In this document: positions 1 to 64,000 of the stretch, one piece after another
How positions within the stretch are numbered: position 1 is the stretch's first letter
Layout of the letters: the number at the start of each line of letters is the position of its first letter
Source of the DNA: an uncultured Pseudomonadota bacterium
GTDB lineage: Bacteria > Pseudomonadota > Gammaproteobacteria > Burkholderiales > SG8-39
Length of the DNA stretch: 64,000 nucleotides
Assembly: GCA_963739205.1 (NCBI GenBank)
Contig: CAVTZJ010000004.1
Coordinates: 398,614 to 462,613 of the forward strand
Reading direction: 5' to 3'
Program-made: the position numbers and the translations under genes
The notes under the pieces: model-generated
Told to the model about the DNA's origin: nothing
What the model saw: only the letters and a program-made list of their open reading frames with translations
The model's database searches: none

Positions 1-2511
1 CGTGGATGCTCGAGGGCACGCCGATGCGTGCCATCGTGTCGGTGATCGCGTGCGCCGCCTGCGACAGCGACACGCCGGGCGCAAGGTTGAACGAGATCGT
101 GGCTGCCGCGAACTGGCCCTGGTGGTTGACCTGCAGCGAGGTGTTGGTCGGCGCCCAGCGCGCGATCGCCGAGAGCGGAACGCGTCCGCCCGCGGCAGGA
201 ATCAGGTACACGCCGTTCAACGCCTCCGGGCTCTGCCAGTACGCCGGCGCAACCTCCATGACGACGTGGTACTGGTTGAGCGGCGCGTAGATGGTGGAAA
301 CCTGCGCCTGGCCGAAGGCCAGATTGAGCGCCGTGTCGATGTCCTTGGGCGTGAGGCCCAGGCGCGCGGCCGCGTCGCGGTCGATGATGAGCGTTGTCTG
401 CAGCCCGTGCACTTCCTGGTCGCTGTTGACGTCGATCACCTGCGGCACGTCGGCAAGTGCGCTTTGCAGGCGCGGCGTCCAGCTGCGCAGCGCCGCCAGG
501 TCGTCTGCCTGGAGCGTGAACTGGTAGGCGGCGTTGCTCTGGCGCCCGCCGACGCGGATGTCCTGCACCGGCACGAGGAACAGCCGCGCGCCCGGCTCGT
601 GCGCGAGCTTTCCGCGCAGGCGCCCGATGACCTGGTCGGCCGAGAGCTTGCGCGGCCCGAGGGGCTTGAGCGAGATGAAGACGAAGCCGGAGTTGGTGCG
701 GCTGCCGCCCGTGAAGCCGACCACGTTCTCCACCGCCGGATCGCTGCGGATGATGGCCATGAAGTCCGAGAGCTTCTTCTCCATCGCCTGGAACGAGATG
801 CCTGGTCCGCCTGGATCGAGCCGATCACGCGTCCGGTGTCCTGCTGCGGAAAGAAGCCCTTCGGCACGATCACGTACAGGTAGAAGTTGAGCCCCACGGT
901 GACGGCGAGCACCAGCATGACCAGGCGCGGGTGGCGCAGCGCCCATGCCAGGCTCGTACGGTAGCGCGCGAGCAGCCCGTCGAAAGCGCGCTCCGTGCCG
1001 TGGTACAGGCGCCCGTGCCCGCGCTGCGCGTCGCCCTTCAGCAGGCGCGCGCACATCATCGGCGTGGTGGTGAGCGACACGACGAGCGAAACCCCGATCG
1101 CCACCGACAGGGTCACTGCGAACTCGCGGAACAGCCGCCCCACGATGCCACCCATGAGCAGGATCGGGATGAACACCGCCATCAGCGACAGGCTCATCGA
1201 CAGCACTGTGAAGCCGACCTCGCGCGCGCCCCGCAATGCCGCCTCGAAGGGTGCGACGCCCTGCTCGATGTGCCGCGACGCGTTTTCCAGCACCACGATC
1301 GCGTCGTCGACGACGAAGCCGGTCGGCGATGGTGAGCGCCATCAGCGAAAGATTGTCGAGGCTGTAGCCGCACAGGTACATCACGCCGAATGTGCCGACC
1401 AGCGACACCGGCACCGCGACGCCGGAATGAGCGTCGCGCGCGCATTGCGCAGGAACACGAAGACCACCAGGATCACCAGCGCCATGGCGATGAGCAGCGT
1501 GCGCTCGACCTCGCGCAGCGAGGCGCGGATCGTCGAGGTGCGCTCCATCACCACGTTGAGGTGGATCGCCGCCGGGATGGCCGCCTCGAGCTGCGGCAGC
1601 ACCGCGCGCACCCGGTCGACGGTCTCGATGATGTTGGCCCCGGGCTGCGTTGAACAGGATTACCAGCACCGCCGGCTTGCCGTTGGCGAGCCCCGCGTTG
1701 CGCACGTCCTGCACCGAGTCGACCACATCAGCCACGTCCGACAGCCGCACCGGCGCGCCGTTCTGCTAGGCGACTACCAGCGGGCGGTACTCGGCTCGCC
1801 TGCGTGGCCTGGTCGTTGGCGTAGATCTGCCAGTGCCGCTCGCCCTCCTCGACGGCGCCTTTCGGACGGTTGGCGTTCGCCGCGGTGAGCGCATTGCGCA
1901 CCTGCACCAGGCTGATGCCGTACTGGTTGAGCGCCTTGGGATTCAGCTCGACGCGCACCGCAGGCAGCGAGCTGCCGCCCACGGTGACCTGGCCGATGCC
2001 GTCCACCTGCGACAGCTTCTGCGCAAGTGATGGTCGAGGCGGCGTCGTACATCCTGCCGCGATCGAGCGTGTCGGAAGTGAGCGACAGGATCATGATCGG
2101 CGCGTCGGCCGGATTGACCTTGCGGTAGGTCGGATTGCTCGGCAGTCCGGTCGGCAGCAGGCTGCGCGCCGCGTTGATCGCGGCCTGCACATCGCGCGCC
2201 GCGCCGTCGATGTCGCGGTCGAGGTCGAACTGCAGCGTCACGCGCGTCGAGCCGAGCGAGCTCGTCGAGGTGATCTCGGTGACGCCGGCGATGCGCCCCA
2301 GCGCGCGCTCAAGCGGCGTCGCGACCGTGGCGGCCATCGTCTCGGGGCTCGCCCCCGGCAGGTTCGCCTGCACGGAGATGGTCGGGAAGTCGACCTGCGG
2401 CAGCGGCGCGACCGGCAGCAGATGGAACGCCACCGCGCCCGCGAGGAAGATCCCCGCGGTAAGCAGCGTGGTGGCCACCGGCCGGCGGATGAACAGCTCA
2501 CTGACGTTCAT
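1..2511 (-). pseudogene. mdtC: RND efflux permease, MdtC-like; the 3' end runs off the window; disrupted
   Basis: The N-terminus [17 protein letters not shown] starts at 2511, in an ATGA overlap with the upstream pump's stop. Conserved AcrB/MdtC sequence can only be followed by changing frame at about 2028, 1793, 1648, 1422, 1324 and 801. There is an in-frame TAG at 1766-1768 (VVA*QNGAPVRL). Confidence 0.8.
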
Positions 2512-5500
2512 GCCGCGCCCTGCCCGGCGGTCGCCGCATCGACGCGCCGCGCCAGGCGGTCGAACGCGAGGTAGATCACCGGCGTGGTGAACAGCGTGAG
2601 CACCTGGCTCAAGATCAGGCCGCCGACCATCGTGATGCCGAGCGGATTGCGCAGCTCCGAGCCAACGCCCCGTGCCGAGCATCAGCGGCAGCGCGCCGAA
2701 CAGCGCCGACAGCGTGGTCATCAGGATCGGACGGAAGCGCAGCATGCAGGCCTGGGAGATGGCCTCGCGCGGGCTCTTGCCCTCGTCGCCGCTCGGCGTC
2801 CAGCGCGAAGTCGATCATCATGATCGCGTTCTTCTTGACGATGCCGATCAGCAGGATGATGCCGATGATGGCGATCACGCCGAGGTCGCTGCGCGCCAGC
2901 ATCAGCGCGAGCAGCGCGCCGACGCCCGCCGAGGGCAGCGTCGACAGGATCGTAATCGGGTGGATGTAGCTTTCGTAGAGCACGCCGAGCACGATGTACA
3001 TCGTGACGATCGCCGCCAGGATCAGCAGCAGCTCGTTGCTGAGCGACGCCCGGAAGGCGAGCGCCGCGCCCTGGAAGGCGGTGTTCACCGAGACCGGCAG
3101 GCCGAGGTCGCGCTCGGCGCCCTCGATCGCCTTGACCGCGTCGCCGAGCGAATAGCCCTGGGCGACAGTTGAACGATATGGTCGCTGCCGGGAACTGGCC
3201 CAGATGGTTGATCGCCAGGGAGGCGGGCTTCTCCACGGTATGCGTAACAGCCGCCAGCGGCACCTGGCCGCCCCCGGTCGAGGGCACGTACAGGCCGGCG
3301 AGCGCCTGCGGGCCGACGCGGAAGTCCGGCTGCACCTCGAGCACCACGCGGTACTGGTTCGACTGCGTGAAGATGGTCGACACCAGCCGCTGGCCGAACG
3401 CGTCGTAGAGCGCGTTGTCGAGCGCCGCCGGCGTGATGCCCAGGCGTCCCGCGGTGTCGCGGTCGATCGCGAGGAAGGCCTGCAGTCCCTGGTCCTGCAG
3501 GTCCGTGGCCACGTTCGCGAGCTGCGGCAGCTGTGCCAGCCGATCGACCAGCTTGCCGGTCCAGAGCGACAGCTCCGCCGGGTCGGGCGTCTCAAGCGTG
3601 AACTGGTACTGGGTGCGGCTGACGCGGTCCTCGATGGTCAGGTCCTGCACCGGCTGCATGTACAGGCGGATGCCCGGCACCGCCGCGAGCGCCGCTGCAG
3701 GCGCCGGATCACCGCGCTCGCGCTCGCGCCGCGTTCGGCGAGCGGCTTCAGGTTGATCAGCACGCGGCCGCTGTTCAGGGTGGCATTGGTGCCGTCCACG
3801 CCGATGAACGACGACAGGCTCTCGACCGCCGGGTCCTCGAGTATCGACCCGGTCGAGCGCCTGCTGGCGCTCGGCCATGGCGTCGAACGAGATCGACTGC
3901 GGCGCTTCCGAAATGCCCTGGATGACTCCGGTGTCCTGCACCGGGAAGAAGCCCTTCGGCACCACAGACGTACAGCAGCGCCGTGAGCACGAGCGTGCCG
4001 AGCGCGACGAGCAAAGTCGCCCCCTGGCGATCGAGCACCCAGTCGAGCATGCGTCCGTAGGCGGCGATCGTCCTGTCGAACAGCCGGCCGCTCGCGCGGT
4101 AGAAGCGCGCCCTGCTCGGCCTCCGGCACGTGGCGCAGCAGGCGCGCGCACATCATCGGCGTGAGGGTGAGCGAAACTACCGCCGAGATCAGGATCGCGA
4201 CGGCGAGCGTGATCGCGAACTCGCGGAACAGGCGCCCGACCACGTCGCCCATGAACAGCAGCGGGATCAGCACCGCGATCAGCGAGAAGGTGAGCGAGAT
4301 GATGGTGAATCCGATCTGCTCGGAGCCCTTGCAGCGCGGCCTCGCAGCGGCGGCATCGCCCTGCTCGATGTAGCGCGCGATGTTCTCGATCATCACGATC
4401 GCGTCGTCGACCACGAAGCCGGTGGCGATGGTGAGCGCCATCAAGCGTGAGGTTGTTGATGCTGAAGCCAGCCAGGTACATCACGCCGAAGGTGCCGACC
4501 AGCGACAGCGGCACCGCGACGCTCGGAATCACGGTCGCCGCAGCGCTGCGCAGGAACAGGAAGATCACCATCACTACGAGGGCCACCGCGAGCAGCAGCT
4601 CGAATTGCACGTCGCGCACCGAGGCGCGGATCGTCGTGGTGCGGTCGGTGAGCAGCGCGACGTCGATCGACGCCGGCAGCGCGGCGCGCAGCTGCGGCAG
4701 CAGCTGCTTGATGCGGTCGACGACCTCGATCACGTTGGCGCCAGGCTGGCGCTGGATATTGACGATCACCGCCGGGGCGTCGTTCATCCAGGCGGCCAGG
4801 CGTGCGTTCTCGGCGCCTTCGACTCACCGTGCCCAGATCCGAGAGGCGCACGGGCGCGCCGTTGCGGTACGCGATGACCACGTTCGCGTACTGCGCCGCC
4901 GACTGGATCTGGTCGTTGGCATCGATCGTGTAGGCGCGTGTCCGGACCGTCGAAGCTGCCCTTGGCCTGGTTGACGTTGCGTTGGCGACCGCGACGCGCA
5001 CGTCCTCCAGCCCCAGCCCGTTGGCGGCGAGCGCCTTGGGATTGAGCGCGACGCGCACCGCAGGCCGCTGCCCGCCGGAAATCGTCACCAGCCCGACCCC
5101 CGTGAGCTGCGAGATCTTCTGCGCCAAGCGCGTGTCGGCGAGATCTTCGATTTTCGGCAGCGGCAGCGTCGCCGAGGTCAGGCCGAGCGTCAGGATCGGC
5201 GCGTCGGCGGGGTTCACCTTGCTGTACACCGGCGGCGCTGGCAGATCGGTCGGCAGGAAGTTCGACCCCGCGTTGATCGCCGCCTGCACCTCCTGTTCGG
5301 CCACGTCCAGGCCCAAGTCGAGGCTGAACTGCAGCGTGATCACCGAGGCGCCGCCCGAGCTGGTCGAGGACATCTGCTTGAGACCCGGCATCTGGCCGAA
5401 CTGGCGCTCGAGCGGCGCGGTCACCGACGAAGTCATCACGTCCGGGCTGGCGCCCGGATAGAAGGTGACCACCTGAATCGTCGGGTAGTCGACTTCTGGC

Positions 5501-5610
5501 AGCGCGGAGAGCGGCAGCAGGCGGTAGGCGAGCGCGCCCGAGAGCAGGATGGCGACCATCAGCAGCGAGGTCGCCACCGGCCGGAGGATGAACGGCCGGG
5601 ACGGGTTCAT
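2508..5610 (-). pseudogene. mdtB: RND efflux permease, MdtB-like; disrupted by many single-base frame changes
   Basis: The N-terminus [17 protein letters not shown] is at 5610. Conserved blocks ([55 protein letters not shown]) lie in different frames. The span is 3103 nt, which is not a multiple of 3. Frame changes are at about 4824, 4444, 4108, 3966, 3844, 3695, 3167, 2791 and 2668. Confidence 0.8.
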
Positions 5611-5619
5611 TTCACTGGC

Positions 5620-6930
5620 TCACGAGCCGCCGGACTGTTCGTGGTGCCCCCTACGGCGCTTAGAGGGGGGCGGCTTCGCGACCGCCGCCTGCGCCGCTTC
5701 GCGCGTGGTCGGCGCGACCTTGGCGCCCTCGCGCAGTCGGTCGGTGCCGTCGATCACCACCCGGTCGCCGGCCGCGGCGCCGGCGCTCACTGCGGTCAGC
5801 TCGCCTTCGCTCGGGCCAAGTTTGACGCCGCGCAGCGTCACGGTGTCGTCGGGCTTGACCAGGAACACGTACAGGCCCTGCGTGCCGCGCTGCACGGCGC
5901 TCGAGGGCACGGTGACGACGCCGCGCAGCGTGTCGATCAGCATGCGCACGTTGACGAACTGCTGGGGGAATAGTCGCCCGTCCTCGTTCGGGAATTCCGC
6001 CTTGAGCTTGACGGTCCCGGTCGCGGGATCGATCTGGTTGTCCACCGCGAGCAGCCGCCCCGAGGCGAGCCGCGTGGTGTCCTCGCGTCCAAAGGCCTCG
6101 ACCGGAATGCGCCCGCCTTCGTGCAAGCGCGCGAGCACGCCGGGCAGGCTGTCCTGGGGAATCGCGAACACGACGGTGATCGGCTGCAACCGCGTGATCA
6201 CCACCAGCCCGTTGGCATCGCTCGCATGCACCACGTTGCCGGGGTCGACGAGCCGCAGACCGAGGCGCCCGGAAATCGGTGCCGTGATGCGCGCGTAGGT
6301 GAGCTGCAACTTCGCATTGTCGATCTGCGCCCGGTCGAGCTTGAGCGTGCCCTCGTACTGCTTGACCAGCGCTTCCTGCGTGGCGACTTGCTGCTCGGCG
6401 ATCGAGTCCTGCTTGAGCAGCGTACGGTAGCGGTCGAGGTCGGTGCGCGCGTTGGCGAGCAGCGCCTCGTCGTGCGCCAGCTGCCCCTCCGCCTGCTCGA
6501 GCTGTACGCGAAACGGGCGCGGGTCGATCTCGGCGAGCAGCTCACCCGCCTTGACCATCTGCCCTTCCTTGAAATGCACCGCCATGAGCTGTCCGTCTAC
6601 GCGGCTGCGCACCGTCACGGTCTCGAGCGGCGTCACGGTGCCCAGGCCCGCGAGATACACGTTCACGTCGCCGGTCTTGGCCGTGGCGACGATCACCGGC
6701 GTCGGCCCGGCATCGCCGCCCGCCGACCGGCGGCCGGACTGTTGCGCACCGGTCAGGTGCTCGAGCGCAAGGGCGACGCCGAGCGCGGCCAGCGCCAGCG
6801 CCAGCGTGCGCCACCAACGCCGGCGCGGTGCGACTTTTCGCTCGACTGCGGGGTTCATGTGGGCGAGTCGCATTGTGCGCCAAGCTGGCGCGCCGCGGAG
6901 CAAGGGCGCCAAAACTTTACCCGCAGACAC
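5620..6930 (-). CDS. mdtA: RND membrane fusion protein, MdtA-like (periplasmic adaptor)
   Basis: Intact 436-codon ORF with strong MdtA-like blocks (EIDPRPFRVQLEQAEGQLA, YARITAPISGRLGLR, FPQQFVNVRML). The real start may be an internal Met at 6873 or 6858. Confidence 0.9.
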   Translation of the reverse strand: MSAGKVLAPLLRGAPAWRTMRLAHMNPAVERKVAPRRRWWRTLALALAALGVALALEHLTGAQQSGRRSAGGDAGPTPVIVATAKTGDVNVYLAGLGTVTPLETVTVRSRVDGQLMAVHFKEGQMVKAGELLAEIDPRPFRVQLEQAEGQLAHDEALLANARTDLDRYRTLLKQDSIAEQQVATQEALVKQYEGTLKLDRAQIDNAKLQLTYARITAPISGRLGLRLVDPGNVVHASDANGLVVITRLQPITVVFAIPQDSLPGVLARLHEGGRIPVEAFGREDTTRLASGRLLAVDNQIDPATGTVKLKAEFPNEDGRLFPQQFVNVRMLIDTLRGVVTVPSSAVQRGTQGLYVFLVKPDDTVTLRGVKLGPSEGELTAVSAGAAAGDRVVIDGTDRLREGAKVAPTTREAAQAAVAKPPPSKRRRGHHEQSGGS

Positions 6931-6970
6931 ACAGCTTTACGGCGCCGAAACAATCGGCGCGCGCATTGCG

Positions 6971-7291
6971 CTAGATCGCCTCGCGCGGCGCCCGTGGCAG
7001 CTGCGCCGTGCGCCGCAGCGGGCCGTCGACCGCCGAGGCGAGCGCGCCCAGGGCGTCGAGCAGCGCGTCGCGGTTCAGCCGGTACAGCACGCGCTGGCCC
7101 TGGCGCTCGGCCGAGACGAGGCCCGCGCGCTGCAGCACCGCGAGATGGCGCGACACCGCCGGCGCGCTGATGCCGAAGCGCTGCGCGAGCTCGCTCGTGG
7201 ACAGCGCCGTCTGCGCAAGGAAGGCGATCGCCTGGCGCCGCGGCGCCGAGGCGAGCGCGGCGAACACCCGCTCGTGAGGATTAACATTCAT
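6971..7291 (-). CDS. ArsR/SmtB-family transcriptional regulator (no Cys metal-site residues)
   Basis: 106 aa with the winged-HTH signature LSTSELAQRFGISAPAVSRHLAVLQRAGLV...RVLYRL. It sits directly upstream of mdtA on the same strand. Confidence 0.85.
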   Translation of the reverse strand: MNVNPHERVFAALASAPRRQAIAFLAQTALSTSELAQRFGISAPAVSRHLAVLQRAGLVSAERQGQRVLYRLNRDALLDALGALASAVDGPLRRTAQLPRAPREAI

Positions 7292-7297
7292 GTTAAT
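7280..7297. promoter_or_regulatory. Perfect 8-2-8 inverted repeat ATTAACAT-TC-ATGTTAAT centred on the ArsR start codon; candidate autoregulatory operator
   Basis: The palindrome was read directly. ArsR/SmtB operators are typically AT-rich inverted repeats near their own promoter or start. This one is an AT island in a ~70% GC background. Confidence 0.45.
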
Positions 7298-7359
7298 AGT
7301 ATGGCGGATTTTTCCCGGCTGTGGTTAGATTGCCGGCACGTTCAAGGAGAACCCTGCTC

Positions 7360-8334
7360 ATGGCGAAGGCACAAACGCCGCTCTCGATGGCGGACCGCGA
7401 CGGCTGGATCTGGTACGACGGCAAGCTGGTGCCGTGGCGATCGGCCACCACCCACGTGCTTACCCACTCGCTGCACTACGGGCTCGCCGTCTTCGAGGGG
7501 CTGCGCGCCTACAAGACCACCGAGGGCACGGCGATCTTCCGCCTGCGCGAGCACACGCAGCGGCTGCTCAACTCGGCGCACATCTACATGATGAAGATCC
7601 CCTACTCGATCGAGAAGCTGATGGCGGCCCAGATCGAGGTGGTGCGCGCGAATGCGCACGAGTCCTGCTACGTGCGCCCGATCGCGTTCTACGGCTCGGA
7701 GAAGATGGGCGTCTCGCCCGTCGGCGCCTCGGTGCACGTGGCGATCGCCGCCTGGCCGTGGGGCGCCTACCTCGGGCCGGACGCGCTCGCCAAGGGCATC
7801 CGCGTCAAGACGTCCTCGTACGCGCGCCATCACATCAACGTCACCATGGCGCGCGCCAAGATGTCGGGCACCTACCCCAACTCGGTGCTCGCCACGCTGG
7901 AAGCCACGCAGCACGGCTACGACGAGGGGCTGCTGCTCGACGTCGAGGGCTACGTCGCCGAAGGCGCGGGCGAGAACGTGTTCATCGTCAAGGACGGCGT
8001 GATCTGCGAACCCGAGCTGACCTCGGCGCTCACCGGCATCACGCGCAGCACGGTGATCGAGCTGGCGCAGGGGCTGGGCTACAAGGTGCTCGCCAAGCGC
8101 CTGACGCGCGACGACATCTACATCGCGGACGAGTGCTTCTTCACCGGCACCGCCGCCGAAGTCACGCCGATCCGCGAGCTCGACGGCAGAATGATCGGCG
8201 CAGGCAAGGCCGGCCCGGTCACCAAGCGGCTGCAGAATGCGTTCTTCGACGTGGTCACCGGCAAGGACAAGAGGCACAAGCACTGGATGACGCCGGTGCC
8301 GATGCAGGCCGGAAAGAAGAGGACCGTACGATGA
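7360..8334 (+). CDS. ilvE: Branched-chain amino acid aminotransferase
   Basis: MAKAQTPLSMADRDGWIWYDGKLVPW..., with class IV aminotransferase blocks (EGLRAY, YVRPI, EGAGENVF). The RBS AAGGAGA is at 7344-7350. Confidence 0.9.
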   Translation: MAKAQTPLSMADRDGWIWYDGKLVPWRSATTHVLTHSLHYGLAVFEGLRAYKTTEGTAIFRLREHTQRLLNSAHIYMMKIPYSIEKLMAAQIEVVRANAHESCYVRPIAFYGSEKMGVSPVGASVHVAIAAWPWGAYLGPDALAKGIRVKTSSYARHHINVTMARAKMSGTYPNSVLATLEATQHGYDEGLLLDVEGYVAEGAGENVFIVKDGVICEPELTSALTGITRSTVIELAQGLGYKVLAKRLTRDDIYIADECFFTGTAAEVTPIRELDGRMIGAGKAGPVTKRLQNAFFDVVTGKDKRHKHWMTPVPMQAGKKRTVR

Positions 8335-8531
8335 GCACCCAGGCGACCGACCGCGCGCGCGTGGTCGAGGTGACCGAGAAGGACCTGCCGCTGCACTGCC
8401 CGCTGGCGACCGCTCCGCTGTGGGCGCGGCACCCGCGCGTGTTCCTCGACGTCGCCGAAGCCGGCGAAATGCTGTGCCCCTATTGCGGCACCCGGTATGT
8501 CTACAAGGGCGCCGCGCCAAGGGGCCACTGA
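8331..8531 (+). CDS. Small zinc-ribbon protein (CPxxxxP...CPYCG)
   Basis: 66 aa in an ATGA overlap with the ilvE stop. It carries a LHCP...CPYCGTRY Cys-pair motif. This small gene recurs between ilvE and waaF in beta-proteobacteria (from memory). Confidence 0.6.
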   Translation: MSTQATDRARVVEVTEKDLPLHCPLATAPLWARHPRVFLDVAEAGEMLCPYCGTRYVYKGAAPRGH

Positions 8532-9537
8532 GTCCGCGCGCGTCCTCGTCGTCGCCCCGAACTGGATCGGCGACGCGCTGATGGCCCAGCCGCTATTCAT
8601 GCGGCTGCGCGAAAAGCGCCCGGACCTGCGCCTCGACGCGCTGGCTGCCCCCTGGGTCGCGCCGGTGCTGCGGCGCATGCCGCAGATCGACGAGGTGATC
8701 ATCGCATCCCTCGAGCACGGCGCGCTCGACCTGCGCGAGCGCTGGCGCCTGGGCCGCATGCTGCGCGCGCGCGGCTACGAGCAGGCGATCGTGCTGCCCA
8801 ATTCCTGGAAGTCGGCGCTGGTGCCGTATCTCGCCGACGTGCCGCTGCGCAGCGGCTACGTGGGCGAGCAGCGCTACGGGCTGCTCAACCTGCTGCACCA
8901 CAAGGCGAAGGACGCGCCGCGCGAGGCGATGACGCTTCACTATGCGCGCCTCGCCGAGCCGCCCGGCAAGGCGCCGGCCGAGCCGCTGCCCCGGCCGCGA
9001 CTGGCGGTCGACGCGGGCGCGGCGCGCGCCACCGCGGCGCGCTTCGGCCTCGCCGGCCGCTACGCGGTGTTCTGCCCGGGCGCCGAATACGGGCCGGCGA
9101 AGCGCTGGCCGGCGGAGCGCTTCGGCGCGCTCGCGCAAGGCCTGGGCATGCCGGTCACGCTGCTCGGCTCGCCCGCCGAGCGCGAGCTGTGCGCGCGCGT
9201 CGGCGGCGCTGCGCGCAATCTCGCTGGCGAGACGACGCTCGACGAGGCGATCGAGCTCATCGCCGCCGCCGATCTGGTGGTGAGCAACGACTCCGGGCTG
9301 ATGCACGTCGCGGCAGCGCTCGAGCGGCCGCAGGTGGCTCTCTTCGGCTCGTCCAGCCCAGAGCACACGCCGCCGCTGTCGCCGCGCGCGCGCGTCGTGT
9401 GGCTGCGGCTCGACTGCAGCCCCTGCTTCGCGCGCGAGTGCCCGCTCGGACATTTCCGCTGCATGCTCGACATCACGCCCGAGCGCGTGCGCGCCGAGAT
9501 CGAGGTGCTCGCCACCGAGGCCGCCGTCGCGCCATGA
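8497..9537 (+). CDS. waaF: ADP-heptose:LPS heptosyltransferase II
   Basis: VLVVAPNWIGDALMAQPLF..., NDSGLMHVAAAL, and CSPCFARECPLGHFRCM are family-9 glycosyltransferase hallmarks. The start is uncertain; the ATG at 8497 overlaps the upstream gene by 35 nt. Confidence 0.85.
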   Translation: MSTRAPRQGATESARVLVVAPNWIGDALMAQPLFMRLREKRPDLRLDALAAPWVAPVLRRMPQIDEVIIASLEHGALDLRERWRLGRMLRARGYEQAIVLPNSWKSALVPYLADVPLRSGYVGEQRYGLLNLLHHKAKDAPREAMTLHYARLAEPPGKAPAEPLPRPRLAVDAGAARATAARFGLAGRYAVFCPGAEYGPAKRWPAERFGALAQGLGMPVTLLGSPAERELCARVGGAARNLAGETTLDEAIELIAAADLVVSNDSGLMHVAAALERPQVALFGSSSPEHTPPLSPRARVVWLRLDCSPCFARECPLGHFRCMLDITPERVRAEIEVLATEAAVAP

Positions 9538-9986
9538 CGCGCATCTTTCCCAGCGCGCAGGACGCGGAGAGCGCCTTCTACGAGGCGCTCGAGCACGCCG
9601 ACCTCGAGGCGATGATGGCCGTGTGGGCCGAGGACGAGGACATCATCTGCGTGCACCCGGGCGGGCCGCGCCTGGCGGGCCTCGAGCAAGTGCGCGAAGG
9701 CTGGCGGCGCATCTTCGCAGGTGGCCCCGGCCCGCGCGCGGAACCATCGCTGCTGCTCGTGATTCCCGGAGTGATGACCGCGGTGCACAGCGTGCAGGAG
9801 AACTTCCTGCTCGCGGACCCGCAGGGCAAGCCCGCGCCGGTCGCAGTGATCGCCACCAACGTGTACGCGCGCACGCCCGCCGGCTGGCGCATGATCGTGC
9901 ACCATGCCTCGCACCTGCCCGCCCAGCAGCCCGCGCAGGAAGCGGTCGCGGACCCGCGCCCGTCCGCCAAGAAGACGCTGCATTGA
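9534..9986 (+). CDS. SnoaL/NTF2-like (DUF4440-type) protein
   Basis: 150 aa in an ATGA overlap with waaF. The pattern AFYEALEHADLEAMMAVWAEDEDIICVHPGG...GWRMIVHHAS is typical of NTF2-fold proteins. Confidence 0.6.
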   Translation: MTRIFPSAQDAESAFYEALEHADLEAMMAVWAEDEDIICVHPGGPRLAGLEQVREGWRRIFAGGPGPRAEPSLLLVIPGVMTAVHSVQENFLLADPQGKPAPVAVIATNVYARTPAGWRMIVHHASHLPAQQPAQEAVADPRPSAKKTLH

Positions 9987-10945
9987 CGGTGGGCGCGGCG
10001 CGGCAGATCGATTCCACGTACCGCGCGCCCTGGTGGCTGGCGGGCGGCCACGCCCAGACGCTGGTCGCGGCCCTGCTGCCGCCGCCGCGCCTGGCGCTCG
10101 TGCGCGAGCGCTGGGAAACACCGGACGGCGATTTCGTCGATGTCGACTTCGCCGGGCCGGAGCGCGCGGCGCGCACGCTGGTGCTGTTCCACGGCCTCGA
10201 GGGCGGCTCAGAGAGTCATTACGCGCGCGCGATCGCAGCGAACGCCGCGGCGCGCGGCTGGCGCGCCGCGCTGCCGCACTTTCGCGGCTGCTCGGGCGAG
10301 CCGAACCGCCTGGCGCGCGCCTACCACTCGGGCGACTCGGAAGAGCTGCACTGGATGCTCGGGCGCCTGCACGTCGCGCGCGGTGCGCTGCATGCGGTCG
10401 GGGTTTCGCTCGGCGGCAACGTGCTGCTCAAATGGCTCGGCGAGCGTGGCGACGCGGCGCGCAGCCTGGTGCGGCGCGCGGTCGCGGTGTCGGCGCCGCT
10501 CGACCTCGCCGCGGCCGGGCGCGCGCTCGACCGCGGCTTCAACCGCCACGTCTACACGCGCGTCTTTCTCGCCAGCATGAAGCGCAAGTCGCTCGCCAAG
10601 CTGCGGCGCCACCAGGGGCTGTTCGACGCGCGCCGAGTGGCCGCGGCGCGCACGCTGCACGAGTTCGATGACCTGGTTACCGCTCCGCTGCACGGCTTTC
10701 GCGACGCCGACGAGTACTGGTCGCGCGCCTCCTCGGCGCCGTGGCTGGCGGCGATCCGCGCGCCGACCCTCGTGCTGAACGCCCTGAACGACCCGTTCCT
10801 GCCGGCCGGGGCGCTCGTCGCGGCCACGCGCAGCGCCTCGAGCGACGTGGCGCTCGAGTTTCCCGCCACCGGCGGACACGTCGGTTTCCCCGCGCGCCGC
10901 GACTGGCTGGCGCGACGCATCCTGGAGTTCCTCGAGCAACCATGA
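9983..10945 (+). CDS. Alpha/beta-fold hydrolase, YheT/COG0429-like
   Basis: WWLAGGHAQT, LFHGLEGGSESHY, the GVSLGGN nucleophile elbow, and HVGF near the C-terminus. The start is TTG at 9983 or GTG at 9989. Confidence 0.75.
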   Translation: MTVGAARQIDSTYRAPWWLAGGHAQTLVAALLPPPRLALVRERWETPDGDFVDVDFAGPERAARTLVLFHGLEGGSESHYARAIAANAAARGWRAALPHFRGCSGEPNRLARAYHSGDSEELHWMLGRLHVARGALHAVGVSLGGNVLLKWLGERGDAARSLVRRAVAVSAPLDLAAAGRALDRGFNRHVYTRVFLASMKRKSLAKLRRHQGLFDARRVAAARTLHEFDDLVTAPLHGFRDADEYWSRASSAPWLAAIRAPTLVLNALNDPFLPAGALVAATRSASSDVALEFPATGGHVGFPARRDWLARRILEFLEQP

Positions 10946-12315
10946 ACGTCCCCGCAGAGATCTTTCGCGCCTACGATATCCGCGGCATCGTCGGCCGCAC
11001 CCTGACCCCAGACATCGTGCGCGACATCGGCCGCGCGCTCGGCACCCTCGGGCGCGAGCGCGGCGCGCCCCGCTTCGCGCTCGGCCGCGACGGGCGGCAT
11101 TCCGGACCGGCGCTCGCCGAGGCGATTGCAGAGGGCCTGGTCGCCGCGGGCGCCGAGGCGATCGACCTCGGCATGGTGCCCACCCCGGTGACTTACTTCG
11201 CCGCGCACCATCTCGGCTGCGCCAGCTGCGTGATGGTGACCGGCAGCCACAACCCGCCCGACTACAACGGCCTCAAGATGGTCGTGGCGGGCGACACGCT
11301 CTCGGGCGAATCGATCCAGGAGCTGCGCCGACGCATCGAGACCGGCACTCTTGCCTCGGGCGCGGGACGGCGCAGCACTGCGCAGGTGAGCGACGCCTAC
11401 GTCGAACGCATCGTGGGCGACGTAAAGCTCGCACGGCCGCTGCGTATCGCGATCGACTGCGGCAACGGCGTCGCCGGAATGCTGGCGCCGCGCCTGTACC
11501 GGCGCCTGGGTTGCGAAGTAATGGAGCTCTACTGCGAGGTCGACGGCGACTTTCCAAACCACCACCCCGACCCGTCGCAGCCGGAGAATCTCGCCGACCT
11601 GATCGCTTCATTGCGCGCCGGAGCGGGAGAGCTCGGACTGGCCTTCGACGGCGACGGTGACCGCCTCGGCGTCGTCACCCGCGATGGCGAGATCATCTAC
11701 CCGGATCGCCAGCTCATGTTGTTCGCGGCGGACGTGCTCTCGCGCAATCCCGGCGCCGAGATCATCTACGACGTGAAGTCGACGCGCCTGCTCGCGCCGT
11801 GGATCGAACAGCGCGGCGGCCGCCCGCTCGTGTGGAAGACCGGACACTCGCTCATCAAGGCGAAGCTCAAGGAGACCGGCGCGCCGCTCGCCGGCGAGAT
11901 GTCCGGCCACACCTTCTTCAAGGAGCGCTGGTACGGATTCGACGACGCACTGTATGCCGGCGCGCGCCTGCTCGAGATCCTGTCGCGCGACCCGGACGCG
12001 AACCGGGCGCTAAAAGCTCTGCCGAACGCGCCCTCGACGCCCGAGCTGCACTGGCACCTCGCAGAGGGCGAGCCGCACGCGCTCGTGGCGAGGCTGCAGG
12101 CCACGCGCCCCTTCCCGAACGCGGAGCGCATCCTCACCATCGACGGCGTGCGCGTGGAGTACGCGGACGGCTTCGGCCTCGCGCGCGCCTCGAACACCAC
12201 GCCGGTGATCGTGCTGCGCTTCGAGGCCGACACGCGCGAGGCGCTCACTCGCATCCAGGAGGAGTTCCGGCGCGCGCTCGCGCCGCTCAAGCCTGAAGCG
12301 GATCTTCCGTTCTAG
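10942..12315 (+). CDS. Phosphomannomutase/phosphoglucomutase
   Basis: MNVPAEIFRAYDIRGIVG, the active-site motif TGSHNPPDYNGLK, FDGDGDRLGVV and GEMSGH. ATGA overlap with the upstream gene. Confidence 0.9.
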   Translation: MNVPAEIFRAYDIRGIVGRTLTPDIVRDIGRALGTLGRERGAPRFALGRDGRHSGPALAEAIAEGLVAAGAEAIDLGMVPTPVTYFAAHHLGCASCVMVTGSHNPPDYNGLKMVVAGDTLSGESIQELRRRIETGTLASGAGRRSTAQVSDAYVERIVGDVKLARPLRIAIDCGNGVAGMLAPRLYRRLGCEVMELYCEVDGDFPNHHPDPSQPENLADLIASLRAGAGELGLAFDGDGDRLGVVTRDGEIIYPDRQLMLFAADVLSRNPGAEIIYDVKSTRLLAPWIEQRGGRPLVWKTGHSLIKAKLKETGAPLAGEMSGHTFFKERWYGFDDALYAGARLLEILSRDPDANRALKALPNAPSTPELHWHLAEGEPHALVARLQATRPFPNAERILTIDGVRVEYADGFGLARASNTTPVIVLRFEADTREALTRIQEEFRRALAPLKPEADLPF

Positions 12316-13168
12316 CGAGGCTGCGCCGGTAGCGGCCCAGATCCTGCGCGCTGCGCAGCTCGACGCCGAAAAGCTTCGACAGATTGAGCAGAATCATGTC
12401 GGAGACCTTCTTCTCCCAGCCGCGGTCGAAGCGGATCTGCTCATCGAGCCAGCGCTCGAGCCATTGCGGATCGGGAAGCCTGCTCTGGATGGTGTCGCGC
12501 GGGAAAAGCTGCCGGTTGACGTGCAGGTTGGTCGGGTGCAGGGGCTTGCCCGCGCGCCCCGCGGCCGCCATCAGCACGCCGATCCGGGCGAAGGCGACCC
12601 GCGCCTCGTCGCCGTGTCTTGCCAGCGCGCGCTTCATGTATTGCAGATAGGCCCCGCCGTGGCGCGCCTCATCGCGCGAAATCAAGTCGTAGATGTGCCT
12701 GATCACCGGCTCGCTGTGCCATTGCGCGGCGCGCCGGTACCAGTGGTTGAGCCGGATCTCGCCGCAGAAGTGCAGCATCAGCGTCTCGAGCGGCGGCGCG
12801 GGATCGAAGGCGAAGCGCACCGCGTGCAGCTCGGACTCGCTCGGGGCAAGCGCGGGCCGGAAATGTCGCAGGTACTCGATCAGCACGAGCGAGTGCTTCT
12901 GTTCCTCGTAGAACCAGACCGACATGAACGCGGAGAAATCGCTGTCGTGCAGGTTGTCGCGCAGGAACATTTCGGTGGCGGGCAGCGCCGCCCACTCGGT
13001 GATCGCGTTCATCTTGATGGTGAGCGCCTGCTCGTCGGAGAGCAGCGCTGCGTCGAACGATTTCCAGGGCACGTCCTTGCCCATGTCCCAGCGCACGCGT
13101 TCGAGGGACTTGAATATCTCTGGATAGAGCATGGTGTGCAAATCGGTTTTCGCGATCATCCGTTGCAA
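12287..13168 (-). CDS. Ferritin-like di-iron carboxylate protein, soluble acyl-ACP-desaturase-like
   Basis: 293 aa with two ExxH motifs (EEQKH and DEARH) plus additional Glu ligand candidates, spaced as in soluble desaturases. It starts 1 nt after the litR-like stop. Its 3' end overlaps the convergent PMM/PGM gene by 29 nt. Confidence 0.65.
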   Translation of the reverse strand: MQRMIAKTDLHTMLYPEIFKSLERVRWDMGKDVPWKSFDAALLSDEQALTIKMNAITEWAALPATEMFLRDNLHDSDFSAFMSVWFYEEQKHSLVLIEYLRHFRPALAPSESELHAVRFAFDPAPPLETLMLHFCGEIRLNHWYRRAAQWHSEPVIRHIYDLISRDEARHGGAYLQYMKRALARHGDEARVAFARIGVLMAAAGRAGKPLHPTNLHVNRQLFPRDTIQSRLPDPQWLERWLDEQIRFDRGWEKKVSDMILLNLSKLFGVELRSAQDLGRYRRSLARTEDPLQA

Positions 13169-14086
13169 TTATGTCTCTGCGGCGTGTCCGGCGCGCCATT
13201 CCGCGAGCGCTGTCCCGATCCCGGCCAAGTCGCGGAACACGCGCACTCCGGCAGGGGGACGCTTCAGGCGCGCCGCGCCGGCCCCGCCGCACCATAGTTC
13301 CACTCCCGTCGGCAGCCCGGCACGCAGCGACTTTACAACCTCCTGCAGCCCCGCCGCCGGGAAGTTACCGCTGAATGAAACCGCCACGACGTCGGCGCGC
13401 TTGGCGAGCGCCGCGGCCGCCAACTCGGCGACTGGTGTTTGCATGCCGAGCGAAACGCACTCCGCACCCTCGAGCGCGCAGGCCGCCTCGGCCATCAGCA
13501 GGCCGAGGCCATGCTGCTCGCCGGGCAGCGTTGAGAGGAGTACACGGGGCGCGCCGCCGGCCGTCGGCACTTGGCTAATCGCCTGGCGCAACACTCCTTG
13601 CAGCTGCTCGGTGAACAGGTGCTCCTCGAACACGTGGATCTCGCCGCGCATCCACGCCTCACCGACCAGTGTGGCGAGCGGCGCTGCGCTCTCGGTAAGG
13701 AAACGGAACAAGCCGTCGCGCACCACCGCCTGATTAAGTTCGCGGCGCAGCTCGGCGGTCTGGTGCGTCTTCAAGAGGTAAAGCGCCAGGTCGTGCAGCG
13801 CGCTGAGCGGCGCGGCCGACGGCGTTCCAGCCGCCTGTGTCTCGAGCTCAACGGCCGACATGGCGAAAATGCGCCCGGGGCGAAGACCCTGATCCATCAG
13901 ACGCCGGATCAGCCGCAGGCGGGAGACCTGATCCAAGGGGTAACTGCGCTCGCCGAACGCGTTCCGCGTCGGTTGCGGGAAACCGTAGCGCCGCTCCCAG
14001 ATGCGCAGCGTGTCCTTGGAAACGCCGGTTTCACGCTCCACCGCCGCGATGGACAGTGGCTCACTTGGATTGCTGGGGACCATCAC
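13169..14086 (-). CDS. MerR-family regulator with a C-terminal cobalamin-binding domain (LitR/CarH-type light-responsive regulator)
   Basis: N-terminal MerR HTH (LSIAAVERETGVSKDTLRIWERRYGFP) and a C-terminal B12-binding signature (TLPGEQHGLGLLMAE, the E-x-H-x-x-G motif, followed by ADVVAVSFS). Confidence 0.8.
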   Translation of the reverse strand: MMVPSNPSEPLSIAAVERETGVSKDTLRIWERRYGFPQPTRNAFGERSYPLDQVSRLRLIRRLMDQGLRPGRIFAMSAVELETQAAGTPSAAPLSALHDLALYLLKTHQTAELRRELNQAVVRDGLFRFLTESAAPLATLVGEAWMRGEIHVFEEHLFTEQLQGVLRQAISQVPTAGGAPRVLLSTLPGEQHGLGLLMAEAACALEGAECVSLGMQTPVAELAAAALAKRADVVAVSFSGNFPAAGLQEVVKSLRAGLPTGVELWCGGAGAARLKRPPAGVRVFRDLAGIGTALAEWRAGHAAET

Positions 14087-14087
14087 T

Positions 14088-14164
14088 TTGTCCTAGACAA
14101 TCTGTTGACACGTTGCTCAGTTCCCGCCATTATTCCACAATAAACTCAGTTTTGACTAGGACAA
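14088..14164. promoter_or_regulatory. Divergent control region: a 12/13 inverted repeat pair flanking a TTGACA-17-CATTAT promoter
   Basis: The repeats are TTGTCCTAGACAA at 14088-14100 and TTGACTAGGACAA at 14152-14164. The -35 TTGACA is at 14105-14110 and the -10 CATTAT at 14128-14133, pointing rightward. The first repeat abuts the regulator's start codon. Confidence 0.45.
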
Positions 14165-14538
14165 CCCATGAAAACCGCTTCGTCATTCATTCTTGGTGCA
14201 ATGGTAGTGGGCACTCCCTTCTATGCGCAAGCCGCTGTAACGACAGCGGATTTCTACTATTCGGCACTACGCGGCGCCCCTGTACCCGACGCAGAACACG
14301 GCACGACAGGCACCAAGTCGTCGGAGCCCCGCACGTCGCAAGCATGCGATGAACGCCTCGCCGACCTGGTGGAGGCGCATTCCGGCCGTCGCCCGCCCTG
14401 CGCCGTGCGTTCGACCTCCCCCAGGACCAAGTCATGACCCATCTTGCACGCTGGAGCGCAGACGCGCTGGCACTCGCGATCCTGTTCCTGCCGACCTTCC
14501 CGTTGCTCGCCGCGCTGCTGCGCGCCTGAGGCCACGCA

Positions 14539-15825
14539 ATGCGCATCGCGATCGTCGGCTCCGGCATTTCGGGCCTGTCCGCAGCGTGGCTGCTGGCGCA
14601 ACGCCACACGGTGACCCTCTTTGAGGGCGACCGGCGCCTCGGCGGCCATACCCACAGCGTGGACGTCACGCTCGGCGGCGTCACGCGCGCGGTGGACACC
14701 GGCTTCCTGGTGTTCAACCAGCGGACTTACCCCAACCTGGCGGCGCTGTTCCGCGCGCTCGGCGTCCGGGCCGCAAAAAGCGACATGAGTTTCAGCCTGT
14801 CCCTCGAGCAGCCGGCGCTGGAATGGGCCGGCAACAGCGTCGCGACGCTGTTCGCGCAGCGCCGCAACATCGTGCGTCCTGCGTTTCTCCGCATGCTGCG
14901 CGACGTCGTGCGCTTCAACCGCGAGGCTTCGCGCGCCGAAGCAACCGGTGCCTCGCCCTCGCTCGGCGAGTTCCTCGAGCGAGGCCGCTACAGCGCGGCT
15001 TTTCGTGACTGGTATCTCCTGCCAATGGCCGCCGCCATCTGGTCGTGCCCGACGCGGAACATGCTCGAGTTTCCGTTCTCCCCCTTCGCGCGCTTCTTCA
15101 GCAATCACGGGCTGCTGCAGATCGCCGACCGGCCACAGTGGTACACGGTCGCCGGCGGCGCCAGGCAATACGTCGAGCGCATGGCGCGCGCCATCCCGGA
15201 TGTGCGCCTCGCGACGCCGGTGACGCGCGTGCGCCGCGATACCTCCGGCGTGCGCGTGATGGGCGAGCACTTCGACGCCCTCGTGCTCGCCTGCCACAGC
15301 GACCAGGCGCTCGCGATCCTGGCCGACGGCGCGACCCCCGAGGAGCGCGCAGTGCTAGGCGCCATTCCGTACCAGAAAAACCGCGCGCTGCTGCACACCG
15401 ACGCGGCGGTGCTGCCGAAGCGGCGCAGCATCTGGTCGGCGTGGAATTACTCCGCCGGGCGCGACACGCCCGCCGGCCGCCCGGTCGCCGTGCATTACCT
15501 CATCAACAAGCTGCAGCCGCTGCCTTTTTCGGAGCCGGTGATCGTGTCACTCAACCCGCACCGCGAGCCGGCGCCGGAGCGCGTGCTCGGCGTGTACGAC
15601 TACGAGCATCCGGTGTTCGACCAACGATCGGAACACGCGCAGGCCGCGCTTGGCGCGCTGCAAGGTGCGCGGCGCACCTGGTTCTGCGGCGCCTGGACGC
15701 GCTACGGCTTTCACGAGGATGGCCTCGACTCGGCGCTCGCCGTCGCGCTCGGCTTCGGCGTCCAGCCGCCCTGGGCCGCCGCGCGGGAAATACCGACCGA
15801 AGAAATGGAGCGCGTTGCCGCATGA
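14539..15825 (+). CDS. FAD/NAD(P)-binding amine-oxidase-like oxidoreductase (fatty-acid desaturase UfaD-like)
   Basis: MRIAIVGSGISGLSAAWLL...FEGDRRLGGHT dinucleotide-binding fold. First gene of the conserved operon. Confidence 0.8.
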   Translation: MRIAIVGSGISGLSAAWLLAQRHTVTLFEGDRRLGGHTHSVDVTLGGVTRAVDTGFLVFNQRTYPNLAALFRALGVRAAKSDMSFSLSLEQPALEWAGNSVATLFAQRRNIVRPAFLRMLRDVVRFNREASRAEATGASPSLGEFLERGRYSAAFRDWYLLPMAAAIWSCPTRNMLEFPFSPFARFFSNHGLLQIADRPQWYTVAGGARQYVERMARAIPDVRLATPVTRVRRDTSGVRVMGEHFDALVLACHSDQALAILADGATPEERAVLGAIPYQKNRALLHTDAAVLPKRRSIWSAWNYSAGRDTPAGRPVAVHYLINKLQPLPFSEPVIVSLNPHREPAPERVLGVYDYEHPVFDQRSEHAQAALGALQGARRTWFCGAWTRYGFHEDGLDSALAVALGFGVQPPWAAAREIPTEEMERVAA

Positions 15826-16580
15826 GCGCCGAGCTGGTGTGCGGTCAGGTCATGCACCGCCGGCTGCGGCCGGTGCAGAACCGCTTCGTCTACCGCGTGT
15901 TCTTCCTCCGGCTGCCGCTGTCGCGCCTCGAAGACGCGGCCAATGCGATTCTTTCGCTCAACCGCTTCAACTTGCTCGGCTTTCATTTTCGCGACCACGG
16001 CGCGCGGGACGGCTCGCATCCGCTCGCCTGGGTGCGCGCGCTGCTGGCACGCGAAGGGCTCGCCTGCGCCGACGGCGAGGTATGGCTGCATGCTTTTCCG
16101 CGCGTGCTCGGCTACGTGTTCAACCCGGTCAGCTTCTGGTTCTGCGAGGACCGCGCCGGAAGCACGCGCGCCATCTTGGCGGAGGTCAACAACACCTTCG
16201 GTGAGCGCCACTGCTACCTGCTCGCGCACCCCGACCAGCGGGCGATCGAAGACGGTGACGAACTCGCCGCGCGCAAGGTGTTCCACGTCTCGCCCTTCTT
16301 TCCGGTCGCCGGCGCCTACCGATTCAGGTTTGCGAACGGCGGCCGCCTGCGCATGGCGCGCATCGACTACCGCGACGACGCCGGCTCGCTGCTGCTCACC
16401 AGCATCTCGGGCCGGGCGCAGCCGCTCACGGCTGCGCGCCTGGCGAGAGCGTTTATCGCGCATCCGCTGATGAGCTTCGGCGTGATGGCCCGCATCCACT
16501 GGCAGGCAGCGAGGCTGTGGGCCAAGCGGGTGCCTTTCTTCTCCAAGCCCGCACCGCCCACAGAGGAGCTAAGCCGATGA
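15822..16580 (+). CDS. DUF1365 family protein
   Basis: GQVMHRRLRPVQNRFVYRVFFLRLPL...FHFRDHG is the DUF1365 N-terminal signature. ATGA overlap on both sides. Confidence 0.75.
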   Translation: MSAELVCGQVMHRRLRPVQNRFVYRVFFLRLPLSRLEDAANAILSLNRFNLLGFHFRDHGARDGSHPLAWVRALLAREGLACADGEVWLHAFPRVLGYVFNPVSFWFCEDRAGSTRAILAEVNNTFGERHCYLLAHPDQRAIEDGDELAARKVFHVSPFFPVAGAYRFRFANGGRLRMARIDYRDDAGSLLLTSISGRAQPLTAARLARAFIAHPLMSFGVMARIHWQAARLWAKRVPFFSKPAPPTEELSR

Positions 16581-17773
16581 CCACGACCACCCGCGCCGGG
16601 CACCCTCTTCCGTTTTCCGCGCGAGCGGTGCTCGGCGCCCTCGACCGACTCTCCTACGGCAGGCTGCGCGCGGTGCTGCCCGACGGCCAGCGCATGGACT
16701 TCGGTCCCGGCGGCCCGGAGGCGACGCTCGAGGTGCGCGACTGGCGCGCCTTCGCACGCGTCGTGCGCGGCGGCGACATCGGCTTCGCCGAGGGCTACCT
16801 CGACGCCGACTGGCGCACGCCGGAGCTCGCCTGCCTGCTTACGCTGCTCGCAGCGAACCGCACGGCGCTCGACGCCCAGATGGGAGGCTCGGCGCTCGTC
16901 AGCCTGCTGCACCGCCTGCGTTATGCGCTGCGGGCCAACACGCGGCGCGGCAGCCGGCGCAACATCGCGGCGCACTACGACCTGGGCAACGCCTTTTACG
17001 CGCTCTGGCTCGACCCCGGGATGACTTACTCCAGCGCGCTGTACAACGGCGACCCGACGCGCTCGCTCGGGGACGCGCAGCACGCCAAGCACGAGCGCGC
17101 CCTTGCCCGCATCGCCCTGCGGCCGGGGGCGCACGTGCTCGAGATCGGCAGCGGCTGGGGTGCCTTCGCGGAACTTGCCGCGCGACGTGGCCATCGCGTC
17201 ACCGGCCTGACGCTGTCGAGCGAGCAGCTTGCCTGGTCGCGCGAGCGCGTGGCGCGCACGGGACTCGCGTCGCGCGCGCGCTTCGAGCTGCGCGACTATC
17301 GCGACGCGCGAGCGCGCTACGACGCCGTGGCCTCGATCGAGATGTACGAGGCGGTCGGCGAGCGCTGGTGGCCGCAATACTTCGCGCGCATCGCCGCCGC
17401 CCTGCCGCAAGGGGGCCGTGCCCTGGTGCAGGCGATCGTGATCGATGACGCGCTGTTCGAGCGCTACCGCAAGGGCAGCGACTTCATCCGGCACTACATC
17501 TTCCCCGGCGGCATGCTCGCCTCGCACCAGCGCCTGCTCGGCGTGGCGCACCGCGCCGGGCTCGCGGCGGCCGAATCATTTCATTTCGGTGGCGATTACG
17601 CGCTGACGCTCGCCGCCTGGCGCAGCCGCTTCCTCGCGCGCAGGCACGAGCTGCGCGCGCTCGGCTTCGATGAGCGCTTCGTGCGCATGTGGGAGTTCTA
17701 CCTCGCCTATTGCGAGGCGGGCTTCGTCAGCGGCTCGACCGATGTCGCGCAGATCCTCCTCGTCAAGCAATGA
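16577..17773 (+). CDS. Cyclopropane-fatty-acyl-phospholipid synthase family SAM methyltransferase
   Basis: NIAAHYDLGNAFYALWLD, VLEIGSGWG (SAM motif I) and FIRHYIFPGG are typical of the Cfa/UfaM family. Confidence 0.85.
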   Translation: MTTTTRAGHPLPFSARAVLGALDRLSYGRLRAVLPDGQRMDFGPGGPEATLEVRDWRAFARVVRGGDIGFAEGYLDADWRTPELACLLTLLAANRTALDAQMGGSALVSLLHRLRYALRANTRRGSRRNIAAHYDLGNAFYALWLDPGMTYSSALYNGDPTRSLGDAQHAKHERALARIALRPGAHVLEIGSGWGAFAELAARRGHRVTGLTLSSEQLAWSRERVARTGLASRARFELRDYRDARARYDAVASIEMYEAVGERWWPQYFARIAAALPQGGRALVQAIVIDDALFERYRKGSDFIRHYIFPGGMLASHQRLLGVAHRAGLAAAESFHFGGDYALTLAAWRSRFLARRHELRALGFDERFVRMWEFYLAYCEAGFVSGSTDVAQILLVKQ

Positions 17774-18255
17774 AGCACGTCGTCGCGCTCGTCCTGCTTT
17801 TCCTCGCTTCCGTCCTGCATGCGAGCGAGCCCATGGAGCGCGTTGGCGCAGGGACGCTGCGCTGGTTCGGCCTGCACGTGTACGACGCCGAGCTGTGGGC
17901 AAGCGGCGGCTCGGCCGACTTCTCGTCCCCGTTCCGCCTCACGCTGCGCTACGCGCGCGCGCTGCGCGGCAAGGCGATCGCGGAGCGCTCGGCCGAGGAG
18001 ATCTCACGACTGGACTTCGGCAGCCCGGCCCAGCGCGCTGCCTGGCGCGACACCATGCGCGCATTGTTCCCGGACGTGGCCGCCGGCGACAGCCTGAGCG
18101 GGCTGTACCTGCCCGGCCGCGGCGCGCGCTTCTTCCATAACGGCCGGCCGCTCGGCGAGATCGACGATGCGCAGTTCGCGCGCGCATTTTTCGCCATCTG
18201 GCTCGACCCCCGAACCAGCGCGCCCGACCTGCGCGCCGCGCTTCTAGGCGAGTGA
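17770..18255 (+). CDS. Chalcone-isomerase-like periplasmic protein
   Basis: Signal peptide MKHVVALVLLFLASVLHA, and the GAGTLRWFGLHVYDAELW motif typical of the bacterial CHI-like family. ATGA overlap. Confidence 0.65.
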   Translation: MKHVVALVLLFLASVLHASEPMERVGAGTLRWFGLHVYDAELWASGGSADFSSPFRLTLRYARALRGKAIAERSAEEISRLDFGSPAQRAAWRDTMRALFPDVAAGDSLSGLYLPGRGARFFHNGRPLGEIDDAQFARAFFAIWLDPRTSAPDLRAALLGE

Positions 18256-19514
18256 TGAGCGCGCGCACGCTGCGGCCGGCGGCGCTCGCCGCATACGGCG
18301 CGCTCGGCCTGCCGCTCGCCGGCGCCGCGCTGCCGGTGTACGTGCACCTGCCGAACCTCTATGGCGGCATCCTTGGCGTCAACCTGGCGCTGCTCGGCGC
18401 CGTGCTGCTCGGCATGCGCCTCGCCGACGCCTTCGTCGATCCGCTTCTCGGCGCGCTGAATGACCGGTTGCAGCGTCCACGCATGCTGGTGGCGTTCGGC
18501 GCACTGTTGCTCGCCGGCGGCCTGCTTGCCGTGTTCAACCCTCCGCGCGCCGGCATCGCGCCGTGGCTTTGGCTCGCCGCCACGCTGCTGCCCCTGTACC
18601 TCGGATACAGCCTGGCGAGCGTCAGCTACATGGCCTGGGGCGCCCTGCTCGGCGACAATCCCCACGAGCGCACACGCGTCACCGCGAGCCGGGAAGCGTT
18701 CGGCCTCGCCGGTGTGGTACTGGCGAGCGTCGCACCGACGTTGATCGCTTCGTCGCTCGATGACGGTCTCGCACGGTATACAGTACTCGCCGCGGTTCTG
18801 ATCGCGGTCTGCGCGGCGATCACGCTCTCGCGCGCGCCCGCGCCGCCGCGCCAACCCTCCCACGCCCCGGGCTGGCGAGCGCTGGCGGCGCCCTTCGCGA
18901 ACTCCGCCTTCACGCCGCTGCTCGCGGTGTTCATGGTGAACGGCATCGCCGGCGCGTTGCCGGCAACGCTGGTTCTGTTCTACATCGGCGACGCTTTGCG
19001 CCTGCCGCAGCAAGCCGGCTTCTTCCTCGCCGCGTACTTCGTGGCCGGCGCCGCCAGCCTGCCGCTATGGGTAGGCGCCGCGCGCGTCTACGGCAAGGCG
19101 GCAGCCTGGCTGGGCTCGATGCTGCTCGCCGTCGTCGCTTTCGCCGGCGCCTTCGCGCTCGGCCCGGGAGACGGCGCCGCGTTCTTCGCCGTGTGCATCG
19201 CCTCGGGCGCAGCGCTAGGCGCAGACCTCGCATTGCCGCCGGCGCTGCTCGCCGACGCGATCCGCGAGCGCGGCGAAGACGCGCGCGCCGGCGCCTACTT
19301 CGGCATCTGGAATTTCGCCACCAAGGCGAACCTCGCGCTCGCCGCAGGGCTCGCCCTGCCGCTGCTCGCGTGGTTCGGCTACGTGCCGGGCGACGCGGCG
19401 AGCGTCGCGCCCCTTTACTACGCCTACTGTCTGCTGCCCTGCGCGCTGAAGCTCGCCAGCGCGGCAATGCTATGGCGCGGCACGGCCGCGCTCCCGGAGG
19501 TTCGCCATGCTTAG
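18252..19514 (+). CDS. MFS transporter (glycoside/pentoside/hexuronide-like)
   Basis: 420 aa and about 12 hydrophobic spans. The start is GTG at 18252 or ATG at 18255. Confidence 0.7.
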   Translation: MMSARTLRPAALAAYGALGLPLAGAALPVYVHLPNLYGGILGVNLALLGAVLLGMRLADAFVDPLLGALNDRLQRPRMLVAFGALLLAGGLLAVFNPPRAGIAPWLWLAATLLPLYLGYSLASVSYMAWGALLGDNPHERTRVTASREAFGLAGVVLASVAPTLIASSLDDGLARYTVLAAVLIAVCAAITLSRAPAPPRQPSHAPGWRALAAPFANSAFTPLLAVFMVNGIAGALPATLVLFYIGDALRLPQQAGFFLAAYFVAGAASLPLWVGAARVYGKAAAWLGSMLLAVVAFAGAFALGPGDGAAFFAVCIASGAALGADLALPPALLADAIRERGEDARAGAYFGIWNFATKANLALAAGLALPLLAWFGYVPGDAASVAPLYYAYCLLPCALKLASAAMLWRGTAALPEVRHA

Positions 19515-20037
19515 GAAGCTGATTGCCGTCTCGTCCCTCGTCGCGCTGCTAGCGGGCTGCGCCGTCCCGGGTCCCGAAACCTACCGCGACGAGAAGCCGG
19601 CCCTCGACCTGATGTCGTATTTCGACGGCACCGTCGACGCCTGGGGCCAATTCGCGGACCGCTCCGGCAAGGTGGTCAAGCGCTTCACGGTGGTGATCCG
19701 CGGCCGGGTCGAGGGCGGGACGCTCACGCTCGACGAGGACTTCAGCTATTCGGACGGCACGAAGCAGCGGCGCGTATGGACCATCCGCCGCATCGACGCG
19801 CATCGCTATGCGGGCACCGCCGCGGACGTGGTGGGTGAGGCGCGCGGCGAGGCTTGGGGCAACGCGCTGCGCTGGCAGTACGTGCTCGCGCTGGAGCTCG
19901 ACGGCAGGGTCTGGAACGTCGACTTGGACGACTGGATGTACCTGCAGCAAGGCGGCGTGATGCTGAACCGCTCCGAGATGAGCAAGCTCGGCGTGCGCCT
20001 GGGCGAAGTACTGATCGCGTTCCGCAAGCGCGGCTGA
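19507..20037 (+). CDS. DUF3833 family lipoprotein
   Basis: Lipobox LLAGC, and FDGTVDAWGQFADRSGKVVKRF...DDWMYL is a DUF3833 pattern. It overlaps the MFS gene by 8 nt. Confidence 0.7.
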   Translation: MLRKLIAVSSLVALLAGCAVPGPETYRDEKPALDLMSYFDGTVDAWGQFADRSGKVVKRFTVVIRGRVEGGTLTLDEDFSYSDGTKQRRVWTIRRIDAHRYAGTAADVVGEARGEAWGNALRWQYVLALELDGRVWNVDLDDWMYLQQGGVMLNRSEMSKLGVRLGEVLIAFRKRG

Positions 20038-20039
20038 CG

Positions 20040-20807
20040 ATGGCGCTGAATCGCATCGTGCCCGGCTGGGCGAAACGGCGGGTCTGGGTCGTGGGCGCCT
20101 CGAGCGGCATCGGCGCCGCCACCGCGGAGCTGCTGCTCGAACGCGGCGCGCGCGTCGCGGTCTCTGCGCGTAGCGCGCAGACGCTCGAGGCGCGCTTCGG
20201 GGCGCGCGCGCTCGTCGAGCCGCTCGAGGTCACCAACCACGCGGCTGTAAGGGGCGTCGCCGATCGCATCGCCGGCGCCTGGGGCGGGCTCGACCTGGTG
20301 ATCGACTTCGCCGGCAGCTACCGCGCGGCGCGCGCCTGGCAGCTCGACGCCGCCGAGGCCCGTGCGACGGTCGAGGTAAACCTGATCGGCGCACTGAACG
20401 TCGTCGCGGCGACTCAGCACCGGCTGCTTGAGCAGGGCGCGGGCGGAATCGCCCTGGTTTCCAGCGTCGCGGGCTATGCGGGCCTCCCCAACAGCCTCGT
20501 CTACGGCGCCACCAAGGCCGCGCTCATCAACCTCGCCGAGACGTTGTGGCTCGATCTGTCGCCGCTCGGCGTCTCGGTGTACCTGATCAACCCGGGCTTC
20601 GTGGAAACGCCGCTCACCGCGCAGAACCGGTTCCGCATGCCGGCGCTGATCGGCGCGGACCAGGCGGCACGCGAGATCCTCGCCGGGATCGAGCGTGGGG
20701 CGTTCGACATCCACTTTCCTAAGCGCTTCACGCGCGCCATGAAGCTGCTCAAGCTACTTCCATACCCCCTTCAATTCGCGCTTGTGCGGCGCTACACCGG
20801 CCTGTGA
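20040..20807 (+). CDS. Short-chain dehydrogenase/reductase
   Basis: VWVVGASSGIGAA (TGxxxGxG-type motif) and YGATKAAL (the YxxxK catalytic motif). Confidence 0.85.
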   Translation: MALNRIVPGWAKRRVWVVGASSGIGAATAELLLERGARVAVSARSAQTLEARFGARALVEPLEVTNHAAVRGVADRIAGAWGGLDLVIDFAGSYRAARAWQLDAAEARATVEVNLIGALNVVAATQHRLLEQGAGGIALVSSVAGYAGLPNSLVYGATKAALINLAETLWLDLSPLGVSVYLINPGFVETPLTAQNRFRMPALIGADQAAREILAGIERGAFDIHFPKRFTRAMKLLKLLPYPLQFALVRRYTGL

Positions 20808-21220
20808 GCGACGTCGCGCGCATCGTCGAGTACTTTGAGTCGCTCACGCCGGACGCGGTCGCGCGGCTAAGCGAGCATTACGCCGCCAACGCCTGGTTCA
20901 AGGACCCGTTCAACGAGGTCACCGGGCTGGAGGCCATCCGGCGCGTCTTCGCTCACATGTACCATCAGGTGGAAGAACCGCGCTTCCGGGTCACCGACCG
21001 CGTGGTCGCCGACAACGGCGCGCTGCTCGTGTGGGACTTCACCTTTCGCCTCGGGCGCCGGGCGATCGTGGTGCGCGGCGCAACGCACTTGCGCTTCAAC
21101 GGCCGCGGCAAGGTGACCTACCACCGCGACTACTGGGACACCGCAGAGGAGCTGTACGGCAAACTCCCCCTGCTCGGAACGCTCACGCGGCTGCTGCGCC
21201 GCAGGCTTGCGGCAAGCTAA
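20804..21220 (+). CDS. NTF2/SnoaL-like protein
   Basis: 138 aa, with a GTGA overlap with the SDR gene. The pattern AANAWFKDPFNEV...HRDYWD is a SnoaL-type pattern. Confidence 0.6.
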   Translation: MSDVARIVEYFESLTPDAVARLSEHYAANAWFKDPFNEVTGLEAIRRVFAHMYHQVEEPRFRVTDRVVADNGALLVWDFTFRLGRRAIVVRGATHLRFNGRGKVTYHRDYWDTAEELYGKLPLLGTLTRLLRRRLAAS

Positions 21221-21956
21221 CGAAAATGAGGTCCGATGCGCGCGAGCGCGTCGGTGACCAGGCAATTGACGCCCCAGCTGAGCAGGCGGTGAGCTGTGCG
21301 CCGGTCGTTCACGGTCCAGCACAGAAGACCGTAGTCCGCATCACGAACCGCTTCCGCGAGGTCCGGCTTGAGCGCGCCGTGGTTGCAGTGCAGCGCGATG
21401 CACTCCAGGTCCTGCATCGCCTCGCGCCACTTCTCGGGAATGCGCCCGACCAGCAGCCCGCGCGGCAGCTCCGGCGCAGCCGCCCGCGCGGCGCCGAGCG
21501 CGAGCGGCGAGAACGAGGACAGGACCGGCGGCAGCGTCGCGCCGTGCCACAGCTCGCGCGCGGCGAGCGCGACGACCTCGCCGGTGCGTCGCTCGTAGCC
21601 GGCCGCGGGCTTGATCTCGACGTTCGCCCAAAGCCCGAGCTCGCGGCAAAGGCGCGCCGCCTGCTCGAAAGTCGGGATGCGCTCGCCGCGCCACTTCCTG
21701 CCGCGCCAGGCGCCCGCGTCGAGCTCGGCGAGGCGCGCGTAGGTCGTGCGCGCCACCTCGCCGCGCGCGCCGGTCGTGCGCGCGAGGGTCTCGTCGTGTA
21801 TCAGCACCGGCGTGCCGTCGCCCGCCAGCATGACGTCGAACTCGACGCCGCGAAAACCGAGCGCGGCGCCCAGCCGAATCGCTGCGAGCGTGTTCTCGGG
21901 CGCCAGGCGCCCGCCGCCCCGGTGCGCGACGATTTTCGGATAGGGCCAGCGCGCGC

Positions 21957-21960
<4 letters not shown>
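21217..21960 (-). CDS. ugpQ: Glycerophosphodiester phosphodiesterase
   Basis: [36 protein letters not shown] and NVEIKP are GDPD-family motifs. Last gene of the ugp operon. Confidence 0.9.
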
Positions 21961-22963
<1,003 letters not shown>

Positions 22964-22964
<1 letters not shown>

Positions 22965-23812
22965 TATTTCTCCGTCTCGACGAGGCCCTTGACGAACCAC
23001 TTCTGCATCAGCACCACGACCAGCGCGGGCGGGAGCATCGCCAGGATCGCCGTGGCCATGACCAAGTTCCACTCGGTCGCCGCGTCGCCGCCGGCCATCA
23101 TGCGCTTGATGCCGATGACCGTCGTGTACATGCTCTCCTGGGTCGTGATCAGCAGCGGCCACAGGTACTGGTTCCAGCCGTAGATGAACAGGATCACGAA
23201 CAGCGCGGCGATGTTGGTGCGCGACAGCGGCAGCACCACGTCCTTGAAGAAGCGCAGCGGCCCTGCGCCGTCGATGCGCGCCGCCTCGGCCAGCTCGTCG
23301 GGAATGGTGAGGAAGAACTGGCGGAACAGGAAGGTCGCAGTCGCCGAGGCGATGAGCGGTATCGTGAGGCCCGCGTAGGAATCGAGCATGCCGAGGTCGG
23401 ACACGACCTTGAAGGTCGGGATGATGCGCACTTCGATGGGCAGCATCAGCGTGACGAAGATCATCCAGAAGAACGCGCGCCGCAGCGGAAAGCGGAAATA
23501 CACGATCGCGAACGCCGAGATGATCGAGATCGCGATCTTGCCGATCGCGATCACCAGCGCCATGACCAGGCTGTTCAGCATCATCCTGCCGACCGGCGCG
23601 CCCGAGCCGCGCGTGCTGCCGTGGGCGAGCACCGCAGCATAGTTCTCCAGCAGATGATGGCCGGGCCAAAGCTGCATCGGCACGCTCATCACCTGGTCGA
23701 AGGAAAGCGTCGAGGCGACGAAGGCGACGTACACCGGCAGCATCACCAGCGCCACGCCGGCGATCAGCACCACGTGCCGCAGGACGTCGAGAACGGGGCG
23801 GCGCTCGATCAT
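22964..23812 (-). CDS. ugpE: sn-glycerol-3-phosphate ABC transporter permease
   Basis: 282 aa with the EAA loop ([14 protein letters not shown]), in operon context. Confidence 0.9.
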
Positions 23813-23822
23813 CGGTCGACCT

Positions 23823-24704
23823 TCAATACTGCACCTTGCGCTCGACGTAGCGGAACTGGACCACGGTGAGCGCGATCACGATCAGCATCAGGATCACCGA
23901 CTGGGCGGAGGAGCCCCCGAGGTCGAACGCCTGCACGCCGTCCTGGTAGACCTTGTACACCAGGATCTGCGTCGCCTGCGCCGGCCCGCCCTGCGTCGTC
24001 GCATCGATGATCGCGAAGGTGTCGAAGAACGCGTACACCACGTTCACCACCAGGAGAAAGAACGTGGTCGGCGAGAGCAGCGGGAAGACGATCGTCCAGA
24101 AGCGCTTGAACGGCCCCGCGCCGTCGATCGCCGCCGCCTCGACGAGCGACGCCGGGATCGCCTGCAGCCCCGCGAGGAAGAACAGGAAGTTGTAGCTGAT
24201 CTGTCGCCACACCGCAGCCACGACGACCAGCAGCAGCGCCTGGCCACCGTGCAGATAATAGTTCCAGTCGACGCCGTGGGAGCGCAGCGCGTAGGCGATG
24301 ACGCCGATCGAGGGCGAGAGCAGGAACAGCCACAGCACGCCAGCCACGGCCGGCGCCACCGCATAGGGCCAGACGAGCAGCGCCTTGTAGGCGCGCGCCC
24401 CGCGCAGCACCCGGTCGGCGAACACTGCGAGCAGCAGGGATATCGCGAGACCGGAAACCGCGACCAGCGCGGAGAACATCGCCGTGACCTTGAAAGAGGA
24501 GAGGTAGACCGAGTCCTGGAACAGCGCCTTGAAATTGTCGAACCAGACGAACTGGGTCTTGGACGCGAAGGCGTCCTGCAGCAGCAGCGACCAGTACAGT
24601 GCCTGCAGCGCCGGCCAGAAGAAGAACACCAGCGTCACCGCGATCTGCGGCGCCACCAGCGCGTAAGGCAGCCAGCGGGAACTGAACTGGGCCCGCTTTT
24701 CCAT
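23823..24704 (-). CDS. ugpA: sn-glycerol-3-phosphate ABC transporter permease
   Basis: 293 aa with the EAA loop ([14 protein letters not shown]), in operon context. Confidence 0.9.
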
Positions 24705-24732
24705 GCTCGGCGCGGCGAAGGGATGGTCGGCT

Positions 24733-24750
24733 GCGCCGCTGTTGCGGCGC
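24733..24750 (-). promoter_or_regulatory. Intercistronic GC hairpin between ugpB and ugpA
   Basis: GCGCCGC-TGTT-GCGGCGC, a 7-bp stem in the 62-nt ugpB-ugpA gap. This could be an mRNA-stabilising or attenuating stem, as is common after binding-protein genes. Confidence 0.25.
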
Positions 24751-24766
24751 GGCCCGGACCGCTACG

Positions 24767-26149
24767 CTACTCGTTCGCCTTCTGGAACCTGACCAGCAGC
24801 TCGTTGCCGCGCTTGACCGCCTCGTCGAGCGCCTGCTTGGCCGTCTTCTGGCCGTTCCACACCGATTCGAGCTCCTCGTCGATCACGTTGCGGATCTGGA
24901 CGAAGTTGCCGAGGCGCAGGCCGCGCGAGTTCGGCGTCGGCGGCTTGTTGGTGAGCTCCTTGATCGCGATGTCGAAGCCCGGGCGCTCGGTGTACAGGCC
25001 CTGCTTCTTCGCCAGCTCGTAGGCCTCAATGGTGATCGGCACGTAGCCGGTCGACTTGTGCCAGTCCACCTGGATGTCGGGCGAGGACAGGAAGGTGAAG
25101 AACTTGGCGATGCCCTTGTAGACGTCCTTGTTCTTCTGCGTCATGACCCACAGCGTCGCGCCGCCGATGATGGTGTTCTGCGGCGCCCCCTTCACACTCG
25201 GGTAATAAGGCAGAGTCCCGACGCCGAAGTCGAACTTCGCGCTCGCCTTGATGTTGGCGTACGACCCGCTCGAGGTGGTTTCCATCGCGCATTCGCCGCT
25301 CATGAACTTGCCCGTCGGCTCGTCCTTGCGCCCGGCGTACGTGAACAGCCCCTTCTTCGCCATCTCGGCGAGGTTCTTGATGTGCATCACCTGCACCGGG
25401 CCGTTGAATTCCAGCCGCGTGCCGAGCCCGCCGAACCCGTTCTGCAGGGTGGCGAAGGGGACGTTATGCCAGGCGCTGAAGCTCTCGAGCTGCACCCAGG
25501 ACTGCCAGCCGGTGGTAAATGAGCACTGTGATCCGAGTGCCTTTTGCTTTTCCTCCGCCGATGCGTCCTTCATCTTCTCGACGGCCCGCTTCCGCTTGTC
25601 AGCCGCGGCTTTCAGCTTCTCGGCGTCTCTTATTAACTCCGGCCAGGTTTTGGGAGGTTTGTTCGGATCGAGCCCTGCAGCCTTGAACGCGTCTTTGTTG
25701 ATGTAGAGCACCTGCGTCGAGCTGTTGAACGGCATCGACAGCAGGTTGCCGTGCGTATCGGAGAAGTACGAGGTGACCGCCGGCAGGTAGTCCTTCGGGT
25801 TGAACTTCTCGTGCTGCTCGGCCATCAGCTTGTACACCGGCATGACGGCGCCGTGCGCGGCCATCATGGTGGCCGTGCCGACCTCGAACACCTGCAGGAT
25901 TCCAGGCGGGTTGCCGGCGCGGTAGGCTGCGATCGCCGCGGTCATCGACTCGTCGTACTGGCCCTTGTAGACGGGCACGACCTTGTACTCCGACTGGCTC
26001 GCGTTGAACTTCTGCGCGATCTCGTTCACCTTGTCGCCGAGTGCGCCGGCCATCGAATGCCACCACTGGATCTCGGTGACCGCCTGCGCGCTGCCCGCGG
26101 CGAACATTCCCGCAGCGAGCAGGGCGATCGTCAAACGCTTCTTGCTCAT
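24767..26149 (-). CDS. ugpB: sn-glycerol-3-phosphate ABC transporter periplasmic binding protein
   Basis: 460 aa with a signal peptide. It aligns closely with E. coli UgpB as I remember it (WWHSM, NTIIGGA.LWVM, EELESVW), apart from a charged insertion of about 22 aa. Confidence 0.9.
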   Translation of the reverse strand: MSKKRLTIALLAAGMFAAGSAQAVTEIQWWHSMAGALGDKVNEIAQKFNASQSEYKVVPVYKGQYDESMTAAIAAYRAGNPPGILQVFEVGTATMMAAHGAVMPVYKLMAEQHEKFNPKDYLPAVTSYFSDTHGNLLSMPFNSSTQVLYINKDAFKAAGLDPNKPPKTWPELIRDAEKLKAAADKRKRAVEKMKDASAEEKQKALGSQCSFTTGWQSWVQLESFSAWHNVPFATLQNGFGGLGTRLEFNGPVQVMHIKNLAEMAKKGLFTYAGRKDEPTGKFMSGECAMETTSSGSYANIKASAKFDFGVGTLPYYPSVKGAPQNTIIGGATLWVMTQKNKDVYKGIAKFFTFLSSPDIQVDWHKSTGYVPITIEAYELAKKQGLYTERPGFDIAIKELTNKPPTPNSRGLRLGNFVQIRNVIDEELESVWNGQKTAKQALDEAVKRGNELLVRFQKANE

Positions 26150-26331
26150 CGTGAGTCTCCTCTCCTGAAGTTGGGCCGGGCTAGCCGGTCAGCGGGCAAT
26201 TTTATTGTTGGAAAGTTACCTTATTGCAACCGCGCTACCGGCGCGCAGTATATACCCGCGAACGCGGCTTCCGGCGATCCGGGGCTGGCGGGCTGGGTCG
26301 GGCGGCGCCTATCATGCCGTCAGGATCGGCC

Positions 26332-27732
26332 ATGAGCGAGATCCACGAACATTCCGCGGCGCAACTCGCCGATCTCTACCGGCGCGGGGCACTCTCTCCA
26401 GTCGAGGCGGCGCAGGCCCTGCTCGCGCGTATCGCGGCCTGGGAGCCGAAAATCAACGCCATGTACCGGGTGCTCGGCGAGCAAGCGCTCGCCGAAGCCA
26501 GGGCCTCGGAGGCGCGCTGGCGCGCCGGACGGCCGCTCTCGCCGCTCGACGGCGTGGCCCTGACGATCAAGGAGAACATCGCGACGGCGGGCGTGCCTTC
26601 GCCGATCGGCACGCGCGCCAACGAGGACGTGCCGCCGGCCGCCGCCGACGCGCCGCCGGCCGCGCGCCTTCGCGAGGCCGGCTGCGTGCTGCTCGGCAAG
26701 ACGACCATGCCCGACTACGGCATGCTGTCCTCCGGCCTGTCCAGCCTGCATGGCGTGACGCGCAATCCCTGGCGGCTCGAGCGCAACACCTCGGGTTCGA
26801 GCTCCGGCGCGGCGGCGTCCGCCGCCGCCGGCTACGCGCCGCTGCACCTGGGCACCGACATCGGCGGCTCGGTGCGCCTGCCGGCGACGCATTGCGGCAT
26901 CTTCGCGCTCAAGCCCTCGCTCGGGCGCGTGCCGATCTATCCGCCGTACATGGGGCGCGTCGCGGGTCCGATGACGCGCAGCGTGGCCGACGCGGCGCTC
27001 GCCCTGAACGCCATCGCGCGGCCGGACGCGCGCGACTTCATGAGCCTGCCGCCGAACGAACTCGACTACGCGGCCCGGCTGGAGGGCATCGAACTCAGGA
27101 AGCTGAAGATCGGCTTCCTGCCCGATATGCGCGCGGGCCTGCCTGTGCATCCGGAAGTTCGCGCCGCCGCGCAGGCGGCCGCCGCGGCGCTGGAGCGCGC
27201 CGGCTGCGCGGTCGAGGAGATGCCCTCCTTTCTGACAGTCGAGATGCTGGACGGGATGTGCCGCTTCTTCGAGGCGCGCTCGTACGGCGATTTCGTGCAG
27301 CTCGCGCCTGCCAGGCAGTCCAAGGTGCTGCCGTTCATCGTCGAGTGGTGCAGCTGGCGCGCGCACGCGTTCAGCGGGCGCGACGTGATGCAGGCGCTCG
27401 GCCAGGTGATGGCGATGCGCGAGGCGGCGGTCGCCGCCAGCCAGCGCTACGACTTCGTCGTCTCGCCGGTCTCGCCCATCCTGCCCTACGAGGCCGAGAG
27501 CGCCGCGCCCGGCGACGACCCGCGCAATGCGCTGGCGCACATCGCCTTCACCGTGCCCTACAACATGTCCGAGCAGCCGGCTGCCTCGCTCAACTGGAGC
27601 TACGCGCGCGACGGCATGCCGATCGGCGTGCAACTCGTCGGCCGGCGCTTCGACGACCTCGGCGTGCTGCGCCTGGCGCGCGCGCTCGAGGACCTGCGCC
27701 CGCCGCAGAAGGCATGGCCCGACTTGCACTGA
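26332..27732 (+). CDS. Amidase-signature family amidase
   Basis: MSEIHEHSAAQLADLYRRG..., GGSSSGAAAS-type signature (GSSSGAAASAAAGY), DIGGSVRLPA. Confidence 0.85.
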   Translation: MSEIHEHSAAQLADLYRRGALSPVEAAQALLARIAAWEPKINAMYRVLGEQALAEARASEARWRAGRPLSPLDGVALTIKENIATAGVPSPIGTRANEDVPPAAADAPPAARLREAGCVLLGKTTMPDYGMLSSGLSSLHGVTRNPWRLERNTSGSSSGAAASAAAGYAPLHLGTDIGGSVRLPATHCGIFALKPSLGRVPIYPPYMGRVAGPMTRSVADAALALNAIARPDARDFMSLPPNELDYAARLEGIELRKLKIGFLPDMRAGLPVHPEVRAAAQAAAAALERAGCAVEEMPSFLTVEMLDGMCRFFEARSYGDFVQLAPARQSKVLPFIVEWCSWRAHAFSGRDVMQALGQVMAMREAAVAASQRYDFVVSPVSPILPYEAESAAPGDDPRNALAHIAFTVPYNMSEQPAASLNWSYARDGMPIGVQLVGRRFDDLGVLRLARALEDLRPPQKAWPDLH

Positions 27733-29252
27733 TCCTCGTCGCCCTCGCGGCCGTGCTGCCGGCGCAGGCGGCGAAGGTGATCCGCATCGCGCCGCAGTCG
27801 AACCTCGCGGTGCTCGATCCGTTCTGGACCACCGCGACCGTGACGCGCACGCACGGCTATATGATCTACGACACGCTGTTCGGCACCGATGCCGAAGGCC
27901 GCATCCGGCCGCAGATGGTCGATACCTGGAGCACGTCGAAGGATCGGCTCACCTGGACCTTCACGCTGCGAAAGGGGCTGGCGTTCAGCGACGGCCAGCC
28001 GGTCACGAGCCGCGACGTGATCGCCTCGCTCGAGCGCTGGGCGAAGCGCGACAATCTCGGCCAGAAGCTCGCCGCGGCGCTCGATCGCTGGGAGGCGGTC
28101 GACGCGCACCGCTTTCGCCTGCACCTGAAGGCGCCCTTCGGCCTGGTGCTCGAGGCGCTCGGCAAGGAAGGCGCCAACGTGCCCTTCATCCTGCCGGCGC
28201 GCGTCGCGGCCACGCCGATCGACCAGCAGATCGAGGACACCACCGGCTCCGGCCCCTACGTCTTCGACAGAGCGGCTTGGCGTCCTGGAGCGATCGTCGT
28301 GTACCGCAGGAACCCGCTCTACAAGCCGCGGCCGGAGCCGCCTTCGGGCACCGCGGGCGGCAAGCGCGTGTACGTCGACCGCGTCGAGTGGCACATCCTG
28401 CCCGACGCGCAGACGCAGGTGAACGCGCTGCTGCGCGGCGAGATCGACCTGCTCGAGCAGCCGGCGCACGAGCACTACGCGAGGCTGCGCGCCGACCCGC
28501 ACATCCGCGTCTACGACAACCGCTACGGCGCGCAGGTGCTCCTGCGCTTCAATCAGCTCGCGCCGCCGTTCGACGACGTGCGTCTGCGGCGCGCGGCGCT
28601 GGTGGCGCTCGCGCAGGAGCCGTTCCTCAGGGCGCAGTACGTCTCGCCGGAGCTCTATAGGCCCTGCCGCTCGGTGTACCCTTGCGGCACGCCTTACCAG
28701 ACCGACGCGGGCATGCAGGGGCTGCTCGAGGGCGACTTCCGGCGCGCGCGTCAAATGCTGAAGGACGCGGGATACAGCGGCGCGCCGGTGGTGATCCTGC
28801 AGCCGACCGACCTCGCGACCATCGCGCGGCTACCGGTGGTCGCCGCCCAGCAGCTGCGCCAGGCCGGCTTCAAGGTCGAGCTGCAGTCGATGGACTGGCA
28901 GACGCTCGTCTCGCGCCGACAGAAAAAGGAAGGCTGGAGCATCTTCCTCACCACCTTCAACGGCCTGGACCTCGAGAACCCGGTGGTCAACCCGGCGATG
29001 AACGCGAGCTGCGGCGAGGCCTGGCCGGGATGGCCGTGCGACCAGAAGCTCGAGGCGTTGCGCGCGGATTTCCTGAAAGCGGCGAACGAAACTGAGAAAA
29101 AGCGCATCGCGGCGATGGCCCAGGAGCGCGCGCTCGAGATCGGCACCCACGCGCCGCTTGGCGAGTACTTCCAGCCGGTCGCTGCGCGCGACGACATCGC
29201 CGGCTACCTGAACGCGCCGGTCTACCTCTACTGGAACCTGGACAGGAAGTGA
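27714..29252 (+). CDS. ABC transporter substrate-binding protein, family 5 (peptide/nickel type), paralogue 1
   Basis: Signal peptide MARLALILVALAAVLPAQA. It is similar over its whole length to the protein at 30833-32416. It sits in the second half of the artefactual 1015-aa track ORF. Confidence 0.85.
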   Translation: MARLALILVALAAVLPAQAAKVIRIAPQSNLAVLDPFWTTATVTRTHGYMIYDTLFGTDAEGRIRPQMVDTWSTSKDRLTWTFTLRKGLAFSDGQPVTSRDVIASLERWAKRDNLGQKLAAALDRWEAVDAHRFRLHLKAPFGLVLEALGKEGANVPFILPARVAATPIDQQIEDTTGSGPYVFDRAAWRPGAIVVYRRNPLYKPRPEPPSGTAGGKRVYVDRVEWHILPDAQTQVNALLRGEIDLLEQPAHEHYARLRADPHIRVYDNRYGAQVLLRFNQLAPPFDDVRLRRAALVALAQEPFLRAQYVSPELYRPCRSVYPCGTPYQTDAGMQGLLEGDFRRARQMLKDAGYSGAPVVILQPTDLATIARLPVVAAQQLRQAGFKVELQSMDWQTLVSRRQKKEGWSIFLTTFNGLDLENPVVNPAMNASCGEAWPGWPCDQKLEALRADFLKAANETEKKRIAAMAQERALEIGTHAPLGEYFQPVAARDDIAGYLNAPVYLYWNLDRK

Positions 29253-29259
29253 GCCGCGC

Positions 29260-30765
29260 CTAGCCCGCGTACACCGGCCCGAGCGGGCGCAGCCGGATGC
29301 CTTTGCGCAGCTTGGTCCACTTGAATTCGGCCGGATCCGCGAGCGCGGGTCCGGGCGCCTTGACAATCAGGATCTCCTTCGCGATCGGCTGGAAGTCGGC
29401 GCGGAAGTGCACTGAACTCTTCAGCCCGAGGATCTTCTCCGCGCGCGGCTCGACGCCGAGGTGACGGAACATCTCCTGGTCGGCGGCCTGCACCTTCCTC
29501 GACGCGAGCGCGACGCGCACGCCCGGCGCGGCGCGGCTGCGCAGCAGCGCCATCGGCCCAAGCGTCATGCGGAACCCCTTGAACATCGGCCCGGTGCAAG
29601 TGAAGCGGCCGTCGCCCAGGCGCTCGACGGTGAACTCGCCAACGTACGGCGCGTCGCCCGCGATGCGCGAGCGCCCGCCGAGCGCGAAGGCGAGCGTCGC
29701 GCCCTGCCCCGCCTCGTGCGCGCGCGCCGCGGCCTCGCGATCGATGAGCAGTCCGAGCAGCGCGTCGCGCGCGTTCTGGCGCACCAGCGCGGCGAGCAAT
29801 CCCGTGGTGTCTCCGTTGCCGCCCGCGCCCGGGTTGTCCTGCGTGTCGGCGAGCACCATCGGCCGCCCCGGCTCGCCGCCCTCGCGCGCCAGGCGAACCG
29901 CCTCGTCCGGCGCGTACAGCTCCATGGCGAATTCCTTTTCAGCGCCGGCGACGGCCTCGCGCAGCCGCTCGACCGCGGCGCCGACCTCGCGCGCGTCGCC
30001 GCCGTAGCCGAACACGGACATGCCGCACTCCTCGAAGTCGGCCATCGGGAAGCCGGGCGTGAAGGAGAGCACCACGTCGTGCCGGTTCTCGAGCTCGCCC
30101 AGCTCGCGGTACAGCCCCTTGCAGGGGTCGATGAACGAGGATTGCGACGGCAGCCCGGTGAGAAAGTCGAGGCTGCGGCACGCCGAGGCGAGCCGAGAGC
30201 CCGACTTAAGCATGCGGTCGAGCAGGCGCGCGGCGCGCGCCCCGCTTTCGGCCATGTCGACGTGCGGATAGGTGCGGTAGGCGACCAGCGCGTCGGCGCG
30301 CTCGGTCATGGCGCGCGTCACGTTGGCGTGCAAGTCGAGGCTCGCCGAAATCGGCACCCTGGGCCCGACGACCTCGCGCACGCGGCGCAGGATCTCGCCT
30401 TCGCCGTCGTCGTGCTCCTCGGTGACCATGGCCCCGTGCAGGTCGAGGTACACGCCGTCCACCGGCAGCGCGGACTTGAGCTGCTCGACCAGGCCGCCGA
30501 GGATGCGCTCGAAGGCGTCGCGCGTGACCTGGGCCGAGGGACTCGCCGCCGCCCAGGCGGTCGCGACCAGCTGGTGGCCGAGCGCGCGCAGCGCCTGGAT
30601 CGCGCCCGCGGCCGGGATGTTTGCCCCCTCGACCGCCGCGAACAGCGGCTCGCCGTACTGCACCCCGGGCCAGCCGCCGCCCGCCTCGAAGGCCGCGTAG
30701 TCGGCCCTGGACGGCGCGAAGGTGTTCGTCTCGTGCTGGAAGCCGCCGACCGCGATGCGGGACAT
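29260..30765 (-). CDS. M81 family metallopeptidase (MlrC-like)
   Basis: MSRIAVGGFQHETNTF..., DGVYLDLHGAM and YRTYPHVD are MlrC N- and C-domain hallmarks. Confidence 0.8.
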   Translation of the reverse strand: MSRIAVGGFQHETNTFAPSRADYAAFEAGGGWPGVQYGEPLFAAVEGANIPAAGAIQALRALGHQLVATAWAAASPSAQVTRDAFERILGGLVEQLKSALPVDGVYLDLHGAMVTEEHDDGEGEILRRVREVVGPRVPISASLDLHANVTRAMTERADALVAYRTYPHVDMAESGARAARLLDRMLKSGSRLASACRSLDFLTGLPSQSSFIDPCKGLYRELGELENRHDVVLSFTPGFPMADFEECGMSVFGYGGDAREVGAAVERLREAVAGAEKEFAMELYAPDEAVRLAREGGEPGRPMVLADTQDNPGAGGNGDTTGLLAALVRQNARDALLGLLIDREAAARAHEAGQGATLAFALGGRSRIAGDAPYVGEFTVERLGDGRFTCTGPMFKGFRMTLGPMALLRSRAAPGVRVALASRKVQAADQEMFRHLGVEPRAEKILGLKSSVHFRADFQPIAKEILIVKAPGPALADPAEFKWTKLRKGIRLRPLGPVYAG

Positions 30766-30832
30766 GTCAGGTCCTTGCTGGAGCGAATTGCTTCAATTAT
30801 CGTTGCTGACGCCTCAATTCAGGGAGACAAAA

Positions 30833-32416
30833 ATGATTTCGTTTCGCAAGACCGCGGTCCTCGCTGCGGCGCTCGCCGCGCTCGGCGCTGCTGCCGGCGC
30901 GCCTGCCGCCGACAAGGTGCTGCGCGTGGTACCCCACTCCAACCTCGCGATCCTCGACCCGATCTGGACCACTGCGTACATCAGCCGCAATCACGGCTAC
31001 ATGATCTACGACACGCTGTTCGGCACCGACGCCGGCAGCCAAATCAAGCCGCAGATGGTCGATACCTGGCAGATGTCGAAGGACGGCAAGACCTGGACCT
31101 TCAAGCTGCGGAAGGGTCTCGCGTTCCACGACGGCGCGCCGGTGACGAGCGAGGACGTGGTCGCATCGCTCAAGCGCTGGGGCGCGCGCGACACGATGGG
31201 CCAGCAGCTGATGACCTTCGTCGAGGCGATGGAGACGCCCGCGCCCGATACCTTCGTCATGAAGCTCAAGGAGCCTTGCGGCTTCGTGCTCGAGGCGCTG
31301 GGCAAACCCTCGTCCAACGTGCCGTTCATCATGCCCAAGCGCGTGGCGGACACGCCGCCGAACAAGCAGATCGACGACTACACCGGCTCCGGACCCTACA
31401 TCTTCAAGAAGGACGAGTTCAAGCCCGGCGACAAGGCGGTGTACGTGAAGAACACCAAGTACGTGCCGCGCAGGGAGCCTGCCTCGGGCACCGCCGGCGG
31501 CAAGCACGTGTACGTCGACCGGGTGGAGCTGAACCTCGCGCTGCGCGATCCGCAGGCCCAGGTGAACGCGCTGGCGAAAGGCGAAGTCGACATCATCGAG
31601 CGACCGGCGTTCGAGAGCTACGCGCAGCTCAAGCAGACCAAGGGCGTCGAGATCGTCAACCGCGACCCGCTCGGCTTCCAGTACATGTGCCGCTTCAATG
31701 CGCTGTGGCCGCCGTTCGACAAGCCCGCCGTCCGGCGCGCCGCGCTCGCAGCCTTCAACCAGGAGGCCTTCCTCAAAGCGCAGGTCGGCGTGAAGGAGTA
31801 CTACCACAGCTGCCCGTCGATGTTCACCTGCAACACGCCTTATGCGAGCACCGCCGGCAGCGACATCATGGCCAAGTCGAACATGAAGAAGGCGCGTGAG
31901 CTGCTCAAGGCTTCCGGCTACGACGGCACGCCGGTGGTGCTGATGAAGCCGACCGATCTCGCTGCGATCCAGAAGCTGCCGGATGTCGCCGCTCAGCTCA
32001 TGCGCCAGGCGGGGTTCAAGGTCGACCTGCAGGCAATGGACTGGAACACGCTGGTGGGGCGCCGCGCCAAGAAGGATCCGCCGGCGCAGGGCGGCTGGAA
32101 CATGTTCTGCACCGCATGGGTCGCGCCCGACATCTGGAGCCCACTGAACAACGCGGCGCTCGACGCCAAGGGCGAGAAGGCCTCCTGGTTCGGCTGGCCG
32201 AACGATCCGAAGATCGAGGAGCTTAAGGCGCAGTTCGCGCGCGAGCTCGATCTGAACAAGCGCAAGAAGCTCGCCGCCGAAATTCAGGCCGAGGCCTTCG
32301 CCTACGGCACGCACGCTCCGCTCGGGGAATACATCAACCCGGTCGCGGTGCGCAAGGGCGTCAGCGGACTGGTCCAGGGACCGGGCGACTTCTACTGGAA
32401 CGTCAAGAAGGACTGA
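30833..32416 (+). CDS. ABC transporter substrate-binding protein, family 5, paralogue 2
   Basis: Signal peptide MISFRKTAVLAAALAALGAAAGAPAA, with an RBS AGGGAGA at 30821-30827. Long collinear identity with 27714-29252 (for example HGYMIYDTLFGTDA..PQMVDTW...WTF.LRKGLAF.DG.PVTS.DV.ASL.RW). Confidence 0.85.
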   Translation: MISFRKTAVLAAALAALGAAAGAPAADKVLRVVPHSNLAILDPIWTTAYISRNHGYMIYDTLFGTDAGSQIKPQMVDTWQMSKDGKTWTFKLRKGLAFHDGAPVTSEDVVASLKRWGARDTMGQQLMTFVEAMETPAPDTFVMKLKEPCGFVLEALGKPSSNVPFIMPKRVADTPPNKQIDDYTGSGPYIFKKDEFKPGDKAVYVKNTKYVPRREPASGTAGGKHVYVDRVELNLALRDPQAQVNALAKGEVDIIERPAFESYAQLKQTKGVEIVNRDPLGFQYMCRFNALWPPFDKPAVRRAALAAFNQEAFLKAQVGVKEYYHSCPSMFTCNTPYASTAGSDIMAKSNMKKARELLKASGYDGTPVVLMKPTDLAAIQKLPDVAAQLMRQAGFKVDLQAMDWNTLVGRRAKKDPPAQGGWNMFCTAWVAPDIWSPLNNAALDAKGEKASWFGWPNDPKIEELKAQFARELDLNKRKKLAAEIQAEAFAYGTHAPLGEYINPVAVRKGVSGLVQGPGDFYWNVKKD

Positions 32417-32479
32417 GCGGCTGCGCTACCATGACGGCTCCGGGCAGCGCGCCCGGAGCCGTCTTTTTTTGGACCCTGC

Positions 32480-33421
32480 GTGTACCCATTCATCGCCCGA
32501 CGGCTGCTCGCGACAATCCCGGTGCTGGTGATCGTCGCCGTGCTGGTGTTCCTGCTGCTCAGGCTGACGCCGGGCGACCCGGCGGCGATCCTCGCCGGCG
32601 ACGCCGCGAGCCGCGACCAGATCGCCCAGATCCGCGTCAGCCTCGGCCTGGACAAGCCGATCGTCTTTCAGTTCGGCATCTGGGTGTCGCACCTGCTGCA
32701 TGGCGACCTCGGCGAGTCGTTCTACTTCAAGATCAAGGTCGCCGACCTGATCGTGCAGCGCCTCGAGCCGACGCTCGCGCTCGCGACGCTCACTATCCTC
32801 GTCGCGGTGCTGGTGGCAGTGCCGCTCGGGACGCTCGCCGCCTGGCGCTTCGGCGGCTGGCTCGACCGCGCGCTGATGGGTTTCTCGGTGCTCGGATTTT
32901 CGATCCCGGTATTCGTGCTCGCCTACCTCCTCATATGGCTCGTTTCGCTCAAGCTCGGCTGGCTGCCGGTGCAGGGCTACCGGCGCGTCGCGGACGGCTT
33001 CTGGCCGTTCCTGCGCCACCTGATCCTGCCTTCGCTCACGCTGTCGGTGATCTATATCGCACTGATCGCGCGGGTCACGCGCGCTGCGGTGGTCGAAGCC
33101 CTGGGCGAGGACTACATCCGCACCGCGCGCGCCAAGGGGCTGCCCGAGGCGCGCGTGCTCGTCGCGCACGCGCTCGCCAACGCGGCGGTGCCCATTGTCA
33201 CGGTGATCGGCATCGGTGTCGCGCTGCTGATCGGCGGCGTAGTGGTCACCGAGTCCGTGTACGCCATCCCCGGCCTCGGCCGCCTCACGGTGGACGCGGT
33301 GCTGGCGCGCGACTTTCCCACCATCCAGGGCGTAATCCTGTTCTTCTCGCTCGTCTACGTCGTAGTCAACCTGCTGGTGGACCTGTCCTACGTGATCCTC
33401 GACCCGCGCATCCGCTACTGA
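32480..33421 (+). CDS. ABC transporter permease (DppB/OppB-like)
   Basis: MYPFIARRLLATIPVLVIVAVLVFLLLRLTPGDP is the canonical N-terminus of this family. Confidence 0.9.
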   Translation: MYPFIARRLLATIPVLVIVAVLVFLLLRLTPGDPAAILAGDAASRDQIAQIRVSLGLDKPIVFQFGIWVSHLLHGDLGESFYFKIKVADLIVQRLEPTLALATLTILVAVLVAVPLGTLAAWRFGGWLDRALMGFSVLGFSIPVFVLAYLLIWLVSLKLGWLPVQGYRRVADGFWPFLRHLILPSLTLSVIYIALIARVTRAAVVEALGEDYIRTARAKGLPEARVLVAHALANAAVPIVTVIGIGVALLIGGVVVTESVYAIPGLGRLTVDAVLARDFPTIQGVILFFSLVYVVVNLLVDLSYVILDPRIRY

Positions 33422-34341
33422 TGGACGCAGACGCTCTCTCCGCCGAAGCCGCCGACGTGCGCCATCACGAGTCGGCCTGGCGGCGACTGCGGCGCAACTG
33501 GTCGGTGCGCCTCGGCGGCGCGGTGCTTGCATTTCTGGTGGCAACGGCGCTCGCCGCGCCCTGGCTCGGCACCGTCGACCCGACGCTGTTCGACGCCGAC
33601 AGCCGCGACCTCGTCCCGGGCAGCATGGGCCAGATCACGACGCTCGAGGGGGACACGATCCCGCACCGCTTCATCATGGGCTCCGACTCTTTCGGGCGCG
33701 ACATTTACAGCCGCGTGATCTACGGCACGCGCGTGTCGCTCTCGGTCGGCCTGCTGGCCGCGCTGCTCGCGCTCGCCTTCGGCGTGCTCGCCGGCCTCGC
33801 CGCCGGCTACCTGCGCTGGCTCGACGGCGTGCTGATGCGCTTCATGGACGGGCTGATGGCGATCCCCGCGATCCTGATCGCGATCGCGCTGGTGGCGCTG
33901 TGGCGCGCGAGCCTCCCCACCGTGATCGTGGCCATCGCCATCCCCGAGATTCCGCGCGTCACGCGCCTGGTGAGGTCGCTCGTGCTGTCGATTCGCGAGG
34001 AGCCCTACGTCGAGGCCGCGGTGTCGCTGGGCACGCCGAGCTGGAAGATCATGTTCAAGCACATCCTTCCCAACACCATGGCGCCGATCATCGTGCAGGG
34101 CACCTACGTCTGCGCGTCCGCGATCCTGCTCGAGGCGATCCTCTCCTTCCTCGGCGTGGGGCTGCCGCCGGACATCCCGACCTGGGGCAACATCATGGCC
34201 GAAGGGCGCGTGCAGTTCGTCGAGTTCCCACACAACGTGTTCTTTCCCGGGCTGTTCCTCGCGGTCACCGTGCTCGCCGTCAACATCCTCGGCGACGGGC
34301 TGCGCGACACGCTCGACCCGAAGATGGCGAGGCGCCTGTGA
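33421..34341 (+). CDS. ABC transporter permease (DppC/OppC-like)
   Basis: GTDSFGRD-like motif ([17 protein letters not shown]) and an EAA-loop region. The start overlaps the upstream stop. Confidence 0.9.
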
Positions 34342-35948
34342 GCGCGGTGCTCGAGGTGCGCGGCCTGTCGGTGGCGCTGCCCGCCGGCGCCGACCGCCGG
34401 CGCGCGGTCGACGGCGTGTCCTTCACCGTCGAGCGCGGCGAAATCCTGTGCCTGGTGGGCGAGTCCGGCTCGGGCAAGTCGGTGATCGCGCAGTCGGTCC
34501 TCGCACTGCTGCCGCAGGCGCTGCCGCGCACCGGGGGCAGCATCCTGCTGGAGGGCGAGGACCTGACGCGCGCGCGCCCGGAGCGCCTGCGCGCGCTGCG
34601 CGCAGCGCGCATGTCGATGGTCTTCCAGGAGCCGATGACCGCGCTCAATCCGGTCATGACCTGCGGCCGTCAGATCGACGAGGTGCTGCGCGAGCATACA
34701 GGTCTTTCCGCCGCCGAGCGCCGCGCGAAGGTCCTGGACATCGTGCGCGAGGTGGCGCTGCCCGATCCAGAGCGCATCGTCGCTTCCTATCCGCACCAGC
34801 TCTCGGGCGGCCAGCGCCAGAGGATCGTGATCGCGATGGCGCTGGTGCTCGAGCCGGCGCTGCTGATCGCCGACGAGCCGACTACCGCGCTCGACGTGAC
34901 CACCCAGGCGCAGATCCTGCGCCTCATCCAGGAGCTGCAGGCGCGCCACGGCACCGGGGTGCTGTTCATCACGCACGACTTCGGCGTGGTGGCGGACATC
35001 GCGCACCGCGTCGCGGTGCTGCGCCTTGGCGAGATGGTCGAGCTGGGCCCGAAGAGCGAAGTGCTCAAGCGTCCGCGGCATTTCTATACGCGCATGCTGA
35101 TCGACGCGGTGCCCAGGCTCGAGCCGCACGCGCGGCCGGTCGACGCCGCGAAGCCCGTGGTGCTCGCGACGCGTGAGCTCTCGAAGGTCTACGCAGGGCG
35201 CGGCTGGTTCGCGAAGCGCCGCGAGGTGCACGCCGCGCACGGCGTGACGCTCGAGATCCGGCGCGGCCAGACGCTCGGCATCGTCGGTGAATCCGGCTCC
35301 GGCAAGTCGACGGTGGCGCGCTGCATCGTGCGGCTGATCGATCCGAGCGGCGGCCGGATCGAGCTCGGCGGCGAGGAGATCGCCTCGCTTTCGCACGCCG
35401 CGCTGCGGCCGTTGCGGCGCAAGGTGCAGATCGTGTTCCAGGACCCGTACCGCTCGCTCAACCCGCGGCGCACGGTGGGCGAGGCGATCATGGAGGGACC
35501 GCTCAACTACGGCGTGCCGCGTACCGAGGCGCGCAAGCGCGCCGAGCGGCTGATGGAGCTGGTGCGCATGGATCCCGGCGTGCTCAACCGCTACCCCCAC
35601 CAGTTTTCCGGCGGGCAGCGCCAGCGCATCTGCGTCGCGCGCGCGCTCGCGATGGAGCCCGAACTGCTGATCGCCGACGAGGCCGTGTCCGCGCTCGACG
35701 TCTCCGTGCAAGCTCAGGTGCTCGCGCTGCTCGAGGAGATCCGCGCACGGCTCGACCTGGCGATGCTGTTCATCACCCACGACCTGCGCGTCGCCGCGCA
35801 GGTGTGCGACTACGTCGCCGTGATGTCGCAGGGGCGCATCGTCGAGCAGGGCCCGGCGGCGCAGGTGTTCCGCGCCCCGCAGCACGAGTACACGCGCGCT
35901 CTGTTCGCCGCCGCGCCTGGGCGCGACTTCGCCTTCGGTGCGGCCTGA
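34338..35948 (+). CDS. Fused double ATPase of the peptide ABC transporter (DppD-DppF fusion)
   Basis: Two Walker A sites (GESGSGKS twice), two LSGGQRQR signatures and two Walker B sites. GTG start in a GTGA overlap. Confidence 0.9.
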
Positions 35949-35994
35949 GCTTAGGCGGCGGCCGGCGCGCAGCTCTATATATATACTTGCGCGC

Positions 35995-36957
35995 ATGCGC
36001 TCGCCGTCGATCGATCTGCTCCGCGCGTTGAGCGCGCGCGGTCCCCAGACGCGCACCGCGCTCGCCGCGAGCTGTCGACTGCGCAAGGCCGACCTCGAGC
36101 GCTGCTTCGCGCGCCTTGGCGGAAACGGCTTCGTCGCGGCGGACGGCGAGCTGATGCGGCTCACCGCACCGTTCGATTTTCTGGACGCCGGGCGCATCGC
36201 CGCCGGCCTCGGTGCTCGGGCGTTGCGGGTGCGGGTCGACGTGCTCGATGCCTGCCCCTCGACCAGCACGGCGCTCATGCGCGAGAGCGCGGCGCCGCTC
36301 GTGCGGCTGCTGCTCACCGAGGAGCAGATGCAGGGCCGCGGGCGGCGCGGCAGGCGCTGGCTCTCCTGCGTCGGCGCAGGGATCGCGATGTCGCTGCGCT
36401 GCGCTTTCTCGCGCAGCGTGCGCGAGCTCGCGGCGCTCCCGCTCGCGGCGGGCGTGGCCGCGGCGCGGGCGCTGCGCTCGCTCGGCGCCGCCGACGCGGG
36501 TCTCAAGTGGCCGAACGACCTGCTGGTGCGCGGCGCCAAGCTCGGCGGCATCCTTACCGAGACGCGCGCGCAGGACGGACGCGTGCTGGCGGTCGTCGGC
36601 ATCGGCCTCAACTGCCGCTCTACGCCGGCGCTCGAAGGGCGCCTCGGGCACCGCGTGGCCGCACTGGAGGAATTCGTCGCACCCTGCCCCTCGCGCAATG
36701 AGGTGGCCGCGCGTGTCGCGGGCGAGTTGCTCGACGCGATGGACGCCTTCGACGCGGAGGGTCTGGCGGGCTTCAAGGACGAATGGGAGGCGCTGCACGC
36801 GCACGCTGGCCAGCGTCTGCGGGTGCGGCTCTCCGACGGACGCGTGCTGGCCGGCATCGCCGACGGCCTCGCCGAGGACGGCGGCCTGCGGCTGCGCACC
36901 CGCAACGGAGTGCGCGCAATCAGAAGCGGACGCGTTGTGTCCGCTAGGGTCGCATGA
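35995..36957 (+). CDS. birA: Biotin-[acetyl-CoA-carboxylase] ligase / biotin operon repressor
   Basis: N-terminal wHTH, GRGRRGRRW (the GRGRxGRxW motif) and KWPNDLL. Preceded by a (TA)5 tract at 35976-35985. Confidence 0.85.
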   Translation: MRSPSIDLLRALSARGPQTRTALAASCRLRKADLERCFARLGGNGFVAADGELMRLTAPFDFLDAGRIAAGLGARALRVRVDVLDACPSTSTALMRESAAPLVRLLLTEEQMQGRGRRGRRWLSCVGAGIAMSLRCAFSRSVRELAALPLAAGVAAARALRSLGAADAGLKWPNDLLVRGAKLGGILTETRAQDGRVLAVVGIGLNCRSTPALEGRLGHRVAALEEFVAPCPSRNEVAARVAGELLDAMDAFDAEGLAGFKDEWEALHAHAGQRLRVRLSDGRVLAGIADGLAEDGGLRLRTRNGVRAIRSGRVVSARVA

Positions 36958-37703
36958 TTCTCGCCATAGACGCCGGCAACTCGCGCGTGAAGTGGGGCTG
37001 GTACGACGGCAGGCAATGGCTCAACCTCACTACGGTGTCGCTGATCGAGTTCGCCGCCGCGAGCCACGACATCAATCCGTTCGCCGCGACGCACGAGGAT
37101 CCGGAGCGCATCGTGATCTCCAATGTCGCGGGCGACGGCGCCCACCAGCTATTGGTGAACTGGACCAGCATCTTCGAAGCCGAACCGCTATGGCTTTCGG
37201 GTGAAGCTGAGCGCTGCGGCGTCAGGAGCCGCTACGAGCGCCCGGAGAAGCTCGGCTCGGACCGTTGGGCAGCACTCGTCGCGGCGCGCGCAATCGAGCG
37301 CCGCCCCTGCCTGGTGGTGAGCGCGGGCACCACCACGACCGCGGACATGCTCTCGTCGGAGGGCGAGTTCCTCGGCGGCGTCATCCTGCCGGGGGTCGAG
37401 CTGATGCGCTTCGTGCTGCACGAGCACACGGGCCGCCTGCCGCTGCAGGAGGGGCGCTTCAGCGCGATGCCGCGCAACACGGTCGACGCAATCGAGACCG
37501 GCTGCCGCCACGCGCAGGCCGGTGCGGTCGAGCGCATGTACCGCACCATGGGCGGAGCCCCGGCCTGTCTCGTGAGCGGTGGCGCGGGCCAGTCGCTCAT
37601 GGAGCAGCTCGACATTTCATGCCGCTACGTCGAGAACCTAGTGCTGGACGGCCTAGCGCGCATCGCGCTGAGCGAGCCGCGTGCGCGCTTCGGGGCAAAA
37701 TAG
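36954..37703 (+). CDS. coaX: Type III pantothenate kinase
   Basis: MILAIDAGNSRVKWG...DRW...GTTTT-like and NLVLDGL motifs. ATGA overlap with birA. Confidence 0.9.
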   Translation: MILAIDAGNSRVKWGWYDGRQWLNLTTVSLIEFAAASHDINPFAATHEDPERIVISNVAGDGAHQLLVNWTSIFEAEPLWLSGEAERCGVRSRYERPEKLGSDRWAALVAARAIERRPCLVVSAGTTTTADMLSSEGEFLGGVILPGVELMRFVLHEHTGRLPLQEGRFSAMPRNTVDAIETGCRHAQAGAVERMYRTMGGAPACLVSGGAGQSLMEQLDISCRYVENLVLDGLARIALSEPRARFGAK

Positions 37704-37707
37704 CGGC

Positions 37708-37881
37708 ATGCGCACGGTATTCCTCTTACTACTTCTCGCCAATCTCGCGTTCTTCGCCTGGGCGAGGTACTTGGCACCGCACGATCCGAATGCCGATCCG
37801 CGCCCTCTGACGCGCCAGATCGCACCCGAGCGGCTGCCCGTGCTGCCGCCGTCCAGCGGCGGCGCCGCCCCCCACAGTTAG
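37708..37881 (+). CDS. Small membrane-anchored protein resembling only the N-terminus of the SPOR-domain proteins encoded after coaX
   Basis: 57 aa. MRTVFLLLLLANLAFFAWARYL is a TM anchor, followed by a Pro-rich linker and then a stop. It overlaps the convergent response-regulator stop by 4 nt. There is no SPOR domain. Confidence 0.4.
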   Translation: MRTVFLLLLLANLAFFAWARYLAPHDPNADPRPLTRQIAPERLPVLPPSSGGAAPHS

Positions 37882-38258
37882 CCGATCGGCAGCGTGCCGT
37901 TCGGCACGTGTTGCGCGACCAGCGCGAGCAGGCGGTCGGCGCGCACCGGCTTGGTCATGTAGCCGACCGCGCCCAGCTCGCGGCCGCGATGCTCGGCGTC
38001 CTCGACCGACGTGAGGAAGATCACCGGAATGTAGGGCAGCGATTCGTCGGCCTTGAGCGCGGCGACGAACTCGAAGCCGTCCATGTACGGCATCAGGATG
38101 TCGCAGATGATCAGATCCGGGGGACCCGCAAGCACGGAGTACCCCGCTTCGATCGCATCCTGGGCAAGGCGCACTTCGTAGCCGGCCGACGTCAGGTGCA
38201 GCCGCAGCAGCTCGAGGAGGCTCTCGTCGTCGTCTACCACCAGTATGCTGGCAGCCAT
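37878..38258 (-). CDS. Stand-alone receiver-domain response regulator (CheY-like)
   Basis: MAASILVVDDDESLLELL...DLIICDILMPYMDGFEF...GYMTKP, with acidic pocket, phospho-Asp and conserved Lys candidates all present. The ATG at 38258 is preferred over the TTG at 38291, which lies only 2 nt from the tRNA fragment. Confidence 0.85.
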   Translation of the reverse strand: MAASILVVDDDESLLELLRLHLTSAGYEVRLAQDAIEAGYSVLAGPPDLIICDILMPYMDGFEFVAALKADESLPYIPVIFLTSVEDAEHRGRELGAVGYMTKPVRADRLLALVAQHVPNGTLPIG

Positions 38259-38293
38259 CGCTTCATGCTCGAACGTGCGAGCCCCGGACAATT

Positions 38294-38339
38294 TGGTGCT
38301 GGCGCGCGGATTCGAACCGCGAACCTACTTATTACGAAT
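38294..38339 (-). other. Orphan 3' fragment of a tRNA-Thr(CGU)-like gene (anticodon loop to CCA); candidate distal att site
   Basis: The reverse complement reads AATTCGTAATAAGTAGGTTCGCGGTTCGAATCCGCGCGCCAGCACCA. It has an anticodon loop, variable loop, T-arm and acceptor 3' strand with CCA, but no 5' half. It shares ATTCGTAAT and the terminal CCAGCACCA with the intact tRNA 1.9 kb away. Confidence 0.7.
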
Positions 38340-38441
38340 TGGCAACGACGGACTTTGCAGGTGTTTGCGTGTGCTGGCAAGAGGCGCGCAGCCCCGCGTT
38401 TCTTCGCCCGATCAGGCCAGCCACCACTCGATGTCCCTTGC

Positions 38442-38524
38442 GCGAAGTTGAAGCGTCGCATCGAAACGGGCCATGTGTGCGACAGCGCTCAAGCTTGAGC
38501 GCTGCGCGCACACTTCAACTTCGC
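38442..38524. repeat. Nested long inverted repeat / hairpin with a 20-nt perfect palindrome core
   Basis: The outer arms GCGAAGTTGAAG (38442-38453) and CTTCAACTTCGC (38513-38524) are a 12/12 match. The middle arms are GTGTGCG (38475-38481) and CGCACAC (38507-38513). The core AGCGCTCAAGCTTGAGCGCT (38484-38503) is perfectly palindromic. Confidence 0.8.
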
Positions 38525-38634
38525 ATGCCTCCCATCAGGGCGCCGAAGGCCCGGCGCCGATCTATGGTCCTCAGGTCAGCCCTGCGAATCGTCTAGACGC
38601 CTCACAGCTACTACGACTACGGCGGCCGGCCGGA

Positions 38635-39792
38635 TCAGTGCCGGTCGTGGTCGTAGTGGCGCCCCCGACCAGTCATGATCTTCAGCCACGCATGGCCTTC
38701 GAAAGCCTGGCCCGACTTCGTCGTACCGGTCACCTTGCCTTCGGTATCACCGGCCTGGAAATTCGCCTTGCTGAAGTCGAAGAAGCAGATCAAGTCGGGC
38801 CGCTTGTCGCGGTTCACGTCGACGCTGTGCTGCTCGCAGCGGATAAGGCTGTCCTCATTGCCGGTCGCGCCGAACTTGAGTGAACTCGGGTCGACGTCCA
38901 ACGCATTGAATGTAGCCGATGACAGCAACGCCACTGGTATGCCGCCCTTGAAGTGATGCTCGAGCGCCCTGTACGCGTGGTCCCGCTTCAAGTCGCGGTC
39001 GCGGTCCAAATCGTGGCCCGGGGAATAAGCCCAGAGGACGTCGCGTCTGCCCGGTCGAATTTCGATGCTGATTTCCTGCACTGACCCGCTGACCACCGGC
39101 GGCGTAGGCGTCGAAACCGGCGGCGGCGGAGGTGGCGTAACTACCGGCGGCGGCGGCGATGTGACTACCGGCGGCGGCGGCGGAGGTGGCGTAACTACCG
39201 GCGGCGGCGGCGGCGCTGGCGGCGTAACGCCCGAGATAATCAGTGTGTAGGTGCCGGGGACATCGTACGAGGGGGAGTCCTGGAGAATCTGACCCGAGCT
39301 CAGCGTGTTGACATCGACGAACGTGCCTGGGTCGCTGCTCACGCCAACGACATAGGTCCCCGTCGTTGGCACAACGAATTTATCGATGCGAGCGTCAAGG
39401 TAACTCACTGAGCCCGGTGCGTCGATCGGAAATCCGTATTGCGACTGGCTCAAGAGGCTCAAGGGGCCATTGCCGCCCGGTCCGAAGATGGCAAGGTCCG
39501 TCCAAACTCCCGTGCTGTTATCGGCACTCATGCCGCCATCGATATTGACGGTTATGACGTCGCCTGCAGTCGCCTGAAAGCTGTAAAAGTCCACGTCACG
39601 GTGGGCAGCAGTGTTGAGGATCGCGCCGTTTACCGTTACGGTGCCATCGCTACCAATGGTGAGCAGCTGCGCATTGGCGACGGGATCGTTCGGTTCGACC
39701 TCGTCCACGGCAAGCGCCACGCGGCTCGCGCCCAAGGCTGCAAGGATCGCGATCAACATCGCCGACCGCATGAACCGTTTGTTCGTCTTCAT
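38635..39792 (-). CDS. Secreted protein: signal peptide, PPC (pre-peptidase C-terminal)-like domain, proline-rich linker, C-terminal beta-rich domain, and a His/Asp tail
   Basis: MKTNKRFMRSAMLIAILAALGASRVALA signal peptide. The pattern EPNDPVANAQLL...DVDFYSFQATAGDVITV is PPC-like. The linker is PPAPPPPPVVTPPPPPPPVVTSPPPPVVTPPPPPPVSTPTPPVV. The RBS GAGG lies 7 nt upstream of the ATG at 39792. Confidence 0.75.
   Translation of the reverse strand: MKTNKRFMRSAMLIAILAALGASRVALAVDEVEPNDPVANAQLLTIGSDGTVTVNGAILNTAAHRDVDFYSFQATAGDVITVNIDGGMSADNSTGVWTDLAIFGPGGNGPLSLLSQSQYGFPIDAPGSVSYLDARIDKFVVPTTGTYVVGVSSDPGTFVDVNTLSSGQILQDSPSYDVPGTYTLIISGVTPPAPPPPPVVTPPPPPPPVVTSPPPPVVTPPPPPPVSTPTPPVVSGSVQEISIEIRPGRRDVLWAYSPGHDLDRDRDLKRDHAYRALEHHFKGGIPVALLSSATFNALDVDPSSLKFGATGNEDSLIRCEQHSVDVNRDKRPDLICFFDFSKANFQAGDTEGKVTGTTKSGQAFEGHAWLKIMTGRGRHYDHDRH
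39091..39232 (-). repeat. Imperfect tandem repeat (about 24-30 nt units, four copies) encoding the (P)nVVT linker
   Basis: Units such as GGCGGCGGCGGAGGTGGCGTAACTACC recur (plus-strand reading). The repeat is in frame within the CDS. Confidence 0.7.
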
Positions 39793-40241
39793 AATTGCCT
39801 CACTTTCTAAAAATGAACGCGCCAAAGTGACGCCAATTGACGACACGAACCTATCCCTCCTGAGCGCCTGCGCACAGTGAAAACCTCACGCCGCAATCGA
39901 GAAGCACGCTGTCTGCGTGAAGCAATTCTCAATTTGACGATGCTTTTCAATTCCCATTGAACCTGACAGGAACGAAGTTCGTGAGAGTCATGCTCCGGTA
40001 TCCGGTCGTATCCTCTCAAGTGGTGTACGTAGCGGTGACGCACACCCCCCTTCCGTGGCCGAATCGATGGTTCTGCAGTGCCAGGCAAGCAAGCGCAAGG
40101 CGCGCAGCAACATGCGGTCCGATACCACTCATTACTTTAAGTGCTTGCGCGAGCGGGGCGGCCGCGAGAACAGTAAGGCGCGCGCGGTTTGCGACGCCCT
40201 CCAAACACGGGATAGAGAGCAACGCCAAATCATTGATCGTT

Positions 40242-40317
<76 letters not shown>

Positions 40318-40358
40318 GCACCTGAGGCCCGCCGCCTTGCACGGCGAGACGAGGCAGC

Positions 40359-40364
40359 ATTATA
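40359..40364 (-). promoter_or_regulatory. Perfect TATAAT -10 hexamer about 41 nt upstream of the tRNA-Thr 5' end
   Basis: Read directly. No convincing -35 hexamer was seen. Confidence 0.3.
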
Positions 40365-40369
40365 GCCTT

Positions 40370-40387
40370 GCCCGCCCCGCGGCGGGC
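40370..40387 (-). terminator. GC hairpin 13 nt after the KAS stop codon (no U-tract)
   Basis: GCCCGCC-CCGC-GGCGGGC. Confidence 0.3.
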
Positions 40388-40400
40388 CGCGCGCACGGCC

Positions 40401-41612
40401 TCAGTCGCAGCGGCGGAATGCCAGCACAGCGTTGGTACCGCCAAACGCGAACGAGTTGCTGATCGCCGCGCGCAGCTGCGGCGCCTCGGTGTGCGGCTGC
40501 TGCACGAGCGGGACGCGGCAGGCCGGATCCTGTGGACCGCAGTGCATGTTGGGTGGCAGCGTGCGACGCTCGAGAGCGAGAACGGTGATGGCCGCCTCCA
40601 GCGCCCCTGCCGCACCGAGCAGGTGCCCGTGCATCGATTTCGTCGAGCTCACCGCCAGGGCGCCGATCGCGTCGCCCCACACCTGCGCAAGCGCCTCGCA
40701 CTCAACGACGTCGCCCGCGCGCGTCGCCGTGCCGTGCGCGTTGCAGTAGCCGATGTCCGCGGGCGACAGGCCGCTCGCGCGCAGCGCGGCAACCAGAGCG
40801 CGCACCTGGCCGGCGACGTCCGGCTTGGTGAGATGCGTCGCGTCGCAGGACACGCCGCTGCCGGCGAACTCGGCGTACACGCGCGCGCCGCGCGCCTTTG
40901 CAGCCTCGAAGGGCTCGAGCAGCAGGAACGCTGCACCCTCGCCGAGAACGAGGCCGGTGCGGTCGGTCGCGAAAGGCCGGCAGCCGCGGGACGGGTCCTC
41001 GACCTCCGCGGAGGCAAGAGTCTGGAGCGCCTGCCAGGCGCGCACCGCGCCCGGCACGAGCAGCGCCTCGCTGCCGCCCGCCAACGCGCACTCGACTTGT
41101 CCCGCGGCGACCGCCTTGGCCGCTTCGGCGATCGCCACGGCGGACGACGCGCACGCGATCGAATACGTCAGCACCGGTCCGTGCACCTTCGCACGCATCG
41201 CAATGTGGGCCGCGGGCGCGTTCGGCATGAAGGCCGGCACGGTGAGCGGCGGAACGCGGCCGGACTCGGCATAGCGCGCAAAGGCCTCGTCGATCGCCGA
41301 AGCTCCCCCCATGCCGGTGCCAACATATATGCCGCTGCGCTCGTCGAGCGCGTCGAGGCCCGCGTCGGCCCGCGCCAATTCGGCGGCGGCCACGGCGATC
41401 TGGCTGACGCGGTCTACGCCGGCGAGCTGCAGGCGCGTAAACCAGTGCGTGGGGTCGAACGCCGCGCGCGCCGCGAGCGCGGGCGGCGCGCCGCCCGATG
41501 ACCAGCGCGCCACCGCGGAGCGGCCAGCCATCAATGCGTCGAATACGGCGCCGGGGGAGTCACCGTGCGGAGAGACCAGACCTATTCCGGTAACGACGAC
41601 GCTGCGCCTCAT
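40401..41612 (-). CDS. Beta-ketoacyl-ACP synthase, FabF/NodE-like (KAS I/II class)
   Basis: 403 aa. The Cys-His-His triad context is present: YSIACASS, CNAHGTAT, STKSMHGHLLGAAG. ATGA overlap with the upstream ACP gene. Confidence 0.85.
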   Translation of the reverse strand: MRRSVVVTGIGLVSPHGDSPGAVFDALMAGRSAVARWSSGGAPPALAARAAFDPTHWFTRLQLAGVDRVSQIAVAAAELARADAGLDALDERSGIYVGTGMGGASAIDEAFARYAESGRVPPLTVPAFMPNAPAAHIAMRAKVHGPVLTYSIACASSAVAIAEAAKAVAAGQVECALAGGSEALLVPGAVRAWQALQTLASAEVEDPSRGCRPFATDRTGLVLGEGAAFLLLEPFEAAKARGARVYAEFAGSGVSCDATHLTKPDVAGQVRALVAALRASGLSPADIGYCNAHGTATRAGDVVECEALAQVWGDAIGALAVSSTKSMHGHLLGAAGALEAAITVLALERRTLPPNMHCGPQDPACRVPLVQQPHTEAPQLRAAISNSFAFGGTNAVLAFRRCD

Positions 41613-41848
41613 GCAGCCTTCGGTGTCCGCAAGTCGTCGATCAATGCGGCAAGCCCAGCCAGCGTATTGACGCCGCTGCGCGAATCCGGGAAGTCGACGT
41701 TGAAATGCTCTTCTATCGCAAACAGCAGCTCGGCAAGCGACAGCGAGTCGAGTCCGTATTCCTCGAGCGGCGCGTCGGCCTTCAACGTCGCGGTGTCGAT
41801 GTCGAAGTTCTTGTGGATCAATTGCTTCAGTTCTTCCAGTGTGCTCAT
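41609..41848 (-). CDS. Stand-alone acyl carrier protein (NodF-like)
   Basis: 79 aa. MSTLEELKQLIHKNFDID...EEYGLDSLSLAELLFAIEEHF carries the DSL phosphopantetheine-attachment motif. Confidence 0.8.
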   Translation of the reverse strand: MSTLEELKQLIHKNFDIDTATLKADAPLEEYGLDSLSLAELLFAIEEHFNVDFPDSRSGVNTLAGLAALIDDLRTPKAA

Positions 41849-41867
41849 TGTGGTCTCGGTTGCCGAT

Positions 41868-42770
41868 TCAGTAGAGCGGACGCCCTGCGCCGGCGTGCGC
41901 ACGCGCGCGTCCGACGAAGGGCAAGACGTTTGCGGCGGGCGGCGCGGCGGCACGCGCTGCCGCGAGCCGCGTAACGAACTTCGCGAGCAGCGCGGCCACT
42001 TCGTGGCGGTCGTTGTCAATGGTGATCATGTGATAGCTGTTCTCGAGCACGGCCAGCTCCTTGTCCGGCTGCGGTAGCGAAGCGAATAGCCGCTGGACGC
42101 TGTCCAGGCTCGTGATCTCGTCCTCGCGGGCGTGTATCACGAGCAGCGGGCAGCGCAGCTCACCCAGGCGCGCGCGCACCTCGGCCATCATCCGCTCGCC
42201 TTCGCGCAGCGCGCGCAGCGGCAGGCGCGCCGGTCCGACCGCGGAGTTGGCGCGCTCCCGCAGATCGCGGATCACCCATTTGCGGATCTTTGCGTTCTTG
42301 ATGCCGTAAGGCTCGCGCTCGGCCACCGAGAAGAAGCGGTCGAGCTGCGTCCAATAACCGAGATGGCGCAAGTGGCGGCGCAGCGGCAGTCCCCAGCCGT
42401 CGTAGGCGAAGGTCGGTGACATGAGGACGAGGCCTGCGACCTGGCGCGGCGCTTCGAGCGCGAGCACCGCGGCGAGGACACCTCCCATGCACAGTCCGCC
42501 GAGCACGACCGGAGCGTCGCCCGCCAGACGGGGATGCACGGCCGCGAGCGCCGCATCCCGCCAACGCCGCCAGTCGGGCGACACGGCCTCGTTCGACAAG
42601 GTATAGCCGGGCGTGACGACGGCGTCATGCGGCACGCCGCGCCTGCGCAAGTCCTGGCCTACGAATGCGAATTCCTGGGGCGACGAATACAGGCCATGGA
42701 ACAAGAAGAGCGGAGTTGAGAGTGGTTCGCGTTTTGACACGAAGGGCGGTCTCGGAGGCCGGGCGCACAT
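41868..42770 (-). CDS. Alpha/beta-fold hydrolase with Cys at the nucleophile elbow (G-L-C-M-G)
   Basis: PLFLFHGLYSSPQEF (oxyanion region), GGLCMGGVLA (Cys codon TGC at 42489-42491), and later REDEITS and NSYHMIT as Asp/His candidates. The start is ambiguous: ATG at 42770, or TTG at 42794 in the track. Confidence 0.7.
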   Translation of the reverse strand: MCARPPRPPFVSKREPLSTPLFLFHGLYSSPQEFAFVGQDLRRRGVPHDAVVTPGYTLSNEAVSPDWRRWRDAALAAVHPRLAGDAPVVLGGLCMGGVLAAVLALEAPRQVAGLVLMSPTFAYDGWGLPLRRHLRHLGYWTQLDRFFSVAEREPYGIKNAKIRKWVIRDLRERANSAVGPARLPLRALREGERMMAEVRARLGELRCPLLVIHAREDEITSLDSVQRLFASLPQPDKELAVLENSYHMITIDNDRHEVAALLAKFVTRLAAARAAAPPAANVLPFVGRARAHAGAGRPLY

Positions 42771-42940
42771 CGTAGACCCCGAATCTGACCCCAACCTTAA
42801 GACATCCGGACCGCAGGCTTACCTCCCGGAGCGCGGCATCCGCCGGGAATACACATGCGCACTAGTTCCGCAAAATCGCGGCGCATCAAGCCGTTCGCGC
42901 CGTGTTTCGGCCCGCCGGTCGGCGTCTTTTGCGGATTGCG

Positions 42941-42957
42941 AGGCAGCTTTCTAGCAT
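42941..42957 (+). promoter_or_regulatory. Candidate sigma-54 (-24/-12) promoter upstream of pilE
   Basis: AGGCAG-CTTTC-TAGCAT, with the GG and GC dinucleotides at the consensus GG-N10-GC spacing. It lies 27 nt upstream of the ATG. Confidence 0.3.
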
Positions 42958-42983
42958 GCAATCACGTGAAAAGGGGGACACCC

Positions 42984-43406
42984 ATGCGCAAGGCAAAAGG
43001 ATTCACGCTCATCGAGCTCATGGCAGTGATCGCAGTCGTCGCGATTCTCGCGGCGATTGCCTACCCGTATTACGGAGACTACGTCACGCGCGGCAAACTG
43101 ACCGAGGCGTTCAACGGCCTCTCGGAGCTGCGCCTGCGCGCCGAGAAGTGGTTCGCCGACAACCGCACCTACGTCGGCTTCAACCAGACGCTCACCGGCG
43201 TGAAGTACTTCGCTTACGACTGCAGCAATCCCGCGCCAACACAGACCACCTTTACCTGCACCGCGACGGGAGCCGGACCGTCGCCCGGGTTTGGCGACTT
43301 CAAGTTCACCATCAACGAATCCGACGTCAGGGCGACGCCCTCCGCCCCGACCGGCTGGAACACGTCGACCACCTGCTGGATCACCAAGAAGGGTGAGTCG
43401 TGCTGA
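42984..43406 (+). CDS. pilE: Type IV pilin, PilE-like
   Basis: MRKAKGFTLIELMAVIAVVAILAAIAYP is a class III signal (G|FTLIE). The RBS AAGGGGGA lies upstream. Confidence 0.85.
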   Translation: MRKAKGFTLIELMAVIAVVAILAAIAYPYYGDYVTRGKLTEAFNGLSELRLRAEKWFADNRTYVGFNQTLTGVKYFAYDCSNPAPTQTTFTCTATGAGPSPGFGDFKFTINESDVRATPSAPTGWNTSTTCWITKKGESC

Positions 43407-44020
43407 CGCGTTGCCTGCAGCAAGGCATGACCATGATCGAGATGATGGTCGCGCTCGTGATCGGCGCGCTCATCCTCATGCTCGCGCTGCCGTCGTTCTC
43501 GACCTTCCTGCAGAACCAGCAGATACGGAACGGCGCCGAGTCGATCCTCGACGGACTCAACTTCGCGCGCACGGAAGCGGTGCGTCTGAACACGTCGATC
43601 CGGTTCCAGCTCGTAACCGACCTCACCGCCTCCTGCGCGCTCAGCGCCAACTCCGCGGCCTGGGTGATAAGCCCTGCCGACCCGACCGGTGTCTGCGACC
43701 AGCCGGTCGGGGTGGCGACTCCGCCGGCCATTCCGCAGATCATTCGCAAACGCTCGGCAAGCGAAGGAACCGGTAACGTGGTGGTGACCTCCACTGGCGG
43801 CGCCACGACCGCAATCTTCAACGGCCTGGGCCGGCTGCAAAGCGCCGGCATCACGCAGATCGACATCACGAACACCTCGGGCACGTGCCAGTACGCGGAC
43901 CCGGTGAACGGTACCATGCGCTGCATGCGCATCCTCGTGTCGAGCGGCGGCCAGGCGCGGCTGTGCGACCCGCAGGTCGCGACCCCGGTGCCGCCCGTAA
44001 TCGACCCGCGGGCCTGCTAA
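43400..44020 (+). CDS. fimT: Type IV minor pilin, FimT/FimU (GspH family)
   Basis: QQGMTMIEMMVALVIGALILMLALPSF...AESILDGLNFARTEAVRLN. Confidence 0.75.
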   Translation: MLTRCLQQGMTMIEMMVALVIGALILMLALPSFSTFLQNQQIRNGAESILDGLNFARTEAVRLNTSIRFQLVTDLTASCALSANSAAWVISPADPTGVCDQPVGVATPPAIPQIIRKRSASEGTGNVVVTSTGGATTAIFNGLGRLQSAGITQIDITNTSGTCQYADPVNGTMRCMRILVSSGGQARLCDPQVATPVPPVIDPRAC

Positions 44021-44033
44021 GGAGGATGACGGC

Positions 44034-44462
44034 ATGAGACCCGAGAGCTCCGCGTCGAAGCAACAGGGCATGCTGCTGCTCGAGGCCCTGGTCGGGATCC
44101 TGATTTTCTCGATCGGCATCCTCGCCATGCTCGGCATGCAGTCGGTCGGCATGCGCAACACCATCGACTCCAAGTACCGTTCCGAGGCCGCCTACCTCGC
44201 CAATCAGATCGTCGGCACGATGTGGGTCGACCGCGCCAACATCGCGAGCTACGACGATGCGGGCGGCGGCAACGCGCGCCTCACGGCGTGGCAGAACCAG
44301 GTCACCACGATGCTGCCGATGGATCCGGCGAGCCCGCCGAGCACCGCGCCGTCGATCGCGGTCGCCGGGCGCCAGGCCACCGTCATCGTGCGCTGGAAGC
44401 GCCCGGGCGACACCACGGTGAGCTCCTTCACCATGGTCGCGCAGATAAACGATCCGACATGA
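44034..44462 (+). CDS. pilV: Type IV minor pilin PilV
   Basis: QQGMLLLEALVGILIFSIGILAMLGMQ is the typical PilV N-terminus. Confidence 0.8.
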   Translation: MRPESSASKQQGMLLLEALVGILIFSIGILAMLGMQSVGMRNTIDSKYRSEAAYLANQIVGTMWVDRANIASYDDAGGGNARLTAWQNQVTTMLPMDPASPPSTAPSIAVAGRQATVIVRWKRPGDTTVSSFTMVAQINDPT

Positions 44463-45580
44463 GGCGCGCCATGCGGACAAGACAGCTCGGCATGAGCCTC
44501 GTAGAAGTGCTGGTCGCAGTGGCGATCGGCCTGATCGGCATCCTCATCATCACCGAGGCGTACCTCACCAGCGACAAGTTCAACCGCTCGACCATGGGCG
44601 AAGGCGGCGCGCAGACCAACGGCACCATCGCGCTATTCACAATCGAACGCGACGTACGGCAGGCGGGCTACGGCATCGCCGACTCGCGCGCCTTCGGCTG
44701 CGGCACGGTCAGCTACTACGTCGACCCGAACTACTCGGCGAATCTCGGCGGCACGTTGCCCAATGTCAGCCTGGCGCCCGTCCTGATCACGACGACCGCC
44801 GGCCAGCCCGACCAGATCAGCGTGATGTACTCGAGCGCCGCGGCCCGCGTCGCGCCCGTGGCGCTCACCGCCGCTTCCTCGAACACCAATATGACGGTGG
44901 ACGGCACGTACGGCTTCAACCCGGGCGATCTGGTCCTCGCAGTGAACCTTGCCGGCGCCCCGAACTGTTCGCTGCGCAAGCTGACGAACATCGCACCGGT
45001 TTCGTCTCAGCTGCAATACAACCCTGGTGCCAGCGGCCAATACAACCCGCCTGGCGTGGGACTGCTGCCGAGCTACGCGAAGGACGACCTGGTGTTCGAC
45101 CTCGGCCAGCCGACTGTGCGCAACTTCTCGATCGTCAACGGCAACCTGCGCACGACGGACTCGCTCCTCAGCGCCGGTGGCACGACCAGCTTCGACGCGG
45201 TCGACGGCATCATCGACCTGCGCGCGCAGTATGGCAAGGACAACGGCGTGAACAACGGTACCGTGAGCAACACGACCTACGCGGCGAACGACGGCATCAT
45301 CGACGGCTTCGACAACGCCGCCCCCGTGACCGCGGCCGACTGGTCGCAGGTGCTCGCGCTGCGCGTGGCCGTGCTCTCGCGCATCGACAACTACGAGAAG
45401 CCCTCGGTCCCGGGCGGCAACTGCGACGCCACGACGGTCATGCCGACCTGGTCGGGCAGCGGCGCGGACCCGTTCACCGCGATCAACATTGCGAGCGTCA
45501 CCAGCCAGGACCGCTGCTTCCGCTACCGCGTCTTCGAGACGGTGATCCCGCTGCGCAACATGATCTGGAGGGCGTCGTGA
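44459..45580 (+). CDS. pilW: Type IV minor pilin PilW
   Basis: RQLGMSLVEVLVAVAIGLIGILIITEAY..ERDVRQAGYG. ATGA overlap with pilV. Confidence 0.8.
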   Translation: MRRAMRTRQLGMSLVEVLVAVAIGLIGILIITEAYLTSDKFNRSTMGEGGAQTNGTIALFTIERDVRQAGYGIADSRAFGCGTVSYYVDPNYSANLGGTLPNVSLAPVLITTTAGQPDQISVMYSSAAARVAPVALTAASSNTNMTVDGTYGFNPGDLVLAVNLAGAPNCSLRKLTNIAPVSSQLQYNPGASGQYNPPGVGLLPSYAKDDLVFDLGQPTVRNFSIVNGNLRTTDSLLSAGGTTSFDAVDGIIDLRAQYGKDNGVNNGTVSNTTYAANDGIIDGFDNAAPVTAADWSQVLALRVAVLSRIDNYEKPSVPGGNCDATTVMPTWSGSGADPFTAINIASVTSQDRCFRYRVFETVIPLRNMIWRAS

Positions 45581-46155
45581 GAATGTTGAACCATGCTGCG
45601 CGCAGCGCGCAACGGGGCGCAGTGCTGTTCATCGCACTCATCGTACTGGTCGCGATGTCGCTCGCGGGCCTCGCGCTCATGCGCGGGGTGGACACCGGCG
45701 CGTTGATCGCGAGCAACCTGGCGTTCAAGGAAAGCGCCACCGCGGCGGGCGACCTGGGCGTCGAGAACGCGCGCAACTGGCTGATCGCCAACGCGGGTTC
45801 TAATCTGCAGAACGACCAACCCGGGATCTCGGGCGGGAACGGCTACTGGTCGACCTCGCAGGACGCCCTCGATCTGATCAACGTGTTCGACTGGTCCACC
45901 GCGGTAAACGTCGGCACCGACGCCGCCGGCAACCAGGTTAGCTACGTCATCCAGCGCCTGTGCGACGCCTCCGGCCCGACGACCTCGGCCAACTGTCTCA
46001 AATCGAGCTCATCGACCACGAGCGCGAGCAGCAAGGGTGGTGCGGCCTACGGAACCTACGGCATCGCTGCGCCCACCGATGTGAGCTACCGCATCACGGT
46101 GAAGGTGACCGGCCCGCGCAACTCGGTGAGTTTTGTGCAAGTGACGATGTACTGA
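45577..46155 (+). CDS. pilX: Type IV minor pilin PilX
   Basis: QRGAVLFIALIVLVAMSLAGLALMR is the PilX-type N-terminus. The start is GTG at 45577 or ATG at 45583. Confidence 0.75.
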   Translation: MRMLNHAARSAQRGAVLFIALIVLVAMSLAGLALMRGVDTGALIASNLAFKESATAAGDLGVENARNWLIANAGSNLQNDQPGISGGNGYWSTSQDALDLINVFDWSTAVNVGTDAAGNQVSYVIQRLCDASGPTTSANCLKSSSSTTSASSKGGAAYGTYGIAAPTDVSYRITVKVTGPRNSVSFVQVTMY

Positions 46156-46182
46156 CAATAGTCAGCACACGGAGAACGTGCC

Positions 46183-49100
46183 ATGAAAGCGAACGCACTG
46201 ATCTTGAAAACGCTGCTGATCGGGTTGGGGCTGGCCGCCATCGCCGGCAAGCCGCTCGCCGCGCAGACCGACATCGCAACGCAACCGCTCGCGCAGCCGG
46301 CCTCTAACGTGCCGCCGAACATCATGCTGCTGCTCGACGAATCGGGCTCGATGGTCCAGCAGTACACGCCCGATTACCTCGGGCGCTATTACGGCGGCAG
46401 CAACAAGCTGTGCTTGGATACCCTCGACTACCACAATCCGCTTACGAACAACCTCGCAAACTGCGAAGCGGGCGATCCGCCGCTCATGACACCGGATCTC
46501 AATACGCAGTACTACAACCCGGACATCCGCTACGACCCGGGCGTGAACTACGACGGCACGTCGATGATGGCGATGAACGCGGCGAACACCTCCAACTGGA
46601 CCGCGGTGCCGACCGACGGCGTCAGCCTGTCGACGCTGAACGACTTCCGCAAAGATACCCTCGACATGAACGACGCAAACGAGGGCGTCGTCGCCACCGT
46701 CAACCTCGCGGGCAACTACCCCGACCGCGTCTGGTGCACTTCGCAGTCCGCGTCGGCGACCAGCACGAGCTGCCGCACGAACGGGGCCTATTCGTACCCT
46801 GACGCGACCTACGGCTACGGCAAGACGACGACCGGAGCGATCAAATTCGTATTCGGTGCGCCCTACTACTACCGCATCGCGCCAACTGTCTATTGCACCG
46901 ACTACACACTAACGACCTGCATCGGCGGAAGCGGCACGTTCGCCGTCACAACGCCCACAGGACAATACACGGTGCCGGCGCAGGTGAGATACTGCAACAG
47001 CACGCCCGGGCTCGACGCGTCGCAGAACAATTGTCAGGCCAAATACCGCGGTAGTTACGTCATTCCCGAGTTCACGGGTTACGCCACTACGGCCACTTCG
47101 ACCGCCAAACAAGCGACGGCGACCCTGAAGGTGACGAATCCGCAGCCGGACAGCTATGCGGGCTCGATTACCGCAATCTACGTCCAGGGCGTCAACCTCA
47201 TTACCTCGACGGTGAGCCAGCCCGCTTCGTTCACCGCGAGCAATGCCGCGACCGCGATCAAGAACGCAATCAACGCGGCCACCGGCACCACGGGCTACAG
47301 CGCCACGGTGTCGAGCAACGTCGTCACCATCACCGCGCCGAGCAGCTGCATAGGCGCAGCCACCTGCTCGAACTGGAACGGCGCCTCGATCCAGGTGCAA
47401 TCGCCCGGCACACCGGTCACGCAGGCAAGCACGACGTTCACGGTGAGCAACGTCTCCACCGGCCGCAGCGTGACAAGCATGGCGGCCGGAGGCACGCCAC
47501 TTTTCCTCAACAGCATCCCCTGCACTACCGCTACGGGTTGCAGCGGAGGCGGCTCCGCACGCAACAACTGGATGGCGTCCCAGATCGCGAGCGCGATAAA
47601 CACCGGAGGCACCGGATTCAGCGCCGCTGCCTTGAGCGCGAGCGTCACCGTCACCGCCCCGACGACCACCGGCAGCGACATGAACAACACGACGCTCAGT
47701 GCCTCCACCTCCGGGGGAATTAGCGCGGGCAACGGATCGACTTTCTTGGGCGGCGCTACGAACGGCGACATCCAGACCACTGGCGCGAACTTCAGCGGCG
47801 GCGCCGACGTCAACAACGGGCGTGCCGGCGTCGGTACGTTCGTGCGCACCAGCATCACGCCCTACCAGGACCCGCCGACGAACTCGATTCCCAAGGTCTT
47901 TCCGAAGGGAGTGGGACGAAGCGACTGCCAGGGCTCGAGTTACTGCACCTATGGCGAGGAGATGACGAACTTCGCCAACTGGTACGCCTACTACCGCATG
48001 CGCGACACGATGGCGAAGACCACCATCGGCCGCGCCTTCACCGCGCTCTCCAACCAGTACCGGGTCGGCTACGTCAACCTGAATCCTGGCAGCCCGGTCA
48101 ACTCCTCCCAATACCTCAAGGTGGACAACTTCACCGCCGGCGCAGGCAACCAAAAACAAAACTGGTACCAGCACGTGTACGGCACCATCAGAGGCGGGAG
48201 CACGCCGCTGCGCACGGCGCTCGCGCGCGTCGGGCGTTACTACGCCGGCGTGCAGACCGGTATCAACAACGGCATGGACTCGAGCCCGATCCAGTATTCC
48301 TGCCAGTCGAACTACACGCTGGTCGTGACCGACGGCTACTGGAACGACAACACCAACCCGCCGGACTTGAACGGAAACGCGATCGGCAACCAGGACAATG
48401 CCGACAGCGGCTACCACACGCGCGCGATCGGCGCCTACGACGGCGGCACCCCGGTTGCGTCTAACACGCTCGCCGACGTCGCGATGTACTACTATCAGAC
48501 CGACCTGCGGACCGACCTCGCCGACAACGTGCCGACGACGCAGACCGACCCCGCGCCGTACCAGCACATGACTACCTTCACGGTGGGTTTGGGGCTCGCC
48601 GGCCAGCTTCAGTTCGACCCCAACTATCTCACGCAGACAAGCGGCGACTTCTACGACATCAAGCAGGGCGCGAAGAACTGGCCGGTGCCGGTATCGAACC
48701 AGGAAACCGCGGTGGATGACCTGTGGCACGCGGCGGTCGACGGACACGGACAGTTCTTCAGCGCGAAGGACCCGGTGACCCTCGCGCAGGCCATCACGAC
48801 CACGCTGCAGTCGGTCACCTCGCGCGTCGGCGCGGGCGCGGCGGCGGCAACCTCGAACCTGCAGCCGGTGGCGGGCGACAACTTCGCCTTTACCGCCCAG
48901 TACAAGACGGTGGAGTGGACGGGCGACCTCATCGCACGCACCATCGACCTGAACTCGGGCTTCGTTGCCTACCGTGCACTCTGGTCGGCGCAGGCGCAGC
49001 TCGACCAGCGCACCGCCCAGAACCGGGTCATCTACACCTACGACCCGACCGACACCACGGCGCCGACCACCGGCAACGGCAACCTGCTGAAGACGTTCTG

Positions 49101-50991
49101 CTGGCCGGGCGCGTACGCCACGGGCCTCTACCCTGGCTGTGCTAACGAGGCCGAGCTGTCGGCGACGAACATGACGAATTTCAACCCGGCGACACTCAAC
49201 CAGGCGAGCTTCTGGAATGCGACGCAGACCGCCGCCGCCTCGGCACAGAAGCTGGTCGATTACCTGCGCGGCGATACCTCGAACGAGGACAGCGGCCAGG
49301 GCCTCGCGAGCGACCTGTTCCGCAACCGCGCGCACCTGCTCGGCGACATCGTCAATGCGCAACCCGCGTATGTGAAGGCCGCGCCGTTCGGCTACAACAT
49401 TGGCGCCTACGTCGGCACCGACCCCTTCTACCAGGAGTTTAAGCAAAGCACCGACGGCACGACGGGCACGCGCATCGGCACGGTGTTCGCAGCTGCAAAC
49501 GACGGCATGCTGCATGCGTTCGAGACCGACCCGGACAACAATCCCTATTACCAGACCGCCGGGATCACGACGCTCACGACCACCGATGACACTTTCACCG
49601 GCACCCTCAACACCGACCCGGTCTCGGGCGAAGGCGCCGAGCGCTATGCCTACATTCCGTCACTCGTCCTCGCCAAGGTGAAGAACCTCGCCAACGAGCC
49701 ATACATCCACCAGTACACCGTCGACGGCTCGCCGGTGATCGGCGACGTCTGCTTCGGCCACACGCTCAGCACGCCGTGCGCGTCGCAGTCCAACTGGCAT
49801 ACGATCCTGGTGGCCGGCGTGAACGACGGTGGCCGCGGCTACTACGCGCTCGATATCACAGACCCGCAAAACCCGAAAGGACTGTGGGAGTTCGCGGGCG
49901 GTTCGAGCGCTACCTGCCTGAGCAACGCAACGGCGAACGACGGCAGCATGTCGCACTTCGGGGATTGCAATATGGGCCTGAGCTTCGGCAACCCGATCGT
50001 CGCCAAGCGCAAGTCCGACGGAAGGTGGGTGGTGATCGTGACGTCCGGCTATAACAATATCAACCCGGGTGACGGCCAGGGGCACCTGTATATGCTGGAC
50101 GCGCAGACCGGCGCCATCCTCAACAGGATCGACACCGGCGTCGGCTGCGACGGCGTGAGCACTACCTCGCCGTGCGTCGCCGGCACCGCCGATCCCAGCG
50201 GCCTGTCGCGCATTAGCGACTGGGTCGACAACGCGTTCAACGACAACACCGCGCTGCGCGTCTACGGCGGCGACCTGAAGGGCAACGTGTGGCGCTTCGA
50301 TCTCGATCCAAGCGCGAGCGACTACATGACCGCCTACAAGCTGACGACGCTGGTCGACTCCAGCAACAATCCGCAGCCGATCACTGCGCGCCCCGAGCTC
50401 GGCGAGGTGCAGAACTTCTCGGTAATCTACGTCGGCACCGGCAAGTTGCTCGGCTCGAGCGACATGGCGACGACGCAGACGCAGAGCATCTACGCCATCC
50501 GCGACGACCTGTCGACGAGCAACGAGGTGATCTCGCGCAGCAACATGGTGCAGCAGACGCTGACGCCGATCGACGCTGCCACGCGCACTTCGACCGGCAA
50601 CGCGGTCGACTTCAACACCAAGATGGGTTGGTTTGTCGACCTGCCGGACCCGGGCGAGCGCGTAAACGTCGATCCGATCCTGCAGCTCGGCACGCTGGTG
50701 GTGCCGTCGAACGTCCCATCGACCGACAGCTGCGTCGCGGGCGGCTACGGCTGGATCAACTTCCTCGACTACCGCACGGGCAGCTTCGTGGCCGGCGCGA
50801 CCGCCAACATGGCTTCGACCAAGATCGCGGCCTCTCTGGTGGTCGGTATCAACGTGGTCCAGCTGCCGGGCGGCAAAGTGGTGACGATCGTGACCACTGC
50901 CGACAACCAGCAGCTTACGCAGCAGACGCCTGTTGCGCCGGCCGCTGTCCAAGGCCGCCGCGTGACCTGGCGCGAGCTGATCTCGCAATGA
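46183..50991 (+). CDS. pilY1: PilY1 tip adhesin / pilus biogenesis factor, unusually long (1602 aa)
   Basis: Signal peptide; vWA MIDAS LLLDESGSM; FANWYAYYRMR; TDGYWND; and a C-terminal propeller with SDWVDNAFNDNTALRVYGGDLKGNVWRFDL. The ORF is uninterrupted. Confidence 0.9.
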   Translation: MKANALILKTLLIGLGLAAIAGKPLAAQTDIATQPLAQPASNVPPNIMLLLDESGSMVQQYTPDYLGRYYGGSNKLCLDTLDYHNPLTNNLANCEAGDPPLMTPDLNTQYYNPDIRYDPGVNYDGTSMMAMNAANTSNWTAVPTDGVSLSTLNDFRKDTLDMNDANEGVVATVNLAGNYPDRVWCTSQSASATSTSCRTNGAYSYPDATYGYGKTTTGAIKFVFGAPYYYRIAPTVYCTDYTLTTCIGGSGTFAVTTPTGQYTVPAQVRYCNSTPGLDASQNNCQAKYRGSYVIPEFTGYATTATSTAKQATATLKVTNPQPDSYAGSITAIYVQGVNLITSTVSQPASFTASNAATAIKNAINAATGTTGYSATVSSNVVTITAPSSCIGAATCSNWNGASIQVQSPGTPVTQASTTFTVSNVSTGRSVTSMAAGGTPLFLNSIPCTTATGCSGGGSARNNWMASQIASAINTGGTGFSAAALSASVTVTAPTTTGSDMNNTTLSASTSGGISAGNGSTFLGGATNGDIQTTGANFSGGADVNNGRAGVGTFVRTSITPYQDPPTNSIPKVFPKGVGRSDCQGSSYCTYGEEMTNFANWYAYYRMRDTMAKTTIGRAFTALSNQYRVGYVNLNPGSPVNSSQYLKVDNFTAGAGNQKQNWYQHVYGTIRGGSTPLRTALARVGRYYAGVQTGINNGMDSSPIQYSCQSNYTLVVTDGYWNDNTNPPDLNGNAIGNQDNADSGYHTRAIGAYDGGTPVASNTLADVAMYYYQTDLRTDLADNVPTTQTDPAPYQHMTTFTVGLGLAGQLQFDPNYLTQTSGDFYDIKQGAKNWPVPVSNQETAVDDLWHAAVDGHGQFFSAKDPVTLAQAITTTLQSVTSRVGAGAAAATSNLQPVAGDNFAFTAQYKTVEWTGDLIARTIDLNSGFVAYRALWSAQAQLDQRTAQNRVIYTYDPTDTTAPTTGNGNLLKTFCWPGAYATGLYPGCANEAELSATNMTNFNPATLNQASFWNATQTAAASAQKLVDYLRGDTSNEDSGQGLASDLFRNRAHLLGDIVNAQPAYVKAAPFGYNIGAYVGTDPFYQEFKQSTDGTTGTRIGTVFAAANDGMLHAFETDPDNNPYYQTAGITTLTTTDDTFTGTLNTDPVSGEGAERYAYIPSLVLAKVKNLANEPYIHQYTVDGSPVIGDVCFGHTLSTPCASQSNWHTILVAGVNDGGRGYYALDITDPQNPKGLWEFAGGSSATCLSNATANDGSMSHFGDCNMGLSFGNPIVAKRKSDGRWVVIVTSGYNNINPGDGQGHLYMLDAQTGAILNRIDTGVGCDGVSTTSPCVAGTADPSGLSRISDWVDNAFNDNTALRVYGGDLKGNVWRFDLDPSASDYMTAYKLTTLVDSSNNPQPITARPELGEVQNFSVIYVGTGKLLGSSDMATTQTQSIYAIRDDLSTSNEVISRSNMVQQTLTPIDAATRTSTGNAVDFNTKMGWFVDLPDPGERVNVDPILQLGTLVVPSNVPSTDSCVAGGYGWINFLDYRTGSFVAGATANMASTKIAASLVVGINVVQLPGGKVVTIVTTADNQQLTQQTPVAPAAVQGRRVTWRELISQ

Positions 50992-51437
50992 GCACCACGC
51001 CCGCGAGCCGCGGTCTCCTCCTCCCGCGGCTCGCGGCGGCGCTCGGGGCCTCGCTCATCCTTTCGGCCGCGACAGCCCCGGCGGCAGCTGCGGTCCCCTC
51101 CGTACCGTCTACCACCTACTACTACCCCACGCACGACCTGGACGTGCGGCCGGGGATCATGACGCGGGTCGAGCCCGCCTACCCGGACACCGCGCTCGCA
51201 CGCGGGCTGTCCGGCAAGGTGGTGCTGCGCCTGTACATCAACGAGAAGGGCGCGGTCGACCGCGTGGAGACTCTTAGCGCGGCGCCGGCCGGCTACTTCG
51301 AAGCGTCCGCCGAGAACGCGTTCCGGGCCGCGCGCTTCACGCCCGGCCGCAAGGGCAAGCAGGCAGTGAAGACGCAGATGGTGATCGAGGTGAGCTTCGA
51401 GGCGCCCGCAGCCGCCGCGCGCGGCAGCAAGCGCTGA
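50988..51437 (+). CDS. Secreted TonB C-terminal-domain-only protein
   Basis: 149 aa in an ATGA overlap with the pilY1 stop. It has a signal-like N-terminus, and VEPAYPDTALARGLSGKVVLRLYINEKGAVDRVETLSAAPAGYFEASAENAFRAARFTPG is a TonB_C pattern. It lacks the TonB N-terminal TM motif and the long Pro-rich spacer. Confidence 0.75.
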   Translation: MSTTPASRGLLLPRLAAALGASLILSAATAPAAAAVPSVPSTTYYYPTHDLDVRPGIMTRVEPAYPDTALARGLSGKVVLRLYINEKGAVDRVETLSAAPAGYFEASAENAFRAARFTPGRKGKQAVKTQMVIEVSFEAPAAAARGSKR

Positions 51438-51446
51438 GGACCGGTC

Positions 51447-52406
51447 CTACTTCCTGCGCGACAGCTCGCGCGGCAGCGTAAACACCACGCTCTCCTGGGT
51501 GCCTTCGAGCTGGCGCACGCTCGCTGCGCCGAGCTCGCGCAGCCGCGCGATCAGCTCCTCGACCAGCACTTCCGGAGCCGAGGCGCCCGCAGTCACGCCG
51601 ACGCGTCGCTTGCCCGCGACCCACTCGGGGCGCAGGTCGGCGGCGCGATCCACCATGTACGCTTCTGCCCCCATGTTGCGCGCCACCTCGCGCAGGCGGT
51701 TCGAGTTCGAGCTGTTGGGCGATCCCACCACGATCACGACGTCGCATTGCGGCGCCATGAGCTTCACCGCGTCCTGCCGGTTCTGCGTCGCGTAGCAGAT
51801 ATCGTCGCGCTTCGGGCCGCGGATCGCCGGGAAGCGCGCCTTGAGCGCTCCGATCACCGCCCCGGCGTCGTCCACCGAGAGCGTCGTCTGCGTGACGTAG
51901 GCGACGCGCGCCGGGTCCGCGATCTCGAGCCCGGCGACGTCGGCCGCCGTCTCGACCAGGTGGATGCCCGAGGCCGCCTGGCCCATCGTTCCTTCCGCCT
52001 CCGGATGCCCGCGGTGGCCGATCATGACGATCTCCAGGCCGGCAGCCAGCATCTTCGCGACCTCGACGTGCACCTTGGTGACCAGCGGACAGGTCGCGTC
52101 GAACACCTTCAGGCCACGCGCGACCGCGTCCGCGCGCACCGCCTTCGATATGCCGTGCGCGCTGAAGATCACCGTGCTGCCCGCGGGCACTTCCTCGAGC
52201 TCGTCGACGAACACCGCGCCCTTGGCGCGCAGGTGCTCGACCACGAAGCGGTTGTGCACGATCTCGTGGCGCACGTAGATCGGAGCGCCGTACTGTTCGA
52301 GCGCACGCTCGACGATCTCGATCGCGCGCTCCACGCCGGCGCAGAAGCCGCGCGGATTGGCGAGCAGTACCTCGGCAGGTGCAGGGGACAAGGGTACCGA
52401 AGTCAT
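51447..52406 (-). CDS. ispH: 4-hydroxy-3-methylbut-2-enyl diphosphate reductase
   Basis: [34 protein letters not shown] and ICYATQNRQ are IspH/LytB hallmarks. Confidence 0.95.
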
Positions 52407-52431
52407 GCGGCTATGTTGCCACCGTCAAGCC

Positions 52432-52917
52432 TCAGCTGCCATGCGCCGCATCCGGCTTGCGCTGCAGGAAGCTTTCGATGATCAGCAGCCCCGCGCCGAC
52501 GGTGATCGCCGAGTCGGCGACGTTGAACGCCGGCCAGTGCAATCCCAGCGCGTGAAAGTCGAGGAAGTCGACCACCTGGCCAAAGCGCAGGCGGTCGATC
52601 ACGTTGCCGAGCGCGCCGCCCAGGATGAGCGCGAGCGCCGCGCTGAACATGCGCCTGCCCGGCGAGCGCAGGAGCAGCGCCGACACGACAGCCGCCGCGA
52701 CGAGCGCGATGGCGACGAACAACGGTGTCTGCCAGCCCGGCGCACCGGCGAGGAAGCTGAACGCGGCGCCCTTGTTGAAGGCGAGCACCAGGTTGAAGAA
52801 GCCGGTAATGCGCAGGCGCTCGCCCGGCGCAAAGCTCGCGAGCACCGCCCACTTGCTCGCCTGGTCGGCGAGCACGATCGCCGCCGCGAGCCCGAACCAG
52901 CCGGCCGCCCTAGGCAT
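52432..52917 (-). CDS. lspA: Lipoprotein signal peptidase II
   Basis: [40 protein letters not shown] and FNVADSAI. The start overlaps the ileS stop by 8 nt. Confidence 0.9.
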
Positions 52918-55726
52918 ACGCGCGCGGCTCCCCGGCGCCGAACAGGTTCGCCACGCAGCGCCCGCAGAGCTGCGCATGCCCCGGGTCGGCGCCGACGTCG
53001 GCCCGATAGTGCCAGCAGCGCTCGCACTTGCGGTGCGCGCTCGGCGCCACGGTGACGCCTTCGGTTTCGGCGCGCGCAGCACGCGTCACGCGTGCCGCCG
53101 AGGTGAGCAGCACGAACCTGAGATCGTCGCCCAGGCCCGAGAGCAGCTCGTAGTCGGCGCCGTTCGCGCGCCACTCGACCTCGGCCTGCAGCGAAGAACC
53201 CACCTTTCCCGCGGCCCTCAGGTCCTCGATGCTCTTGCGCACCGGGCCGCGCAGCTCGCGCAGCCGCGCCCATTTGGCGAGCAGCCACTCGTCGTTGGCG
53301 ACTTCGGGCAGCGCGTGCCAGGTCTGGAAGAACACGCTGTCGTCCTTGCTGCCGGTGAACGCCACCCACAGCTCCTCGGCCGTGAAGCTCAGGATCGGCG
53401 CGAGCAGGCGCACCAGGCTGTGCGTGATGTGGTGGAGCGCGGTCTGCGCCGAGCGCCGCGCGCGCGAGTCGGCGCCGCAGGTGTACAAGCGGTCCTTGAG
53501 GATGTCGAGGTAGAACGCGCCCAGGTCCTCGGAGCAGAACGTCTGCAGCTTCTGCGCCACCAGGTGGAACTGGTAGCGTTTGTAGTCCGCAGCCAGCTCG
53601 TCCTGCAGCCGCGCCGTGAAGGCGAGCGCGTAGCGGTCGATCTCGACCAGCTCGGAAACGGGCAGCGCATGCTGCGCCGGGTCGAAGTCGGACACGTTGG
53701 CGAGCAGAAAGCGCAGCGTGTTGCGCATGCGCCGGTAGCTCTCCACGACGCGCTTCAGGATCTCGTTCGAGAGATTAAGCTCGCTCGAGTAGTCGGTACT
53801 CGCGACCCACAGGCGCAGGATGTCGGCCCCAAGCGTGCCGGTGATCTCCTGCGGCGACATGCCGGTGCCGCGCGATTTCGACATCTTGCGGCCTTCCATG
53901 TCGATGACGAAGCCGTGCGTGAGCAACGCCTTGTAGGGCGGCACGCCGTTCATCATGCACGAGACGAGCAGCGACGAATGGAACCAGCCGCGGTGCTGGT
54001 CGGAGCCTTCCAGGTACAGGTCGGCCGGAAACTCGGTCTCGCCCTCGTGCGAGCCACGCAGCACGGTGAAATGCGTCGACCCGGAGTCGAACCAGACGTC
54101 GAGCGTGTCCTTCACCTTGTCGTAGCGTGTGGCTTCGTCGCCCAGCAACTCACGCGGGTCGAGCTGCTGCCAGGCCTCGATGCCGCCCTCTTCCACGCGC
54201 TTGGCGACCGCCTCGAGCAGCTCGAGGGTCTCCGGGTGCAGCTCACCGGTCTCCTTGTGCATGAAGAACGGCATCGGCACGCCCCACTGCCGCTGGCGCG
54301 ACAGCGTCCAGTCCGGGCGGTTCGCGATCATTCCGTGCAGGCGCGCTTTGCCCCAGGCCGGGAAGAACTGCGTGTTCTCGACGCCGCGCAGCGCCGTGGC
54401 GCGCAGAGGCTCGGTGGGCTTCACGCCCTCGTATCCGGGCACGGCGTCCATGCCGGCGAACCACTGCACGGTGGCGCGCAGGATCACCGGGGTCTTGTGG
54501 CGCCAGCAGTGCATGTAGCTGTGCACGTATGGCGCGCTGTGCAGCAGCGCGCCGCGCCGCGCGAGCTCGTCGACGATCTCCTGGTTCGCGTCCCAGATCA
54601 TGCGCCCGCCGAACAGCGGCAGCGATTTCGCGAAGTGCCCGTCGCCCTGCACCGGCGTGAGGATCTCCTCGTCCTTCATGCCGTAGCGCCGGCAGGAGAG
54701 GAAATCCTCGACTCCATAGGCAGGCGCCGAATGCACGACGCCGGTGCCCGTGTCGAGCGTCACGTACTCGCCCAGGTATACCGGCGCGTGCCGGTCGTAG
54801 AAGGGATGGCGGAACGCGATCCCCTCGAGCGCCGCACCCTTGCTGGTCGCGATCGTGCTGCCGGAGAGCTTGAAGCGCGCCAGACTGGCTTCCTTGAGGT
54901 CGCTCGCGAGAATCAGCGCGCCTTTGTCGGTCGCGACGAGCGAATAGAGAATCTCGGGATGGACGTTCAGCGCCTGGTTGGCGGGAATGGTCCACGGCGT
55001 CGTGGTCCAGATCACCGCGTACACGGGGCCGGCAGGCAGCGCGTCGAGCCCGAAGGCGCGCGCGAGCTTCGCGCGGTCCTCGTCGGCAAGCGCGAACGCC
55101 ACGTCGATCGCCGGGTCCTTGCGGTCCTCGTACTCGACCTCGGCCTCGGCGAGCGCCGAGCCGCAGTCGAAGCACCAGTTGACCGGCTTCAGGCCGCGGT
55201 ACAGATAGCCCTTGGCGAGCAGCTTGCCGAGCGCGCGGATTTCGTCGGCCTCGTTGCGGTACGCCATCGTGAGATACGGGTTGTCCCAGTCGCCGAGCAC
55301 ACCCAGGCGCTGGAAATCGGCCTTCTGCCGCTTGATCTGTTCGGTCGCATAGGCGCGGCACAGGCGCTGCGTCTCCTCGGCCGAAAGATGCTTGCCGTAT
55401 TGCTTCTCGATCTGCACTTCGATCGGCATGCCGTGGCAGTCCCAGCCCGGCACGTAGGGCGCGTCGAATCCCGCGAGCGTGCGCGACTTGACGATGATGT
55501 CCTTGAGGATCTTGTTGACCGCGTGGCCGATGTGGATGTCGCCGTTGGCGTACGGCGGCCCGTCGTGCAGCACGAAGCGCGGCCGGCCCTTGGCGATCGA
55601 CCGCAGGCGCTTGTAGACGCCGCGCTCCTGCCATTCGTGCGCCCACTGCGGCTCGCGCTTGGCGAGGTCGCCGCGCATCGGGAACGGGGTGTCGGGAAGA
55701 TTGAGCGTGTCCTTGTAGTCAGCCAT
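52910..55726 (-). CDS. ileS: Isoleucine-tRNA ligase
   Basis: [29 protein letters not shown] (HIGH), KMSKS, and a C-terminal Zn-finger CERCW...CGRC. The uninterrupted ORF encodes 938 aa. Confidence 0.95.
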
Positions 55727-56657
55727 GCTTCGCAAAGAACTCCTTCGCCATCGCCACGTCGCGCGCGATCGCCGTGCGCAGCGCGTCCAGATCCGGATAT
55801 TTTTCCTCGTCCCTGAGCCGCTCGACGAAACGGACACGCAGGTGCCGCCCGTAGAGCTCCTCGGCAACGTCGAACAGGTGCACTTCCAGGAGGGGCACCG
55901 CGACCTCGTTCACCGTCGGGCGCCGACCCACGCTCGCCACGCCGGGCAGCCAGCGTTGCCCGTCGTTGGCATCGGCGCCGCAGGCCTCCACCACGTACAC
56001 GCCGGCGAGCGGCGCGCGCCGCGGCAGCACCAGGTTCGCGGTCGGGAAACCCAGCCTGCGCCCGAGCTTGGCGCCGTGCGCGACGCGGCCCGAGAGGGTG
56101 TAGGGACGTCCGAGCAGCCGCTCAGCGCGCGGAAAGTCGGCCGCGAGCAGCGCGGCGCGCACCGCCGAGCTGGAGATGCGCTCGCCGCCCTGCGTCACCT
56201 CGGGCATCGGCTCGAGCGCGAAGCCGTGGCGCCGGGAGTCGGCCTCGAGCGCCGCGTAATCTCCGGCGCGCCGCGCACCGTAGCGGAAGTCGCGGCCGAC
56301 GAGCAGCCAGCGCGCCCGCAGGCCCTGTACCAGCACTTCCTCCACGAAGCGCTCGGCGGGGAGCGCGGCGAAGCGCGTATCGAAACGCGCGACGTGTACG
56401 TGCTCGATGCCGGCGGCGGCGATCAGCTCGAGCTTCTCGCGCAGGCGCGTCAGGCGCGCGGGCGCCGCGTCGGGCGCGAAAAACTCGCGCGGATGAGGCT
56501 CGAAGGTGAGCGCGCAGGAAACAAGCCCGCGCGGGCGTGCTTCCGCGGCGACGCGCGCCAGCATCGCCTGGTGTCCGATGTGGACGCCGTCGAAGTTTCC
56601 GATGGTCAGCGCGTGCGGGCCTCGGACGGGCGATACGGAGCCGTGCGTGACGACCAT
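55719..56657 (-). CDS. ribF: Bifunctional riboflavin kinase / FMN adenylyltransferase
   Basis: [24 protein letters not shown] and the PTVN motif. It overlaps the ileS start by 8 nt. Confidence 0.9.
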
Positions 56658-56712
56658 CTGGCGCGCTTAAAATAATGAATTGTAGCGGCTTTTCCGCAGC
56701 GCAGCGAATGGC

Positions 56713-57915
56713 TCAGTCGACCCTGAGCCGGCCGCTAGCGAGTGGCCAGAAGGCGGCGAGACCGAGAATCGGACCGGGCAGCAGGAGCCAGGCGACGCGC
56801 GCGCCCAACTCCGGGATGCGCGCCGTCGCCAGGCTGATCGAGAACACCGTGATCAGGAAGCCGATGCTGTTCTGCAGCGCGAGCGCGCTGCCGAGCAGCT
56901 CCGGCGGGCAGGCGCGCGCCGAGAGCGCGGAGAACTGGGGCGAATCGGTGACCACTGCGACGCCCCACACCAGCAGCAGCGCGAGCGCGAGCGCGGGCGA
57001 AATCCCGCTCGCGAGCGGATACACGAGGCACATCGCGCCCGAGGCGGCAAGCGCGAGCGCAGCGACCCGCGCGCTGCCCGCGCGGCGGCTCAATCGGCCG
57101 CCCAGCACGCAGCCTGCACCGCCCGCGGCGATGACCGCGAACGACCAGGCCGATACCTGCGCCGGGTCGGCCGCGCCGTCTCGGGCGAGCGCCGCGGCGG
57201 CGAGCAACGGGACGACGGTCCACAGCGCATAGAGCTCCCACATGTGGCCGAAATAGCCGAGCGCAGAGGCGCGGAAGGCCGGCACGCGGAAGGCGCGCAG
57301 CACCGATCCCCACCCTGCGCGCCGCGCGGCGCCGCTCCTCAAGTGCGGTCCGTCGCCGAGCGCGAGCACCGCCGCCCCCGAGACCAGCGCGAGCGCCGAC
57401 GCGGCGAGCACCACCGCCTGCCACGAGGCGCCGCTGCCGGCGGCGCGAATCGCGTGCGGCAGCGCCGTGCCGATCGTCAGCATGCCCACCAGCCAGCCAA
57501 GCGTCTCGCCGGCGCGTCCCGGTGCCCAGCCGACGACCAGCTTCATGCCGAGCGGATAGATCCCGGCGAGCGCGAAGCCGGTGGCGAAGCGCCAGGCCAT
57601 GCCCGCCGCGATTCCGTTCGCAAGCAGCGCGAAGCCGCCGTTCGCGAGCGCGCCGAGCGCGGCGCAGACGGCGAAGATGCGACTCGCCGGGTAGCGGTCG
57701 GCGAGGCCCGAGAGCGAGAAGAAGAGCGTCCCGGCGATGAACCCGAGCTGCACCGCGCTGGTGAGCGCGCCCAGCTCCGCGGTGCCCAGCCCCCAGGCGC
57801 GCGCCAGGTCGCCGGCCGCGGCATTGGCGCTGAACCACAGCGAAGTGCCGAACAGCTGTGCGGCGACGATCAGAGGAACGGCGGCCGCGTTGCGGCTGCC
57901 GGGATGCTCGCTCAT
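56713..57915 (-). CDS. MFS transporter
   Basis: 400 aa and about 12 TM spans, with an MFS motif-A-like LADRYPASR. Confidence 0.75.
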
Positions 57916-58127
57916 GGCGCCGGAGAGTACCGCATCGCGCCCCGCTTTCGACCCCCTGACGGCCCTCCCGGCTCAATTGGCTTTGCCAGTCCGCCGCCAA
58001 TCGGAGACAATCCGCCGCTGGCTTTGCGTCGCTGCAGCCGATGGCCGCGGCGGGCGGATCGGCTGCACCGCGGGGTTCTGAGGGGGCCCCCGCGAGACCT
58101 CCTCGTTTGCTGCAACCGGGAACGGCG

Positions 58128-58706
58128 ATGATGAATCAATTGCTCAAGCTGTCGCGCGCGATCGACTGGCTGAACGAGCGTATCGGGGGCGCACTGAAGT
58201 GGCTGGTGCTGGCGGCGGTGCTGGTGAGCGCCGGCAACGCCACCTCGCGCTACGCACTCGACATCGCCTCGAACGCCTGGCTCGAGCTGCAGTGGTATCT
58301 CTTCTCCGCGGTATTCCTGCTGTGCGCGGGTTATACCCTGCGCCACAACGAGCATATCCGCATCGACGTGGTCAATTCGCATCTCTCGGCCCGCGCGCAG
58401 ATGTGGATCGACGTCTTCGGCATCATCTTTTTCCTCCTTCCCATGGCAACGATCATCATGTGGTTGTCCTGGCCGATATTTATGAACGCCTACCAGACCG
58501 GCGAGGTCTCGGTAAACGCCGGCGGCCTGATCAGGTGGCCGGCGCGGCTGATGGTGCCGGTCGGGTTCTTCTTGCTGTCCCTGCAGGGCGTGTCCGAGCT
58601 GATCAAGCGCATCGCTTTCCTGATGGGCCTGATCCCGAATCCGCTCGAGAAGCACGAGGACGCGGCCCTTGAGCAGCTGCACGTCGATGAGGAACCCGCG
58701 AAATGA
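58128..58706 (+). CDS. TRAP transporter small permease (DctQ-type)
   Basis: 192 aa and 4 TM spans. The pattern EHIRIDVV is typical of DctQ. Confidence 0.8.
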   Translation: MMNQLLKLSRAIDWLNERIGGALKWLVLAAVLVSAGNATSRYALDIASNAWLELQWYLFSAVFLLCAGYTLRHNEHIRIDVVNSHLSARAQMWIDVFGIIFFLLPMATIIMWLSWPIFMNAYQTGEVSVNAGGLIRWPARLMVPVGFFLLSLQGVSELIKRIAFLMGLIPNPLEKHEDAALEQLHVDEEPAK

Positions 58707-60202
58707 GCGCCTTCCTGATCGCCTACATGGCGCCGCTGATGTTCTGCGGGCTGGTGGTGTTCCTGCTGCTCGGCTTCCCGGTCGCGTTCTCGCTCGCGGC
58801 GAACGGCCTGCTGTTTGGCTGGATCGGCATCGAGCTGGGGCTGCTCCATCCGGCGCTGCTGCAAGCGCTGCCCGAGCGCATTTTCGGCATCATGTCGAAC
58901 GACACGCTGCTCGCGATCCCGTTCTTCACGTTCATGGGGCTGATCCTCGAGCGGAGCGGCATGGCCGAGGACCTGCTCGACACCATCGGCCAGCTGTTCG
59001 GCCCGGTCCGCGGCGGACTCGCCTACGCGGTGATCTTCGTGGGCGCCCTTCTTGCCGCCACGACGGGCGTGGTGGCCGCCTCGGTGATCTCGATGGGGCT
59101 GATCTCGCTGCCGATCATGCTGCGCTACGGCTACGACCGGCGCGTGGCCGCCGGCGTGATCGCGGCGTCGGGCACGCTGGCGCAGATCATCCCGCCGTCG
59201 CTCGTGCTGATCGTGCTCGCCGACCAACTCGGCCGCTCGGTCGGGGACATGTACGCGGGCGCCTTCATCCCCGGCTTCATCCTCACCGGCATGTACGCGC
59301 TTTATGTTTTCGGGGTGAGCATGTTCTACCCCAAGGCTGTGCCGGCGCTGCCGCCCGAGGCGCGCAAGCTGCGCGGCCTGAAGCTGCTGGCGCGCGTGGT
59401 GTTCGTGCTCATTCCTCCGCTCGCACTGATCTTCCTGGTACTGGGAACGATCTTCATCGGCTGGGCCACGCCGACCGAAGGCGGCGCGATGGGCGCCACC
59501 GGGGCGCTGATTCTCGCGCTGATCAACCGGCGCCTGTCCTATTCACTGCTGAAGCAGGCGTTGAACTCGACCGCGAAGTTGTCCTCGTTCGTGATCTTCA
59601 TCCTGGTCGGCTCCACGGTGTTCAGCCTCGTGTTCCGCGGCGTCAACGGCGATCTGTGGGTCGAGCACCTGCTCACCAGCCTGCCCGGAGGCCAGCTCGG
59701 ATTCCTGATCGTGGTCAACCTGCTCACCTTCTTCCTTGCGTTCTTCCTCGACTTCTTCGAGCTGGCGTTCATCATCGTGCCGCTGCTCGCTCCGGTCGCC
59801 GAGAAGCTCGGCGTCGACCTGATCTGGTTCGGCGTCCTGCTCGGCGTGAACATGCAGACTTCCTTCATGCACCCGCCGTTCGGCTTCGCGCTCTTCTACC
59901 TGCGCAGCGTTGCGCCGGCCAAGGACTACATCGACAAGATCACGCGCAAGACGCTCGCACCGGTGACCACCGGCCAGATCTACTGGGGCGCCGTCCCCTT
60001 CGTCGTGATCCAGGTGATCATGGTGGCGATCCTCATCTTCGCCCCCAAGCTCGTTACGGGCAGCCTGCACGAGCAGAAGGTCGACCTTAACAAGGTGAAG
60101 ATCGAGATCCAGACGCCGTCCTACGAACAGCAGGAGATCGATCAGAGCCTGGGCATCCCCGGCGGCTCGGAGCAGGGACAGGGCGCGCAGCCCGCCAAGT
60201 AA
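58703..60202 (+). CDS. TRAP transporter large permease (DctM-type)
   Basis: 499 aa, polytopic. ATGA overlap with the small subunit gene. Confidence 0.85.
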   Translation: MSAFLIAYMAPLMFCGLVVFLLLGFPVAFSLAANGLLFGWIGIELGLLHPALLQALPERIFGIMSNDTLLAIPFFTFMGLILERSGMAEDLLDTIGQLFGPVRGGLAYAVIFVGALLAATTGVVAASVISMGLISLPIMLRYGYDRRVAAGVIAASGTLAQIIPPSLVLIVLADQLGRSVGDMYAGAFIPGFILTGMYALYVFGVSMFYPKAVPALPPEARKLRGLKLLARVVFVLIPPLALIFLVLGTIFIGWATPTEGGAMGATGALILALINRRLSYSLLKQALNSTAKLSSFVIFILVGSTVFSLVFRGVNGDLWVEHLLTSLPGGQLGFLIVVNLLTFFLAFFLDFFELAFIIVPLLAPVAEKLGVDLIWFGVLLGVNMQTSFMHPPFGFALFYLRSVAPAKDYIDKITRKTLAPVTTGQIYWGAVPFVVIQVIMVAILIFAPKLVTGSLHEQKVDLNKVKIEIQTPSYEQQEIDQSLGIPGGSEQGQGAQPAK

Positions 60203-60227
60203 TCCTTCGCGGGAGCCGCTCAAAATA

Positions 60228-60253
60228 ACAAACCCCGCCGAGGCGGGGTTTGT
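60228..60253. terminator. Bidirectional rho-independent terminator between convergent TRAP genes
   Basis: ACAAACCCCGCC-GA-GGCGGGGTTTGT, a 12-bp perfect stem with A/T-rich flanks on both sides. Confidence 0.7.
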
Positions 60254-60274
60254 TCTTACTGGCGCGGCCCGGAA

Positions 60275-61369
60275 TCAGGCGCCGTACTTGGTGTGCAGCC
60301 GGAAGTTGTCGTCCGTGTTCTCGTCCACCCGGAACCAGGAGTTCGAGTTGGCGCGGAAATTCTTGTATTCCGGATAGATGCGCGCCCAGTGCTTGCTCTT
60401 GCCCTTCAATTCCTCGTAGAGCTCGAAGGCGTTTTTCGCCGCTGCGTTCATCACCGATGCCGGGAACGCGCGCAGCTTCGTGCCGCCGGCGATCAGCCGT
60501 TTGAGCGCGTCCACGTTCACCACGTCGTACTTGGCGGGCATCCAGACGTTCGCCTCGGCACAAGCGGCCTTCACCGCCGCCTGGTAGTCCTTCGGCAGTT
60601 CATTCCACTTCTTCTCGTTGATGAAGGTCACAAGCGTCGGGCCCGGCTCCCACCAGCCAGGGTAGTAGTAATACTGGGCGACCTTGTTGAAGCCGAGCTT
60701 CTCGTCGTCATAGGGGCCCACCCACTCCGCCGCGTCGATCGCGCCCTTCTCCAGCGCCGGATAGATATCGGGACCGCCGAGAGACTGCGGCACTGCGCCC
60801 AGGCGCTTGCACACCTCGCCCGCGATCAGGCCGCCGATGCGGAACTTGACCCCCTTCATATCCTCGAGGCTCTTGATCTCCTTGCGCCACCAGCCGCCCA
60901 TCTGTGCCCCAGTGTTGCCGGCGGCCAGGCCGATACAGCCGTAGTCCTGGAACAGCGGCGCCATCAGCTGATCGCCCCCGCCGTGGTACAACCACGCGTT
61001 CATCTGGCGGCAATTCAGGCCGAAGGGGATTGCGGTGGCGATGGCAAACGCAGGGTCCTTGCCGGCGTAGTAGTACGGCGCGGTGTGGCCCATCTCCACG
61101 GTGCCCGCCTGCACGGCATCGAGTACTTGCAGCGCGGGCACGATCTCGCCCGCGGCGAAAGTGCGGATCTCGAACTTGCCGTCGGTGATCTCGGCGACCC
61201 GCTTGGCCACGAGGTCCGCGCCTCCGAACAGCGTATCCAGGCTCTTCGGCCAGCTCGCCGCCAGGCGCCACTGGATCTTCGTCTGCGCATGTACGATTGC
61301 CGGCGCGGCAAGAGTGCTGCCGACCGCCAGGCCACCCGCAGCCTTCTTAAGGAATGAGCGACGTTTCAT
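60275..61369 (-). CDS. TRAP transporter substrate-binding protein with a twin-arginine-type signal
   Basis: MKRRSFLKKAAGGLAVGSTLAAPAIVHAQ, with DctP-family blocks (WRKEIKSLEDMKGVKFRI, AAEWVGPYDD). Confidence 0.85.
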   Translation of the reverse strand: MKRRSFLKKAAGGLAVGSTLAAPAIVHAQTKIQWRLAASWPKSLDTLFGGADLVAKRVAEITDGKFEIRTFAAGEIVPALQVLDAVQAGTVEMGHTAPYYYAGKDPAFAIATAIPFGLNCRQMNAWLYHGGGDQLMAPLFQDYGCIGLAAGNTGAQMGGWWRKEIKSLEDMKGVKFRIGGLIAGEVCKRLGAVPQSLGGPDIYPALEKGAIDAAEWVGPYDDEKLGFNKVAQYYYYPGWWEPGPTLVTFINEKKWNELPKDYQAAVKAACAEANVWMPAKYDVVNVDALKRLIAGGTKLRAFPASVMNAAAKNAFELYEELKGKSKHWARIYPEYKNFRANSNSWFRVDENTDDNFRLHTKYGA

Positions 61370-61494
61370 GAGTCTCCTCTCTGGTTGGGGATTATTTCGA
61401 CGGGCCTGCCGCTCGGCGGGGCCCGGAGCGGCGATTGTATGCGCATGCGCGCAAAAAGCCTACGAGTTGCCCGCGGGGGTGATGAAAGTCACCC

Positions 61495-62349
61495 TCAATT
61501 CAGGCGGCCGCAGAGGGCCCTCAGATCCATGACCCTGGCGCGAATTTCCTCGAATTCGGGGGCGTCGGGCTCGCGCTCGAGATACTCGGAGAGGTCCCGG
61601 AACGCAGCCCGGTAGGCTTCCATGCGCTGGTACAGGAGGCCGCGATCGCGCAGCTCTGCGCGCGCCTGCGGATTGAGCACCAGGATGCGGTTCAGGACCT
61701 CGAGCAGCCGCTCCGGCTTGTCGGTGTCGCGGTAGATGCCCTTCAGGTTGCGCAGCACGCGCGCCAGGATCTGCCGGTGACTGGCCGGCTCGAGGAATTG
61801 GTCGAGCGGCAGCTCGCCGACCGGCACGCCGCCGGCGCTGCCCTCGGGGATCACCCGCTTCAGACGCTCGTAGAGCTCGTTCTCGGATTGCGGCGCGCCG
61901 CCGCCGAAGGGGTCGAGCACCAGCATGCCGCCGCGCAGACGCAGCCGCACGAGGAAGTGCCCGGGGAAGGAGACTCCCTCGAGCGGCAGCCCGATGCGCC
62001 GCCCCAGCTCCATGTACACGATCGCCAGCGTGATCGGGATACCGGTCTTGCGCTCCATCACCTCGTTCAGATAGCTGTTGCGCGGGTCGTAGTACTCGTC
62101 CACGTTGCCCCGGTAGCCCAGCTCGTCGAACAGGAACTGGTTCAGCGCCATGACGCGCTCCTCGGCGCCCGCCGTCTGCGGCAGATCGGTCCGCAAGCGC
62201 AGCGCAAGGCGCTCGAGCTCTGCCAGGTAGTGCTCGACGTCCAGGCCGGGGTAGGCGTCCTCGGCGATCAGCAGGCAGCAGCGCGCGAGGTCGATCTTGG
62301 CGTCGTCGCGCCGCACGAGCCCGGCGAAGACCTCGAGCGAGGCGCTCAT
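61495..62349 (-). CDS. SirB1/YchA-like protein (transglutaminase-like N-terminal domain plus TPR)
   Basis: 284 aa. [33 protein letters not shown] is the family signature. ATGA overlap with the murJ stop. Confidence 0.7.
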
Positions 62350-63884
62350 TCGGCGCCTCGGCGCGAGAAGTCGCGCACGCGGAAACCGAGCGCGAGCAGC
62401 GTGCCGCCGTACACGGCGGCGCCGAGCGCCACCAGGCCCGCGAGCGCCGGCACCTTGCCCTGCCAGCGCGCGGCCAGCCACCATTGCGGGTCGCCGGCGG
62501 CGAAGTGCAGCGCGCCGGCCATCAGCAGCGCGGCGAGCGCCACTTTGCCCGCGAACGCCGCCCAGCCCGGCTGCGGCGTGTACACGCGGTGCTTGCGCAG
62601 GTAGCGGTACAGCAGCCCCGCGTTCAGACAGGCTCCGAGGCCAATCGCGAGCGCCAGCCCCGCGTGCCTGAGCGGCACGATGAAGGCGAAGTTCATGGCC
62701 TGCGTGGCGGCGAGCGTGAGCAGTCCGATCTTCACCGGCGTGACCACGTTCTGGCGTGCATAGAAGCCCGGAGCGAGGATCTTCACCAGGATCATGCCCA
62801 CCAACCCAACGCTGTAGGCGACGAGCGCCTGGCGCGTCATCAAGGCGTCGCCGCTCGTGAAGCGGCCGTAGTGGAACAGCGTCGAGATGAGCGGCAGCGC
62901 GATCACCGCCAGCGCGACCGCCGCAGGGACCGCGAGCAGCAGCGTGATGCGCAGCCCCCAGTCGAGCAGCCGGCCGTATTCCTCGGTGTTCGCGTCGGCA
63001 TGGTACTTCGACAGGCTCGGCAGCAGGATGGTGCCCAGCGCGACGCCCAGCACGCCGGCCGGGAACTCCATCAGCCGGTCGGCGTAATACAACCAGGACA
63101 CGCTGCCCGAAACGAGGAAGGACGCGAAGATGGTGTTGATCAGCAGCGAGATCTGGCTGATCGAGACGCCGAACACCGACGGCCCCATCAGCTTCAGTAT
63201 CCGTCTGACGCCGGGGTGGTGCGGATTGAAGCTCCAGCGCGGCAGCATGCCGAGGCGCGCGAGGAAGGGCAGCTGCAGCGCGAGCTGCAGCACACCGCCG
63301 GCGAACACCGCCCAGGCGAGCACCCGCACCGGCGGGTCGAAGTGCCCGGCGAAGAACGCCGCCCCGACGATGAAGCTGACGTTCAGCAGCACCGGGGTGA
63401 ACGCGGGGACCGCGAAGCGGCTCCAGGTATTGAGGATGCCGGCGGCGAGCGCGACCAGCGAGATGAAGACGATGTAAGGGAAGGTGACGCGCAGCAGCGA
63501 CACGGTGAGCGCGAACTTCCCCGCGTCGCCCGCAAATCCCGGGGCCGAAACGTAGACGATGAGCGGCGCGGCCAGTACGCCGAGCGCCGCGGCGACAACC
63601 AGCGCAAGGAACAGCAGGGTCGCCACGCTGTCGAGCATCTGGCGCGTCTCGCCCGGCGTCTGGCGGCTGCGGTACTCGCCCAAAATGGGCACAAAGGCCT
63701 GCGAAAAGGCTCCCTCCGCGAAAAGCCTGCGCATCAGGTTCGGGATGCGGAACGCGACGAAGAAGGCGTCGGTGGCCAGGCCCGTGCGGAACGTGCTCGC
63801 GATGAAAAAGTCGCGCACCAGGCCGAGAATGCGCGACACGAGCGTCATGCTGCTGATGGTGGCCAGGGCGCGCAGCAGATTCAC
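62346..63884 (-). CDS. murJ: Lipid II flippase MurJ (MviN)
   Basis: [25 protein letters not shown]...[26 protein letters not shown] is the canonical MurJ N-terminus. Confidence 0.95.
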
Positions 63885-63917
63885 GCCGTCTCCCCTCGCC
63901 GCGCGGCCCGATTTGCC

Positions 63918-63946
63918 TTGCCTGGCGGGCAGTTAGCCGCTACAAT
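63918..63946 (+). promoter_or_regulatory. Sigma-70-type promoter for rpsT
   Basis: TTGCCT, a 17-nt spacer, then TACAAT, ending 31 nt upstream of the rpsT ATG. Confidence 0.5.
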
Positions 63947-63976
63947 GCGCCCCTTTTTCAGACCGCCCCAAATTAC

Positions 63977-64000
63977 ATGGCCAATATCAAATCGGCGCGC
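63977..64000 (+). CDS. rpsT: 30S ribosomal protein S20, first 8 codons only (runs off the window)
   Basis: MANIKSAR matches the S20 N-terminus. The divergent murJ-rpsT arrangement is common in proteobacteria. Confidence 0.7.

Follow-up and report, generated by a model that had tools for sequence, protein, structure and literature searches.

The closest described systems are found in alphaproteobacteria and Pseudomonas. In the sigmaE-ChrR regulon of Rhodobacter sphaeroides, for which our sources were Dufour 2008 and Lemke 2014/2020, the operon RSP1091-1087 encodes ufaD, ufaO, a GPH symporter, a lipoprotein and an SDR, and the regulon also contains ufaM (RSP2144) (PMC7380195). UfaD is RSP1091 (RPA2571 in Rhodopseudomonas palustris) and UfaO belongs to the DUF1365 family (Lemke et al. 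2020, PMC7380195); the symporter is RSP_1089 (PMC7074977), the lipoprotein RSP_1088 (PMC7074977 and PMC5507510) and the SDR RSP_1087 (PMC5507510). Genes of the glutathione peroxidase, FolE2 and fasciclin types occur in the same singlet-oxygen regulon (PMC7074977). In R. palustris, the three ufa genes stand in the order RPA2571-2570-2569 (PMC7380195). In Pseudomonas, class II LitR regulators (PplR1, PmlR1-2) together with short LOV proteins control the nine-gene operon phrB-...-SDR-FAD oxidoreductase-ufaM (Sumi 2020; Maruyama 2022), and the class II LitR of P. mendocina represses the homologous light-induced operon from two sites, one at the -35 and the other in the stretch from start site to start codon (PMC9758184).

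Here, we describe a locus from a 64,000-nucleotide stretch of DNA (the window) of an uncultured Burkholderiales bacterium. With moderate confidence, we read the whole as a self-contained B12-dependent light-response locus in which LitR controls a furan-lipid operon. Its ten genes are arranged in a leftward and a rightward unit:

12287-13159/13168, minus strand: di-iron gene, leftward unit, 290-293 aa
13169-14083/14086, minus strand: litR/carH, start ATG 14083 or GTG 14086
14539-15825, plus strand: ufaD-type FAD amine oxidase (Pfam Amino_oxidase 1e-16, NAD_binding_8, DAO)
15822-16580, plus strand: ufaO-type DUF1365 protein (Pfam DUF1365 2e-80, full-length match)
16577-17773, plus strand: CMAS-family SAM-dependent acyl-chain methylase, ufaM candidate (Pfam CMAS 5e-76)
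17770-18255, plus strand: CHI-like (chalcone-isomerase-fold) protein (Pfam Chalcone_3 2e-12)
18252-19514, plus strand: MFS_2/GPH-family inner-membrane transporter (Pfam MFS_2 2e-57; NCBIfam gph subfamily)
19507-20037, plus strand: DUF3833 lipoprotein (Pfam DUF3833 2e-63)
20040-20807, plus strand: SDR (Pfam adh_short 2e-37)
20804-21220, plus strand: NTF2/SnoaL_2-fold protein, last operon gene (Pfam SnoaL_2 8e-16)

Computed along with the coordinates and the start and stop codons, GC3 is 0.80-0.90 across all ten genes. The Pfam families bear out the eight-gene rightward unit and the gene families given in a preliminary description of this DNA. The junctions of this unit, in order, are -4, -4, -4, -4, -8, +2 and -4 nt, exactly the distances claimed there, but the translational coupling read from them is not proven by 4-nt overlaps, which are usual operon anatomy. 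An alternative start of the MFS gene (ATG 18255) would leave a 1-nt overlap with the CHI-like gene. At its 3' end, the NTF2-fold gene overlaps the convergent ugpQ (GDPD, 21217-21960, minus strand) by 4 nt. The leftward unit consists of two genes; the di-iron gene had been spanned by the preliminary description and left undescribed.

The first three operon genes appear to correspond, in the order known from R. palustris, to the proven ufaD-ufaO-ufaM set for furan fatty acids, and the CMAS gene stands third as ufaM (RPA2569) does in that species. The DUF1365/UfaO type is an O2-dependent furan-ring-forming enzyme family. The roles previously given for UfaM, UfaD and UfaO, and the identity of UfaO as a DUF1365 protein, agree with Lemke et al. 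2020 (PMC7380195). Regulation of ufaM/cfa-type genes by LitR-family proteins, likewise stated before, is documented in Pseudomonas and cited for Burkholderia (PMC9758184). The product could instead be a cyclopropane fatty acid, or only methyl-branched or other oxidised fatty acids, if the CMAS protein were of the Cfa type and the oxidase and DUF1365 protein acted on another substrate. We consider this unlikely, as the CMAS protein falls under every NCBIfam CFA-synthase equivalog cut-off (259 vs 600, 224 vs 400 and 193 vs 650) and in Pseudomonas this cluster is light-induced and carries the annotation ufaM. Nevertheless, the NCBIfam models that the protein matches best are those of cyclopropane synthases, its orthology to RSP2144/RPA2569 is putative, and the DUF1365 family is broad, with other roles of its members possible, as Lemke et al. 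caution (PMC7380195). Together with the CHI-like gene, the CMAS gene makes up a recombination patch that has 63-81% identity to the nearest relative.

From folds and localisation signals, we weakly infer that the remaining operon genes act together in lipid handling at the cell envelope. In line with the earlier proposals, a signal peptide can be read in the sequence of the CHI-like protein and a lipoprotein signal in that of the DUF3833 protein. The CHI-like protein has an N-terminal hydrophobic segment at residues 1-19 and is predicted to be a periplasmic chalcone-isomerase fold with a cleavable signal peptide. The DUF3833 protein carries the lipobox LLAGC, in which Cys18 is invariant in 28 homologues. 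Its AF2 model (pLDDT 92.7) has Foldseek matches to nitrobindin/THAP4, At1g79260, Rv2717c, FABP-like Ycf58 and BFA1 (TMq 0.53-0.66), and the protein models as a lipoprotein-anchored 10-stranded calycin/nitrobindin-like beta-barrel. The MFS_2 transporter has about 10 hydrophobic segments. The MFS, DUF3833 and SDR genes had been called unassigned, which needs amending: they have counterparts in RSP_1089, RSP_1088 and RSP_1087 of the Rhodobacter sigmaE operon (PMC7074977, PMC5507510). Single deletions of these three homologues in R. sphaeroides gave no fatty-acid phenotype (PMC7380195).

The di-iron gene follows litR directly on its downstream side (gap 0-9 nt), and the two are probably cotranscribed. 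Among 73 loci, 34 have it co-directional with litR and at most 2 kb downstream, and some others have it as a distal member of the ufa operon; the protein is better conserved than LitR, at 70-86% identity compared with 46-64%. Pfam matches are FA_desaturase_2 (3e-8) and AurF (8.5e-5), and the sequence match in the PDB is M. tuberculosis DesA2. The AF2 model (pLDDT 77.6) has plant acyl-ACP desaturases and DesA2 as its best structural matches, and all of 25 homologues retain E55, E86xxH89, E134 and E164xxH167. This points to a soluble di-iron carboxylate protein that resembles acyl-ACP desaturases.

Judged by its sequence, the regulator is a full-length class I (B12-type) CarH/LitR homologue. It contains the Pfam domains MerR_1 (7e-14), B12-binding_2 (7e-5) and B12-binding (3e-10) and aligns over its full length with Thermus thermophilus CarH (TtCarH, 5c8d/3whp; E 1e-26), in keeping with the earlier description of a LitR/CarH-type MerR regulator with a C-terminal cobalamin-binding domain. 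We took the CarH-defining motif criteria from PMC9304148 and PMC11796333. The regulator contains RIWERRY (RxWERRY), W144-x9-E154H155 (Wx9EH) and E189-x-H191-x-x-G194, followed by x41-SFS-x27-GG, where SFS stands at the SxT/V element, a point against the CarH reading. The ExHxxG motif EQHGLG, noted before, is indeed there, and in the alignment it falls on the His177 motif of TtCarH. The key residues and motifs are invariant in 120/120 members of the clade. A 304-aa protein identical to the regulator is on record (P0001).

The 452 bp between litR and the oxidase gene contain the operator/promoter region and two small ORFs:

14088-14100: putative operator box 2 (TTGTCCTAGACAA), 4 bp upstream of the P_ufa -35 and within the litR 5' UTR
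14105-14133, plus strand: predicted promoter P_ufa toward the lipid operon, sigma-70-type TTGACA-17-CATTAT, score 10/12
14129-14158, minus strand: predicted promoter P_litR, TAGTCA-18-AATAAT with extended TG, score 9/12
14152-14164: putative operator box 1 (TTGACTAGGACAA, reverse complement of TTGTCCTAGTCAA), downstream of the predicted P_ufa start site and ahead of the first ORF
14168-14437, plus strand: s89, 89-aa ORF with a signal-peptide-like N-terminus
14434-14529, plus strand: s31, 31-aa hydrophobic peptide (MTHLARWSADALALAILFLPTFPLLAALLRA)

Exact TTGTCNNNGNCAA sites occur only twice in the 64 kb window, at box 1 and box 2. These two copies of TTGTC-N3-GACAA lie 64 bp apart and flank the two overlapping divergent sigma-70 promoters, which are the only promoter-like sites within 12000-22200. 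P_litR has its -35 within box 1, and the -10 elements of the two promoters overlap. Box 2 includes the litR Shine-Dalgarno AGGA. The TAGACA half of box 2 (14094-14099) and the -35 TTGACA are 11 bp apart, resembling tandem CarH direct repeats. As the promoter spacers are 17 and 18 bp, the region fits repression and not MerR-type activation. A box is found within 260 bp upstream of litR in 77 of 81 related loci. At least two boxes are found in 58 loci. The spacing is 63-64 bp in 47 of these 58, and 62-64 bp in 47 non-redundant loci. The consensus across loci is tTTG(T/A)C(T/C)(A/T)(G/A)GACAAa, and the P_ufa -35 hexamer and an AT-rich -10 are kept in the locus consensus. In the nearest relatives, the boxes and promoter hexamers are fully conserved and the spacer is variable. 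We propose the boxes as a putative LitR operator; its stoichiometry and any looping are guesses, as two separated pseudo-palindromes are unlike the 3-4 contiguous 11-bp direct repeats of the characterised CarH proteins.

The coding status of s89 is uncertain, and the region may alternatively be a long 5' leader. The ORF stays open in loci L003 and L013, where a 3-nt indel preserves the frame, and is called as a gene in a public assembly. Its GC by codon position is flat (.60/.62/.64), substitutions show no third-position concentration, and no Pfam family was found for it. In other species, small secreted proteins occupy this position. The start of s31 overlaps the s89 stop (ATGA), and s31 is in frame with ufaD, with TGA and three codons between them. 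Its GC by codon position is coding-like (.71/.55/.81), and both the peptide and its TGA are conserved in L003 and L013.

The divergent LitR/ufaD-ufaO-CMAS arrangement is present in 48 of the 61 loci with enough flank, and 36 of the 61 have all eight operon genes in the same order. This back-to-back arrangement of regulator and operon is conserved in dozens of Burkholderiales-type species. Candidate cultured carriers include Parazoarcus communis SWub3, Zoogloea sp. LCSB751, Paucibacter sp. DJ2R-2 and Parvibium lacunae KMB9. In other species, a periplasmic glutathione peroxidase, FolE2 or fasciclin gene is found behind the same box. The conserved operator pair and the synteny give comparative support to the suggestion, made earlier, that the lipid operon is wired to light. 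Against this reading, no photolyase, B12 uptake or B12 synthesis gene is among the annotated window genes, with a few stretches unannotated.

The intact Wx9EH motif, which tells CarH from CarA (PMC9304148), and the four elements of the published light-response signature (GxxW, EH, GxxH and GxxxP; PMC11796333), all kept in the regulator as VGEAW, EEH, PGEQH and GMQTP, argue against a sensor of B12 status or a CarA-like light-independent repressor that would respond to cobalamin availability or an antirepressor rather than to direct photolysis. So do the locus itself, in which there is no LOV or antirepressor gene, and the co-regulated gene types, which are photo-oxidative stress genes. We find such a regulator improbable, even though the residue following the Trp, equivalent to TtCarH His132 (the upper ligand of the light-state bis-His adduct), is never His in the clade of 120 homologues and the score against the curated NCBIfam CarH equivalog, 119.9 bits, is far under the 400-bit cut-off. 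The palindromic operator is also closer to CarA sites than to CarH direct repeats, and on the homologous operon of Pseudomonas, class II LitRs require a separate LOV partner. That LitR governs only itself and the di-iron gene, with the adjacent lipid operon under another signal such as an ECF sigma/ChrR pair encoded elsewhere, would agree with the ECF sigma regulon membership of homologous genes in Rhodobacter and P. syringae and with the 13 of 61 loci where LitR has no ufa cluster nearby, but is very improbable given the near-consensus sigma-70 promoter facing the operon (10/12), box 2 at 4 bp from its -35 and box 1 in its 5' UTR, the conservation of the box-promoter-box unit at a fixed 63-64 bp spacing wherever the operon is present, and the lack of an ECF sigma or ChrR gene among the annotated window genes (a few stretches unannotated).

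In the B12-dependent light response that we favour, the class I LitR/CarH homologue would bind adenosylcobalamin in the dark and oligomerise, by analogy with CarH, and the oligomer would sit on the two TTGTC-N3-GACAA boxes, whose 64 bp correspond to about six helical turns. Each promoter has one box at or beside its -35, with the other falling past its start site but ahead of the first start codon, so that both units would be shut off: litR and the di-iron gene on the left, and s89/s31-ufaD-ufaO-CMAS-CHI-MFS-DUF3833-SDR-NTF2 on the right. UV, blue or green light would photolyse the Co-C bond, upon which the oligomer would dissociate and both units would be transcribed. Following the pathway proven in Rhodobacter and Rhodopseudomonas, the methylase would convert cis-vaccenoyl phospholipid chains to 11-methyl-12-trans-18:1, the FAD desaturase would convert this to the 10,12-diene, and the DUF1365 protein with O2 would form the methylated furan fatty acid, which would scavenge membrane singlet oxygen and radicals. 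The MFS_2 transporter may carry a modified lipid species (acyl or lyso-lipid) across the inner membrane, with the periplasmic CHI-fold protein and the DUF3833 calycin barrel binding that species. Further acyl-chain modification or repair could fall to the SDR, to the NTF2-fold protein and to the acyl-desaturase-like di-iron enzyme.

Compared with known systems, the locus appears to be a B12-dependent (class I) variant of the light/singlet-oxygen lipid response of Rhodobacter and Pseudomonas. With R. sphaeroides RSP1091-1087 it shares the families and order FAD oxidase-DUF1365-...-MFS_2-DUF3833-SDR, where MFS_2-DUF3833-SDR corresponds to RSP1089-1087, and with the sigmaE regulon the presumed output, furan fatty acids against photo-oxidative damage. 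The FolE2, fasciclin and glutathione peroxidase genes of the R. sphaeroides regulons also occur in sister loci of the one studied here. Unlike R. sphaeroides, where an ECF sigma/anti-sigma pair is used, this locus would rely on a B12-type MerR repressor acting on a sigma-70 promoter. Here, the methylase and CHI-fold genes are inserted after ufaO, the NTF2-fold gene is appended, and the regulator gene is linked with a desaturase-like di-iron gene, with no linked photolyase among the annotated genes. The contiguous ufaD-ufaO-methylase order is that of R. palustris RPA2571-RPA2568 (ufaD-ufaO-ufaM-...).

Like the class I CarH proteins of T. thermophilus, Myxococcus xanthus, Bacillus megaterium and Streptomyces, the regulator has the CarH domain architecture and all defining motifs, its gene adjoins the target, and the repressed promoters would be of the sigma-70 type with an operator element that includes the -35. 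However, the characterised class I CarH proteins control carotenoid synthesis from contiguous repeats and TtCarH has its His132, whereas here a membrane fatty-acid operon would be targeted, the two pseudo-palindromes are 63-64 bp apart, and the equivalent residue is not His. Similar to the class II LitRs of Pseudomonas, the regulator would be a MerR repressor of a light-induced operon of the same lipid genes, with one operator site at the -35 and one between start site and start codon, and with FolE in the same regulon. The Pseudomonas regulators are without the Rossmann B12-binding domain, do not need B12 and bind TGTACA-N12-TGTACA, and a separate LOV antirepressor senses light. In contrast, the regulator here has both B12 domains and all light-signature residues, has TTGTC-N3-GACAA boxes and is accompanied by no LOV gene. 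The class III LitR of Burkholderia multivorans reportedly controls a CfaS-like gene and folate genes by light. It is likewise a LitR-family regulator in a betaproteobacterium (Sumi 2018, cited in PMC9758184), but its C-terminal domain is unlike B12-binding domains (PMC9758184), whereas the regulator here is class I. The parallel drawn earlier with Pseudomonas and Burkholderia stands for LitR-family control and not for B12 use. As the LitRs there belong to classes II and III and act without B12, the class I regulator described here would therefore be a different sensor for the same output.

The locus consists of a leftward unit of two genes, litR, which encodes the MerR/B12-type regulator, and the di-iron gene 3' of it, and of a rightward operon of eight genes. 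The genes lie as follows:

12287-13159/13168, minus strand, di-iron gene
13169-14083/14086, minus strand, litR
14539-15825, plus strand, FAD amine-oxidase family gene (ufaD-type)
15822-16580, plus strand, DUF1365 gene (ufaO-type)
16577-17773, plus strand, CMAS gene
17770-18255, plus strand, Chalcone_3 (CHI-like) gene
18252-19514, plus strand, MFS_2 gene
19507-20037, plus strand, DUF3833 gene
20040-20807, plus strand, SDR gene
20804-21220, plus strand, SnoaL_2/NTF2 gene

As the window has a G+C content of about 69%, long spurious ORFs are plentiful. All ten locus genes had a GC3 of 0.80-0.90, the third-position G+C bias that is typical of real genes. The junctions of the rightward unit (-4, -4, -4, -4, -8, +2 and -4 nt) are exactly those given in the preliminary description, and every Pfam assignment proposed there was confirmed, mostly at very low E-values. 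Overall, the analysis supports its interpretation, and the finding is real. The exact LitR sequence is on record in its ATG-start form, and no exact match was found for the GTG-start form.

Convergent housekeeping genes border the locus on either side, namely a phosphoglucomutase/phosphomannomutase (PGM/PMM) gene that ends at 12315 on the left and the minus-strand ugpBAECQ operon that ends at 21217 on the right. The PGM/PMM and di-iron genes overlap by 29 nt at their 3' ends (12287-12315), as do the NTF2-fold gene and ugpQ (GDPD) by 4 nt (21217-21220), so that there is no room for terminators at either end of the locus. No paralogues of the locus genes were found elsewhere in the window (tblastn), nor did Rfam identify a cobalamin or other riboswitch in it, the sole match being one tRNA gene (40245-40317, minus strand). 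The window was annotated except for 27.7-29.3, 33.4-34.1, 38.4-40.4 and 58-64 kb, and no photolyase, ECF sigma factor or anti-sigma gene occurs among the annotated genes. Those at 38-58 kb encode a beta-ketoacyl synthase, an alpha/beta hydrolase, a type IV pilus minor-pilin/PilY1 cluster that includes a 1609-codon open frame, and the conserved ribF-ileS-lspA-ispH block; like the tRNA, they are ordinary and unrelated to the lipid locus. Near the left end, two minus-strand ORF fragments (1381-1659 and 3638-4480) downstream of an HlyD-type adaptor gene (5620-6936) match parts of the AcrB/RND profile that are not collinear (positions 286-362 and 388-501), which suggests either a tandem pair of MdtB/C-like RND genes or frameshifts.

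LitR (304 aa) aligned over its full length with TtCarH, the CarH of Thermus thermophilus (PDB 5c8d/3whp; E 1e-26). The motifs RxWERRY, Wx9EH and D/ExHx2G/P-x41-SxT/V-x22-27-GG are recognition criteria for B12-dependent CarH photoreceptors, and an intact Wx9EH separates CarH from the B12-independent CarA (PMC9304148). The N-terminus of LitR matched MerR_1 (Pfam, 7e-14) and carries the recognition-helix motif as RIWERRY in its winged-helix DNA-binding domain (LRIWERRYGFP, against LRQWERRYGFP in TtCarH). Wx9EH is intact in the four-helix-bundle module (EAW-MRGEIHVFE-EH), where the B12-binding_2 match of 23.3 bits barely reaches the Pfam cut-off of 23. The Rossmann module matched B12-binding (PF02310, 2.8e-10) and reads E189-Q-H191-G-L-G194, x41, SFS, x27, GG, with the two spacings counted by hand. 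A light-response signature of four elements (GxxW, EH, GxxH, GxxxP) has been defined for CarH with SignatureFinder (PMC11796333); its elements are GEAW, EH, GEQH and GMQTP in LitR and GEAW, EH, GERH and GPDTP in TtCarH. Among 120 LitR homologues from a protein search, no variation was seen at the W, E and H positions of Wx9EH or at the Glu and His of ExHxxG; the G of the latter motif was kept in 118. Pfam, the TtCarH alignment and the ExHxxG motif thus agree that the regulator is of the CarH/LitR type with a C-terminal B12-binding domain, as had been described from the sequence.

Class II LitR of Pseudomonas has the B12-binding_2 four-helix bundle only, without the Rossmann B12-binding domain (PMC9758184), so that the PF02310 match with its His ligand motif rules out a class II identity for LitR. 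The same source describes an unrelated C-terminus for class III LitR of Burkholderia. As Takano's group defines the classes by domain content, the predicted domains of LitR place it in class I and in neither of the other two classes. It does not resemble the studied CarH proteins in every respect. The position of TtCarH His132, the upper ligand of the light-state adduct and the residue after the Trp, was never His in the 120 homologues and was Ala or Met in most. In addition, the SxT/V element deviates in its third residue (SFS), and LitR scored 119.9 bits against the 400-bit cut-off of the NCBIfam CarH equivalog NF052513 (TransRegCarH). Together, these features argue that LitR represents a distinct and distant class I subfamily outside the curated equivalog, and not a close orthologue of studied CarH.

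To compare loci, we scanned for LitR with one genome per species, which gave 432 relatives, and searched the loci of the best 80 of these with all window proteins. Nearly all of these best 80 belong to Burkholderiales, Rhodocyclales or unclassified betaproteobacterial assemblies, and the closest are two uncultured Burkholderiales MAGs (97% and 94% identity). Synteny was counted in 61 non-redundant loci whose sequence extends for 9 kb or more upstream of litR. A divergent ufaD-DUF1365-CMAS set was found in 48 of these, and 36 of the 61 contained all eight operon genes in the same order; the partial versions mostly lack MFS and DUF3833. In two related loci (L004 and L007), the box pair described below is kept with an apparent short ufaD 5' remnant about 100-200 bp upstream of litR. 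This remnant resembles the ufaD start of loci L006 and L015, and the other lipid operon genes are missing from the available sequence, suggesting that some lineages have secondarily lost the cluster.

The gap between litR and the oxidase gene is 452 bp long and contains the only two sigma-70-like promoters predicted within 12000-22200, as well as two candidate LitR operators and two small ORFs:

14088-14100, box 2, exact TTGTCNNNGNCAA match
14105, plus strand, P_ufa promoter, TTGACA -17- CATTAT, 10/12 matches
14152-14164, box 1, exact TTGTCNNNGNCAA match, in mirror orientation to box 2
14158, minus strand, P_litR promoter, TAGTCA -18- AATAAT with extended TG, sigma-70-like prediction
14168-14437, plus strand, s89, 89-codon ORF between box 1 and ufaD
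14434-14529, plus strand, s31, 31-codon ORF that overlaps s89 by ATGA

The -10 elements of the two divergent promoters overlap. The boxes, which are the only exact TTGTCNNNGNCAA matches in the whole 64 kb, lie on either side of the promoter pair at a spacing of 64 bp, giving a two-box control region of 77 bp. Each promoter has one box at or beside its -35. The other is situated downstream of its predicted start (about 14140 on the plus strand and about 14122 on the minus strand) and ahead of the first start codon, and the AGGA of this latter box doubles as the ribosome-binding site. At least one box occurs within 260 bp upstream of litR in 77 of 81 related loci. Two or more are found in 58 of the 81, with a spacing of 63-64 bp (six helical turns) in 47 of the 58. 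The box consensus across loci is tTTG(T/A)C(T/C)(A/T)(G/A)GACAAa, with seven invariant positions, and a TTGACA -35 with an AT-rich -10 is also conserved between the boxes. In the three closest genomes, boxes and promoter hexamers are identical and the spacer is variable. These conserved elements link LitR to both divergent units, as judged in silico, much more firmly than adjacency alone would. The preliminary description had called the operon apparently wired to light, a predicted response to which the conserved operator pair and synteny lend comparative support. Within 10 kb on either side of litR, the 80 loci contained just three further box matches, all of them chance-like, so that no additional regulon members can be defined locally.

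The dominant conserved feature of the operator is thus a pair of pseudo-palindromes, each of 13 bp, at a spacing of 63-64 bp. Such a pair has not been described for CarH, whose studied operators are contiguous repeats with the direct-repeat consensus TnnACA (PMC9304148). TAGACA, the inner half of box 2 (14094), and TTGACA, the -35 (14105), both fit this consensus and are 11 bp apart, a spacing that is conserved across loci, which makes a CarH-like contact of LitR at the P_ufa -35 plausible. Footprinting of class II LitR on the homologous Pseudomonas operon revealed the same two-site logic, with a site at the -35 and another located between start site and start codon (PMC9758184). MerR-type activation by promoter distortion does not fit the promoters, as their spacers are 17 and 18 bp long and not 19-20 bp; these lengths argue for repression instead.

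The predicted 5' leader RNA had no unusual structure (z -0.73). A terminator-like hairpin at 14232-14249 (CCGCTGT-AACG-ACAGCGG then ATTTCTACTA) lies inside the 89-codon ORF and leader; its stem is only partly kept in L013, the nearest related locus, and we rejected it as a terminator because the number of such matches in the region is at chance level. Neither s89 nor s31 matched a Pfam family. The coding evidence for s89 is mixed, as it is kept open with an in-frame indel, yet its codon-position composition is flat. The hydrophobic 31-aa peptide of s31 is conserved in both of the nearest genomes, and its composition is coding-like. The frame of s31 is that of ufaD, with the TGA (conserved in three genomes) and three codons before the ufaD ATG. 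It could encode a separate membrane peptide or be the relic of an N-terminal extension.

In other species, the same first operon position is occupied by unrelated or weakly related small secreted proteins. Families of 65-145 aa without a Pfam match come first after box 1 in many species, as in related loci L029, L030, L031, L046 and L058, in L035/L067, in L009/L026 and in L023/L047. One five-member small secreted family has mutual E-values of 1e-8 to 1e-45 and the motif DLLFY(F/L)(S/D)SH.QAV...PW.EL.P. In sister species, the first gene after box 1 sometimes encodes a periplasmic glutathione peroxidase, FolE2 or fasciclin. These gene types also occur in Rhodobacter singlet-oxygen regulons (PMC7074977), and FolE belongs to the Pseudomonas LitR regulon (PMC9758184). 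The shared accessory gene types indicate that the regulon content is a familiar photo-oxidative stress set and that only the sensor differs.

The first three operon genes represent the UfaD, UfaO and UfaM families (Pfam). UfaM is a methylase of the CMAS family, UfaD is an FAD desaturase of the amine-oxidase family, and UfaO is an O2-using DUF1365 protein (Lemke et al., PMC7380195); PMC5507510 is a further source for these family assignments. Together they convert vaccenate phospholipid chains to 11Me-12t-18:1, the 10,12-diene and then the furan fatty acid 9M5-FuFA (PMC7380195). The roles given for the three proteins in the preliminary description, including the DUF1365 identity of UfaO, are borne out by this work. 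In R. palustris, RPA2571-2570-2569 (ufaD-ufaO-ufaM) are necessary and sufficient for the conversion to 9M5-FuFA (PMC7380195), and the contiguous ufaD-ufaO-CMAS order in the window is the same as that of RPA2571-2569. The window CMAS protein fell below every curated cyclopropane-synthase cut-off (NCBIfam), and its family and gene position make it a ufaM candidate.

The remaining genes have counterparts in the R. sphaeroides sigmaE operon RSP1091-1087, which encodes a GPH-family symporter (RSP_1089), a lipoprotein (RSP_1088) and an SDR (RSP_1087) (PMC7074977, PMC5507510). Compared by annotation rather than by sequence, the order FAD oxidase, DUF1365, GPH/MFS_2, lipoprotein, SDR is shared, with the CMAS and CHI-fold genes inserted after ufaO and the NTF2-fold gene appended in the window. 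An identification of RSP1089 as the CMAS homologue was rejected, as it is the GPH symporter (PMC7074977). The second half of the operon had been presented as an uncharacterised module; MFS_2, DUF3833 and SDR do match the annotations of RSP_1089-1087. The control region is not of the sigmaE-ChrR type, for which an adjacent rpoE-chrR and an ECF-sigma-type promoter would be expected: the divergent neighbour in the window is litR, and the predicted promoter is of the sigma-70 type (TTGACA-17-CATTAT).

Nucleotide identity with L013 is 94-98% over the locus, except for a patch of 63-81% at 16650-18140. This patch corresponds exactly to the CMAS and CHI-like genes, the two that are inserted relative to the Rhodobacter RSP1091-1087 operon, and they seem to have been exchanged by recombination as a two-gene unit.

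None of the DUF1365, CHI, DUF3833, NTF2 and di-iron proteins matched a specific NCBIfam family. As a PDB sequence search with DUF3833 and the CHI-like protein returned nothing useful, we used AF2 and Foldseek for DUF3833. It has a canonical lipobox (LLAGC) with an invariant Cys, and its AF2 model (pLDDT 92.7) is a ten-stranded barrel that is nearest to nitrobindin/THAP4, At1g79260, Rv2717c and an FABP-like cyanobacterial protein (Foldseek, TMq 0.53-0.66). The modelled barrel is thus a predicted calycin-type pocket for a hydrophobic ligand. The CHI-fold protein has a cleavable signal peptide; its fold is also found in plant fatty-acid-binding proteins. The MFS_2 family includes the eukaryotic lysolipid transporter MFSD2A. 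All six ligand positions of the di-iron protein are invariant, and the best matches of its model (pLDDT 77.6) were soluble acyl-ACP desaturases and DesA2, followed by the lipid-binding R2lox and aldehyde-deformylating oxygenases. In 34 of 73 loci, the di-iron gene follows litR in the same direction at a distance of no more than 2 kb, and its identity is 70-86% versus 46-64% for LitR. In five other loci (L021, L024, L028, L034, L039), it shares the strand of the lipid operon and lies at its distal end, not beside litR, which indicates linkage to the whole system or pathway and not merely to the regulator. The CHI-fold, DUF3833, MFS_2 and di-iron proteins suggest an envelope lipid-binding and transport module with extra acyl-chain redox chemistry. 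We hold this reading at low confidence because the fatty-acid profile of R. sphaeroides did not change when its MFS, lipoprotein and SDR homologues were deleted singly (PMC7380195).

A more far-reaching possibility is that a distinct CarH subfamily in Burkholderiales/Rhodocyclales-type betaproteobacteria drives a complete light-triggered envelope lipid programme and not pigment synthesis. The regulator would lack the second histidine and would act on two palindromic operators six helical turns apart, probably requiring DNA looping by its B12-bound oligomer. Furan fatty acids would be made in the inner membrane, and a hitherto unrecognised soluble di-iron acyl desaturase or oxygenase, the most conserved partner of the regulator, would add a new chemical step. 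A dedicated route, leading from an MFS_2 flippase to the lipoprotein calycin barrel by way of a CHI-fold carrier in the periplasm, would export or recycle the modified or oxidised lipid across this compartment. That all these parts hold jointly is, in our estimation, unlikely. If true, it would give functions to DUF3833 and the RSP1087-1089-type genes, which showed no phenotype in Rhodobacter.

The locus is a compact system that can be tested, with a 77-bp two-box control region and cultured carriers. The same arrangement is present in the cultured Parazoarcus communis SWub3 (DSM 12120; L048), Zoogloea sp. LCSB751 (L064), Paucibacter sp. DJ2R-2 (L079) and Parvibium lacunae KMB9 (L051). Five or six conserved genes of the locus lack a known role (CHI-fold, MFS_2, DUF3833, SDR, NTF2-fold and di-iron). 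The locus may also offer a lead on the reductant or on additional steps in the synthesis of furan fatty acids, and it could supply a new green-light-responsive repressor/operator pair for Gram-negative optogenetics. To our knowledge, the characterised B12-based CarH/LitR photoreceptors have been linked almost wholly to the synthesis of carotenoids. In the window, and in no fewer than 48 related species-level genomes, it is membrane fatty-acid chemistry that a class I homologue appears to control. A literature search that did not include Sumi 2018 and Sumi 2020 found no paper linking class I LitR/CarH to furan-fatty-acid genes.

The locus does not overturn current understanding, nor does it represent a new kind of system. 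Furan-fatty-acid clusters controlled by light or singlet oxygen are already known from Rhodobacter (ECF sigma) and Pseudomonas (class II LitR and LOV), and LitR-family light control of a cfa-like gene has reportedly been seen with the class III LitR of Burkholderia. What is new here is the class I B12-type LitR sensor, the operator architecture, the linked di-iron gene and the breadth of conservation. As the target regulon overlaps those of the Rhodobacter ECF sigma factor and the Pseudomonas LOV/class II LitR system, LitR would be a third sensor that converges on photo-oxidative lipid defence.

Follow-up and report, generated by a model that had tools for sequence, protein, structure and literature searches.

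A conserved hydrolase, acyl carrier protein and ketosynthase operon of Betaproteobacteria with a putative two-component promoter box

Dedicated pairs of an acyl carrier protein (ACP) and a ketosynthase make special acyl chains for bacterial signals and envelope lipids. To our knowledge, very few such pairs have known products, the acyl chains of Nod factors and the very-long-chain acid of lipid A being examples. The locus described here, which lies in a stretch of DNA of 64 kb (the window), places such a pair behind a lipase-like alpha/beta hydrolase with Cys at the nucleophile position, and raises the question of what the three proteins make together. The preferred answer, to which an even chance is given, is that the trio would build a fatty-acyl chain on its own ACP and release it through a Cys/Ser thioesterase-like enzyme, under two-component control.

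The operon and its distribution

The three genes lie on the minus strand in the order hydrolase, ACP and beta-ketoacyl-ACP synthase (KAS), and form an operon in the re-read sequence of the window. The TGA of the hydrolase gene (41868-42740) is separated by 19 nt from the start of the gene for a stand-alone ACP of 79 aa (ATG at 41848, stop at 41609), and the TGA of the ACP gene overlaps the ATG of the KAS gene (40401-41612, 403 aa) as ATGA. A preliminary description of the locus had claimed a three-gene operon with this gap and this coupling, and all coordinates were borne out on re-reading. It had also placed the operon between tRNA-Thr and pilus genes. Both flanks are confirmed: a tRNA-Thr(CGU) gene (40242-40317, minus strand; ARAGORN), with a TATAAT hexamer just upstream of it, forms the downstream boundary and is context only, with no part in the function of the module, and a minor-pilin operon on the plus strand, divergent from the hydrolase side, begins at 42855. 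Locus comparison, in contrast, limits the adjacency to pilus genes to the window's own clade. As had been claimed, no reductase, dehydratase or acyltransferase occurs among the annotated ORFs, a subset of those that lie from about 29 to 64 kb of the window; nod genes are likewise absent from the annotated window ORFs.

Gene order is conserved over a wide range of divergence. Of 80 genome loci fetched, 79 are informative, and 75 of these have the order hydrolase-ACP-KAS, as do five metagenome loci. Hydrolase identity spans 33-97% overall, with the order still intact at 33-40%, and chance falls far short of explaining the arrangement. The catalytic residues of the hydrolase, ACP and KAS are conserved across loci and orthologues and are thus under selection. 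The trio as a fragment of a bigger cluster was rejected, as the same 75 of 79 loci hold the three genes in varied contexts. At least several hundred species-level genomes of Betaproteobacteria carry the cassette, and no published description of the hydrolase-ACP-KAS module was found in the literature, in line with the earlier remark that its author was aware of no described pathway of this composition.

The conservation bears on whether a dedicated pathway exists at all. The ACP and KAS could be redundant paralogues of fatty-acid synthesis with an unrelated esterase as neighbor, since the KAS is FabF-like by profile and Betaproteobacteria commonly have additional ACPs that play no part in fatty-acid synthesis (PMC9542644). 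This is very improbable in view of the fixed order and coupling, which persist over deep divergence in 75 of 79 loci, the existence of a hydrolase-ACP fusion, the common promoter box upstream of the hydrolase gene, and scores of both the KAS and the ACP below the cut-offs of the housekeeping equivalogs.

The hydrolase, its nucleophile and its fusions

The hydrolase ORF is open up to a TTG at 42794 (41868-42794, minus strand). The true start is probably the GTG at 42740, giving 290 aa, because the TTG at 42794 and an ATG at 42770 fall inside the conserved promoter element; this start agrees with that of the 85%-identical protein P0002 and with the promoter geometry of locus L003. The protein is a member of the Hydrolase_4 family (monoacylglycerol lipase/Est30-like), with a Pfam profile match to PF12146 of 83.3 bits against a cut-off of 27 over residues 29-261 of 308. 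The closest solved structures by PDB phmmer and Foldseek are LipS, FphH, monoacylglycerol lipases and Est30, at E of about 1e-13, TM of 0.6-0.7 and identity of about 20%. The type II thioesterase profile PF00975 gives 24.0 bits, below its cut-off of 26.4, in the N-terminal 90 residues only; the analogy to thioesterases drawn below rests on domain fusions and not on PF00975 membership.

The catalytic triad, numbered from GTG 42740, is encoded by three minus-strand codons. Cys84 (TGC, 42489-42491) lies in the elbow G-G-L-C-M-G-G and lines up with the Ser of GLSMGG/GLSLGG in 7e0n, 4fbm and 1r1d; in the AlphaFold model it sits between strand 78-83 and helix 85-96, in the strand-turn-helix that follows beta5. 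The claim that Cys occupies the catalytic elbow thus withstood the alignment that had been set as its check. Asp207 (GAC, 42120-42122; motif H-A-R-E-D-E), the triad acid, follows beta7 (strand 199-204) in the model and does not vary in 84 loci or in alignments A1 to A3. His237 (CAC, 42030-42032; motif N-S-Y-H-M), the triad base, follows beta8 (strand 227-232), is likewise invariant, and matches the NSYHV motif of a monoacylglycerol lipase chimera. The HG oxyanion motif is conserved alongside the nucleophile, Asp and His. Monoacylglycerol lipases, Est30, LipS and FphH share the HG oxyanion motif, the G-L-x-M-G-G elbow and the positions of Asp and His, but all use Ser, act on oxygen esters and stand alone, and Cys84 takes the place of the nucleophile Ser of esterases of the monoacylglycerol-lipase/Est30 type. 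The lid of the window hydrolase (residues about 110-175) is different and longer, and it is modelled by AlphaFold at low confidence, such that the substrate pocket is not readable from the model.

The nucleophile alternates among relatives. The elbow holds Cys in 56 and Ser in 28 of the operon loci (n=84), the Variovorax orthologues of the same operon reading G-I-S-A-G, and the best 150 family representatives of the wider subfamily include 68 with Cys and 71 with Ser. This alternation is compatible with a thioester substrate, and a catalytic Cys is present in the carrier-directed alpha/beta-fold thioesterase domains SulM and ObiF (PMC11298585). The preliminary description had instead taken Cys as a hallmark of dienelactone hydrolases (DLH) and PHA synthases (PhaC), a reading under which the enzyme would be DLH-like or PHA-synthase-like and Cys would reflect lactone hydrolysis or polyester formation. 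The motif G-x-C-x-G-G is indeed present and there are weak local matches around the elbow, but these amount to 17.9 bits against a cut-off of 21 for DLH (PF01738, residues 94-122 only) and 19.8 bits against a cut-off of 365 for class III PhaC (TIGR01836, over 46 residues), each covering fewer than 50 residues. Foldseek gave 1586 significant PDB matches, and neither a DLH nor a PhaC is among the best 50, which comprise esterases, lipases and related alpha/beta hydrolases; Ser stands in place of Cys in orthologous operons such as those of Variovorax; and the enzyme is partnered by an ACP and a KAS in place of pha or aromatic-degradation functions. Both assignments were rejected, and the reading built on them is scarcely credible.

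A natural hydrolase-ACP fusion of this operon type (P0039) occurs in two independent assemblies (L084 and L085). In relatives with profile E of 1e-54 to 1e-33, the hydrolase is the C-terminal domain and immediately follows a carrier domain: four representatives are FAAL-ACP-hydrolase fusions (P0151, P0153, P0193 and P0261), P0230 is a PKS of 2736 aa ending in KR-ACP-hydrolase, and P0177 and P0265 are KR-ACP-hydrolase fragments. The subfamily thus has the fusion to carriers that is looked for in a carrier-directed release domain, and these fusions point to a hydrolase that off-loads an ACP thioester. The window hydrolase is proposed to be a thioesterase or acyl-transferase acting on such a thioester, and Cys-mediated transfer or release of a carrier-bound chain, as suggested earlier, becomes the favored reading in view of the fusions behind carrier domains. 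Hydrolysis alone would be a futile cycle in the FAAL-ACP-hydrolase proteins, and transfer to an acceptor is therefore likely there.

Terminal thioesterases of PKS, FAAL-ACP and NRPS systems, including SulM and ObiF, have the same alpha/beta fold and nucleophile-His-Asp arrangement, with Cys or Ser as nucleophile (PMC11298585). They act on a carrier thioester via an acyl-enzyme, and the relatives of the hydrolase hold the same position behind the ACP. The window hydrolase differs in that it belongs to Hydrolase_4 and not PF00975, is free-standing and has its gene upstream of that of its ACP; the trio shows no sign of beta-lactone or beta-lactam logic. A lipase-like subfamily of alpha/beta hydrolases thus appears to serve as release domains for carrier proteins, with Ser and Cys freely swapped, which would be of use in enzyme engineering and in the annotation of biosynthetic clusters.

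Gene order and the orientation of the operon-type fusion, with the hydrolase before the ACP, look more like a loading didomain than a terminal thioesterase. The Cys hydrolase could be a transacylase that primes the private ACP from acyl-CoA or acyl-AcpP, after which the KAS would condense with malonyl-AcpP and the product would join ordinary fatty-acid synthesis. Such a role would make the trio a regulated priming shunt and a release enzyme unneeded. The order hydrolase-ACP-KS and the hydrolase-ACP fusion mirror the order of loading domain, ACP and KS, no other loading enzyme is encoded nearby, and some relatives of the hydrolase are fused to an acyl-CoA-binding protein. CmaE and SyrC, which use an active-site Cys, offer a functional parallel. 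Both are stand-alone enzymes that shuttle acyl groups between carrier proteins, and carrier-to-carrier transfer extends to the homologues of CmaE (PMC8748450); they work between two carriers in NRPS clusters, whereas the trio has one ACP and a KAS. Priming is nevertheless judged unlikely, as the multidomain relatives place the hydrolase after the last carrier, in the release position, and never before the first, the nearest characterized relatives are hydrolases, and FabD and KAS enzymes normally do without such a helper.

The carrier protein and the ketosynthase

The partners of the proposed release enzyme belong to known families and are set apart from their housekeeping members. The ACP is a PP-binding carrier protein (PF00550, 50 bits against 20.8) and falls below the equivalog of housekeeping AcpP (TIGR00517, 36.2 bits against 70.45). 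Its phosphopantetheine Ser35 (codon 41744-41746, minus strand) lies in the D-S-L motif of G-L-D-S-L-S, which is kept in 79 of 79 loci; the protein has a pI of 4.3 and a helix II that resembles that of AcpP. The KAS is FabF-like, with two ketoacyl-synt domains, and the full Cys-His-His triad attributed to it earlier is present as Cys154 (41151-41153), His293 (40734-40736) and His330 (40623-40625), all on the minus strand. These residues, together with the conserved Lys K325 and the gating Phe F390, align to 1j3n, the nearest solved structure (E 2.5e-88), as in enzymes of the KAS I/II type, and all 75 full-length orthologues retain the five. The KAS scores 373.9 bits against the 493.75 of the FabF equivalog TIGR03150 and 363.4 bits against 387 for PRK07314.

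A NodE-like affinity of the KAS, as the preliminary description had it, did not hold up in the phylogeny. The KAS is about 40-41% identical to NodE of S. meliloti and 37% to FabF of E. coli, and in a small NJ tree a split with 95% bootstrap separates the group of NodE, FabF and FabB from the ACP-linked KASs of Betaproteobacteria, the window KAS lying on the opposite side from NodE. NodE/NodF membership was rejected on the 41% identity, this split and the lack of nod genes.

The trio is, in layout, a NodFE-like specialized acyl-carrier module with a different partner and different control. NodF/NodE and the AcpXL cluster also have a small dedicated ACP directly followed by a KAS I/II-type synthase, with no reductive enzymes in the pair. 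NodF/NodE and the trio both presumably use housekeeping fatty-acid synthesis for a special acyl chain, which is then transferred by another enzyme. The hsnA and hsnB genes of the S. meliloti record directly abut (last position of hsnA 1500, first of hsnB 1501), whereas the window pair overlaps as ATGA; the partner in the trio is an alpha/beta hydrolase, not NodA, control would be by a two-component system, not NodD, and no nod genes accompany it. In Caballeronia, a related ACP-KAS pair adjoins a type III PKS cluster, and another in Azoarcus adjoins PAP2 and methyltransferase genes; ACP-KAS pairs thus appear to work with differing partner enzymes.

The promoter box and a proposed two-component control and pathway

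A direct-repeat box, TTAAG-N6-GTCAG with an 11-bp period, is located at 42785-42800 (minus strand), about -38 to -23, and is the sole match to KTMAG-N6-KTMAG in the 64-kb window. It is likely the binding site of a response regulator of the OmpR/PhoB family; the half-site TTAAG resembles the PmrA box. Of 78 loci, 48 carry the box in front of the hydrolase gene; the background rate is 0.0046 per 230 nt. A putative -10-like hexamer, TACGAT (42769-42774, minus strand), lies exactly 10 nt downstream of the box, and a TAnnnT hexamer stands at exactly this distance in all 21 box loci in which one was found; the other 27 box loci, mostly from Variovorax, yielded none. The layout is that of OmpR/PhoB-type promoters, with a direct repeat of about 11 bp over -35 and fixed spacing to -10. 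No canonical -35/-10 promoter was found at the operon, as would be expected for a promoter that depends on an activator.

In 50 of 79 loci, genes for a response regulator and a 2CSK_N kinase occur within 7 kb, most of them next to the trio and divergent from it, and the box tracks this adjacency (both in 38 loci, neither in 29). The kinase has a periplasmic 2CSK_N domain and is of the PmrB/QseC/TctE/CusS type, with best scores to heavy-metal and PmrB models; scores stay below the curated equivalogs for TctD (192 bits against 337), PmrA (177 against 330) and heavy-metal kinase (192 against 293). The PmrA, TctD and CusR regulons are alike in having a divergent OmpR-family regulator and 2CSK_N kinase and an 11-bp direct repeat at -35, and differ in that the trio is a lipid-type operon, not a known target there. 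The window holds no cognate regulator within its 64 kb, though the box is retained, and the box is missing in Massilia, the Rhizobacter group and Gallionella; control by this two-component system is therefore not universal. The earlier label of an orphan operon is apt insofar as auxiliary FAS/PKS genes are absent among annotated neighbors; it fails in that a two-component system usually accompanies the trio, whose promoter carries the box.

A layout of synthase, kinase, regulator and box is that of several lipid-signal systems. The trio might accordingly make a diffusible lipid, such as a 3-oxo fatty acid that yields a methyl ketone, sensed by the neighboring kinase, in which case the five genes would be a signaling unit and not a stress-induced lipid pathway. 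The synthase genes adjoin those of the kinase and regulator, whose putative box in the synthase promoter would give positive feedback; a KAS, an ACP and a thioesterase without a reductase would yield a 3-oxo acid; and exporters follow the KAS in some loci, a membrane-fusion gene in L003 starting 7 nt past the KAS stop. The kinase, however, is of the 2CSK_N type, whereas lipid-signal receptors are typically multi-pass membrane sensors, and the window clade and several others keep the trio without an adjacent kinase, which makes such signaling quite improbable.

On the preferred reading of chain synthesis on a private ACP followed by release, the acidic, AcpP-like ACP would be phosphopantetheinylated and carry malonyl and acyl units. 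The KAS would then catalyze decarboxylative condensation, extending an acyl primer derived from fatty-acid synthesis. Family knowledge suggests that the chain would either end as 3-oxoacyl or borrow housekeeping FabG, FabZ and FabI, as with NodF/NodE. The hydrolase, as a trans-acting thioesterase or transferase, would attack the acyl-S-ACP thioester to form an acyl-Cys enzyme (acyl-Ser in Variovorax), and the acyl chain would be released to water or, more probably, to an acceptor nucleophile. An OmpR/PhoB-family regulator (TctD/PmrA-like), paired with a kinase that senses the periplasm, would bind the direct-repeat box over -35 and activate transcription, and the module would therefore be turned on by an envelope or environmental signal. 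We tentatively extend this to a possible, unrecognized and widespread betaproteobacterial pathway of kinase, regulator, transferase, ACP and KAS, in which an envelope or metal signal would lead to a 3-oxo or elongated chain and to acyl-Cys transfer onto an acceptor, either a lipid of the envelope or an exported lipid or signal.

Accessory neighbors vary by clade and include an RND pump, a MacAB-like ABC exporter, a fatty-acid hydroxylase with GNAT, and PAP2/YjbH; they offer no consistent clue to the product, which was counted against the best explanation. The combination of a likely regulator and a defined cis-element makes the cassette directly testable by deletion, induction and lipidomics, and culturable carriers include Variovorax, Massilia/Telluria, Rugamonas and Chitinimonas.

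Organization and conservation of the three genes

The alpha/beta hydrolase, the stand-alone acyl carrier protein (ACP) and the ketosynthase (KAS) are encoded by a trio of genes tightly packed on the minus strand of the window, which has a G+C content of 68%. The hydrolase frame (Pfam Hydrolase_4/Abhydrolase) is open from 42794 to a TGA at 41868, the ACP gene (Pfam PP-binding) extends from an ATG at 41848, 19 nt past the hydrolase stop, to 41609, and the KAS gene (Pfam ketoacyl-synt N and C; 41612 to 40401) overlaps the ACP stop by an ATGA. The nucleophile elbow of the hydrolase reads GGLCMGG, with its TGC codon at 42491-42489. Gene order, spacing, overlap and the TGC elbow were re-read, and all factual statements of the preliminary description on the sequence are correct. 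A tRNA-Thr(CGU) gene (40242-40317, minus strand) lies downstream of the KAS gene, and a minor-pilin operon (pilin, GspH/FimT-like, PilW and PilY1) starts divergently at 42855 on the plus strand.

A search in which each species was represented by a single genome detected at least 581 related loci, the best 80 of which were fetched. Public assemblies gave no exact copy of the window KAS; the nearest genome to the window trio is a soil Burkholderiales metagenome-assembled genome (MAG; L004, 97%). Most of the 80 records are named as Betaproteobacteria, comprising Burkholderiales MAGs, Massilia/Telluria, Rugamonas, Herminiimonas, Zoogloea, Sterolibacterium, Rhizobacter, Methylibium, Chitinimonas, Gallionella, Nitrosomonadales and Variovorax; two carry names outside this class, a Methylomirabilis MAG (L005) and a Sphingomonas strain (L082). 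The order hydrolase-ACP-KAS is kept in 75 of the 79 informative loci among these 80, and also in five metagenome loci. The KAS residues C154, H293, K325, H330 and F390 are retained in every full-length orthologue (75/75), and the D-S-L motif of the ACP in all 79 loci. The trio is thus a real module, and it matters because it is widespread and compact, with a predicted regulator, cis-element and active site that are open to test. Among the exceptions, one locus encodes a Cys hydrolase and an ACP with no KAS in its 20 kb (L029:10001-11004), and another encodes a Cys hydrolase but lacks both ACP and KAS (L051:3234-3968). The trio is present twice in Massilia pinisoli (L009, L016).

The flanks of the trio vary by clade. 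An RND pump lies directly 3' of the KAS gene in L003 and L006, a MacAB-like ABC exporter flanks the trio in the Rhizobacter group, a fatty-acid hydroxylase-family membrane protein and a GNAT protein in Variovorax, Acetyltransf_6 and YjbH/PAP2 proteins in Telluria, and pilins and a PPC-domain secreted protein in the window clade. The fetched loci have no recurrent reductase, dehydratase or acyltransferase in their flanks, where a two-component system is the only recurrent neighbor. The possibility that the trio is a piece of a larger known cluster in relatives, which the preliminary description had named as grounds for discarding its proposal, was examined across the fetched loci and rejected because of these clade-variable flanks and the lack of recurrent accessory enzymes. 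No description of the trio was found in the searchable literature. None of the five Ralstonia solanacearum ACPs is reported in a trio-like context; their sites are the fab cluster, aryl-polyene or xanthomonadin-like clusters and, for AcpP3, an uncharacterised locus.

Flanking pilins are confined to the window, L004, L005 and L010, and a functional tie of the trio to the type IV pilus genes was rejected on this ground. With 1602 aa, the PilY1 homologue of the window (46183-50991, plus strand) is very large; its match to the PilY1 beta-propeller is limited to residues 1053-1462, and the first 1050 residues have no Pfam match. On the other side, a 403-aa secreted protein (38635-39846, minus strand) consists of a PPC (pre-peptidase C-terminal) domain, a long Pro-rich PPPPVVTPPPP linker and a C-terminal half with no assignment; a single-domain response-regulator receiver protein (37878-38291, minus strand) comes next. 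Both are kept beside the trio in L004 and L010, and in L005 the PPC protein alone is kept. A 1013-aa frame at 34104-37145 (minus strand) is a shadow ORF of high-G+C sequence and not a gene, as it overlaps the real BirA (35938-36957, plus strand), type III pantothenate kinase (36954-37703, plus strand) and ABC ATPase region. A link to biotin through BirA and CoaX, ∼4-6 kb away, and a weak 29-bit match to BioH was rejected, since the neighborhood is clade-specific and the score far below the cut-off.

Nucleophile and role of the hydrolase

In a phmmer search against PDB sequences, LipS, Est30 and a monoacylglycerol lipase chimera have their nucleophile motif, GLSMGG/GLSLGG, aligned with GLCMGG of the hydrolase, and their NSYHV motif, which we take to hold the catalytic His, aligned with its NSYHM. 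The AlphaFold model of the hydrolase (290 aa, numbered from the GTG at 42740) has a core with pLDDT >90 and a poorly modeled lid (residues 110-175), and places Cys84 in the strand-turn-helix that follows beta5, with Asp207 and His237 coming after beta7 and beta8, respectively. Foldseek against the PDB retrieves LipS, FphH, bacterial and human monoacylglycerol lipases and Est30 (E ∼1e-13, TM 0.6-0.7), with no dienelactone hydrolase or PHA synthase among the 50 matches listed, and the matches of the hydrolase to the profiles of these two families are local and below cut-off. Cys84 is the predicted catalytic nucleophile, and the alignment, the modeled triad, the nearest folds and the sub-cut-off profile scores identify it as a Ser-to-Cys replacement in a lipase-like scaffold. 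The analogy with dienelactone hydrolases and PHA synthases drawn from the cysteine is therefore to be dropped. The cysteine does occupy the nucleophile elbow, as had been read from the sequence, but as a hallmark it fails, being exchangeable with Ser in a thioesterase-like subfamily of lipases.

This exchange is extensive. The motif GLC[MAITVS]G is present in 116 of the 120 closest hydrolase homologues, and across 84 loci the elbow residue is Cys in 56 and Ser in 28. The Ser loci essentially correspond to the Variovorax clade (GISAGS), in which ACP, KAS and two-component system are all retained together with the promoter box; the others are L081, cut at a contig end, and the outgroup paralogues L070 and L082, which have no ACP or KAS. 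A profile search over 1.84 billion representatives detected 174 families at E ≤1e-30, and the best 150 of these have Cys (68), Ser (71) or Gly (3) at the nucleophile. Cys is common and not obligatory at this position, and its repeated natural replacement by Ser argues for a chemistry open to either nucleophile on an activated thioester substrate and against a mechanism that needs Cys.

The strongest clue to the function of the hydrolase comes from domain fusions. Within trio-type operons of two independent assemblies, a 377-aa hydrolase-ACP fusion is encoded before an overlapping KAS gene and after the regulator and kinase genes. In the wider subfamily, the hydrolase forms the C-terminus of larger proteins, immediately behind a carrier domain, as in four representative FAAL-ACP-hydrolase proteins of ∼980 aa (two Cys, two Ser), a 2736-aa FAAL-ACP-KS-DH-ER-KR-ACP-hydrolase polyketide synthase (PKS) with a Cys nucleophile, and KR-ACP-hydrolase fragments; other relatives are fused to an acyl-CoA-binding protein. 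The position and partners of these domains are those of a terminal thioesterase or transferase, and a catalytic Cys is documented in the carrier-directed alpha/beta thioesterase domains of SulM and ObiF (PMC11298585). A serious rival is that the hydrolase loads the ACP, in the manner of the CmaE/SyrC shuttles (PMC8748450), as suggested by the gene order and by the orientation of the fusion within the operon. The carrier-domain fusions and the Cys thioesterase precedents favor release, in which the acyl-S-ACP product would be released or transferred via an acyl-Cys84 intermediate. As mere hydrolysis by a FAAL-ACP-hydrolase protein would be futile, members of the subfamily may plausibly transfer the chain to an acceptor. 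The cautious reading of the preliminary description, a dedicated condensation on the carrier followed by Cys-mediated transfer or release, remains the best supported. The Hydrolase_4 C-terminal release-domain subfamily (P0151, P0153, P0193, P0261, P0230, P0160 and P0201) also includes SnoaL and acyl-CoA-binding fusions, with Cys and Ser mixed; no existing name was found for this class with its FAAL-ACP-hydrolase proteins and complete reducing PKS.

Affinities of the ACP and the KAS

The KAS is FabF-like by profile, scoring below the equivalog cut-off (374 vs 494 bits), and its nearest solved structure is Thermus thermophilus FabF. It shares 37% identity with Escherichia coli FabF, 33% with FabB and 41% with Sinorhizobium meliloti NodE. 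In bipartition counts of a small neighbor-joining tree, FabB, FabF and NodE are separated from all betaproteobacterial ACP-linked KASs with 95% bootstrap. The KAS, earlier described as NodE/FabF-like, has no specific relationship to NodE. The likeness to NodFE lies in the dedicated ACP/KS module, from which the trio differs by the proposed addition of a trans-acting release enzyme.

The closest annotated plasmid genes to the KAS (44-45%) belong to ACP-KAS pairs in other settings. In Caballeronia pSBC2-3 (L087:3526-8233) the pair lies beside a type III PKS-like gene, a methyltransferase and an FAD oxidoreductase, an arrangement that resembles phenolic-lipid clusters, and in Azoarcus pAZKH (L088:5958-8838) beside PAP2 and isoprenylcysteine-carboxyl-methyltransferase-family genes. 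Since these plasmid KASs interleave with the trio KASs in the small tree, the ACP-KAS pair looks like a portable, reusable 'special acyl chain' cassette for varied downstream enzymes, here the hydrolase. The ACP is acidic (pI 4.3), and its helix II, DSLSLAELLFAIEEHF, closely resembles the corresponding helix in AcpP, DSLDTVELVMALEEEF, as would suit an ACP that uses the housekeeping FabD, FabG, FabZ and FabI.

Promoter and probable regulatory partners

The operon had been called an orphan; in regulation it is not one. When flanking ORFs are clustered, 50 of 79 loci encode, at most 7 kb from the trio, an OmpR-type regulator together with a kinase whose periplasmic domain is of the 2CSK_N type; most of these pairs are divergent and directly adjoin the trio on its upstream side. 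Both proteins look like TctD/PmrA and heavy-metal/PmrB/QseC sensors, with no curated cut-off reached. Of 78 loci, 48 have a conserved direct repeat, [GT]T[CA]AG-N6-[GT]T[CA]AG (the box), in front of the hydrolase gene; the expectation derived from the remaining sequence of these loci is 0.0046 per 230 nt. A TAnnnT hexamer was found in 21 of the box loci, each time exactly 10 nt after the box, and was not found in the other 27, mostly Variovorax. Box and adjacent two-component system occur together in 38 loci and are both absent from 29, with ten loci having only the box and one only the system. In six of the ten, a G+C-based ORF filter had missed the regulator (the pair is present in the called genes of L002 and L012, and four more were judged from upstream sequence), and the real exceptions, which keep the box with no adjacent regulator, are the window, L004, L005 and L010, whose regulator is presumably encoded at another site.

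The window box (42785-42800, minus strand) is the sole match in the 64 kb and spans about -38 to -23, followed by a -10-like TACGAT (42769-42774, minus strand). This geometry is that of activator-dependent OmpR/PhoB-type promoters, to which the regulator would bind. The conserved arrangement points to membership of the trio in a two-component regulon, with the putative regulator box still carried in the window. A tblastn search of the window for the cognate system gave only the single-domain receiver protein, and a regulator-kinase lookalike at 58041-60202 was rejected as TRAP transporter DctQ/DctM. The annotated hydrolase starts, TTG 42794 and ATG 42770, fall within the conserved box and -10 element, so the start is probably GTG 42740, which sits 28 nt past the -10 (29 nt in L003) and agrees with the start of the homologue P0002.

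A scan of the trio region for sigma-70 promoters and terminators gave nothing useful. Past the KAS stop, a GC-rich hairpin with no T-run is followed by a perfect TATAAT (40355-40365, minus strand) ∼40 nt upstream of tRNA-Thr, which probably has its own promoter; read-through from the operon may also occur.

Variants of the upstream region are found in other clades. In a Herminiimonas MAG (L015:9870-9960), an 11-bp unit, CCTGTATTCAG, is present 5' of the hydrolase gene in at least four tandem copies, expanding the regulator box to an array, and another Herminiimonas MAG (L018) has a degenerate version. The Telluria and Massilia loci L001/L017, L009 and L016 lack the direct-repeat box and have in its place a common conserved element ∼100-150 nt ahead of the hydrolase gene, in which TGTGATCTGCGATACTGT comes after the inverted repeat ATTAC-N5/6-GTAATGATAA; this suggests that this clade uses a different regulator.
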